Origin: Cupriavidus necator | GTDB lineage: Bacteria; Pseudomonadota; Gammaproteobacteria; Burkholderiales; Burkholderiaceae | Reading direction: 5' to 3' | NCBI RefSeq assembly: GCF_016127575.1 | Contig: NZ_CP066018.1 | Span: forward strand, 3,180,001 to 3,212,000 | DNA: 32,000 nucleotides | Shown: positions 1 to 32,000 of the stretch, piece by piece | How positions within the stretch are numbered: the first letter of the stretch is position 1 | Layout: every line of letters begins with the position of its first letter | Translations under genes and position numbers: made by a program | Notes under the pieces: model-generated | The model's input: the letters and a program-made list of their open reading frames with translations, nothing else | Told to the model about the DNA's origin: nothing | Database searches by the model: none

Positions 1-35
1 ACCGGCTTCCACAGATCTTTCGTCGCCGGACTGAC

Positions 36-290
36 TTACTCGTTCCTGAGATCAATGCCGAAGCCGCCCGCCAGTTCACAATCGATGATCCCGGCGGCGT
101 AGGCGAAAAGCCATTCCTCTGCCTCCTCCAGCGTTGCGGGCGGGTGGGGCCAGTCCGGCGTAAAGCGGATGCCCATGTCCTCATTGCGCGTGGAGATCTG
201 AACTCGCCCGCCTGGCTTGCCTGGCTCAATCACCTCCGGCACGAAGAGCGCAACGTGGAATCCCTTGTAAGACCGCTTTTTTTCCAGCAT
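36..290 (-). CDS. hypothetical small protein (84 aa)
   Basis: Track ORF is 36..305. The internal ATG at 288-290 has GGAGG (revcomp of 296-300) 5 nt upstream, whereas the track start at 305 is TTG. No family recognised. Confidence 0.45.
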   Translation of the reverse strand: MLEKKRSYKGFHVALFVPEVIEPGKPGGRVQISTRNEDMGIRFTPDWPHPPATLEEAEEWLFAYAAGIIDCELAGGFGIDLRNE

Positions 291-584
291 TTCAGCCTCC
301 GGCAATTTACGATGTCCGTAGCTCAGCCCGAGCGCCGGACTGTCTTGAATTCAAGATATAGCGAGGCGCGGCTAATGCCTAGTAATGCCGCGGAACCCCG
401 GCGATCACATCGGAGCGTGCGGTTGAATTTGACCTAGACTGAAAAAGTGCCTTCGCGCGCTTCGAGGCTGGGCAATGGAGCTTCATTGGCAGCCAACTGA
501 TGCGGGCGAATGACAATGGCACAGGCAACACACAATCATCTGCTGCCTGAACTCATGTGAATTGGTGTTCACGAAGGGGGCATC

Positions 585-911
585 ATGTTGCAAGCCAGTG
601 AAATGCAGCAACGTTTTAGTCATCTGCAGCAAACCATCAGCGAGACATCCCGGACTTGTCATGCCGATACGGGGATTCCACAAGACTTGATGAACTGGGT
701 GGATGAGCTCGACAAGGAGTGCAAATCGGCATCGAAGGTCGTGTCTTCCAAGGATGAGGATCGGATCCGGCAGTGGGTCGATGATCTCGAACGGATCGGT
801 GATCGTGCAGACCGCGCTTGCCAGCAGGCCGGCAGTCTCGATGCAAAGGTCAAGGATGCAGTCAGTTCGATGCATTCGGAACTTGCTGACCTGAAGCGCC
901 AACTGCACTAA
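585..911 (+). CDS. hypothetical, probably all-helical, small protein (108 aa)
   Basis: ATG at 585 is preceded by AAGGGGG (574-580). The gene is followed by a stem-loop at 921-947. No signal peptide and no family recognised. Confidence 0.5.
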   Translation: MLQASEMQQRFSHLQQTISETSRTCHADTGIPQDLMNWVDELDKECKSASKVVSSKDEDRIRQWVDDLERIGDRADRACQQAGSLDAKVKDAVSSMHSELADLKRQLH

Positions 912-920
912 CTTATCTGA

Positions 921-947
921 CAGCCCCGGTCCAACCAGCCGGGGCTG
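921..947 (+). terminator. stem-loop downstream of the 108-aa ORF
   Basis: CAGCCCCGG (921-929) pairs with CCGGGGCTG (939-947) around a 9-nt loop. Only a weak T tract follows. Confidence 0.35.
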
Positions 948-1081
948 ATTGCATGCGCCGCGGTCAAGGCGCGCACGATCTCAGTCCGCAGGCAAGGCCA
1001 GGTTGCACCTGCACCCCGCCTGCATAGGCGGCCTCCCTCAGCCCTGCAGGGCACCCAAAATCACCTCCTGCACACGCGCTT

Positions 1082-1450
1082 TCCAGGCGGATCAGCGCGC
1101 TGGAGAAGGCCATTGGCCTGCGGCTGCTGCATCGCACGATGCGCAAGGTCGAGCTGACCGAGGCCGGGCAGCTCTACTACGAGCGCTGCAAGCGCATCTG
1201 GACGAAGCACGGATCGCCCACGAGCAACCGGGGGAGATGCTGCCGCCTGGCAATGCTGGGCCTGGGCGTGGTCTTGCTGGCCGAGGAGGTGGCGGCAGAG
1301 GACGTGGCGGCCGGCCGCCTGCGCCGGATATTGCCTGGCAGGCAGACCAGGCCGACGCCGGTCTATGCGCTGACCGAAACACGCTTGCTGCCGGCAAAGA
1401 CACAGCGCTTTATCGAGTTCCTGAAGGAGCGTCTGGGCACCAAAGCGTGA
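1082..1450 (+). pseudogene. LysR-family regulator remnant (5'-truncated, frameshifted, internally deleted)
   Basis: The frame of ORF 1139..1450 reads upstream as SRRISALEKAIGLRLLHRTMRKVELTEAGQLYYERCKRI, which is the end of a LysR HTH. The continuation LDEARIAHEQ lies in another frame (ORF 949..1461). The C-terminal piece GLGVVLLAEEVAAEDVAAGRLRRILPG...PVYALTETRLLPAKTQRFIEFLKERL follows after only about 20 codons, so most of the effector domain is missing. Confidence 0.75.
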
Positions 1451-1457
1451 GCACACA

Positions 1458-1484
1458 GTGATTGCGCGCCGAACGCGCAATCAC
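1458..1484. terminator. perfect 11-bp inverted repeat between the LysR remnant and the cusF 3' end
   Basis: GTGATTGCGCG (1458-1468) and CGCGCAATCAC (1474-1484) flank a 5-nt loop. It lies 19 nt downstream of the cusF stop on the minus strand. There is no clear U tract. Confidence 0.4.
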
Positions 1485-1502
1485 CTCCAGCGACGGTAGC
1501 CC

Positions 1503-1841
1503 TCACTTGCGCCGCATTTGCATGACCGTAGGCTTGCCATCAACGTTGTCGAACGTCACGGATACCGCCTCGCCCTCCTTGAAATCCTTCAGCGATGCGC
1601 GATCCTTGACGGGGAACGCCATGGTCATCGGTCCCATGCCGAGGTTGGCGATCGGTCCGTGCCTGAGCGTGACCTTGCCGGCCTGCGCATCGATCTTCTT
1701 GATCTCGGCTGCCACGGGTTGCGGCGCCTGCTGCGCGGGTGCGGACGGCTTCATGTCCATGCCGTCCATCGATCCCGCTGCGAATGCGGCCGGCGTGGTG
1801 GCGAAAGCCAGCGCGAGGGCGAGCGTCTTGATGGAATTCAT
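1503..1841 (-). CDS. cusF: periplasmic Cu(I)/Ag(I) chaperone CusF
   Basis: 112 aa. Signal peptide [21 protein letters not shown], Met-rich GSMDGMDMK, and CusF core [18 protein letters not shown]. The ATG at 1839-1841 overlaps the cusA stop as ATGA (1838-1841). The track extension to 2021 lies inside cusA and is rejected. Confidence 0.9.
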
Positions 1842-4800
1842 AGTGGTTCCTTCTGAAGTGAGGGGTGTACGGAAACTGGTTGAGGTCTGGTCTGGCGCCG
1901 GCGCATCAGCAAATACACCGCCGGCACCACGAAGAGCGAAAGCAATGGCGCGGTGAGCATGCCGCCCACCATCGGCGCGGCAATGCGCTGCATGACCTCG
2001 GAGCCGGTGCCATGCGACCACATGATCGGCACCAGGCCGGCAAGGATGACGGCGACGGTCATTGCCTTGGGGCGCACGCGCAGCACCGCGCCTTCCTGGA
2101 TGGCCTCAAGCAGCGCGGACAGGCTGGCATCGCCCTGGTTCGCGCGCGCGGTCCATGCCTGCTTCAGGTAGAGCAGCATGATCACGCCGAATTCCGCCGC
2201 CACGCCCGCCAGCGCGATGAAGCCGACCACGCCGGCAACCGACAGGTTGTAGCCCAGCAGGTAGAGCAGCCAGAAGCCGCCGATCAGCGCCAGCGGCAGC
2301 GTGCCCATGATGAGCAGGGCTTCATCGAGACGGCCGAACACCAGGTACAGCAGCACGAAGATGATCAGCAGCGTGAACGGCACTACCACCTTCAGCTTTG
2401 CGGCGGCCCGCTCCAGGTATTCGAACTGCCCCGACCAGCTCAGCGAATAGCCAGCCGGCATCGGCACCGCTTTCGCAACGGCGGCCTGCATATCCCGGAC
2501 GGCCGAGCGCAGGTCACGCCCGCGGATGTCGACATACACCCAGCCCGACAGTCGCGCATTTTCGCTGCGCAGCATCGGCGCTCCCTGCACCACCTGGATG
2601 CGCGCCAGGTCGGACAGCACGATCTGCTGGCCCTTGTCCGTGACGATGGGCAGGCTGCGCAGTTGCTCCACCGAGTCGCGGTAGTCGCGCGGGTAGCGTA
2701 CGTTGATAGGGAAGCGCGCCAGCCCGTCGACGACCTCGCCCACATTGTCGCCGCCGATGGCCGACGATACCACGCTCTGCACATCCGCGATGTTCAGCCC
2801 GTAGCGGCCCGCCGCCACGCGATTGATGTCGATATCGACATAGCGCCCGCCGCTCAGCCGCTCGGCCAGTGCCGACGTCACCCCCGGCACTGTCCTGACG
2901 GCTTCCTCGATGCGCGTTGCCAGGCGATCGATCTCCTTCAGGTCCGCGCCCGCCACCTTGATGCCGACCGGGCTCTTGATGCCGGTGGCAAGCATGTCGA
3001 TGCGGTTGCGGATCGGCGGCACCCAGATGTTGGACAGGCCCGGCACCTTGACCACGCGATCGAGCTCTTCCACCAGCTTGTCGGTGGTCATGCCGGCACG
3101 CCACTGGTCGCGCGGCTTGAACTGGATGGTGGTCTCGAACATCTCGAGGGGCGCCGGATCGGTCGCGGTATCGGCGCGGCCGGCCTTGCCGAATACGGTC
3201 GCCACCTCGGGCACGGTCCTGATCAGGCGGTCGGTCTGTTGCAGCAGCTGCGCCGCCTTGCCGGCGGAAAGGCCTGGCAATGCCGACGGCATATAGAGCA
3301 GGTCGCCCTCGTCGAGCGGCGGCATGAATTCGGCGCCGGTACGCAGCATCGGCCACGCCGTCGCGGCCAGCAGCACCGCGGCGACCGCAAGGGTGGTCTT
3401 CGGGTAGGCCAGCACCCGTGCCAGCACCGGCCGATAGGCGCGGATCAGCCATCGGTTCAAGGGGTTGGACTGCTCCGAAGGAATCCTGCCGCGGATCATG
3501 TAGCCCATCAGCACCGGCACCAGCGTCACCGACAGGCCCGCCGCCGCGGCCATGGAATAGGTCTTGGTAAAGGCCAGCGGCGAGAACAGCCGGCCCTCCT
3601 GCGCCTCCAGCGTAAAGACCGGGATAAACGACAGCGTGATGATCAGCAGCGAGAAGAACAGCGCGGGCCCGACCTCGGTGGCGGCCCGGCCGATCACGCC
3701 CCAGCGCTCGTTCCCTGCCAGCTCCCGGCCGGGGTTCTCGGCATGCCAGTGTTCCAGCTGCTTGTGCGCGTTCTCGATCATCACGACCGCGGCATCGACC
3801 ATGGCGCCAATGGCAATGGCAATGCCGCCCAGCGACATGATGTTGGCATTGATGCCCTGGTAGCGCATCACCAAAAAGGCGGCCAGCACGCCCAGCGGCA
3901 GCGACACGATCGCCACCAGCGCGGAACGCAGGTGGAACAGGAACAGCAGGCACACCAGCGCGACCACGGCGAACTCTTCGGCCAGCTTGTGTGTCAGGTT
4001 TTCCACCGCGCGCTTGATCAGCGCGGAGCGGTCGTAGGTGGTGACGATCTGCACACCGGCAGGCAGGCTCTTCTGCAGCGTGGCTAGCTTCGCCTTGACC
4101 GCCTCGATGGTTTCCAGCGCGTTCTTGCCTGAGCGCATCACGATCACGCCGCCGGCAACCTCGCCCTGGCCGTCAAGTTCGGCGATGCCGCGCCGCATCT
4201 CCGGGCCGAGCTGGACGATGGCGACATCGCCCAGCCGCACAGGAATGCCGGCATCGCTGGTCACCAGCGGAATCTGCCGGAAATCGTCGAGCGTCTTCAG
4301 GTAGCCGCTGGCGCGCACCATATACTCTGCCTCGCCCATTTCCAGCACCGACCCGCCGGCCTCCTGGTTGGCGCCCCTGAGCGCCGCCAGCACCTTGCCC
4401 TGCGACAGGTTGTAGGCGCGCATCCGGTCCGGCAGCAGCACCACCTGGTACTGCTTCACCATGCCGCCCAGCGAAGCGACCTCGGCCACATTGGGCAGCG
4501 ATTTCAGTTCGAAGCGCAGGAACCAGTCCTGCATTGCGCGCAACTGGCCGAGGTCATGCTGGCCGGTCTTGTCCACCAGCGCGTACTCGTAGATCCAGCC
4601 GACGCCGGTGGCATCCGGCCCCAGCGCCGGCCTGGCCGCGGCAGGCAGGCGGGACTGCACCTGGTTCAGGTATTCCAGCACGCGCGAGCGCGCCCAGTAC
4701 AGGTCGGTGCCATCCTCGAACAGCACATAGACGAACGAATCGCCAAAGAAAGAGTAACCCCGGACCGTCCTGGCGCCGGGCACCGACAGCATGGTGGTGG

Positions 4801-5008
4801 TCAGCGGATACGTAACCTGGTTCTCGACGATCTGCGGCGCCTGGCCCGGGAAGGGCGTGCGGATGATCACTTGCACATCGGACAGGTCGGGGAGGGCGTC
4901 GAGCGGCGTGCTTCGCACCGCCCACAGGCCCCATGCGGTCAGCATCACCGTGGCCAGCAGGACCAGGATGCGGTGGCGGATCGAGGCCAGGATCAGGCGC
5001 GCGATCAT
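1838..5008 (-). CDS. cusA: CusA/SilA-type heavy-metal efflux RND permease
   Basis: 1056 aa from [25 protein letters not shown]4 motif [21 protein letters not shown] length and 12-TM layout. ATG at 5006-5008 overlaps the cusB stop (ATGA 5005-5008). Confidence 0.95.
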
Positions 5009-6549
5009 GGCCGGGCTCCCTGGGCGGTGCCGGCGGGCTCGACCGACGACAGCATGGCCGCGCCGTCGCGGTCCAGGTGGAAGCGGAAGCGGATGCGGTC
5101 GCCAGGCTTCAGTCCCTTGGGCAGGCCTGTCGGCGGCGCGGCGAAATCCATGGTCATCGCACCCCACTGTGCCGACGGGATGGGGCCATGCGAGATGGTC
5201 AGGCTCTCGCTGCCGTTCACGGCTTCGATGCGGCCTGTGCCTTCATGCTCGGCCGATGGTGCGGCAGGTGCGGAGGCCGCAAGCGGGGCGGACATGCGTT
5301 GCGCGCTGCCGCGCAGGCTGGCTTCCGAGTCGATCAGGAACTGGCCGGACGTGACCACTTTCTGTCCCGGCGCCAGTCCGTCCAGCACCTCGACCATGCC
5401 ATCGGCTTCGCGGCCGGTCTTGATCTCAGTGGCAACGAACCCTGCCTGGCCGGCATCGACCATGACGATACTGCGCTGGCCGGTGCGGATGACCGACTCC
5501 GACGGGATCAGCAACGCTTCCTTCTGCGCGCCACTGTCGAAGCCGACCGTGACAAACATGCCCGGCAGCAGGCGCCTGCCGGGGTTGGGCAGGATGATGC
5601 GGGCCTTGACGGTGCGGGTCGCCGGGTTGACGTCGGGAAGGATGGCGTCGACCTTGCCGGCAAGGGGGCTGGCCGTGCCGCCCTGCAGTACCGTGGCCGC
5701 CGCGCCGGGCCGGATGGTGCCGGCCTGGCCCTCTGGTACCTCGGCAATCACCCACACCTGGCTCAGGTCAGCCAGGCGGAACAGCGTCATGCCCGGCGAC
5801 ACGGTCATGCCCTCGCGCACCGCCACCTCGGTCACGAGGCCATCGACCGGGCTGGCGATGGCAACACCGGGCTGCGGCTTGCCGGATCTTTCGACCGCAC
5901 TGACCTGGCCCGGCGTCATGCCTGCCTGCAGCATGCGATTCCTGGCAGCACTGCGCAGGTCGTCCAGATGCTCGCTCGCTGCCATGCGTGACACGGCCAG
6001 GTATTCCTCTTGCGCCGCGACCCAGTCGGGCGAGTACAGGGTGACCAGCGCCTGTCCGCGCCGGACCGGGTCAAGGGTGGCCCGGACCGCGACGTGCTGC
6101 ACAAAGGCGTTGGTGCGCGCCTGGATGACCTGCACGCTGCGTTCGTCGATGGCGACATTGCCGGGCACCTGTAGCATCGCGGCCAGCCGTCCAGGCTTTG
6201 CCTCGGTGGTGCGAATGCCGAGGTTTTGCGCGACATGGCTGTCGACGGTGACACCGCTGCCGCTGCCATCGCCGTCCGCGTAGACCGGCACCAGTTGCAT
6301 CTCCATGAAGGGAGATTTGCCCGGCTTGTCGAAGCGCTGGCCCGGCACCATGGGATCGTGCCAGTACAGGATCTTCCTGCCGGTCTTCGGATCGATGTCG
6401 CCGGCCTTGAGCACGGTGGATTGCGCGCCAGCCGTGCTCGACGGTTGCGCAGTCTGTGTGCCGCGCGTGAACCCGAAGTGGTAAGCGCCGTAGAGGGCGA
6501 TGCCGGCGACGACCAGCCCGGCTGCTGCTGCAATGATGTGCTTCTTCAT
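5005..6549 (-). CDS. cusB: CusB/SilB-type periplasmic adaptor with a fused C-terminal CusF-like domain
   Basis: 514 aa from [16 protein letters not shown], with GGAGG just upstream. N-terminal [29 protein letters not shown] motif. The last 81 aa (5005-5250) contain [18 protein letters not shown]. The start overlaps the cusC stop (ATGA 6546-6549). Confidence 0.9.
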
Positions 6550-7847
6550 TTTGCCTCCCTCACTGCGGCTTCGGCCTGGGCGGTAGGCAATGGCACCAGG
6601 TAGTTCAGGTCCGCCCACAGCTTCGCGGTCTTTGCCTCAAGCAGCAGGCGATCCATGGCGGTGTCGATGGCGCGATGGTTGGCTTCGGCGACCGCCGCCA
6701 AGGTGCCCGTGCTGGCGCGGTAGGCCGTCAGTGCCGCATCCGCCTGTGCCCGCGCGAGCGGCAAGGTCTTGTCGTCGTAGCGCCGCAGCCGGTCAAGGTT
6801 GCGCTGCAGCTCGGCCAGCCTGGCGCCGACCATGGCCTGGGTATTGCGCCGGACCATTTCCAGCCTGGCCCGCGCGTCATTGGCCTGCGCCAGCCGCGCA
6901 CTGATTTCGCGGTCCTGGCGGTTGCCCCGGTCCCACGGCAATGGGAAGCTGACATTGAGCGAGCCCATGTTCGAGTAGGCCGAGCCGCGCTGGCTGTACA
7001 TCAGCTCGACCGTCACGTCCGGCTTGCGGGCTTCCGTTGCCACCTGGATCTCCGATTCGGCCAGCGCCACGTCGCGCTGCGCAGCCGACAGTTCGGGCAC
7101 GGCCTCGAACTCGCCCCTGGCGAGTTGCCGGGCGCCCGGCGGCACTTCAAGCGGTGGCCGCGCCGACAGCGGGCGCCGCGCAGCGGCGCCGACCCAGCGC
7201 TCCAGGTTCAGCGTGGCCGTTGCCAGCGCGGCGCGGTTCTCGTCCTCGCGGTCGTGCAGCTTCTGGATTTCCAGCTCCATCGCCAGTACCTCCGCACGCG
7301 AGCCGCGCCCGCCGCGGTAGGCCGCGGTGGCGGCCTGCAGCGCCAGTTCAAGCGGATGGCCGTGATGGCCGAGCAGCACGCCGGCCTGCTCCGCATACCA
7401 CCGGTCGAGCCAGGCATTGACCGCATTGCGCTGCACGCCTGCCAGCCCCACTGTGCGCTGCGCGTCGGCAGCGGCGGCTTCGGCTTCGAAGCGCGCGGCC
7501 CTGGCGCGGCGCTTGTCCGCGCGCGTGAATTCCTGCATCACCGAGATCGAGCGCATGGTCATGGAATCCCGGCTCAGCGAGAACGCGTCCGAGCCGTTGA
7601 CCGGCACGTTGTTGACGCCGAGCTTGAGCACGGGATCCGGCAGGCGGCCGGCGGCGACGGCCATTTGCCCGGCGGCCTCCACGGCGCCGCGCGACGATTC
7701 GGCGTCGCCGGCATGGGCGCTCGCGATCGCGACGGCTTCCTCAAGGGAGAGGGAAGGGGCGGATTGCCCGGGCGCGCCTTGCGGCGCAGCCAGGCCGATT
7801 GCGGGCGCGCTGAGCAGCGCCACGGACAGGTGACGTAGAAAAAGCAT
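6546..7847 (-). CDS. cusC: outer-membrane efflux factor (CusC/CzcC-like, TolC family)
   Basis: 433 aa from MLFLRHLSVALLSAPAIGLAAP, with GGAGG (revcomp of 7852-7856) upstream. Typical OMF coiled-coil repeats. No lipobox cysteine in the signal peptide. Confidence 0.88.
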   Translation of the reverse strand: MLFLRHLSVALLSAPAIGLAAPQGAPGQSAPSLSLEEAVAIASAHAGDAESSRGAVEAAGQMAVAAGRLPDPVLKLGVNNVPVNGSDAFSLSRDSMTMRSISVMQEFTRADKRRARAARFEAEAAAADAQRTVGLAGVQRNAVNAWLDRWYAEQAGVLLGHHGHPLELALQAATAAYRGGRGSRAEVLAMELEIQKLHDREDENRAALATATLNLERWVGAAARRPLSARPPLEVPPGARQLARGEFEAVPELSAAQRDVALAESEIQVATEARKPDVTVELMYSQRGSAYSNMGSLNVSFPLPWDRGNRQDREISARLAQANDARARLEMVRRNTQAMVGARLAELQRNLDRLRRYDDKTLPLARAQADAALTAYRASTGTLAAVAEANHRAIDTAMDRLLLEAKTAKLWADLNYLVPLPTAQAEAAVREAK

Positions 7848-7916
7848 AAAGCCTCCAGGGACGACGACTGCTGCCCGCATGGAAGCAGGCAGCACCAGGT
7901 GACGTCGAGCCGGAGG

Positions 7917-8315
7917 CTAAGTCTGGAAACTGCAGTGAAGGACGGTGAGGGGAGGCGGTGCGCGCGCCTCTGCCTCGGCGCGCAGCCCAACGCGAACCTC
8001 CGCCAGGACCACGCGCGTTGGCTCAAGCACGCGCATCAGCACCGGCATGAAGGCCGGAAGCTGCGGCGAAGCATGGTCGGCGTTCCTGGAATCGGCCTGG
8101 CAATGCGCCAGGCAAAGCCCGCTCTGGTCGATGTCCTGCTGGGTGTCGCTGGCGGCCATATCGGCGCAGGATTCGGTCATCGCCGCCATCGTGCCGCTGT
8201 GTTCCGCCTGGTAGCGGCTGCCGGTACAGGCGTACGCCGCCACTGCCAGCTGGGCTGCCAGGAAGACAACGAGGAGGAAGCCGGCGAACCATGGCCGGCG
8301 ATGCGATTTGCTCAC
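7917..8315 (-). CDS. small membrane-anchored or secreted Cys/His protein heading the cus operon (CusD/CzcI-like?)
   Basis: 132 aa with a GTG start (8313-8315). Hydrophobic N-terminus WFAGFLLVVFLAAQLAVAAYAC. Motifs CLAHCQ and C-terminal PPPLTVLHC. Same strand as cusC and 69 nt upstream of it. The family assignment is from memory only. Confidence 0.5.
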   Translation of the reverse strand: MSKSHRRPWFAGFLLVVFLAAQLAVAAYACTGSRYQAEHSGTMAAMTESCADMAASDTQQDIDQSGLCLAHCQADSRNADHASPQLPAFMPVLMRVLEPTRVVLAEVRVGLRAEAEARAPPPLTVLHCSFQT

Positions 8316-8542
8316 GAGAGCGGTGCCTGTTTTGGCGACAATATATCAGTGTTCGGCGCCACCAGGCAGCATCGCTACTGCGGCAGCTTGCCGCACAGGT
8401 GGGCCGTTCGCGAACATAGCGAACGGCCTGATGCTGCACTTTCGCATGTTTTCCTGCAGCGGCAACGATGCCGTCCTGTGACACGTCACGGTGCCGAAAT
8501 ATTCGTCGTGCATCCTCCCGCCAAAACCAACGGGGAGGAAAT

Positions 8543-9994
8543 ATGAGGCGTCTTTCAATACTGGCAGCCCCGCTGCTGGCGCTGGCCGTAGCGTCGTGCG
8601 GCAGCGATGATGACAACAATGCGCCGGTCACGCAGCCGCCGGCTGCCGGCAGCACCGCGCCGGCGAAGAACGTCGTGTTCTTCCTTGGCGACGGCATGGG
8701 CATGACGACCATGACCGCGGCGCGGATCTACAAGGTCGGCGAGGATGGGGACCTGACCATGGATACGCTCCCCGAGAGCGGGTTTATCCGGACCTATTCG
8801 AACAACGCGCAGGTGACCGACAGTGCGCCGTCGATGGCGGCCTACATGACTGGCGTCAAGATGAACAACGAAGTCATCTCGATGACGCCGGAGACCAATG
8901 CCTTCGACGCCAGCGGCAAGGACTACCTGTCCGGCGCGGACAGCACCTGCCCGGCTTCCGGCAACGGCCAGAGCGTGCCGACGCTGCTCGAGCAGATGAA
9001 GGCGGCAGGCTACGGCACCGGCGTGGTCACCACCACCCGCATCACGCACGCAACCCCCGCCACGACCTACGCGCACGTGTGCCACCGCGACGCCGAGAAC
9101 ACCATCGCCGCGCAACTGGTGCCGCACGGCGCTGGCTACAACAGCGCGCTTGGTGATGGCGTCGATGTGATCTTCGGCGGCGGCCGCAAGCACTTCCAGA
9201 ACAAGGCCGCGGGCGGCGCCCGCACCGACGGCCGCGACCTGGTCGGCGAGCTGACCAAGGCCGGCTATGCCTACGTTTCCAGCAAGGCCGAGTTCGACAA
9301 GATCGACGCCGCCAGCGCGAAGAAGGTGGCAGGGTTGTTCACGTCCAGCCATATGGCCTACGACCTGGACCGCGTGCCCGGCGATGAACCGAGCCTGGCG
9401 GAGATGACCGGCAAGGCCATCGACGTGCTTGCCGCGAAGAGGAAGGGCTTCTTCCTGATGGTGGAAGGCGGCCGCATCGACCACGCATTGCATGAAACCA
9501 CCGCGCGCAAGGCGCTGCAGGACACCGTGGCCTTCGACACCGCGATCAAGACCGCGATCGACAAGCTCAACGTGATCGACCCGGGCCTGAAGAACACGCT
9601 GATCGTCGTCACCGCCGACCATGACCACACGCTGGTGCTGAACGGCTACGCCAAGCGCACCGGCCCCACCAGCGACAGCAACCCCGGCGTGCTGGGCCTG
9701 CTGAAGAACTACGTGACCGGCGCCCTGTCCACGGACTCCGGCGGCAATCCTTTCACCATTATCGGCTTCGGCACCGGCGAGAACCGCCCGGCCACGCGCA
9801 CCGCGCTGACCGATGCACAGGTCTACGACAAGAGCTATCACCAGGAAGCCGCGATCCCGACGGCGGCGGGTGGCGAGACCCATGGCGGCACCGATGTCTT
9901 TATCGGCGCACTGGGCAACGGTGCCGAATCCTTCGCCGGTGTGATGGACAACACCGACGTGTTCGGCCTGATCAAGACGGCCATCGGCCTCTAA
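8543..9994 (+). CDS. PhoA-family alkaline phosphatase, predicted lipoprotein
   Basis: 483 aa. GGGGAGGAA RBS. Lipobox LAVAS-C. Catalytic and metal motifs GDGMG, TDSAPSMAAY (Ser nucleophile), THATPA, EGGRIDHALH, VTADHDH and ETHGGTDV. Confidence 0.9.
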   Translation: MRRLSILAAPLLALAVASCGSDDDNNAPVTQPPAAGSTAPAKNVVFFLGDGMGMTTMTAARIYKVGEDGDLTMDTLPESGFIRTYSNNAQVTDSAPSMAAYMTGVKMNNEVISMTPETNAFDASGKDYLSGADSTCPASGNGQSVPTLLEQMKAAGYGTGVVTTTRITHATPATTYAHVCHRDAENTIAAQLVPHGAGYNSALGDGVDVIFGGGRKHFQNKAAGGARTDGRDLVGELTKAGYAYVSSKAEFDKIDAASAKKVAGLFTSSHMAYDLDRVPGDEPSLAEMTGKAIDVLAAKRKGFFLMVEGGRIDHALHETTARKALQDTVAFDTAIKTAIDKLNVIDPGLKNTLIVVTADHDHTLVLNGYAKRTGPTSDSNPGVLGLLKNYVTGALSTDSGGNPFTIIGFGTGENRPATRTALTDAQVYDKSYHQEAAIPTAAGGETHGGTDVFIGALGNGAESFAGVMDNTDVFGLIKTAIGL

Positions 9995-10020
9995 GCCACT
10001 ATCGCTGACGGAATAACGCC

Positions 10021-11409
10021 ATGAAACTCATCATTCGTACCGGCCTGTCCGCACTTGCGGCTGCCTGCGCCTGCATTGCTCTCCCTGCGCAAGCCGCGGG
10101 CGAGGCCAAGAATGTCATCTTCTTCCTGGGCGACGGCATGGGCCCGACCACCGTCACCGCTTCGCGCATCTACAAGTATGGCGAGACCGGCAAGCTCAAC
10201 ATGGAGTCGCTCAAGCGCACCGCGCGCGTGAAGACGTATTCGAACGACGCGCAGACCACCGACAGCGCACCGTCGATGGCGGCCTACATGACCGGCGTGA
10301 AGATGAACAACGAGGTCATCTCGATGTCGGCCGATACCAAGGCCAGCGACGGCACCGGCAAGGCCTATGTGACCAGCGCCGGCGACAGCACCTGTCCCAG
10401 CGGCAACGGCGCGCCGGTCGTGACCGTGCTGGAACTGGCCAAGGCCGCCGGCAAGTCGGTCGGCGCGGTGACCACCACGCGCGTGACCCACGCAACGCCG
10501 GCGGCCACTTTCTCGCACGTCTGCCACCGCGACGGCGAGAACAATATCGCCGCGCAGGCAACGCCCGGCAACGCCGGCTACAACACCGCGCTCAAGGATG
10601 GCCTGGACGTGCTGCTTGGCGGCGGCCGCCGCCAGTTCCTGCCCGACAGCGTCACGGGTGGCAAGCGCACCGATGGCGTCGACCTGACCACGCAGTTCCC
10701 GGGCTACACCTACGTGACCACCGGCACCGCGTTCAAGGCCGTTGACCCGGCATCCACCAGCAAGCTGCTCGGCCTGTTCAACATGGACCACCTCAACTAC
10801 GAGCTGGACCGCGTCAAGAACAATGTCGACGAGCCCAGCCTGGCCGACATGACCGAGAAGGCCATCCGCATCCTGCAGAAGAACGGCAACGGCTATTTCC
10901 TGATGGTGGAGGGCGGCCGGATCGACCATGCGCTGCATGGCACCAACGCCAAGCGCGCGCTGGAAGACACGATCGCGTTTGACGATGCCATCAAGCGTGC
11001 GCTGTCGATGGTGGACCTGTCGAACACGATGATCGTGGTCACTGCCGACCACGACCATACGATGACGATCAACGGCTACTCGCATCGCGGCAACCCGATC
11101 CTGGGCACGGCAACGGACATCAAGACCAGGCAGCCGGCCACGGCGGCCGACGGCCTGCCTTACACCACGCTGGTGTTCGGCAACGGCGGCGGTCCGCGCA
11201 AGACCCCGCGCGACAACCCCGCGCTGGTGGACACCACGGCCGACGGCTATCTGCAGGAAGTTGGCGTCAACCTTGGCTCGCCGGGCTCGGAAACCCACGG
11301 CGGCGGCGATGTGATGCTGTTCTCGACGGGGCCGGGCAACGCCGCGCTCAAGGGCACCATCGACAACACCAAGGTGTTCAGCGTCGTAAAGTCCGCGCTG
11401 GGCCTGTGA
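10021..11409 (+). CDS. PhoA-family alkaline phosphatase paralog, Sec-secreted (no lipobox)
   Basis: 462 aa. Signal peptide ending ALPAQA-AGE. Same motif set as the upstream gene (GDGMG, TDSAPSMAAYMTGVKMNNEVISM, THATPA, EGGRIDHALH, VTADHDH, ETHGGGDV). Starts 26 nt after the upstream gene. Confidence 0.9.
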   Translation: MKLIIRTGLSALAAACACIALPAQAAGEAKNVIFFLGDGMGPTTVTASRIYKYGETGKLNMESLKRTARVKTYSNDAQTTDSAPSMAAYMTGVKMNNEVISMSADTKASDGTGKAYVTSAGDSTCPSGNGAPVVTVLELAKAAGKSVGAVTTTRVTHATPAATFSHVCHRDGENNIAAQATPGNAGYNTALKDGLDVLLGGGRRQFLPDSVTGGKRTDGVDLTTQFPGYTYVTTGTAFKAVDPASTSKLLGLFNMDHLNYELDRVKNNVDEPSLADMTEKAIRILQKNGNGYFLMVEGGRIDHALHGTNAKRALEDTIAFDDAIKRALSMVDLSNTMIVVTADHDHTMTINGYSHRGNPILGTATDIKTRQPATAADGLPYTTLVFGNGGGPRKTPRDNPALVDTTADGYLQEVGVNLGSPGSETHGGGDVMLFSTGPGNAALKGTIDNTKVFSVVKSALGL

Positions 11410-11458
11410 TGCCGGCCGCGGCCTTGCTGCACGACTGAGCACAGGGTCTTTTGATGCC

Positions 11459-11498
11459 ATGCGCGCGCCGGTTGCCGGCGTGCGCATTTTCGCTTTCT
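11459..11498 (+). terminator. intrinsic-terminator-like hairpin after the second phosphatase
   Basis: 13-bp stem, AUGCGCGCGCCGG (11459-11471) with CCGGCGUGCGCAU (11475-11487), including one G-U pair. 3-nt loop. Followed by TTTCGCTTTCT. Confidence 0.5.
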
Positions 11499-11509
11499 GA
11501 ACGGATTTC

Positions 11510-12205
11510 ATGAAAACCAAGCAAGCCACTCCCGTCCTCGCACTGCTGCTGGTCTCGGCAGCCTTCACTGCCGTGGCGGCGGAACCGTCCAAGGCCTCCG
11601 GCCCGCTGGCGCTGCGCGTGCAGCATGAGTTGTCGGCGCTCGGGGCCGACGGCGTGCGCCGCGACATCTACTTCACCGAACGTGTCTACCGCGAGGGCGG
11701 CACGGTCTGGATCGAGCGCGAGATCCCGCACGGGGCGCACGACGAAGCCGAGCACGCCAAGGCAGACAAGGGCCACAAGCACATGGACATGTCGGCCGCC
11801 GCGCGCTGGATCGAGCGGCAGCCGTCCGGCAAGCTGTCGGTGCGGCTGGTCAGCGACGCCATGCGCAAGACCTTCGAAGTCAGCCCGGCCGAATACGGCA
11901 ACATCGGCTTCGACGGCTCATGGGCGACCGCCTACCACCTGCTGGATCCGGCAGCGCTCAAGACCATGAGCGCGAGCGGTCCTGCACGCGGCGGTGTGCA
12001 GGAGTACCGCGCGAAGCGCGGCGATGAACAGGTGACGGTCCAGTGGGACGTGGCCGGCCAATATCCGCGCCTGGTCCAGTCGCGCAATGCCAGCGGCACG
12101 CAAAAGAAGATCACGCGGGTGACCGCCGCTGCCTTGCCGCAACCCGCTCCGTGGAACCGCACCCGGCCCTATGCGAAAGGTGAGTACACGGATCTGATGG
12201 ACTAG
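11510..12205 (+). CDS. secreted protein of unknown function with a His-rich loop
   Basis: 231 aa. Signal peptide MKTKQATPVLALLLVSAAFTAVAA-EP. Loop PHGAHDEAEHAKADKGHKHMDM (about 11729-11791). GC-rich third codon positions. No family recognised. Confidence 0.7.
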   Translation: MKTKQATPVLALLLVSAAFTAVAAEPSKASGPLALRVQHELSALGADGVRRDIYFTERVYREGGTVWIEREIPHGAHDEAEHAKADKGHKHMDMSAAARWIERQPSGKLSVRLVSDAMRKTFEVSPAEYGNIGFDGSWATAYHLLDPAALKTMSASGPARGGVQEYRAKRGDEQVTVQWDVAGQYPRLVQSRNASGTQKKITRVTAAALPQPAPWNRTRPYAKGEYTDLMD

Positions 12206-12288
12206 TCCGCGGCTATCGCAGGCGCGGTTGTCCTCTGGACAACTCGGACGACGGGCAGGGTGCCAGCGGCGCTTCACCGGATCAGGCA

Positions 12289-12325
12289 TTGCATCAATCC
12301 TATATTTCTAGTATTGTAGAAATAT
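12289..12325 (+). promoter_or_regulatory. putative arsR promoter with a palindromic ArsR operator
   Basis: TTGCAT (12289-12294), 17-nt spacer, TATTGT (12312-12317). Perfect 9-bp inverted repeat ATATTTCTA (12302-12310) / TAGAAATAT (12317-12325) overlaps the -10 and the first two bases of the arsR ATG (12324). AT-rich patch in GC-rich DNA. Confidence 0.5.
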
Positions 12326-12641
12326 GGAAGAATATGATGTTGTCCGCTCCCTTGCAGCCTTGGCCCACGGGCTGCGCCTCCAGGTCTTCCGGATGCTGGT
12401 CGTCGCCGGCCCGGGTGGCATGACGCCCGGCGCGATGGCCGAGCGGCTGGACGTGCCTGCGGCCACCCTGTCGTTCCACCTGAAGGAACTGGCACACGCC
12501 GGCCTGGTGACGCAGGAGCGGGACGGACGCAACCTGATCTACCGCGCCGCTTTCGCGCATATGAGTGCGTTGCTCGGCTACCTGACCGCCAATTGCTGCG
12601 AAGGTGTCGAGGACAAAGCGGCGGTTCCCTGCCACTGCTGA
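12324..12641 (+). CDS. arsR: ArsR/SmtB-family arsenite-responsive repressor
   Basis: 105 aa. Winged-helix core LSFHLKELAHAGLV. No CVC in the DNA-binding helix, but a C-terminal Cys cluster (CCEGVEDKAAVPCHC). Heads the ars operon. Confidence 0.9.
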   Translation: MEEYDVVRSLAALAHGLRLQVFRMLVVAGPGGMTPGAMAERLDVPAATLSFHLKELAHAGLVTQERDGRNLIYRAAFAHMSALLGYLTANCCEGVEDKAAVPCHC

Positions 12642-12654
12642 TGGAGATGTTCCG

Positions 12655-13137
12655 ATGAAGCGCTTTCACGTTCACGTCCATGTCGACGACCTTGGCAAGA
12701 GCATTGCCTTCTATTCGAAGCTCTTTGCCGCTGAACCGACGCGAGTCGAGAGCGACTACGCCAAATGGATGCTCGAGGATCCGCGCATCAACTTCGCGAT
12801 CTCCACGCGCGGCCAGGGGACGGGCGTCGACCATCTCGGTTTCCAGACCGATGACGCCGCCGAGCTTGCTGAACTGAAAGCGCGCGCCGAGGCGGCCGAC
12901 ATGGCGCTGCTGGACCAGGGTGAAACCACTTGCTGCTATGCCCGCAGTGAGAAGCACTGGGTCACCGATCCGCAGGGCATTGCATGGGAGCACTTCCATA
13001 CGCTGGGCAACGTCCCGGTATTTGGTGAAGGCAAGGCTGAAGCGGCGTCCGCCGAAGGCTCCGCCTGCTGTGCACCGCGTGCCCCGCGCGGCAAGCCGAT
13101 CGGAATTGCAGTGAACTCCAACTCGTCGTGCTGCTAA
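12655..13137 (+). CDS. arsI: ArsI-like glyoxalase/dioxygenase-fold protein (putative C-As lyase)
   Basis: 160 aa from MKRFHVHVHVDDLGKSIAFYSKLF, with GGAG upstream. VDHLGFQ and IAWEHF metal-ligand positions. Vicinal cysteines in TTCCYA as in characterised ArsI. Located between arsR and arsC. Confidence 0.8.
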   Translation: MKRFHVHVHVDDLGKSIAFYSKLFAAEPTRVESDYAKWMLEDPRINFAISTRGQGTGVDHLGFQTDDAAELAELKARAEAADMALLDQGETTCCYARSEKHWVTDPQGIAWEHFHTLGNVPVFGEGKAEAASAEGSACCAPRAPRGKPIGIAVNSNSSCC

Positions 13138-13146
13138 GGACTCGCC

Positions 13147-13641
13147 ATGAGCGCCAGCGTCTACAACGTTCTCTTCGTCTGCAACGGCAATTCGGCCCGT
13201 TCGATCCTGGCCGAGGGACTGATGAACCATCTTGGCCAAGGCCGCTTCCGCGGCTATTCGGCAGGCAGCCACCCGACTGGCGTGGTGAACCCGTTCGCGC
13301 TGGAAGCGCTGGAAAAGCTGGGTCTTCCGACCGGCGGGTTCCGCAGCAAGAGCTGGGACGAATTCGCGCGAGATGGCGCCCCGGCGCTCCACTTCGTGTT
13401 CACGGTGTGCGACAAGGCCGCCGGTGAACTCTGCCCGGTCTGGCCGGGCCAGCCGATGACCGCGCATTGGGGCGTGGCGGATCCTGCAGCCGGTGAAGTA
13501 TCGGACGAGCGCAGGCAAAAGCTGGTCCGCGAAGCGGCGGTAATCCTCACGCGACGCATCGAGTACCTGCTCGCACTCCCCATCGATAAACTGGATGCCG
13601 TAGGCCTGCAACAGGCCGTACGGGACATCGGCCAACGCTGA
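13147..13641 (+). CDS. arsC: LMW-PTP-type (thioredoxin-coupled) arsenate reductase
   Basis: 164 aa. P-loop CNGNSARS. Downstream Cys pair VCDKAAGELCPVWPG. Confidence 0.9.
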   Translation: MSASVYNVLFVCNGNSARSILAEGLMNHLGQGRFRGYSAGSHPTGVVNPFALEALEKLGLPTGGFRSKSWDEFARDGAPALHFVFTVCDKAAGELCPVWPGQPMTAHWGVADPAAGEVSDERRQKLVREAAVILTRRIEYLLALPIDKLDAVGLQQAVRDIGQR

Positions 13642-13654
13642 CTCTTTACTGTCC

Positions 13655-14149
13655 ATGACTACAAACGTTCTGATCCTGTGCACCCACAACTCTGCCCGCA
13701 GCGTGCTGAGCGAAGGGATGCTCAACCATTGGGCCAGCAAGCTCGGCAAGGATGTGCGCGCCTTCAGCGCCGGCAGCGCACCGAGCGGGCGCCTGAACCC
13801 GTTCGCACTGGAAGCGCTGACCAGTGCCGGCGTCGACGTGAGCGGCTACCGCAGCAAAAGCTGGGACGAATTCGTCGGCGACAACGCGCCGGAAATGCGG
13901 ATCGTGATCACGGTCTGCGACAGCGCCGCGGCGGAACAGTGCCCATATTGGCCGGGCAGCCCGGTCAAGGTGCACTGGGGCTATGCCGATCCGTCCAACG
14001 CCCTGGGCGGCGACGAGGGCAAGCGCCTGGCATTCGAGCTGACGCGCGAGGCCATTGGCTACCGCATGCTGCAACTGCTGGCGTTGCCGCTGGAAGGCAT
14101 GAGCAATGCGCAGCTGCAGGACGCGCTCAACGCGATCGCGAAGAACTGA
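13655..14149 (+). CDS. arsC: second LMW-PTP-type arsenate reductase paralog
   Basis: 164 aa. P-loop CTHNSARS. Cys pair VCDSAAAEQCPYWPG. Confidence 0.88.
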   Translation: MTTNVLILCTHNSARSVLSEGMLNHWASKLGKDVRAFSAGSAPSGRLNPFALEALTSAGVDVSGYRSKSWDEFVGDNAPEMRIVITVCDSAAAEQCPYWPGSPVKVHWGYADPSNALGGDEGKRLAFELTREAIGYRMLQLLALPLEGMSNAQLQDALNAIAKN

Positions 14150-14165
14150 AGGCGCCGGAACTCCA

Positions 14166-15242
14166 ATGAATCAGAACGCAACCACCCACGCCCCCATTTC
14201 GACCAAGCCCGCCATCGGCTTCTTTGAACGCTACCTGACCATCTGGGTGGCCCTGTGCATCGTCGTCGGGATTGCGCTGGGGCAGGCGATGCCGGGCGCG
14301 TTCCAGGCGATCGGCAGCATGGAGTACGCCCAGGTGAACCTGCCGGTCGGCATCCTCATCTGGATCATGATTATCCCGATGCTGCTGAAGATCGACTTCG
14401 GCGCACTGGGCCAGGTGAAATCCCACTGGCGCGGCATCGGTGTGACGCTGTTCATCAATTGGGCGGTCAAGCCGTTCTCGATGGCGCTGCTGGGCTGGCT
14501 GTTCGTGCGGCACCTGTTTGCGCCCATGCTGCCCGCCGAGCAGCTCGACAGCTATATCGCCGGGCTGATCCTGCTGGCCGCGGCGCCGTGCACGGCGATG
14601 GTGTTCGTGTGGAGCCAGCTGTGCAAGGGCGACCCGTATTTCACGCTGTCGCAGGTGGCGCTGAACGATGCCATCATGGTGGTGGCGTTCGCGCCGGTGG
14701 TGGCGCTGCTGCTTGGCCTGTCGTCGATCACGGTGCCGTGGGATACGCTGCTGACGTCGGTGGCGCTGTATATCGTGGTGCCGGTGGCGATTTCGCAGGT
14801 GTTGCGCAAGCTGCTGCTGAGCAAGGGCGTGGCGCATTTCCAGCGGGTCGTGGGCAAGCTCGGTCCTTATTCCATCGCCGCGCTGCTGCTGACGCTGGTG
14901 CTGCTGTTCGCGTTCCAGGGCCAGGCCATCATCGAGCAACCGCTGGTGATCGCGCTGCTGGCCGTGCCCATCCTGATCCAGGTGTTCCTGAACTCCGGCC
15001 TGGCGTATCTGCTGAACCGGAAACTGGGTGTGGCGCATTGCGTGGCGGGCCCGTCCTCGCTGATCGGCGCCAGCAATTTCTTCGAGCTGGCCGTGGCGAC
15101 GGCCATCAGCCTGTTCGGCTTCAAGTCCGGGGCGGCGCTGGCAACGGTGGTCGGCGTGCTGATTGAAGTGCCGGTCATGCTGCTGGTGGTCAGCATCGTC
15201 AATCGGACCCAAGGTTGGTATGAAGCGGGGCGCAAGGCCTGA
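14166..15242 (+). CDS. acr3: ACR3-family arsenite efflux permease
   Basis: 358 aa from MNQNATTHAPISTKPAIGFFERYLTIWV. Conserved LLAAAPCTAMVFVWS Cys and NFFELAVATAI Glu. About 10 TM segments. The track start at 14106 lies inside arsC and is rejected. Confidence 0.92.
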   Translation: MNQNATTHAPISTKPAIGFFERYLTIWVALCIVVGIALGQAMPGAFQAIGSMEYAQVNLPVGILIWIMIIPMLLKIDFGALGQVKSHWRGIGVTLFINWAVKPFSMALLGWLFVRHLFAPMLPAEQLDSYIAGLILLAAAPCTAMVFVWSQLCKGDPYFTLSQVALNDAIMVVAFAPVVALLLGLSSITVPWDTLLTSVALYIVVPVAISQVLRKLLLSKGVAHFQRVVGKLGPYSIAALLLTLVLLFAFQGQAIIEQPLVIALLAVPILIQVFLNSGLAYLLNRKLGVAHCVAGPSSLIGASNFFELAVATAISLFGFKSGAALATVVGVLIEVPVMLLVVSIVNRTQGWYEAGRKA

Positions 15243-15297
15243 CGCCCGCCCCAAGGCACTCCGATCCCGGCGGCCGTGATGCTCGGGCTGCCATGGC

Positions 15298-15663
15298 TCA
15301 GGCCGCTTCGGTCGAGACGCCGCGGCCTTTGGTGGCCGCCGGCTTGCATGCCACTTCCGGCACGCCGCAGCCCTGCGGATTGCCTTGGCAGCAATGTTCC
15401 GTCAGGAAGGCAATGAGCGCGTTCATCGTCTCGAATTGCGCCCGGTAGATCACGAACTTGCCTTCCTGCGTATTCTTGATGAGACCCGCGTGGACCAGTT
15501 CTTTCAGATGGAAGGACAGCGTCGCGGGTGCGACACCCAGCGCTTCGCGGATCCGGCCCGCGCTGACGCCGTCCGGGCCGGCCTGGACCAGCAAGCGGAA
15601 GATCGCCAATCGGGAATCCTGGGCAAGTGCAGCGAGCGCTGCTACGGCGGTTTCATTCTTCAT
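15298..15663 (-). CDS. second ArsR-family regulator, convergent with acr3
   Basis: 121 aa. LSFHLKELVHAGLI core. C-terminal HCCQGNPQGCGVPEVAC cluster. Clear paralog of the first arsR. Confidence 0.85.
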   Translation of the reverse strand: MKNETAVAALAALAQDSRLAIFRLLVQAGPDGVSAGRIREALGVAPATLSFHLKELVHAGLIKNTQEGKFVIYRAQFETMNALIAFLTEHCCQGNPQGCGVPEVACKPAATKGRGVSTEAA

Positions 15664-15816
15664 TGGTCGAACTGTAGAGGTACTGGCGCGGTCCGCGCAA
15701 GTCAGGTGCCGTCGAATTCAACTATTCTGATTGGATCCTGCTTCCGGCGCCCGCCGCCGCGGCGGTTCCCGCTTCGGGGTCTTGTGGCGCCAACGATTCC
15801 TTCAAGGAGAACCACA

Positions 15817-16254
15817 ATGCGTGTCATGGTGATGGTGAAGGCCACGAGCGAATCAGAAAGCGGCAAGATGCCAAGCACGGAGTTGCTTGCGGCAATGGGC
15901 AAGTTCAATGAAGAGCTCGTCAAGGCGGGCGTCATGCTTGCGGGCGAGGGCTTGCACCCTAGCGCAAGGGGAAAGCGGGTGCGCTTTTCGGGCGATCAGC
16001 GGACTGTGACGGACGGGCCGTTCCCGCAGACCAGCGAACTCGTTGCCGGGTTCTGGTTGTGGCAAGTCGAGTCAATGGATGAGGCTGTCGAATGGGTCAG
16101 GCGCTGCCCCAATCCCATGGAAAGCGAGTCCGAAATCGAAATTCGCCCGCTGTTCGAGGTCGAGGACTTCGGTGCTGAATTCACGCCAGAACTGCGGGAG
16201 CAGGAAGAGCGGCTGCGCGCTGAAGTTGAAGGGCTTGCGAACAAGGCGCGCTGA
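15817..16254 (+). CDS. YciI-family (DGPF-motif) protein
   Basis: 145 aa from MRVMVMVKATSESE, with AAGGAGA RBS. TDGPFPQTSELVAGFWLWQV is a typical YCII-like domain. Divergent from the second arsR. The track start at 15385 is rejected. Confidence 0.8.
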   Translation: MRVMVMVKATSESESGKMPSTELLAAMGKFNEELVKAGVMLAGEGLHPSARGKRVRFSGDQRTVTDGPFPQTSELVAGFWLWQVESMDEAVEWVRRCPNPMESESEIEIRPLFEVEDFGAEFTPELREQEERLRAEVEGLANKAR

Positions 16255-16520
16255 CGGGAGCCCAAACGCACAGGGCAAGGCGGTTGCCTCGCCGCCCAAC
16301 GCTGGTTCTTTCGGCGTTGTCCATCTCCACGGCATGGAGCACCGTAGACCTGGGTGTCCTCTTGCGGGGCGCGCCGAATGCAAAAGGTGTGCGCGTCCAT
16401 CGACCGTAGTCATCTCTTCGGCGGCTGACCTCGCCCCTGAAGGCGACGTCTCATTGGCGGCCAACTGATCCTGGACCGAGGCGCGTTGGCCTTTGAGCAC
16501 AGTCCCGTGCTTCCTTGGCC

Positions 16521-16551
16521 TTGACCTTCCAACGATGGGAACCTCTAGGCT
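16521..16551 (+). promoter_or_regulatory. CueR/MerR-type promoter (19-bp spacer) upstream of the P1B ATPase
   Basis: TTGACC (16521-16526), 19-nt spacer TTCCAACGATGGGAACCTC, TAGGCT (16546-16551). Imperfect dyad CCTTCC-N7-GGAACC. The opening TTGACCTTCC matches E. coli PcopA as I recall it. Confidence 0.45.
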
Positions 16552-16686
16552 GGGGTCATCAGGCGTGACATGGACGTCCCACCGCGAATGGCCGTCGTCT
16601 TCGCATCATGAGCGTGTCATGAAGGTAAAAGGCACGCCGGATGACGCAGTGGATGCCCGGCCCGACAACTGAAGGAAGCAGCCAGG

Positions 16687-18960
16687 ATGAACAGGACAAG
16701 CAACGAACGCGATGCAACCGAGCCTGGCCGCCACAGCGCCGGTGCACATGGCTCGACTCAGGACCAGTCCGGTCCTGTTCATCACGAGCATGCGCATCAC
16801 CATGACCATGTTCATGAACCGGCTGGCACTGGAGCCGGGGCGGCGCAGCCCGCTGCCGAGGGAACGATTTATACCTGTCCCATGCACCCGGAGATCCGCC
16901 AGGATCATCCCGGCAACTGCCCCAAGTGCGGCATGGCGTTGGAACCGTTGTTGCCGGAACTGGATGAAGGCGAGAACCCCGAGCTGGTGGATTTCCGTCA
17001 CCGCTTCTGGTGGACGCTACCGCTCACCGGTGTGGTGTTCGTCATGGCCATGTTCGGGCATCGTCTTGGCTGGATGGAGGTGTCGACCCAGAGCTGGGTC
17101 GAGCTTGCGCTGGCGACGCCTGTGGTGCTGTGGGCAGGCTGGCCGTTCTTTGTGCGGTGTTTCCACTCGATCGTCAACCGTAGTCCGAACATGTGGACGC
17201 TGATCGGAATCGGCACCGGTGCGGCCTATGTCTACAGCGTCATTGCGACCGTCATACCTGGCGCATTTCCGCAGGTGTTCGCCGAGCATGGCCGTATCGG
17301 TGCCTACTTCGAGGCAGCGGCGGTGATCATTTCCCTCACGCTGCTGGGTCAGTTGCTTGAACTCAAGGCCCGCTCCCAGACTTCCGCCGCCATCAAGTCG
17401 CTGCTGGGACTGGCGCCCAAGACGGCGCGGCGTATCGGTCCCGACGGCGCCGAAGAGGACGTGCCGCTCGCCCATGTCCACGTGGGCGACCTGCTGCGCG
17501 TGCGGCCCGGCGAGAAGGTGCCGGTCGATGGCGTGGTAACGGAAGGCACCAGCGCGGTCGACGAATCGATGATCACTGGCGAGCCCATTCCGACCACCAA
17601 GCGCGTCGGCGACCGCGTCATCGGCGCCACGATGAACACTTCGGGCAGCCTTGTCATCCAATCCGAAAAGGTCGGCTCCCAGACCGTGCTGTCCCAGATT
17701 GTCCAGATGGTGGCGCAAGCGCAGCGATCGAAGGCACCGATGCAGCGGATGGCCGACCAGGTTGCCGGCGTCTTCGTCGTCGGTGTCATCGGCATTGCGG
17801 TGCTGACCTTTGTCGCGTGGGGACTCTTCGGCCCCGAGCCGAGCTGGGTGTTCGGACTGATCAATGCCGTCGCGGTGCTGATCATCGCATGTCCGTGCGC
17901 GCTGGGTCTCGCCACGCCGATGTCCATCATGGTTGCAAGCGGGAAGGGCGCTTCCAGCGGCGTGCTGTTCCGCGACGCCGCTGCAATCGAGAACCTGCGC
18001 AAGGTCGATACCCTGATTGTCGACAAGACCGGGACGCTTACCGAGGGTCGGCCGGCTTTTGAGCGCGCGATCGGCACCAATGGCTATGCCGAGGAGGACA
18101 TGCTGCGGTTAGCTGCCAGCCTGGATCAGGGCAGCGAGCATCCCCTGGCTGCCGCGATTGTTGCAGCAGCCCGTGAGCGCGGCCTGCAGTTGGAAAAGCC
18201 GGAGGGCTTCGAGTCGAGCTCCGGGATTGGGGTAAGAGGCAAGTTGGGAGGCAGCAAGGTCGCGATCGGGAATACTGCGCTCATGGAAGCCGAAGGCGTT
18301 CCCATCGATCCGCTCGTGGCGCAGGCCGATGAGCTGCGGGCGCAAGGCGCCAGCGTGATGTATCTTGCCGTCGATGGCAAGCTTGCTGGCCTGCTCGCCG
18401 TTTCGGATCCGGTCAAGGCCACCACGCCGGAGGCGCTGGCGCATCTCAGGGGAGAAGGTATCCGTGTCGTGATGGCGACCGGCGACGGGATTGCGACGGC
18501 GAAGGCGGTGGCCGGGAAACTTGGCGTTGACGAGTTCCACGGCGAGGTGAAGCCGGCGGACAAGCTTGAACTTGTCAGTTCGCTGCAACAGGCAGGCGCG
18601 GTGGTGGCGATGGCGGGCGACGGCATTAACGATGCGCCGGCGCTGGCGAAGGCCGACGTCGGTATTGCCATGGGCACGGGCACTGATGTCGCGATGAACA
18701 GCGCTCAGGTCACGCTGGTCAAGGGGGATTTGCGCGGGATTGCCCGTGCCCGGAAACTCTCGCAAGCGACCATTCGAAACATGAAGCAGAACCTCGGTTT
18801 TGCGTTCGTTTATAACGCATTGGGCGTTCCGCTGGCGGCGGGCGTTCTGTATCCAATGACAGGCCTGTTGTTGTCGCCCATGATTGCGGCGCTGGCGATG
18901 AGCCTGAGTTCTGCCTCGGTCATTACCAATGCGTTGCGGCTCAGGAAGGCTGCGACGTGA
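16687..18960 (+). CDS. Cu(I)/Ag(I)-exporting P1B-type ATPase (CopA/SilP-like)
   Basis: 757 aa. CPC in TM6 ([12 protein letters not shown]), [15 protein letters not shown], and [11 protein letters not shown]...MSLSS. The N-terminus is His-rich ([12 protein letters not shown]) and carries [22 protein letters not shown] in place of a CxxC HMA domain. Confidence 0.93.
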
Positions 18961-19324
18961 GGCATACCGGCAGCTCGGGCTGCCCTGTGTGGCCGCTCAG
19001 GGCTCATTTCCATTTTCCCCTTGCTGTATTCAGAGATCCGTTCCAAGCGTCTGGGGTGAAGTGCGCCCTACACATGTCATGCACTGCAACATTTCTGCGT
19101 AAGCACATGTAAATTTAGAGACGTACGATGCACTTTTATTGTCCTGTTTTAAAGACTTTTTGGGTATATACCTAGGGATCAAATTAGAGGAAACCCTCTA
19201 GGATTCGCACTCGGATGCTGCGCTGCAGGATTGGTGGCGCTGTCAATCCGGAAGCCAAACCGAAGCGGATTCACGTTGCAATCTGTTGCGCGAATCCGTT
19301 CGATCAATCCACAGGAGATTTTGC

Positions 19325-19882
19325 ATGTCCCCTTTTATGCCCGAGCAATTTGCTGCAGTGCAAAAGTCCAGTCTGAACCAACTGTTCGCGCTGACGAACA
19401 TGGCTTTTGACGGCTTCCAGAAGTTGACCGAGTTGAACCTGCAGGCAGTCAGGACGACGCTTGCCGAAGGCCAGGGCAATATCGAAGCGGTGCTGGCCGG
19501 AAAGGACCTGCGTGAAGTGTTCGCCGTGCAGGGCAATCTGGCACAGCCTGCCGCGGAGAAGGCGGTTGCATATGCACGCCATGTGTACGAAATCGCATCG
19601 AACACGCAGGTGGAGCTGACCAAGGCAGTCGAGGGCCAGTACGAACAGCACAACCGCAATGTGCAAGCCTTCGTTGACAACTTCGTGAAGAACGCGCCAG
19701 CCGGGTCTGAAGCGATCACCGCGCTGCTGCAATCGAGCGTTGCAGCCGCCAGCAGCACCTTTCAATCCTTCCAGGACGCCGCGAAGCAGACGGCTGAAGT
19801 CGCCAAGGCCAACTTTGCCAAGACCGCCGCAGCGGCCTCCGGCGCGGCCCAGCAGGCGGCGCCCCGCGCTTCCAAGCAATAA
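19325..19882 (+). CDS. phaP: phasin (PHA granule-associated protein)
   Basis: 185 aa from MSPFMPEQFAAVQKSSLNQLFALTNMAFDGFQKLTELNLQAV, with AGGAGA RBS. Ala/Gln-rich low-complexity tail. Lies next to phaB. Confidence 0.85.
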   Translation: MSPFMPEQFAAVQKSSLNQLFALTNMAFDGFQKLTELNLQAVRTTLAEGQGNIEAVLAGKDLREVFAVQGNLAQPAAEKAVAYARHVYEIASNTQVELTKAVEGQYEQHNRNVQAFVDNFVKNAPAGSEAITALLQSSVAAASSTFQSFQDAAKQTAEVAKANFAKTAAAASGAAQQAAPRASKQ

Positions 19883-20125
19883 CGGCGTGCGGCTGGCCAA
19901 GCAGGCCAGGCCAGCGCGCTGAACATAGATCGCAGGCTTGCAGGCCACAGCACTGCGACGCCAATCTTCCCGCATCGGTATACAAGCTGGGCCCGGAGTC
20001 ATCCGGCCCGGCTCGCCCTCGCTTTGTCCGCGCCAGGGCAGCGGGAATGTGCTCGGGACAATCAGGCAAGAGCCCGTCCCGGCAAGGCAGGGGTCTTTCA
20101 ACTTTACGAGAATGAAGCAGGCAGG

Positions 20126-20869
20126 ATGATGAAGAAAATTGCACTGGTAACAGGTGGTATGGGTGGGCTGGGAGAAGCCATCAGCATCAAGCTGCACGAC
20201 GCAGGCTATGCGGTGGTGGTGACGCACTCGCCGGGCAATGCGGCCGCCCAGGACTGGCTTGCCGCGATGGCCGCCGGCGGCCGCGAGATACGTGCCTACG
20301 AGGTGGATGTATCCGACTACGATGCCTGCCAGGCTTGCGCGGCGCAGATCCTGGCTGACGTAGGCCGCGTGGATATCCTGGTGAACAACGCCGGCATTAC
20401 CCGCGACATGGCCTTCAAGAAGATGGACAAGCCGAACTGGGACGCCGTGATGCGGACCAATCTCGACTCGGTGTTCAATCTCACCAAGCCGCTTTGCGAA
20501 GGCATGGTCGAACGCGGCTGGGGACGCATCATCAACATCTCATCGGTCAACGCATCCAAGGGCGCCTTCGGCCAGACCAACTATGCCGCCGCCAAGGCCG
20601 GGATGCACGGCTTCACCAAGTCGCTGGCGCTGGAAGTGGCAAGGAAGGGCGTGACCGTCAACACCGTCTCTCCGGGCTACCTTGCCACCAAGATGGTCAA
20701 CGCCGTGCCCAAGGAAATCATGGAGACCAAGATCCTGCCGCAGATTCCGGTCGGCCGCGTCGGCAAGCCGGAAGAAGTCGCAGCGCTGATTGCCTACCTG
20801 TGCTCGGAGGAAGCGGCCTACGTGACCGGGTCCAATATCGCCATCAATGGCGGGCAGCACATGCAGTAA
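20126..20869 (+). CDS. phaB: NADPH-dependent acetoacetyl-CoA reductase (SDR)
   Basis: 247 aa. MMKKIALVTGGMGGLGEAI, NNAGITRD, NISSVNASKGAFGQTNYAAAKAG and VNTVSPGY. Closely parallels the R. eutropha PhaB sequence as I remember it. Confidence 0.9.
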   Translation: MMKKIALVTGGMGGLGEAISIKLHDAGYAVVVTHSPGNAAAQDWLAAMAAGGREIRAYEVDVSDYDACQACAAQILADVGRVDILVNNAGITRDMAFKKMDKPNWDAVMRTNLDSVFNLTKPLCEGMVERGWGRIINISSVNASKGAFGQTNYAAAKAGMHGFTKSLALEVARKGVTVNTVSPGYLATKMVNAVPKEIMETKILPQIPVGRVGKPEEVAALIAYLCSEEAAYVTGSNIAINGGQHMQ

Positions 20870-20901
20870 GGGTGCTGGGCCAGGCGCCGCCAGGCGAATG
20901 C

Positions 20902-20940
20902 GCGGCGCGGGCCCGTTGCAGCCGCACCGGCCCGCGCCGC
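20902..20940. terminator. 12-bp perfect inverted repeat between convergent phaB and the ABC transporter
   Basis: GCGGCGCGGGCC (20902-20913) and GGCCCGCGCCGC (20929-20940) flank a 15-nt loop. No U tract on either strand. Confidence 0.35.
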
Positions 20941-21055
20941 ATCGAACCCAGGTCGGCGCGGTTGCCTTGCAGGCGCTGCGACAGCAACTGGTCCTCGATT
21001 TGGGCGACGTTCGACGTTAGCACTGCACGATGATGGTTGGGGGCGGGCCGGATGC

Positions 21056-22819
21056 CTACCAGCCAAAGCGATAGTCCCTGGTCGGATGCAGCCACCACTT
21101 TCCGTTCCCGGGCAGTTCCAGCACCTGGTGGTGGAACTTCAGCAGCGTGGGCCGGTGGCTGACGCTGACAAGCGTCGACTGCATGTCGGCCAGCAACTGG
21201 TACATGGCTTCCTCATTGCTGATATCCAGGGCACTGGTCGCTTCGTCCAGCATGACATAGCGCGGCTTTGACAGCAGTACGCGGGCGATGGTCAGCCGCT
21301 GCTGCTCGCCAAGGGACAGGACTTTGCCCCAGTCCACTTCCGTGTCCAGGCCGCCAAAGCGGCCGGCGATGTCCTTCAGGTTGACCGCTTCCAGCAGCTT
21401 CAGAAGCTCCTCGTCAGGGATCCGCTGGCCGATGTGGTTCGGGTATAGCAACTGGCTGCGCAGGCTGCCGACCACCATGTAAGGATGCTGCGGCAGGAAC
21501 AGCATTTCCTGCGGCACTGGCCGCACGATGCATCCCGTGCCGTTGTTCCACAATCCGGCGATCGCGCGCATCAGCGAACTTTTGCCGCCGCCGCTGGCGC
21601 CGACGATAAGAAGGCCCTCTCCCGGGTTGACCGACAGCGTCAGGTCGGTGACCAGCGTTCGCTCCTGATTCGGCGTGCGCAAGGTCACATGTTCCAGCGC
21701 CAGGCGGGAGTCATGGATGGACTCGATCGTGGTGGCCGGCTTCACGGAGGCTGCTGCCGTCCCGGTCAGCGAGATGGAGAATGTGTCCAGTCGATCCAGC
21801 CCCGCCACGAAGCGGCTCAGGTCTTCAAAGTTGTCGACGATCACGGTCAGCGCGTTCAGGATGGCGGCGAACGCGCCGGCCGCCTGGATGGCGCTGCCGA
21901 CTTCAAGCTCGCCGGAAAGCACGCGTGAAGCGACGATGGCGCTGGGCAGCAGGATGGTCAGGAAGCCATAGGCATACTGGAACATGTTCAGGCTCAGCTG
22001 CCACTTGATGAGCCGGTCGAAATTCTGGAAGGCCTTGCCAAAACGGCCTCTCACATGGGATGACTCCAGCGCCTCGCCGCGATAGAAAGCGATGGACTCG
22101 GCGTTCTCACGCACCCGGATCAGGCTGAAGCGGAAATCCGCCTCCCGCCTTAGCTGGAAGAAGTTCAGGCCGATCAGGACGCGGCCGAAGAAGAAGATGG
22201 AGACAAATGTACCGGCAATGGCATAAATGACAAGAAAGTAGACCAGCTCTCTTGAGATCGACCACAGGACGGCGCTGAAGGCGATGAGCTGCAGCAGCGC
22301 GCCGATACCGATTGAAAGGAAGAACAGGGATTGCCGCGTGAAGGTATTGATGTCCTCGGCGATGCGCTGGTCCGGATTGTCGATCGCGGCATCTGAATTG
22401 AGCTTGTAGTAGACCCGGCCCTTGAAATACCCGTCCAGATAGTGATGCGTCAGCCAGCGTCTCCAGAGCAGGCTCAGCTTGTTCCTCAGGTAGTAATAGA
22501 CCGCGTAGATGGGGACGGCAACCATCAGGATATAGAGACACTTCCTGATCGAGGCCCAGAAACGATCCGCGTCTTGCGCTGCCAGGGCCGAGGTGAATTC
22601 ACCGGTTTGCTGGACGATCAGTACCTCGGTCTGGGTCTGGCCCAACAGCAGCAGGATCAGCAGGACCAGCAAGCCGGAGGCTTTCCATTTTTCCCGCGAG
22701 AACCAGTAAAGTTTTGCAATGGCCCAGTATCGGGTCCACACATGCCGGGTGGAAGTGACGGGACGTTTCCCTGGGGCCGAAGTGGTGCCGGTGACCCGCG
22801 ACTCAGGAACGGCGCTCAT
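21056..22819 (-). CDS. ABC half-transporter (fused permease-ATPase), ABCD/SbmA-BacA-like
   Basis: About 587 aa. N-terminal TM domain, Walker A GASGGGKSS, signature LSLGEQQR, Walker B YVMLDEATSALD. Start is ambiguous: ATG at 22819 (MSAVPES) or the track start at 22861. Confidence 0.85.
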   Translation of the reverse strand: MSAVPESRVTGTTSAPGKRPVTSTRHVWTRYWAIAKLYWFSREKWKASGLLVLLILLLLGQTQTEVLIVQQTGEFTSALAAQDADRFWASIRKCLYILMVAVPIYAVYYYLRNKLSLLWRRWLTHHYLDGYFKGRVYYKLNSDAAIDNPDQRIAEDINTFTRQSLFFLSIGIGALLQLIAFSAVLWSISRELVYFLVIYAIAGTFVSIFFFGRVLIGLNFFQLRREADFRFSLIRVRENAESIAFYRGEALESSHVRGRFGKAFQNFDRLIKWQLSLNMFQYAYGFLTILLPSAIVASRVLSGELEVGSAIQAAGAFAAILNALTVIVDNFEDLSRFVAGLDRLDTFSISLTGTAAASVKPATTIESIHDSRLALEHVTLRTPNQERTLVTDLTLSVNPGEGLLIVGASGGGKSSLMRAIAGLWNNGTGCIVRPVPQEMLFLPQHPYMVVGSLRSQLLYPNHIGQRIPDEELLKLLEAVNLKDIAGRFGGLDTEVDWGKVLSLGEQQRLTIARVLLSKPRYVMLDEATSALDISNEEAMYQLLADMQSTLVSVSHRPTLLKFHHQVLELPGNGKWWLHPTRDYRFGW

Positions 22820-23063
22820 ATCCCATCTCCCAGCACTAACCGGATTGCATACTCGCCACATGGCCCGGCACGGGACACGTGGGAGAACGGCAGAAGACTA
22901 TTAATGAAATATAGGCTAGCAGCATCGATGCCTGGCTGATTCGTGGTCCCTGCCCGCAGTCAAGGACCCGACCCCGGACAGGCGAGCGGAGATCTGGCTT
23001 GACGCGCGCCCGGAACCTGATTCCAATCCGGAAGTGACCTTTCCGCTATGACAGCCCCTCCGC

Positions 23064-23981
23064 ATGGACCGCTTCGACGCGCTGCAACTCTTTACCCGGA
23101 TCGTGGAACTGGGCTCCTTCACCGGCGCCGCCAGCGCGCTGGACATGCCACGCGCCACCGCCACGCACGCCATCAAGGAACTTGAGGCCCGCGTCGGCGC
23201 GCGCCTGCTGGAGCGCACCACGCGCCAGGTGCGCCCCACGCTGGACGGGCAGGCGTTCTATGAGCGCAGCAAGCGCGTGCTGCAGGACCTGGAAGACGCC
23301 GAGACCTCGCTCAGCACGCAGGTGGCCAACCCGCGCGGCACGCTGCGGCTGGACCTGCATGGCACCCACGCCACCATGATCATCCTGCCGCGCATCGGCG
23401 AGTTCCGGGAGCGCTATCCGCATATCGACCTGATCGTCAGCAGCGGCGACCGGCTGGTCGACCTGGCCGGGGAGGGCATCGATTGCGTGGTGCGTGCCGG
23501 CCAGCCGCGCGATTCCTCGCTGGTGGCCCGGCGGCTGGCGGAAATGCCGGAGGTGCTGTGCGCCAGCCCCGCATACCTGGCCGCGCATGGCAAACCGGAA
23601 CACCCGTCGGAGCTGGCACAGCACATCGGCGTGGGATTCTTCTCGCGCAACCATGACCGCCGTTATCCCTTCACGCTGACCGTCGATGGCGAGGTGCAGG
23701 AGTTCAAGGCGCGCGGCTGGATCTCGGTAAGCGATGCCGAGTGCTATACCAGCGCGGCGCTGGCCGGCTGCGGCCTGATCCAGGTGCCGCGCTTCCGCGT
23801 GGAAGAGCACCTGCGCGCGGGACGGCTGGTGCCGGTGCTTGAGGCCTGGCCCTGCCCGGACTTGCCGGTGTCGGCGCGGTATCCGTTCCACCGGCAGCTG
23901 GCACCGCGGGTGCGGGTGTTTGTCGATTGGGTGGCGGGGTTGTACGTGGAGCGGTTCGGGCCGCTCCGGGGCGCGGCCTGA
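23064..23981 (+). CDS. LysR-family transcriptional regulator
   Basis: 305 aa. HTH MDRFDALQLFTRIVELGSFTGAASALDMPRATATHAIKELE. Full-length effector domain. Divergent from the ABC transporter. Confidence 0.9.
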   Translation: MDRFDALQLFTRIVELGSFTGAASALDMPRATATHAIKELEARVGARLLERTTRQVRPTLDGQAFYERSKRVLQDLEDAETSLSTQVANPRGTLRLDLHGTHATMIILPRIGEFRERYPHIDLIVSSGDRLVDLAGEGIDCVVRAGQPRDSSLVARRLAEMPEVLCASPAYLAAHGKPEHPSELAQHIGVGFFSRNHDRRYPFTLTVDGEVQEFKARGWISVSDAECYTSAALAGCGLIQVPRFRVEEHLRAGRLVPVLEAWPCPDLPVSARYPFHRQLAPRVRVFVDWVAGLYVERFGPLRGAA

Positions 23982-23999
23982 GGCATCAACACGGCGCAA

Positions 24000-25418
24000 T
24001 CAGGCCGCCGCGGGGCGCGGCAGCGGCCGTGCCGGCGCGGGTGCGGCTTGCGCCGGCTCGCTGACCGGCAGTGTCATGCCGATCCGGATCGCGTCCGCCT
24101 GCACCTGCGCGAACACGCTGCCGCCGTGCATGGTGGCGATTGCCTTGACGATGGCCAGCCCCAGTCCGTGGTTCTGCCGGCTGTCGCTGCGCGCGGCGTC
24201 GGCGCGGTAGAAGCGATCGAACAGCCGCTCGGGCCGGATCGTGTGCAGGCGATCGGATTCATTGCGCACGGCGATGGTCAGCGTGTCCGCCGATTGCGCG
24301 ATCGTGACCGTCACCGGCCGCCCGGGCCGGCCGTGCTGCAGGGCGTTGCTCATCAGGTTGGTCAGCGCGCGCTGCAGCAGCGAGACGTTGACGCGCACGC
24401 GTGCATCGCCGGTCACGTGCAGCGTGGCGCCGGCTTCCTCGAACAGCATGTCGAGGAAGTCCGCGCTGCGCCGGACTTCCTGGGCGACCGAGACCTCGAC
24501 CAGGTCGCGCGCCAGCGCCCCGCGGTCGGACTGCGCCACGAACAGCATGTCGATCACGATGCGGCTCAGGCGCTCCAGGTCTTCCAGGTTGGACTGCAGG
24601 ATCTCTTCAAGCTGTTCGGTGCTGCGCGGGCGCGACAGCGCCACCTGGGTCTGGCCGATGACATTGCCCAGCGGCGTGCGCAGTTCGTGCGCGACGTCGG
24701 CATTGAAGGCGGATAGCTGCTGGTAGGCGTGCTCGAGCTTGTCGAGCGCGCCGTTGAAGGCATGCACCAGGCCGCCCAGCTCGGCGGGCAGGTCGGCGTC
24801 GGGCAGGTGCTCCAGCTGCTTGGGGTCGAGCGCGCCGGCATGTTGCGACAGGCGCTCGATCGGCGCCAGGCCGGACTTGGCAATGCGCCAGCCAAGCAGG
24901 CTCACCGCGATCACGCCGAGCACCGACGACATCACCAGGGCGATGCCAAGCGTGCGGCTGGTCTCGAAGAATGCCGCCTGGTCCACCGCGACCGCGAGCG
25001 CCACCTCGGGGCGATCATTCAGCGCCGGGATGCGGCGCTTCAGCATCAGGAAGCGGTGGTCGCCGAACTCCACCGCCCACACGTCGGGTGCGCGCGGGCT
25101 GGTGTCGGCCTCGCGCGGGAAGGGCTCGCCGTAGTCGAAGCGGCGGTCGGTACTTTCGACAAAGTAGCGCACGCTGTGATCGGCCGGCGTCAGGGTGCGC
25201 AGCATGGCGGCAAAGTGCTCCCATTGCTTTTCGGTGCCCAGGCCCGCGGCCTTGGTGCCGGCCAGGTCGAAGCGGGCGCGGATCTCTCCGAGCTGGCGCT
25301 TTTCCAGTTCCACGCACTGCACGCGGTACAGCACCATGCCGGTGACGGTGAAGACCAGGGCTGCCGCCAGCCCGAACATGGCGGCCAGCCGCGCCGCGAT
25401 CGAGCGTTGCCGGTTCAT
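24000..25418 (-). CDS. heavy-metal-family sensor histidine kinase (CusS/CopS/CzcS class)
   Basis: 472 aa. Two TM segments flank a periplasmic domain of about 130 aa. H-box FNADVAHELRTPLGNVIGQTQVALS. C-terminus FDRFYRADAARSDSRQNHGLGLAIVKAIATMHGG. The start overlaps the regulator stop (ATGA 25415-25418). Confidence 0.92.
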   Translation of the reverse strand: MNRQRSIAARLAAMFGLAAALVFTVTGMVLYRVQCVELEKRQLGEIRARFDLAGTKAAGLGTEKQWEHFAAMLRTLTPADHSVRYFVESTDRRFDYGEPFPREADTSPRAPDVWAVEFGDHRFLMLKRRIPALNDRPEVALAVAVDQAAFFETSRTLGIALVMSSVLGVIAVSLLGWRIAKSGLAPIERLSQHAGALDPKQLEHLPDADLPAELGGLVHAFNGALDKLEHAYQQLSAFNADVAHELRTPLGNVIGQTQVALSRPRSTEQLEEILQSNLEDLERLSRIVIDMLFVAQSDRGALARDLVEVSVAQEVRRSADFLDMLFEEAGATLHVTGDARVRVNVSLLQRALTNLMSNALQHGRPGRPVTVTIAQSADTLTIAVRNESDRLHTIRPERLFDRFYRADAARSDSRQNHGLGLAIVKAIATMHGGSVFAQVQADAIRIGMTLPVSEPAQAAPAPARPLPRPAAA

Positions 25419-26098
25419 GCGCTCAATCCGTCGCGGTGCTCCAGCACGTAACCCATGCCGCGGATGGTATGCAGCAGCTTGGCTTCGCCGGGCCAGTCCA
25501 GCTTGGCGCGCAAACGCTTGACCGCAACTTCGACCACGTTGGTGTTGCAGTCGAACGAGATGTCCCAGACCAGTTCCGTGATCGCGGTCTTGGACACGAT
25601 CTGCGCCTGCCGCCTGGCCAGCACCGACAACAGCGTGAATTCGCGTGCGCTCAGTTCCAGGCGCCGCGTGCCGCGCGTGGCGCGCCGCGACAGCAGGTCG
25701 ATGCGCAGATCGCCCACGGTCAGCTGCGACGGCTCAGTCTGCCGGCCGCGCCGCGTCAGCACGTTGAGCCGCGCCAGCAGCTCCAGAAAAGAGAAGGGCT
25801 TGGACAGGTAGTCGTCGGCGCCGGCATCGAAGGCATTGAGGCGGTCATCCAGGTCGTCGCGCGCGGTCAGCATCAGCACCGGGGTCTGCTGCTCGCGGCG
25901 CAGGGACTTCAGCACCGAGACGCCATCCAGCGCGGGCAGCATCACGTCGAGCACGATCGCGTCGTAGGGCTCGGTACAGGCCAGGTGCAGGCCGTCCACG
26001 CCGTTGTGCGCGGTATCGACTACGTAGCCATTCTCGGACAGGCCGCGGCGCAGGTAATCGACCGTCTTGATCTCATCTTCGACCAGCAAGAGTTTCAT
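25415..26098 (-). CDS. heavy-metal-family OmpR-type response regulator (CusR/CopR class)
   Basis: 227 aa. MKLLLVEDEIKTVDYLRRGL, phospho-acceptor context IVLDVMLP, and a winged-helix C-terminus. Colinear with E. coli CusR as I recall it. Confidence 0.93.
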   Translation of the reverse strand: MKLLLVEDEIKTVDYLRRGLSENGYVVDTAHNGVDGLHLACTEPYDAIVLDVMLPALDGVSVLKSLRREQQTPVLMLTARDDLDDRLNAFDAGADDYLSKPFSFLELLARLNVLTRRGRQTEPSQLTVGDLRIDLLSRRATRGTRRLELSAREFTLLSVLARRQAQIVSKTAITELVWDISFDCNTNVVEVAVKRLRAKLDWPGEAKLLHTIRGMGYVLEHRDGLSA

Positions 26099-26148
26099 TG
26101 GTCCAATCCTCGGAATCTAAACAATATAGAAGATGTGTGCGGCTCCAA

Positions 26149-26166
26149 CCTGTCAATCCTGTCAGT
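26149..26166. promoter_or_regulatory. tandem direct repeat CCTGTCAat-CCTGTCAgt (9-bp phase) upstream of the regulator operon
   Basis: CCTGTCA at 26149-26155 and again at 26158-26164. It lies 50 bp upstream of the regulator ATG. A minus-strand TATATT (26123-26128) sits between the repeat and the gene. A near-identical tandem occurs at 31096-31113. Confidence 0.5.
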
Positions 26167-26294
26167 TTCCCGGTGCCGCACCGAAGCTGTGCGGCCAGGC
26201 CTTGCGGCGCGCGCTCCGCAAGCATGACAGGAGCACGTGCCGCTTTTGTTCACACTGGTGGAAAAGACTGTTTGAAGACGCGCCGCCGCTCCAG

Positions 26295-26323
26295 CCTGAC
26301 GCAATTGTCAGCGTTGCGTCAGG
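26295..26323. promoter_or_regulatory. perfect 10-bp inverted repeat upstream of the small repeat-protein gene
   Basis: CCTGACGCAA (26295-26304) and TTGCGTCAGG (26314-26323) flank the spacer TTGTCAGCG, which contains another TGTCAG. TAGACT (26344-26349) is a possible -10. Confidence 0.4.
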
Positions 26324-26399
26324 GTGGCGTCGGCTGCGCTCCCTAGACTCCATGCGTGCCCGGCCGGGCCGGTTTTCCCACTTGCACAGGAGTCCTTCC

Positions 26400-26684
26400 A
26401 TGACCTCACCCAAGCGATCCCACCACCACGACAGCACAGGCCACCGTTCCGCGCTGCTGCGCGCCCTGATCCCGACCTTGCTGATGATGGTCGGCGCAAG
26501 CATTTCGTTGTCGGCCAAGGCTGCACCGCGGGCCGTTGACCCGTATACCGATGGCGCGGCCAGCGCGGCGACAGCCAAGGGCCGCTTCGATGTGTACAGC
26601 GACGGCGCCCGGGTGCGTGAACCGCGCGACACGTACACGGACGGCGCGCGCAGCGAGCCACGGCCCGCTGACGCGAACGGCTGA
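26400..26684 (+). CDS. small secreted protein with three D-x-Y-(T/S)-D-G-A repeats
   Basis: 94 aa. AGGAG lies 7 nt upstream of ATG 26400. Signal peptide LLRALIPTLLMMVGASISLSAKA-AP. The mature part of about 52 aa contains DPYTDGA, DVYSDGA and DTYTDGA. High GC at third codon positions. The longer track ORF from 26133 is rejected. Confidence 0.7.
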   Translation: MTSPKRSHHHDSTGHRSALLRALIPTLLMMVGASISLSAKAAPRAVDPYTDGAASAATAKGRFDVYSDGARVREPRDTYTDGARSEPRPADANG

Positions 26685-26715
26685 GCCCCGCAGCCCACCA
26701 CCACCCATGCAGCCA

Positions 26716-29700
26716 TCACGGCCTGCCATTAGGTGTGGCAGCGCCCGGCACCGCCGCCAGGGGCCGGCGATAGCGGGACAGCCGGTCCAGCGCGAGGTAG
26801 ACCACTGGCGTGGTGAAGAGCGTCAGCGCCTGGCTGAGCAGCAGGCCGCCTACCACGGCCACGCCCAGCGGCTGGCGCAGTTCCGCGCCGGTGCCGAAGC
26901 CCAGCATCAGCGGCACCGCGCCCAGCAATGCGGCCAGCGTGGTCATCATGATCGGGCGCAAGCGTGTGAGCGCCGCCTCGTAGATCGCCTGGCCGGCGCT
27001 GATGCCGCGGGTGCGCTGCGCCGCCAGCGCAAAATCGATCAGCAGGATGCCGTTCTTCTTGACGATGCCGATCAGCAGGATCACGCCGATCAGCGCCATG
27101 ATGGAAAAGTCGAACCCGCCCAGCCACAGCAGCGCGAGCGCGCCAATGGCCGCCGACGGCAGCGTGGACAGGATCGTCAGCGGATGCGCCAGGCTTTCGT
27201 AGAGCACGCCAAGGATGATGTAGACCGCCAGCAGCGCCGCCAGGATCAGCCAGGGCTGCCCGGCCAGGGCCTCCTGGAACGCCTGGGCCGAACCCAGGAA
27301 CGTGCCCTGGATGGCGGCCGGCATGCCGATGCGCTGCCGTACCTGCTCCAGCCGTGCCACCGCATCGCCCAGCGGTGCGCCCGGCGCGAGGTTGAAAGAC
27401 AGGTTGACCGCAGGGAGCATGCCGTGGTGCAGGATCGAGACCGGCCCGGCGCCCGGCGGCGCGATGCTCGCCACCGCGGCGAGCGGCACCATCTCGCCCG
27501 ACAGCGGGGATCGCAGGCGGAACGACTGCAGCGTCTCGATATGCCCGCGCCCGTCGTCGTCGACTTCAAGCACCACCTGATACTGGTTGGTGTCGGTCTG
27601 GAACTCGTTGATCTGGCGCTGCCCGAAGGCGTTGTAGAGGGCCTCGTCGATATCGGCTGAGGTGAGACCCAGCCGCGCTGCCGCCGCGCGGTCGATGCGC
27701 ATGCGGATGACATTGGCGCCGAGCTGCAGGTCGCTGGACAGGTCGCGGTAGAGCGGCTCGCCTTGCAGCGCGCTGGTGAGCCGCTGCGACCACGCATAGA
27801 GCTCGGCGGTTTCGTTGCCCTTGAGAACGTACTGGTACTGGGCCCGCGGCTGCCCCGCGCCGATGTTGATGTCCTGTGCTGCGCGCAGGTAGAGCCGGAT
27901 GCCCGGCACCGCGGCCAGCCTGGGCCGCAGGCGGTCGATCAGGCCGCTGGCCGAGACGTCGCGGTCGGAACGGTCGTTGAGCACGATCCAGAAGCGGCCG
28001 TTGGCCAGGGTCTGGCTGCCGCCGGTCATGCCGACCGAATGGGTGACCGTCAGCACGGCCGGGTCGGCAGCGATGATGTCGGCGAGGGCGCGATGCTTGG
28101 CGACCATGTCCGCATGGGGGATATCCGCCGCCGCCTGCGAGGTGCCCAGCACGAATGCGGTGTCCTGCAGCGGGAAGAAGCCCTTGGGGATCAGCACGAA
28201 GCCTGCCACGCTGGCGCATACCGTCAGGCCGAACACCGCCAGCACGCGCGCCTGGCGCCGCAGGCACCAGCGCAGCCCGGCTGCGTAGCGCTGCCCCAGC
28301 CACGTGGACAGGTCCGCCTGGCGCGCGCCCGTATCGTGATGCGCCTTGCGCATGGCGATGCCCGCCAGCGCGGGCGCCAGCGTCAGCGACACCACCACCG
28401 AGATCAGTATCGCCATCGCCGAGGTCAGCGCGAATTCGCGGAAGAGGCGGCCCACGACCCCGGACATGAACAGCAACGGGATAAACACCGCCACCAGCGA
28501 CAGGCCGATCGACACTACCGTGGGCCCGACCTCGGCCACGCCGCGGCGCGCGGCCTCGCGCAGGCCGAGTCCGGATTCGCGGTAGCGGTGGATGTTCTCC
28601 ACCACCACGATGGCGTCGTCGACGATAAAGCCGACCGCCACCACCACCGCCACCAGCGTGAGATTGTTCAGGCTGAACCCCATCAGGTACATCGCCGCGC
28701 AGGTGGCCGCCAGCGACACGCCCAGCACCGCCGTCACGATCAGCGTGGCCGACCACTCGCGCAGGAACAGCGCCATCACGCCGATCACCAGCATCACAGC
28801 GATCAGCAGGGTCAGCTCGACCTCGTGCAGCGAGGCGCGGATGGTGCGGGTACGGTCGTTCAGGATCTCCACGCGGACATCGGCGGGCAAGGCACGCCGC
28901 AGGGACGGCAGCGCTTCGTTGATGCGATCGAAGGTCTGCACGATGTTGGCGCCGGGCTGGCGCATGACGGCGAGCGCCACGCCCGGCCGGCCATTCGGAA
29001 AGCCATTGACGTAGGCGTCTTCAGGCCCGACCGCAACCCGCGCGACGTCTTTCAGGAATACCGGGCCGCCGTTGCGCCAGGCCACGACAAGCTCGCGATA
29101 GTCGTCCGGTTCCAGCAACTGCCCATTGGTCTCCAGCGTGCTGACGCGCGCCTCGCCGTACAGCGCGCCCTTGGGCGCGTTGCGGCTGGCCGCGCGGATT
29201 GCGCCGCGGACGTCGGCCAGCGTCAGGCCCACGCCGGCCAGCGCCGCCGGCGAGGCCTGCACACGGATCGCGGGGCGGCGCAGGCCGGTGGCGTTGACCA
29301 GCCCCACGCCCGGCAGCTGCCCGAGCTGGCGCACCAGCACGCGCTCGGCGTAGTCGCTGACTTCGGTCAGCGGCAGCGTGTCAGAGGTGATGCCAAGGAT
29401 CGCCACCGGACTGTCCGCGGGATTGACCTTGCGCCAGGTCGGCATTGCCGGCATGTCCGGCGGCAGCCGGCTGGTGGCGCGGTTGATGGCCGCCTGTACC
29501 TCTTGCACGGCGCTGTCGAGCCGGGTCTCCAGCGTGAACTGCAGCACGATGGTGACCGAGCCCAGCGCACTGGTCGAAGTCATCTCGGCAATGCCGGGGA
29601 TTGCGCTGAACTGCACTTCGAGCGGTGTGGCAACCGACGAGGCAATGGTGTCCGGGCTGGCGCCGGGCAGCAGGGCGTTGACCTGGATGGTTGGCACTTC

Positions 29701-29832
29701 GGCTTCGGGCAGCGGTGCCACCGGCAGCCGGAAATATGCGGCCGCACCCAGCAGCACCAGGGCGGCAGCCAGCAAGGCGGTGCCGATCGGGTGATCGATG
29801 CACCAGCCATATAGCGAAGAGGATGATTTCAC
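26716..29832 (-). CDS. RND efflux permease, hydrophobe/amphiphile (AcrB/MdtC-like) type
   Basis: 1038 aa from GTG 29830-29832 (VKSSSSLYGWCIDHPIGTALLAAALVLLG), 1 nt after the adaptor stop. TM4 GFIVDDAIVVVENIHR is the multidrug-type motif rather than the metal-type one. The track ORF extension to 30174 overlaps the adaptor gene and is rejected. Confidence 0.9.
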   Translation of the reverse strand: MKSSSSLYGWCIDHPIGTALLAAALVLLGAAAYFRLPVAPLPEAEVPTIQVNALLPGASPDTIASSVATPLEVQFSAIPGIAEMTSTSALGSVTIVLQFTLETRLDSAVQEVQAAINRATSRLPPDMPAMPTWRKVNPADSPVAILGITSDTLPLTEVSDYAERVLVRQLGQLPGVGLVNATGLRRPAIRVQASPAALAGVGLTLADVRGAIRAASRNAPKGALYGEARVSTLETNGQLLEPDDYRELVVAWRNGGPVFLKDVARVAVGPEDAYVNGFPNGRPGVALAVMRQPGANIVQTFDRINEALPSLRRALPADVRVEILNDRTRTIRASLHEVELTLLIAVMLVIGVMALFLREWSATLIVTAVLGVSLAATCAAMYLMGFSLNNLTLVAVVVAVGFIVDDAIVVVENIHRYRESGLGLREAARRGVAEVGPTVVSIGLSLVAVFIPLLFMSGVVGRLFREFALTSAMAILISVVVSLTLAPALAGIAMRKAHHDTGARQADLSTWLGQRYAAGLRWCLRRQARVLAVFGLTVCASVAGFVLIPKGFFPLQDTAFVLGTSQAAADIPHADMVAKHRALADIIAADPAVLTVTHSVGMTGGSQTLANGRFWIVLNDRSDRDVSASGLIDRLRPRLAAVPGIRLYLRAAQDINIGAGQPRAQYQYVLKGNETAELYAWSQRLTSALQGEPLYRDLSSDLQLGANVIRMRIDRAAAARLGLTSADIDEALYNAFGQRQINEFQTDTNQYQVVLEVDDDGRGHIETLQSFRLRSPLSGEMVPLAAVASIAPPGAGPVSILHHGMLPAVNLSFNLAPGAPLGDAVARLEQVRQRIGMPAAIQGTFLGSAQAFQEALAGQPWLILAALLAVYIILGVLYESLAHPLTILSTLPSAAIGALALLWLGGFDFSIMALIGVILLIGIVKKNGILLIDFALAAQRTRGISAGQAIYEAALTRLRPIMMTTLAALLGAVPLMLGFGTGAELRQPLGVAVVGGLLLSQALTLFTTPVVYLALDRLSRYRRPLAAVPGAATPNGRP

Positions 29833-29833
29833 T

Positions 29834-31039
29834 TCAGGCTCTCGGGGCCGGGGTTGCGATCGGCACGGAGACGCGGCTGCCGGCGCGCAGCCGGGACTGG
29901 CCGTCCGACACCAGCTGGTCACCGGCGGCGACGCCCTCCAGCACGACCTGCTGGCGGTCCTGGTAGCGCACGCTGACGGGCACGATCTCCACGGTGTTGT
30001 CCGGCCTGACGCGGAACACATAAGGCTGGTCCTGTTCGCCGTAGCGCAGCACCGCGGGCCGGGCCACCAGCGCATCGCGCAGCAGCCCGGTGTGCAGCCG
30101 CACCGCGACAAACTGGCCCGGCCACAGCTCGCCGGCGCGGTTGTCGAACTCGGCCTTGACCCGGACCGCGCCATTGCCGGTGCCCACGCGGCTGTCGATC
30201 ACCAGCAGGCGCCCCTGCGCCAGCGGCGCGCCGCCGTCGCGTGCATGCGCGTGCACGGCCGCGTTCGCGCCGCCGGCGCTCAGGTGTTGCAGCACCGGCA
30301 GCGCCGACTGCGGCATGGTGAATTCCACGGTGATGGGCGACAGCTGCGTGACGGTGAAGATCCCGTCGGCATCGCCGACCCGCACCAGGTTGCCTTCATC
30401 GACGTTGCGCAAGCCGATGCGCCCGGCGATGGGCGAGCGGATGCGGGTGTATGACAGGCGCACTTCCTCGGCGACGATAGCGGCGCGGTTGCCCTGCACG
30501 GTGGCGCGCAGCTGCTCGACGGTGGCGAGCTGCTGGTCCAGCGTCTGGCGCGGGATGGCATCGGCGGCGATCAGCGTGCGGTAGCGCCCAAGGTCGAGCT
30601 CGGCCGCGCGCAGCTGCGCCAGGTTCATCGCCAGCGTGGCGCGGGCCTGACCCAGTGCGGCCTGGATCGGCCGGTCATCGAGCGAGGCCAGCAGCTCGCC
30701 GCGGGCCACCTGCTGGCCTTCGCGCACATGCAGGCGCATCAGCTGGCCGTCGATCTGCGTGCGCACCACCACGTCGCGCAAGGGCCGGACGGTGCCGACG
30801 CTTTCCGCCTGGCGGGCGACGTCGCGTGCCTCCACGCGCGCCACGCGCACAGGAACAGGCGGTGGCGGCGGTGGGGGCGCATCGGACTGGCTGCGCCGGA
30901 CCAGGCCGAGCGTGCCGAGCGCGAGCACGCAGAGCGCCGCGGCTGCAAACCACAACCGTCGCGCATAAGGCCCGAGCGCCGCGAGCAGATAGGAGGTGAG
31001 GGAGAACGCAGGCATGGCAGTCGGACCCGCCGGATCCAC
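29834..31039 (-). CDS. RND periplasmic adaptor (MdtA-like membrane fusion protein)
   Basis: 401 aa from GTG 31039, or 393 aa from ATG 31015. N-terminal TM anchor, PPPPPPPVP linker, and lipoyl/barrel motifs (VRTQIDGQLMRLHVREGQQV, IRSPIAGRIGLRNVDEGNLV). Confidence 0.85.
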   Translation of the reverse strand: MDPAGPTAMPAFSLTSYLLAALGPYARRLWFAAAALCVLALGTLGLVRRSQSDAPPPPPPPVPVRVARVEARDVARQAESVGTVRPLRDVVVRTQIDGQLMRLHVREGQQVARGELLASLDDRPIQAALGQARATLAMNLAQLRAAELDLGRYRTLIAADAIPRQTLDQQLATVEQLRATVQGNRAAIVAEEVRLSYTRIRSPIAGRIGLRNVDEGNLVRVGDADGIFTVTQLSPITVEFTMPQSALPVLQHLSAGGANAAVHAHARDGGAPLAQGRLLVIDSRVGTGNGAVRVKAEFDNRAGELWPGQFVAVRLHTGLLRDALVARPAVLRYGEQDQPYVFRVRPDNTVEIVPVSVRYQDRQQVVLEGVAAGDQLVSDGQSRLRAGSRVSVPIATPAPRA

Positions 31040-31095
31040 AAGTCATTGGCATGCTGGTTTATAGCCAACGGAGGCGGTTGGAACGGTGACGCCAG

Positions 31096-31113
31096 CCTGT
31101 CAGGGCTGTCAGG
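31096..31113. promoter_or_regulatory. tandem direct repeat CCTGTCAgg-GCTGTCAgg (9-bp phase) upstream of the adaptor-RND operon
   Basis: CTGTCAGG at 31097-31104 and 31106-31113. It lies 56 bp upstream of GTG 31039. A minus-strand TATAAA (31058-31063) sits between the repeat and the gene. Same orientation and phase as 26149-26166. Confidence 0.5.
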
Positions 31114-31294
31114 AAGGCCGCGGCGCGCGCGCATGCGGTAGTCGCAGCGTGCTTGCTGACGGCTTTGCCAGTTGCCTGTCAGCACGCCGTTGGCTGCGGG
31201 CAGCTAAGCTACGCGGTTTATCGATTGGCAGGGCCGGGCCATCATGCCCGGAATCTGGCGCACGGCAGCGACGCTGCCAGTGAGGGCAGACGAT

Positions 31295-32000
31295 GTGGAG
31301 GACAGGTTGAGATCCAACCGCAACAAGCTGAACGCAGCCAGGGCCGTGCTGGGTGCCATGGCACTGACCGTGGCAGCGTGCGCCGGCATCGGCAGCGGCG
31401 GCTCGCTGCCCGCGCGCGCGAGCTTCAGCGATTACCGTAGCGAAACCCTCAGCCAGCTGCAGGCGCGGCGCCACTTCCAGCTTGCCGACAAGGCAGCCGA
31501 ACTCGCGTGGAACGGCCCCGGCGAATGGCTGCCGGCGCTGTCCCGTGCCGGAACGAAGCCGGAGAAGGGCATCCTGCTGATCCACGGCCTTGGCGATTCG
31601 CCGTGGTCGTTCCATGACCTCGCCCGGCAGCTCGCCGCGCAGGGCTTCCTGGTCAGGACCGTGCTGCTGCCCGGTCATGGCACCCGGCCGGAGGACCTGC
31701 TGGACGTGACGCTGGAAGACTGGCAGCGCGTGGTGCGGGAGCAGGCCGAGGTGCTGCGCCGCGATGTCGGGCAGGTCTACCTGGGAGGCTTCTCCACTGG
31801 CGCCAACCTGGCACTTGAATACGCCTACGCTCACCCGGACGTGGCGGGGCTGGTGCTGTTTTCACCGGCATTCCAGTCCAACAGCCGCTACGACTGGCTG
31901 ACCCCGCTGATTGGCTGGATCCGCCCATGGCTGCTGGAGCCGGACGGGCGCCGGCCGATGCAGAACGCCGTGCGCTACATGACGGTGCCAACCAACGGCT
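31295..32000 (+). CDS. alpha/beta-fold serine hydrolase, probable lipoprotein (5' part, runs off the window)
   Basis: Open frame with no stop from 31244 to the window end, so it is absent from the ORF track. GTG 31295 has GAGGG 8 nt upstream; ATG 31244 is an alternative start. Lipobox-like LTVAA-C. HGLGDSP oxyanion motif and GFSTGA nucleophile elbow. Confidence 0.7.
   Translation, partial: MEDRLRSNRNKLNAARAVLGAMALTVAACAGIGSGGSLPARASFSDYRSETLSQLQARRHFQLADKAAELAWNGPGEWLPALSRAGTKPEKGILLIHGLGDSPWSFHDLARQLAAQGFLVRTVLLPGHGTRPEDLLDVTLEDWQRVVREQAEVLRRDVGQVYLGGFSTGANLALEYAYAHPDVAGLVLFSPAFQSNSRYDWLTPLIGWIRPWLLEPDGRRPMQNAVRYMTVPTNG

Follow-up and report, generated by a model that had tools for sequence, protein, structure and literature searches.

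Within the window, a 32,000-nt stretch of chromosome 1 of Cupriavidus necator H16, a block of five genes lies between positions 24000 and 31039. Two minus-strand genes code for a heavy-metal-family, MmnS-like sensor histidine kinase (24000..25418; TIGR01386 386.5 bits, cut-off 292.55) and a heavy-metal-family, MmnR-like response regulator of the OmpR family (25415..26098; TIGR01387 289.6 bits, cut-off 279.2). Both exceed the curated cut-offs for the heavy-metal family, and the CusRS/CopRS/CzcRS class assigned to them in an earlier note on this DNA stands. In profile scoring, the kinase falls under the cut-off of 423 for the CusS model NF007345 (219.5), and gives 105 to 106 bits with the BaeS models, whose cut-offs are 500 to 603; no invariant His, Cys, or Met was found in its periplasmic part (residues about 37 to 160) among 13 homologues. 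The recognition-helix region of the regulator, TNVVEVA(V/I)KRLRAK, is common to H16 and its syntenic relatives.

The other two minus-strand genes code for an efflux pump. The 1,038-aa RND permease (26716..29832; ACR_tran 969.6 bits) is an HAE1 protein similar to MdtB, MuxB, and MexN; it contains GFIVDDAIVVVENIHR, has AVGFIVDDAIVVVENIHRYRE as TM4, and reaches 1073.6 bits with NF007798 (MdtB/MuxB) but only 362.8 bits with TIGR00914 (CusA/CzcA; cut-off 701), which bears out the multidrug type proposed earlier; its score of 1191.6 is narrowly under the NCBIfam subfamily cut-off of 1250. The MdtA/MuxA/MexM-like periplasmic adaptor (29834..31039; NF008589 270.5 bits; TIGR01730 229.8 bits, over the TIGR01730 cut-off) probably starts at ATG 31015, giving 393 aa, rather than at GTG 31039, since strain GA3-3 has this gene annotated with that length; the 401-aa form has no entry in the protein collection searched. 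There is no outer-membrane factor (OMF) gene beside the adaptor and RND genes in H16. The gene just upstream of the adaptor codes for a lipoprotein alpha/beta-hydrolase (plus strand, start near 31310), and an OEP gene at 6546-7895, 16 kb away in the same window, is part of a separate cusCBA-like operon. All of the sequence features listed in the earlier note were recovered in place, and its view of the five genes as one functional neighborhood is supported.

The fifth gene (26400..26684, plus strand) codes for a 94-aa small secreted peptide with an N-terminal hydrophobic segment ending in AKA and three Dx(Y/F)(T/S)DGA repeats (DPYTDGA, DVYSDGA, and DTYTDGA), preceded by a GGAG ribosome-binding site that is conserved in an alignment of Cupriavidus intergenic regions; in the H16 allele, 21 residues of the basic N-region are deleted. 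Pfam and NCBIfam models yield zero matches to the peptide; BLASTP aligns it with MmrQ of pMOL30 (39% identity, E 2e-11), and tblastn matches are confined to Ralstonia and Cupriavidus replicons. By these sequence comparisons it is a member of the published CopQ/CzcJ/MmrQ family, within which it falls in a separate subgroup of 14 homologues, and the repeat peptide is not undescribed: the family was described in Cupriavidus and Ralstonia in 2007-2010 (PMC2864759). Its members are restricted to these two genera, are metal-induced, and have a signal sequence and the motif RDxxTDG three to four times (PMC2864759; PMC7563307). The H16 peptide shares the general plan of the CopQ, CzcJ, MmrQ, and MmmQ proteins, in which a signal sequence is followed by three to four (R)Dxx(T/S)(D/E)GA repeats with short spacers, and, like it, members are tied to heavy-metal two-component loci (czcRS...czcJ, czcSRL...mmmQ, and the cop cluster; PMC2864759). 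Unlike other CopQ members, however, it is paired with an MmnRS-like system and not with Czc or Cop.

The regulator and pump promoters share a motif, as the earlier note reported. The sequence CTGACAGGATTGACAGG lies at 26165-26149 (minus strand), 50 nt ahead of the regulator ATG, and CTGACAGCCCTGACAGG at 31112-31096 (minus strand), 56 nt ahead of GTG 31039, and nowhere else in the 32 kb is the 17-mer matched exactly. With two or fewer mismatches there are three matches in the 32-kb window against 0.16 expected, a number reached in 0 of 100 shuffles, the third being the second site (31112-31096) read on the opposite strand; the core TG[AT]CA-N4-TG[AT]CA is found in the window at the same two places only. 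Rather than as a tandem direct repeat, the motif is better read as a 6-4-6 element of the copper-box type: each CTGNCAG heptamer is palindromic in itself and relatives carry the inverted form CTGACAGnnCTGTCAG.

Three candidate operators can be placed in this way. Box 1, CTGACAGGATTGACAG (26150..26165, minus strand), an exact match to the 17-mer, is in the regulator promoter with a candidate -10, TATATT (26123..26128, minus strand), 21 nt 3′ of it within a conserved island; the TATAG/ATATAG island here is invariant in the alignment of Cupriavidus intergenic regions (A3). Box 2, CTGACGCAATTGTCAG (26296..26311, plus strand), is a degenerate candidate in the peptide promoter: CGCAATTGTCAG is unchanged in six Cupriavidus intergenic regions of 220-480 bp that are elsewhere variable. 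It is followed by a proximal half-site GTCAGG (26318-26323, plus strand) and a candidate -10, TAGACT (26344-26349, plus strand), also invariant in A3, and this box-N6-GTCAGG-N20-TAGACT layout matches the pump promoters of H16 and other genera; the mmrQ promoter is arranged likewise, though its box differs. Box 3, CTGACAGCCCTGACAG (31097..31112, minus strand), matches the 17-mer exactly and scores higher than any other box in the window (12/12), and the pump promoter also has a proximal half-site GTCACC (31090-31085, minus strand) and a candidate -10, TATAAA (31063-31058, minus strand). No canonical sigma-70 -35/-10 promoter was found in 25900-31400.

Adaptor, RND, regulator, and kinase genes occur in this order on one strand at 34 loci (33 plus one in Pseudomonas aeruginosa, L086), in Pseudomonas, Steroidobacter, Archangium, Variovorax, Herbaspirillum, Bordetella, and Curvibacter; across the 33 loci, identities to the window are 47-67% for RND, 63-68% for the regulator, and 40-46% for the kinase. 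The co-occurrence of the genes in relatives is seen for the four-gene order, but all five are together in only a few C. necator strains, where the arrangement is visibly degrading, and insertion of the peptide gene between the RND and regulator genes is confined to Cupriavidus. The P. aeruginosa locus lies between lasR/rsaL and fliLMOPQR, and we take it to be PA1435-PA1438 (mexMN-mmnRS), an orthology supported by synteny and 45-67% identity rather than by a phylogeny. Its products are 57% (adaptor), 64-67% (RND), 66% (regulator), and 45% (kinase) identical to those of the window, and it resembles the H16 block in its one-strand gene order, its lack of an OMF gene in the operon, its HAE1 pump, and its two-component system of the CopRS/CzcRS/IrlRS clade. 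The mexM promoter, CTGACAGGATTGTCAT-N6-GTCAGG-N21-TATAAA, is laid out as in H16. PMC11195947, citing Ranjitkar 2019, has mexMN under the control of MmnRS and groups this system with CopR, CzcR, and IrlR; MexMN works with OprM (PMC9779380).

There are also differences between the two loci. In H16 the operon is interrupted by a 620-bp segment in which the CopQ-family gene runs in the opposite direction and the regulator and the peptide each have a promoter of their own, whereas in Pseudomonas about 40 bp separate the RND gene from the regulator gene and a CopQ-like gene is absent. The H16 boxes are of the 'direct' form (TGACA...TGACA), and those of P. aeruginosa are inverted. Unlike in mexMN, the missing OMF gene of H16 looks like a secondary loss, because a C. 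necator relative (L089; RND protein 94% identical) has an OEP gene at the exact site where H16 has 33 bp; the absence highlighted in the earlier note is thus correct for the genes adjoining the pump, but it is not a design feature.

Conservation of the boxes extends through these relatives. Boxes 1 and 2 are conserved islands within an otherwise divergent intergenic region in the Cupriavidus alignment, and box 1 is kept before the regulator gene in C. oxalaticus, C. respiraculi, MP-37, L085, L088, and L089, even in Cupriavidus species without the pump. In C. respiraculi, where the CopQ-like gene is displaced, a box nearly identical to box 2, CTGACCGCATTGTCAT, lies upstream of it, with the downstream layout unchanged. 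Most syntenic loci have a homologous box in the corresponding position before the adaptor or OMF gene, and 22 of 33 box matches (at least 11/12) fall upstream of the adaptor gene, in 10.2 kb of 660 kb (1.5%). The spacing box-N6-GTCAnn-N21-TATAAA is identical in H16, P. aeruginosa, and eight other Pseudomonas loci, and in Variovorax and Bordetella, GACAGC and TAGAGT/TACAGT are spaced as in the H16 pump promoter. Seven of the more distant syntenic loci (RND 47-50% identical) have no box of 10/12 or better in the 600 bp before the adaptor gene; in three of them (both Variovorax and Bordetella sputigena) a box lies farther upstream, and in Variovorax L034 it is in front of an OMF gene.

The repeated CTGACAG might instead be chance or structural sequence, such as a -35 element or a hairpin, with no operator function; box 1 does contain TTGACA, and TGACAG as a lone hexamer is no more frequent in the window than expected (12 occurrences against 14.3 expected). 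However, the TTGACA of box 1 is 23 nt from the candidate -10, too far for a sigma-70 -35, the paired form is present at only two promoters in the window, and conservation at fixed spacing, looked for in relatives, was found across classes of bacteria; we give this explanation almost no weight. With its footprint kept in six Cupriavidus loci and in the pump operons of other genera, the motif CTGNCAG-N2-CTGNCAG is very probably the operator of the regulator, as the earlier note suggested, and of the copper-box type. We infer this pairing of regulator and box from conservation and adjacency.

A second, looser parallel is found in Cupriavidus metallidurans, where the AgrRS system, a neighbor of the AgrCBA pump, switches on the CopQ-like gene prsQ2 via a 6-4-6 box; AgrR is an autoregulating type II activator using this box and a direct-repeat half-site, and it raises prsQ2 507-fold (PMC7380067). 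In C. metallidurans NA4S, agrR is strongly up and the agrCBA pump genes are not differentially expressed (PMC7380067), so a neighboring pump is not necessarily a target of the regulator. Like the H16 block, this silver-resistance circuit of the same genus has a heavy-metal-family two-component system beside an HAE-type RND pump, and the AgrA TM4 signature AVG...DD...EN is also found in the H16 RND protein. Both have a 16-bp 6-4-6 box with an in-phase extra half-site in class II placement, and AgrR activates a CopQ-like periplasmic protein and itself, as we propose for the H16 regulator. The boxes differ in sequence (ATKACA-N4-TGTMAT for AgrR versus CTGNCA-N4-TGNCAG for H16), agrRS is reported to be divergent from its pump genes whereas the H16 two-component genes are collinear with theirs, and prsQ2 is away from agrRS whereas the H16 peptide gene adjoins the two-component genes. 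No C. metallidurans kinase is among the best 120 matches to the H16 kinase (all at least 41% identical), and the AgrS system is probably a paralogue of the H16 system, not an orthologue.

The earlier note had proposed an undescribed set of five genes, with a sensor of the metal class governing a pump of non-metal type and a small repeat peptide, and with no described system to match. We found no publication on this exact C. necator locus, and the missing Pfam or NCBIfam match and the Cupriavidus-only insertion of the peptide gene would fit such a proposal. But MmnRS-MexMN is a heavy-metal two-component system controlling an OMF-less HAE1 pump, collinear and homologous with the window, and AgrRS/AgrCBA/PrsQ2 is a precedent for the link between sensor, pump, and peptide; with the CopQ family, every component and pairwise link has a precedent, and the complete set is present in only a few C. 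necator strains, where it is visibly degrading. An undescribed module is therefore very unlikely: the regulon is very probably real, but it is not a new kind of system.

We favor, with a probability of about 0.7, the reading that the H16 block represents a widespread MexMN-MmnRS-type cluster, with a divergent CopQ-family gene in Cupriavidus and three promoters that would be activated by the regulator. Once activated by the kinase, the regulator would bind as a dimer to 16-bp 6-4-6 boxes, CTGNCA-N4-TGNCAG, whose geometry matches that of the AgrR box and of the copper box of CusR/PcoR, and the extra half-site would overlap the -35 position in promoters without a -35 consensus. From that position the regulator would act as a class II activator on three promoters, those of the peptide gene and the pump operon and its own, the last by positive autoregulation. 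Periplasmic or envelope stress, metal or otherwise, is the probable signal, rather than direct Cu/Ag binding in the style of CusS. Because its own OMF gene is missing, the H16 pump would have to borrow one encoded elsewhere. Heavy-metal-family regulators cross-bind one another's sites in vitro (PMC11195947), so another paralogue could use the H16 boxes.

This cross-binding also leaves room for the two-component system to govern only itself and the CopQ-like gene, the pump being a separately evolving and partly decayed neighbor whose box is a relic or is used by a CopR/CzcR/AgrR-like paralogue. In keeping with this, C. oxalaticus, MP-37, L085, and L088 retain the peptide and two-component system without any pump, C. 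necator strains L091 and L092 have an internal deletion across the adaptor and RND genes, the OMF gene of L089 is absent from H16, and agrCBA expression is not changed by AgrR in NA4S. As judged from these genomes, the conserved core in Cupriavidus is the peptide and two-component system, and the pump is variable and dispensable; with the peptide short of 21 residues and the pump of its OMF gene, some of the module may be in decay and no longer functional. We nonetheless consider a regulon without the pump unlikely, because the H16 pump promoter has a 12/12 box, half-site, and -10 at the exact spacing of Pseudomonas mexM, box 3 is conserved at most loci in which the pump and two-component system are collinear, and control of mexMN by MmnRS is reported, if secondhand (PMC11195947).

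Two other known systems resemble the block in part. Escherichia coli CusRS-cusCFBA has a two-component system of the same family, and the CusR/pcoE boxes, TGACAA-NN-TTGTCA, have an operator geometry equal to that of TGACAG-NN-YTG(A/T)CAG in H16, but the H16 pump is not an HME (CusA-type) transporter, and its kinase is under the CusS cut-off and without conserved periplasmic His or Met. Enterobacterial BaeSR responds to envelope stress, including metals, and drives the MdtB/C-type mdtABCD pump, which has no OMF gene, together with the small periplasmic protein Spy. BaeSR-mdtABCD-spy is a functional analogue of the H16 block, although BaeSR belongs to another two-component family and Spy is unrelated to CopQ.

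The kinase (25418-24000, minus strand) and response regulator (26098-25415, minus strand) form a two-component system of the heavy-metal class, as the earlier note had proposed: scored as whole proteins against NCBIfam models, both pass the relevant cut-offs, the kinase with 386.5 against 292.55 for TIGR01386 (cztS_silS_copS) and the regulator with 289.6 against 279.2 for TIGR01387 (cztR_silR_copR). Neither reaches the curated cut-offs for CusS/CusR, HprR, or BaeSR. We rejected a CusS-type Cu(I)/Ag(I) sensor, with NF007345 scoring 219.5 (cut-off, 423) and the periplasmic His/Met ligands not being conserved, and also BaeSR, since scores on the BaeS models are 105-106 (cut-offs, 500-603) and the BaeR score is 123.6 (cut-off, 380). 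In a comparison of 13 kinase homologs spanning Cupriavidus, Pseudomonas, Caulobacter, Sphingomonas, myxobacteria, and others, the invariant residues of the periplasmic segment are E45, R49, W66, L73, R84, R136, and P137, and no His, Cys, or Met is invariant between residues ~37 and 160, which argues weakly against direct Cu/Ag coordination of the CusS kind.

The pump associated with this system appears to be of the multidrug type. The RND permease gene (29832-26716, minus strand) is preceded by a gene for an adaptor that is MdtA/MuxA-like by NCBIfam scores (31039 to 29834, minus strand, with 31015 the likelier start). The permease clearly matches Pfam ACR_tran, and its top models are RND_permease_2 (1191.6; cut-off, 1250) and MdtB/MuxB (1073.6; cut-off, 1584), neither of which reaches its cut-off, with MdtC also ranking high. 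Its fourth transmembrane segment, AVGFIVDDAIVVVEN / AVGFIVDDAIVVVENIHRYRE, was tested against the GxxxDDAIVxxEN signature, and the DD pair is present. A metal-type (HME) permease such as CusA or CzcA was rejected, since TIGR00914 scores 362.8, far from its cut-off of 701.45, and the segment carries DD rather than DFG...D or A(I/V)G...single-D; the original reading of this motif as not of the metal type holds.

A profile search with the kinase yielded 80 genomic loci, and in 33 of these the adaptor, RND, regulator, and kinase genes lie on one strand in that order. The RND proteins are 61-67% identical to that of the window in 26 loci (24 Pseudomonas, Steroidobacter, and a gammaproteobacterial MAG, L004-L041 and L063; Archangium, L043), and 47-50% identical in seven (L017, L032, L034, L038, L042, L068, and L069, from Variovorax, Herbaspirillum, Bordetella, Curvibacter, and others). 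A Pseudomonas aeruginosa locus flanked by lasR/rsaL and fliL-fliR was added as the 34th, and we take it to be PA1435-PA1438 of the PAO1 map, mexM-mexN-mmnR-mmnS. Its products are 57% (adaptor), 64-67% (RND), 66% (regulator), and 45% (kinase) identical to those of the window, and the gene order is the same, although in the window the peptide gene breaks up the operon.

In the account of Ranjitkar (2019) given in PMC11195947, control of mexMN by the MmnRS circuit is reported for P. aeruginosa only; MmnR groups with CopR, CzcR, and IrlR (PMC11195947), and the partner of MexMN is OprM, which is encoded elsewhere (PMC9779380). A metal-family sensor adjoining a multidrug-type pump without its own outer-membrane factor (OMF) has therefore already been described. 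Adjacent to the pump in the window there is indeed no hidden OMF gene, the gene past the adaptor coding for an alpha/beta-hydrolase lipoprotein and the only OEP gene of the window belonging to a separate cus-like operon. However, this is not a set trait of the cluster. In another C. necator strain (GCA_977012025; locus L089), whose RND protein is 94% identical, the order is adaptor-RND-OEP followed by the peptide gene, with a 492-aa OEP gene (L089:3348-4826) between the RND and peptide genes. In H16, the strain of the window, homology to this locus stops at 26714 and restarts at 26680, leaving 33 bp instead of 1583 bp, so that precisely the 1.5-kb OMF gene is missing between the RND and peptide genes, and the lack of an OMF gene is best read as a strain-level loss.

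The peptide gene (26400-26684, plus strand; 94 codons) is convergent with the RND gene, with 31 bp from stop to stop, and divergent from the regulator gene; the H16 chromosome 1 protein records for the window are CAJ93262-CAJ93265. The peptide matches no Pfam or NCBIfam model. It has an N-terminal hydrophobic segment ending in AKA, which we judged by eye to be a signal peptide, and three repeats, VDPYTDGA, FDVYSDGA, and RDTYTDGA. Fourteen homologs were found in a collection of 5.8 billion proteins, and the seven with an organism name are all from Cupriavidus; every homolog shares the basic N-region, the hydrophobic segment to AKA, and three Dx(Y/F)(T/S)DGA repeats. Searching PLSDB by tblastn matched 164 replicons, every one from Ralstonia or Cupriavidus, and the match on pMOL30 is mmrQ, as nccA and nreB adjoin it; in a direct BLASTP comparison, MmrQ and the peptide are 39% identical (E = 2e-11). 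A combined tblastn and repeat-pattern search of the 80 non-Cupriavidus loci returned no CopQ-like gene. These features place the peptide, by sequence, in the family of CopQ, CzcJ, MmrQ, and MmmQ, which was defined by a signal sequence and three to four RDxxTDG repeats with defined spacers (Janssen et al. 2010; PMC2864759), and whose members are strongly metal induced and confined to Cupriavidus and Ralstonia (PMC2864759). C. metallidurans CH34 has 21 homologs of this family, which has been termed poorly characterized (PMC7563307). The name given to the H16 peptide in GenBank and UniProt, 'Hydroxyquinol 1,2-dioxygenase', cannot be reconciled with its size and sequence, and this misannotation is corrected here.

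The two tandem 17-mers noticed upstream of the regulator and adaptor genes are confirmed at exactly those positions, where they contain the sites that we refer to as box 1 (26150-26165) and box 3 (31097-31112), and they are the sole such sites in 32 kb, where 0.16 is expected. The heptamer CTGNCAG is palindromic in itself, and relatives carry the element as CTGACAGnnCTGTCAG, CTGTCAGnnCTGTCAG, and CTGACAGnnCTGACAG. Written as CTGNCA-N4-TGNCAG, it has the same geometry as the Escherichia coli CusR/pcoE box TGACAA-NN-TTGTCA (PMC11195947) and the AgrR box. The 34 syntenic loci total 660 kb and contain 33 matches to at least 11 of the 12 positions; 22 of these matches lie no more than 300 bp ahead of the adaptor gene, in regions that make up 1.5% of the total. 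In Variovorax loci L034 and L042, a perfect box precedes the adaptor gene by ~1.7 kb; in L034 the OMF gene leads the operon and starts 64 nt downstream of the box.

Alignments anchored on the box reveal a common layout of box, 6 nt, GTCAnn or GACAGn, 20-21 nt, TATAAA, TAGACT, or TAGAGT, kept from Pseudomonas (P. aeruginosa and eight other species) to Cupriavidus (H16), Variovorax, and Bordetella; the form box-N6-GTCAnn-N21-TATAAA is found in H16 and ten Pseudomonas loci, P. aeruginosa among them, and the window thus shares with P. aeruginosa the arrangement ahead of the adaptor gene. From the spacing of box, half-site, and -10 element, the proximal half-site occupies the -35 position. The predicted -10 elements of the block lie at 26128-26123 (regulator gene), 26344-26349 (peptide gene), and 31063-31058 (pump genes). 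A promoter scan of 25900-31400 found no sigma-70 promoter, which fits activator-dependent promoters, and two terminator-like matches in the same scan lie within the RND gene and are at chance level. We rejected a -35 role for the TTGACA in box 1, its spacer to the -10 being 23 nt. With a half-site at the -35 position and no canonical sigma-70 promoter, an OmpR/PhoB-type regulator bound there would be predicted to work by class II activation. The MmnR subfamily may have an operator of its own, CTGNCAG-N2-CTGNCAG followed after 6 nt by a half-site, the entire element beginning at a constant 48-49 nt before the -10.

The peptide gene appears to belong to the same regulon. In six Cupriavidus loci, the 220- to 480-bp region between the regulator and peptide genes contains two invariant islands, one on the regulator side consisting of box 1 and a TATA element, and one on the peptide side of the form CTG(A/T)CGCAATTGTCAG-N6-G(T/A)CA...TAGACT (window 26296-26349). 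The latter is a degenerate box whose layout matches that of the pump promoter. In C. respiraculi, the CopQ-like gene lies 5 kb away from the two-component system but keeps CTGACCGCATTGTCAT-N6-GTCAGG-N20-TAGACT. The proposal that a shared motif defines one regulon is thus backed by comparative evidence, the putative operator being present at all three promoters of the block. The mmrQ promoter of pMOL30 (L001:3930-4000) has the same layout with another box, ATGACCGGTTCGTAAT-N6-GTCATT-N21-TAGACT, which suggests that each CopQ-family gene is wired to a different heavy-metal-type regulator; if so, CopQ-family promoters would have been retuned to paralogous regulators by a box swap.

Conceptually, the nearest precedent comes from Cupriavidus itself. 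AgrRS of C. metallidurans adjoins the HAE-type pump AgrCBA, AgrR directly activates its own promoter and that of the CopQ-like prsQ2, which is 507-fold up, and PrsQ1/2 and AgrR are needed for evolved silver resistance (PMC7380067). In agrS mutants, loss of the kinase turns the regulon on. The TM4 features of AgrA, AVG...DD...EN (PMC10127602), are found likewise in the window RND protein. The AgrR operator is a 16-bp 6-4-6 box, ATKACA-N4-TGTMAT, with an additional in-phase half-site at a type II activation position (PMC7380067), and the window boxes share its 6-4-6 geometry and conserved C/G but lack the ATTACA half-site. Membership of the window genes in the AgrRS regulon was rejected, as the AgrR box ATKACANNNNTGTMAT is not at their promoters, which carry CTGACAGGATTGACAG, CTGACAGCCCTGACAG, and CTGACGCAATTGTCAG. 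Orthology is also unlikely, given the different box and the lack of any C. metallidurans kinase among the best 120 matches to the window kinase, and for these same reasons the window system is probably a paralog of AgrRS.

Taken by its sequence, the block is an MmnRS-MexMN-type cluster with a CopQ-family target, parallel to AgrRS-PrsQ2. Its earlier description as an undescribed system is contradicted by the MmnRS-MexMN, CopQ-family, and AgrRS-PrsQ2 precedents, and it reveals no new kind of system; what is gained is an exact model of operator and promoter, together with a suggested peptide output. We put at roughly two in five the chance that the MmnR subfamily's own operator, together with a CopQ-family peptide as the primary conserved output in Cupriavidus, is a finding not yet described. 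For a poorly characterized two-component subfamily, the model offers a testable predicted operator and a regulon of three promoters, and the P. aeruginosa mexMN genes are relevant to beta-lactam efflux. The block would also be a second, independent Cupriavidus case of a heavy-metal-type regulator wired to a CopQ-family peptide, and would strengthen the view that heavy-metal-type systems have these abundant peptides as dedicated outputs.

Variation within Cupriavidus bears on which target is primary. In C. oxalaticus, MP-37, and loci L085 and L088, the peptide gene is divergent from the regulator-kinase pair and box 1 is present, with the pump absent nearby. Two other C. necator strains (L091 and L092; 5030-7521 in both) have an internal deletion that fuses a shortened adaptor gene (327 aa) to a shortened RND gene (a 506-aa fragment), leaving the peptide and two-component system intact. 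The pump looks dispensable in this lineage, with the peptide and two-component system kept, and the primary output of the system in Cupriavidus may be the divergent CopQ-family peptide, not the pump. If true, the peptide and two-component system would constitute a self-contained module for periplasmic stress, a parallel to AgrRS-PrsQ2. In L089, an inserted ISL3 element separates box 1 from the regulator gene (L089:5840-7285, a 481-aa transposase ORF resembling the ISL3 family), and may cut the regulator off from the operator used for its autoregulation. The peptide allele itself varies, with 94 aa in H16 and GA3-3 and 111-118 aa in relatives (P0022, P0037-P0046), an in-frame 21-residue piece of the basic N-region being missing in the first two. 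The missing piece includes HRRALL, which resembles a twin-arginine signal and reads HRSALL in H16; the loss may alter the export route or efficiency of the H16 peptide.

Elsewhere in the window, a cusCBA-like operon (1838-7895, minus strand) comprises an RND gene (1838-5167), a gene (5005-6618) whose product is a CusB-like adaptor carrying an HMBD and, at its C terminus, a CusF domain, and the OEP gene (6546-7895), and a P-type ATPase with a heavy-metal-binding domain is encoded at 16687-18960 (plus strand). The CTGNCAG box is absent upstream of both the operon and the ATPase gene, and no RNA family reaches the Rfam gathering threshold anywhere in the window. A further inverted repeat, GCTGACAGGC...GCCGTCAGC (31155-31183, minus strand), lies in the stretch separating the hydrolase and adaptor genes, ~45 nt upstream of box 3, and holds another TGACAG; it may form a hairpin or serve as an extra binding site. 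The recognition helix reads NVVETAIKRLRAK in regulators adjoining HME-type RND genes (L045, L053, and L013, from Burkholderia, Pandoraea, and Paraburkholderia) and NVVEVA(I/V)KRLRAK in the pump-linked MmnR-like group, a V/T difference that may be linked to box specificity. Two enterobacterial loci whose kinases are 37% identical to that of the window, L058 (Pseudocitrobacter; 9203 and 12885) and L059 (Kluyvera; 9181 and 11421), have boxes (CTGACAATGCTGTCAG, CTGACAGAATTGTCAG) both just ahead of the regulator gene and downstream of the kinase gene, and Bordetella petrii (L061; kinase 39% identical) has a single box, CTGACAGGAATGTCAG, at 4039, solely ahead of the regulator gene; boxes of this type are thus not limited to pump-linked systems.

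Follow-up and report, generated by a model that had tools for sequence, protein, structure and literature searches.

A CopQ-like small repeat protein gene paired with a heavy-metal-type two-component system in Cupriavidus necator

What might a small protein built largely from three near-identical acidic repeats do when its gene lies between a two-component system and an efflux pump? We addressed this question for one locus in a 32,000-nucleotide window of the Cupriavidus necator genome (the whole stretch of DNA that was analyzed, numbered from its first letter). The gene is an ordinary member of an already described, functionally unsolved family, the CopQ-like proteins, and not a new kind of system. 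CopQ-like genes are among the most strongly metal-induced in Cupriavidus metallidurans, with prsQ2 increasing 507-fold in a silver-resistant mutant, and strain CH34 carries 21 CopQ-like paralogs, whose redundancy makes genetics in that strain hard. As late as 2020 the family was described in print as poorly characterized, and no mechanism for it was found in the literature searched.

The coding sequence and its ribosome-binding site are:

26400 to 26684, plus strand: CopQ-like pre-protein gene, 94 aa plus stop (translation, conserved Shine-Dalgarno sequence and ATG, dN/dS)
26388 to 26392, plus strand: Shine-Dalgarno sequence AGGAG, 7 nt 5′ of the ATG

The 94 codons run from the ATG at 26400 to a stop codon at 26682–26684, and the coordinates and sequences given for this ORF in the preliminary description all proved correct on re-checking. 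Alignment to SK-4 and C. necator showed AGGAG and the ATG unchanged; the GGAG core and ATG were kept at seven of eight orthologous loci, the exception being C. gilardii, which has another start position. We weighed the reading that the frame is a product of chance in GC-rich DNA, where long ORFs abound, or merely the shadow of an antisense ORF at 26162–26719. Consistent with such a reading, neither Pfam nor NCBIfam returned a match above cut-off for the window protein or for any of six diverse relatives, the sub-threshold matches (YbgS, antiholin and the anthrax PA Ca-binding domain) being taken as noise or a chemical hint. GC3 (0.81 for the small ORF) was dropped as frame evidence because the antisense ORF uses the same third codon positions, leaving this measure without power to separate the two strands. 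The plus strand was chosen because homology and dN/dS favor the frame of the small ORF: dN/dS rose from 0.18 in the mature region through 0.31 in the h/c region to 0.80 in the n-region, the protein has significant likeness to CopQ and MmrQ, and its relatives number more than 1,140 clusters, whereas the antisense ORF would have to cross an intergenic stretch that is scrambled by indels in orthologs. An identical allele was found on 76 contigs, several named strains among them, and assembly GCA_051903385.1 annotates the counterpart of 26400–26684 as a 94-aa gene. The small ORF is a genuine protein-coding gene, and a spurious frame is effectively refuted already.

Translation of the gene divides into a leader and a repeat-bearing chain:

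26400 to 26522, plus strand: predicted signal peptide, residues 1–41 (read from the sequence, −3/−1 rule)
26523 to 26681, plus strand: mature 53-aa chain APRAVDPYTDGAASAATAKGRFDVYSDGARVREPRDTYTDGARSEPRPADANG (predicted cleavage)
26538 to 26558, plus strand: repeat 1, DPYTDGA, kept in orthologs
26589 to 26609, plus strand: repeat 2, DVYSDGA, with a conserved R-F just before it
26628 to 26648, plus strand: repeat 3, DTYTDGA, with a conserved R just before it

The leader reads as a signal sequence with n-, h- and c-regions: basic residues K5, R6, R16 and R21, a hydrophobic h-region (ALIPTLLMMVGASISLS), and A-K-A ahead of the cleavage site, with cleavage predicted after A39-K40-A41. The segment SLSAKAAPR was kept in all orthologs save for a K/R exchange, and AlphaFold2 predicted a helix over residues 14–35. 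On these features the protein would be exported to the periplasm. All 11 full-length orthologs have RRA[LMV][LI] ahead of the h-region, in most cases after T-x, and A-K/R-A in the c-region. At about 62 aa, the Arg-rich leader of the orthogroup is unusually long, whereas that of the window protein has 41 aa. Comparison with SK-4 and C. necator traced the difference to a 63-bp in-frame deletion (junction at about 26450–26454), which shortened the leader in the window lineage by 21 residues and removed the conserved twin arginine. Judged by the motif S/T-R-R-x-hydrophobic-hydrophobic, a weakly hydrophobic h-region and a basic c-region residue, the window protein lacks the Tat motif, having H-R-S-A-L-L with no twin arginine at that place. 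A His-rich run in the leader, SHHHDSTGH, had drawn attention in the preliminary description; the run is present but is not conserved, and it carries no functional weight because its segment is near-neutral (dN/dS 0.80) and it is missing in most orthologs.

The mature chain has 53 residues, one more than the roughly 52 first described, and the three heptads with linkers of 10 and 6 residues are as originally described. The pattern D.[YF][TS]DGA occurred three times in a six-frame translation of the 32-kb window, always in the small ORF, where composition would lead one to expect 0.003 matches. All three repeats were found in 11 of 11 close homologs, along with a conserved C-terminal tail, P-A-D-x-N-G, in the orthogroup. 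The tyrosine that had been called invariant is not: across the family this position is Tyr in 65% and Phe in 35%, so the Tyr hydroxyl is not essential. The window chain contains 7 Asp, 2 Glu, 7 Arg and 1 Lys (9 acidic versus 8 basic residues) and no His, Cys or Met; this near-neutral charge, as computed from the sequence, is not like that of a strong cation chelator. Across the family, Asp makes up 14.9% of the mature chains, Gly 13.2% and Arg 9.9%; His (0.3%), Cys (0.1%) and Met (0.7%) are rare, and 78 of 135 members lack all three. Absence of these residues from the window protein argues against its buffering of the soft metals Cu(I) and Ag(I). AlphaFold2 (74 sequences) returned no fold (mean pLDDT 58, pTM 0.21), a PDB profile search found no relative at E ≤ 10, and the mature chain is probably disordered on this modeling. 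An Rfam scan of the window gave nothing.

Kinship with the CopQ/CzcJ/MmmQ group, which the preliminary description had suggested, was borne out by similarity and profile searches. BLASTP aligned the window protein to CH34 CopQ (L059:8359–8595; E = 2e-8), CH34 MmrQ (L005:4037–4282; E = 2e-11) and a database-named CopQ of C. agavae (E = 9e-17); CzcJ was not retrieved in the similarity comparison. A profile of the mature region found proteins named CopQ among its best 120 matches, within which every named match came from Cupriavidus or a compost metagenome, and profile searching placed the family size at no fewer than 1,140 clusters, with no Pfam or NCBIfam model. CopQ-like proteins have been defined by a signal sequence followed by RDXXTDG repeated 3 to 4 times with spacers of defined length (PMC2864759). 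The window protein carries three copies, (V)DPYTDG, (F)DVYSDG and (R)DTYTDG, in line with a family logo from 135 members (G-K-[RF]-D-[PV]-[YF]-T-D-G-A-[RK]). Its D-to-D distances are 17 and 13 residues, where the family mode is 12–13 and 17 is also seen, and spacer lengths are constant within the orthogroup. Confirmed matches lie almost entirely in Cupriavidus and Ralstonia, including all 52 confirmed loci from 185,579 species genomes (found with scan patterns biased toward the orthogroup) and 168 of 169 plasmid or chromid records. Together these comparisons support, at the level of sequence, assignment to the CopQ-like group (CopQ, CzcJ, MmrQ, MmmQ, PrsQ). Paralogs are reported to react in a metal-specific manner (PMC2864759); metal induction has been reported for paralogs in another species, C. 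metallidurans, only, and CopQ and CzcJ were undetected in a CH34 proteome.

The genes on either side of the small gene are:

25415 to 26098, minus strand: heavy-metal-type response regulator of the OmpR family, divergent from the small gene (TIGR01387, 289.6 bits, above cut-off)
24000 to 25418, minus strand: heavy-metal-type sensor histidine kinase (TIGR01386, 386.5 bits)
26716 to 29832, minus strand: MdtB/MuxB-type (HAE) RND permease, whose gene converges on the small gene (1038-aa product in L060)
29834 to 31039, minus strand: membrane-fusion protein of the same pump, MdtA/MuxA type (domain matches)

A hydropathy scan placed transmembrane segments of the kinase at residues 11–31 and 156–178, bounding a periplasmic loop of about 124 aa. 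Linkage to the two-component system, which the preliminary description proposed to examine, was found throughout the orthogroup (C. necator, C. oxalaticus, C. gilardii and relatives): regulator and kinase genes are adjacent and divergent at 10 of 10 orthologous loci, and the regulator is 95–99% identical across them all. Judged by this synteny, the orthogroup is the fixed divergent partner of one heavy-metal-type two-component system, although most members of the wider family have no adjoining kinase. A CusCBA-type system lies in the same window, as does a heavy-metal P-type ATPase. Together with the neighboring regulator and kinase and the operator-like motifs described below, these metal-resistance genes hint indirectly that the small gene may respond to heavy metals.

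The pump is far less constant than the two-component system. Among the ten orthologous loci it was complete only in the window and SK-4, with the qualification that the outer-membrane-factor gene, which follows the permease in SK-4, is deleted in the window (junction 26692–26709). SK-4 in turn has a premature stop in its kinase gene and an intact small gene. Loss of the outer-membrane factor, together with loss of the twin-arginine leader, indicates that the local system may be partly degenerate, and one could go further and regard the small gene of the window lineage as a relic whose export or function is impaired. For such decay speak the 63-bp deletion that took the conserved Arg-Arg motif, the pump left without its outer-membrane factor, the finding of both losses by comparison with SK-4 (96% DNA identity), and pump erosion in several lineages. 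The allele itself tells against it, since frame, Shine-Dalgarno sequence, ATG, h-region, cleavage site and all three repeats are undamaged, as are the kinase and regulator genes of the window, and inheritance is stable (76 contigs, several named strains). Four basic residues also remain ahead of the h-region, including an H-to-R change beside the junction, enough for Sec targeting. We regard a decaying allele as very improbable.

Candidate control elements were located in the intergenic regions:

26296 to 26322: candidate response-regulator operator, CTGACG-CAAT-TGTCAG, a 6-4-6 inverted repeat plus a CGTCAG direct repeat 11 bp on (phylogenetic footprinting)
26150 to 26165: half-site direct repeat CTGTCAATCCTGTCAG, some 52 bp ahead of the regulator gene, a putative autoregulation site
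31097 to 31112: direct repeat of the same pattern, CTGTCAGGGCTGTCAG, some 58 bp ahead of the RND pump operon's membrane-fusion gene
26344 to 26349, plus strand: −10-like hexamer TAGACT, invariant at 8 of 8 loci

The box at 26296–26322 is near-invariant at eight orthologous loci, where its flanks are scrambled, and its pattern was present at 10 of 10 orthologous loci and none of 48 other loci. Its core, TGAC-N6-GTCA, occurs once in the window against an expectation of 0.36, which alone is not significant. The direct-repeat pattern showed the same distribution (10/10 and 0/48), and the 32 kb hold two copies of CTGTCA-N3-CTGTCAG, one at the regulator promoter and one at the pump promoter, against 0.03 expected and 0 of 100 shuffles. 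The CTGTCAATCCTGTCAG site is conserved at all orthologous loci; a repeat of the CTGTCAGGGCTGTCAG type also lies upstream of the SK-4 membrane-fusion gene and persists as a relic at C. necator loci without the pump. A search of the window's cus and P-type ATPase promoters did not turn up this operator. Simple scans found no sigma-70 consensus promoter and no terminator; TAGACT without a good −35 element implies an activator-dependent promoter, with transcription possibly starting near 26356. The adjacent regulator would thus appear to control the small gene, and the link to the kinase that the preliminary description suggested gains support from strict synteny and the shared operator-like motif.

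In the working that we favor, with a probability of about 0.6, the small gene would be induced by the regulator, and its product would be a disordered periplasmic peptide, rich in Asp, that serves as a protectant or binds cations weakly. The kinase would detect a metal or envelope signal in the periplasm, and the response regulator would bind the half-site [C/T]GTCAG at the promoters of its own gene, of the pump and of the small gene; at the last of these three the site would consist of the inverted plus direct repeat at about −60 to −34 and the bound regulator would switch on a promoter that has no −35 element. The small pre-protein would pass to the periplasm and lose its 41-residue signal peptide, leaving a 53-residue chain of three R-x-D-x-[YF]-[TS]-D-G-A units. 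This peptide would build up there, presenting paired Asp carboxylates framed by Arg/Lys with one aromatic residue per unit; the carboxylates might weakly hold hard or borderline divalent cations, or envelope components might be shielded, the peptide serving as a stoichiometric protectant and not an enzyme. Control by the adjacent regulator, the export route, cation binding and protection are all inferred. Given the lack of His, Cys and Met and of any predicted fold, we prefer protection or weak cation binding to Cu/Ag chelation.

Metal may have no part in protection at all. A hydrophilic, disordered shield or chaperone-like peptide could guard porins, lipopolysaccharide or peptidoglycan under metal or envelope stress, which would suit a chain with no predicted fold, near-neutral charge, interchangeable Tyr and Phe, and zero His, Cys and Met in the window member as in 78 of 135 family members; an OmpC-like porin is also co-induced with prsQ2 in NA4S (PMC7380067). 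Set against this are the invariant D...DG pair of each unit, which resembles a cation-binding loop, the weak likeness of one family member to a Ca-binding domain (PF03495, 20.1 bits, below the cut-off of 25, with no match for the window protein itself), the His/Met-rich linkers of CH34 CopQ, which suggest metal contact, and the metal-specific responses of paralogs. Purely non-metal protection has, to our minds, a small but real chance of being right.

The constant pairing with a kinase raises a further possibility, that the product is a feedback co-sensor, induced by the regulator and binding the 124-residue periplasmic loop of the kinase, with or without metal, to tune or stop signaling. The two-component system and small gene form a conserved unit at 10 of 10 loci from which the pump has mostly been lost, the genes are divergent with half-sites common to both promoters, and unlinked paralogs have no box. 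SK-4 may be listed here too, its kinase stop with an intact small gene showing the two to be separable; the same combination suggests that the small gene does more than feed back on the kinase. In the family at large, most members have no kinase next to them, which indicates that the general function of the family is not kinase modulation, and there is no sequence or structural likeness to CpxP, ZraP or Spy. We judge a co-sensor unlikely. Bolder, and somewhat less probable in our estimation, is the proposal that this orthogroup is no metal buffer but a dedicated kinase partner, an unstructured, regulator-induced repeat peptide that would bind the sensor loop of the kinase, cation-bridged or alone, and set the gain of signaling, with ancestral Tat export via the twin-arginine leader and an optional pump; if true, a CopQ-like protein would for the first time have been assigned a mechanistic role.

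Compared with CH34, the locus is a simpler setting for such questions, having one regulator and kinase, one adjoining CopQ-like target and a recognizable operator. It belongs to a well-sampled lineage whose near relatives are labeled C. necator, and natural variants are at hand (the short leader, the SK-4 kinase stop, loci with and without the pump). The ligand of the peptide, kinase feedback and the export route all become testable here, and the composition of the family, most of whose members have no His, Cys or Met, narrows the candidate chemistry.

Among known systems, the nearest are the CopQ-like proteins of C. metallidurans (CopQ, CzcJ, MmrQ, MmmQ, MmtQ and MmsQ; PrsQ1 and PrsQ2 of NA4), which likewise have a signal peptide and three R-D-x-x-T-D-G cores with a 13–17 residue period, are restricted to the genus and lie among metal-resistance genes. 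By comparison, the window orthogroup has its P-A-D-x-N-G tail, a long Arg-rich leader and a strict tie to its own two-component system, and the linkers of the window protein are without His or Met where CH34 CopQ has GHSMG; no close ortholog of the window protein was seen in C. metallidurans. In gene arrangement, and possibly in feedback logic, the locus resembles cpxP-cpxRA and zraP-zraSR of Enterobacteria, in which the gene for a small periplasmic protein is divergent from an envelope- or metal-sensing two-component system. CpxP tunes or stops signaling by CpxA, as ZraP does for ZraS, and both genes, encoded divergently from these systems, are induced by them. CpxP and ZraP are helical and folded; the window protein, made of repeats and with no fold predicted for it, is unrelated to either in sequence or fold. 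The repeats themselves recall DxDxDG Ca loops (EF-hand-like, thrombospondin type 3, anthrax PA domain 1), as tandem short acidic loops ending in D-G, but Tyr or Phe occupies the place of the central Asp, and the analogy is chemical only.

For regulation, the closest parallel is AgrRS of C. metallidurans NA4, where AgrR directly activates the CopQ-like gene prsQ2 from a site at −65 to −35 that combines a 6-4-6 inverted repeat with a directly repeated half-site, and where the silver-resistant phenotype requires PrsQ1 and PrsQ2 (PMC7380067). Orthology of the adjacent regulator to AgrR (Rmet_1751) was rejected: no C. metallidurans protein was among its best 120 matches, all at least 67% identical, regulators of the CH34 chromid and pMOL30 fall below about 58% identity, and the gene layout is unlike that of agrABC/agrRS. 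Its orthogroup comprises five Cupriavidus clusters at 90–96% identity, followed by a drop to 73% or less. With no close AgrR ortholog, the operator analogy rests on layout and not on orthology. The AgrR box ATKACANNNNTGTMAT agrees with CTGACGCAATTGTCAG at 9 of 12 specified positions, and matches with three mismatches occur at chance level (14 found, 11 expected), so that conservation (phylogenetic footprinting) supports the operator and the match does not. Half-sites differ as well ([C/T]GTCAG here, TGT[C/A]AT for AgrR), prsQ2 is unlinked to agrRS whereas the window target adjoins its regulator, and agrRS diverges directly from agrABC whereas the pump of the window is co-directional with its two-component system, with the small gene in between. 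The layout of the box at the small gene is nonetheless that of the published AgrR box on prsQ2, and in both cases a CopQ-like gene is under the control, putatively so here, of a heavy-metal-type regulator of the OmpR family whose gene lies next to those of a non-HME RND pump.

We find that the open reading frame at 26400-26684 is a real gene, and that its product is an additional member of the already described, mechanistically unsolved CopQ-like family. Its features and those of its neighbours are as follows.

26400-26684 (+): small gene, ATG at 26400, stop codon at 26682-26684, product by translation MTSPKRSHHHDSTGHRSALLRALIPTLLMMVGASISLSAKAAPRAVDPYTDGAASAATAKGRFDVYSDGARVREPRDTYTDGARSEPRPADANG
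26388-26392 (+): Shine-Dalgarno AGGAG, 7 nt 5' of the ATG
26538 (+): start of heptad DPYTDGA
26589 (+): start of heptad DVYSDGA
26628 (+): start of heptad DTYTDGA
25415-26098 (-): response regulator, divergent from the small gene, above the curated cut-off of heavy-metal model TIGR01387
24000-25418 (-): histidine kinase, divergent from the small gene, above the curated cut-off of heavy-metal model TIGR01386
26716-31039: RND pump (MdtB/MuxB type) and its membrane-fusion protein, convergent with the small gene

The three D-x-Y-(T/S)-D-G-A repeats of the preliminary description were seen with the linkers of 10 and 6 residues that it claimed, and the pattern D.[YF][TS]DGA has three matches in the six-frame translation of the 32-kb window, all in the small gene, against a composition expectation of 0.003. 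The N-terminal sequence can be read as a signal peptide, as first predicted: it has a basic n-region (K5, R6, R16, R21), then a hydrophobic core of 17 residues, and A-K-A ahead of the cleavage site, for a predicted mature chain of 53 residues rather than about 52. Conservation of the h- and c-regions and a helix predicted by AlphaFold2 at residues 14-35 support the signal-peptide reading.

Among 11 close homologs, from Cupriavidus in every case with a named source, all retain each of the three repeats, a cleavage region of the form SLSA[KR]AAPR and P-A-D in the C-terminal tail. Across eight orthologous loci, dN/dS was 0.18 for the mature part, 0.31 for the Arg-Arg/h/c segment and 0.80 for the N-terminal stretch, which places the repeat region under purifying selection; the His-rich N-region noted earlier is present but almost neutral rather than conserved. 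The Shine-Dalgarno sequence and start codon are unchanged relative to the comparison strain Cupriavidus sp. SK-4 and C. necator, the GGAG core and ATG are kept in seven of the eight loci (the start position differs in C. gilardii), and reading of the SK-4 DNA revealed no alternative in-frame start ahead of the hydrophobic core. That the small gene is only a chance frame, a reading on which its GC3 of 0.81 does not discriminate because the antisense ORF 26162-26719 has the same third codon positions, has a negligible probability: the antisense frame would cross an intergenic region scrambled by indels in orthologs, and 76 contigs carry a record of the identical 94-aa protein, which is a called gene in GCA_051903385.1, a chromosome of 4.05 Mb.

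The preliminary description had suggested similar repeats in the CopQ/CzcJ/MmmQ group of C. metallidurans. The CH34 genome paper listed the small proteins CzcJ, MmrQ and CopQ, then MmmQ, MmtQ and MmsQ, with a signal sequence and three to four copies of the motif RDXXTDG at defined spacers, found solely in Cupriavidus and Ralstonia and encoded by genes whose strong metal induction differs between members (PMC2864759); CH34 has 21 copQ homologs, in a family described as still poorly characterised (PMC7563307). We placed CH34 CopQ (L059:8359-8595) by cop-cluster gene order and CH34 MmrQ (L005:4037-4282) by adjacency to nreB and nccA. The suggested membership was borne out by BLASTP E-values for the window protein of 2e-8 with this CopQ, 2e-11 with MmrQ and 9e-17 with the database-named CopQ of C. 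agavae. A profile search with the mature region, a check proposed for the repeat, covered 5.8 billion proteins and retrieved at least 1,140 clusters; in the best 120 every named match was from Cupriavidus or a compost metagenome, several being named CopQ. All 52 confirmed loci in a one-genome-per-species scan, with patterns biased to the small gene's orthogroup, were in Cupriavidus or Ralstonia, as were 168 of 169 plasmid and chromid records found by tblastn. Neither Pfam nor NCBIfam has a model for the family, and a PDB profile search found no related solved structure. The window protein is almost certainly CopQ-like.

Several CopQ-like proteins of ~94-117 aa (P0099, P0114, P0120, P0256) are named 'hydroxyquinol 1,2-dioxygenase' in NCBI or UniRef, and one 94-aa protein so named clusters with the window protein at >=90% identity; this looks like a propagated misannotation. 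Expanded members with 7-10 units (KFDPYTEGA...) occur among loci of Ralstonia (L021, L025, L027, L028, L030, L034, L039, L040) and Cupriavidus (L026, L033, L038, L047, L050), where units of a second subfamily alternate with another repeat, IVAGLDRTGVSA(S/E)P(A/S)R. In Ralstonia, a subfamily with a YGYPVPN end always has an OmpR-type regulator ~3 kb upstream, ~36% identical to the window response regulator.

In 135 family members, the unit consensus is G-K-[RF]-D-[PV]-[YF]-T-D-G-A-[RK], usually in 3-4 copies with a period of 12-13 residues. Asp(0) and Gly(+5) are fixed, and Asp/Glu(+4) and Ala(+6) nearly so; the tyrosine initially taken as invariant is found in 65% of units and gives way to Phe in the other 35%, so its hydroxyl is not essential. 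Mature chains of these members are rich in Asp (14.9%), Gly (13.2%), Ala (11.7%), Arg (9.9%) and Thr (9.5%) and poor in His (0.3%), Cys (0.1%) and Met (0.7%), all three being absent in 78 of the 135 and likewise in the mature chain of the window protein, whose charged residues are 7 Asp, 2 Glu, 7 Arg and 1 Lys. CH34 pMOL30 CopQ (L059:8359-8595), with GHSMG, AHSMG and GHSIG linkers between its D-P-[YF]-T-D-G cores, is an exception to the lack of His or Met in the window protein and most of the family, and its linkers suggest that the conserved core may be a scaffold, with any metal preference held in the linkers. AlphaFold2 (74 sequences; mean pLDDT 58, pTM 0.21) predicts just two helices, one in the signal peptide and a short one in an Ala-rich linker, and on this model the chain by itself is probably disordered.

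Linkage to a two-component system, raised for checking at the outset, proved constant, with the response regulator (95-99% identical) and kinase (73-97%) adjacent and divergent in 10/10 orthologous loci. The complete pump is confined to the window and SK-4, with remnants or nothing in the remaining loci: C. necator loci L003 and L007 keep a fragment of the outer-membrane factor and, from the RND gene, the final ~510 bp, and at several further loci no pump was detectable. Since the two regulatory genes are always kept and the pump is mostly lost, the conserved unit is kinase, regulator and small gene. The peptide might act as a CpxP/ZraP-style feedback partner of the adjacent kinase, which the constant linkage would suit; other family members are generally without a neighbouring heavy-metal-type two-component system, and we consider this role unlikely. 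Elsewhere in the window lie a CusCBA-type heavy-metal RND system (1838-7895 (-)), whose membrane-fusion protein begins with an HMBD and has a CusF domain at its C-terminus, and a heavy-metal P-type ATPase with HMBD (16687-18960 (+)).

We favour the small gene as a target of the regulator, for which the following promoter elements are candidates.

26150-26165: CTGTCA-N3-CTGTCAG, candidate operator ~52 bp upstream of the response regulator gene
31097-31112: CTGTCA-N3-CTGTCAG, candidate operator ~58 bp upstream of the pump operon
26296-26322: CTGACG-CAAT-TGTCAG-CGTTG-CGTCAG, candidate small-gene box, 6-4-6 inverted repeat plus direct repeat 11 bp on
26344-26349: TAGACT hexamer, conserved island in the small-gene promoter region

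The CTGTCA-N3-CTGTCAG pattern occurs exactly twice in the window (0.03 expected; two matches in 0/100 shuffles), and the small-gene box has the same half-site in another arrangement. When the intergenic regions of eight orthologous loci were aligned, with a mean column identity of 52% and many indels, the conserved islands were this box, the regulator-proximal repeat and TAGACT. Both operator-like patterns are present in 10/10 orthologous loci versus 0/48 other loci (~560 kb), and a CTGTCA-N4-TGTCAG relic marks the former pump promoter in C. necator strains without the fusion-protein and RND genes (L003:9732-9747, L004:9732-9747, L007:7560-7575). A start assumed ~7 nt past TAGACT puts the box at about -60 to -34; the promoter lacks both a sigma-70 consensus and any good -35 element, as expected if it is activator-dependent. 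The window's cus promoter has no [C/T]GTCAG repeat box, and the sole other half-site cluster (21159-21170, CTGACGCTGACA, inside an SbmA/BacA-like ABC transporter gene) is probably a chance match. Judged from sequence, the small gene is likely controlled by the adjacent regulator.

Window and SK-4 share 96% DNA identity apart from two clean deletions, which are inherited in many assemblies and are thus not artefacts. One, of ~1.6 kb, removed the whole outer-membrane factor gene (492 aa in SK-4; L001:2705-4324; junction 26692-26709), leaving 31 bp between the RND gene end and the small gene's stop codon. The other removed 63 bp of the leader in frame (CGCGCG microhomology at its flanks; junction 26450-26454), taking out 21 residues including RRA[LMV][LI], present in all 11 full-length orthologs. 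Beside this junction, codon 21 (26460-26462) has changed from the His conserved elsewhere (LLHAL) to Arg (LLRAL), which may compensate for lost positive charge. A decaying allele in the window lineage, consistent with the lost residues and less so with such compensation, is very improbable. The long ortholog leader (~62 residues) looks Tat-like, in that its core is weakly hydrophobic and preceded by a twin Arg and its c-region contains a basic residue; RR-x-hydrophobic-hydrophobic occurs within the first 60 residues of just 19/135 family members, and for the window allele, which lacks the twin-Arg motif, Sec-dependent export appears more likely. In the most distant ortholog (C. gilardii, L012:5875-6261) the start codon is shifted, residues of the third unit are weakened (FTQGG) and there is a degenerate fourth unit (RDRFSDSAH); its operator box and TAGACT are kept, as are the regulator and kinase next to it.

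Overall, the preliminary observation of the ORF and its repeats is confirmed, and its interpretation, family and two-component link, is supported. In the mechanism we propose (probability about 0.6 for the whole chain), the kinase would sense a metal or envelope signal in the periplasm; the regulator would activate its own operon, the small gene and, where present, the pump; and the pre-protein would be exported and cut after Ala41, leaving a disordered 53-mer to work stoichiometrically in the periplasm. In every unit the D...D-G pair is invariant and flanked by Arg/Lys; together with the lack of His, Cys and Met, this favours a role in shielding or in binding divalent cations of the hard or borderline type weakly, and argues against Cu(I)/Ag(I) chelation. 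An envelope protectant without a metal role would also fit this composition, would fit less well with the metal induction of CopQ-like genes, and seems rather doubtful. The composition narrows the chemistry for CopQ-like proteins, whose function was described as an open question in 2020, with no later answer found in the literature searched. The gene itself will not surprise a specialist; the locus, in which regulator and target form a clean module, has a recognisable operator, offers useful natural variants and can be used to attack that question.

A parallel is AgrRS, a two-component system of C. metallidurans with the CopQ-like target prsQ2. In strain NA4S, AgrS-inactivating mutations de-repress prsQ2 and give silver resistance (PMC7380067). 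Reminiscent of these, the kinase ortholog is interrupted in frame by a stop at codon 213, in the HAMP region (DLPA*LCGL versus DLPAELGGL in the window), in two independent data sets, SK-4 (L001:1-1368) and Logan run SRR29904085 (L002:1-747), where regulator and small gene are intact. A close orthology of the window regulator to AgrR was rejected: its orthogroup is made up of five Cupriavidus clusters (90-96% identity), beyond which identity drops to <=73%, and no C. metallidurans protein is among its 120 best matches. Gene order differs as well, since agrRS in CH34 is directly divergent from agrABC (PMC10127602), whereas in the window it is the small gene that diverges from the regulatory pair. 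We therefore take AgrR acting on prsQ2 as a precedent for how the window locus may work, and not as the same system.
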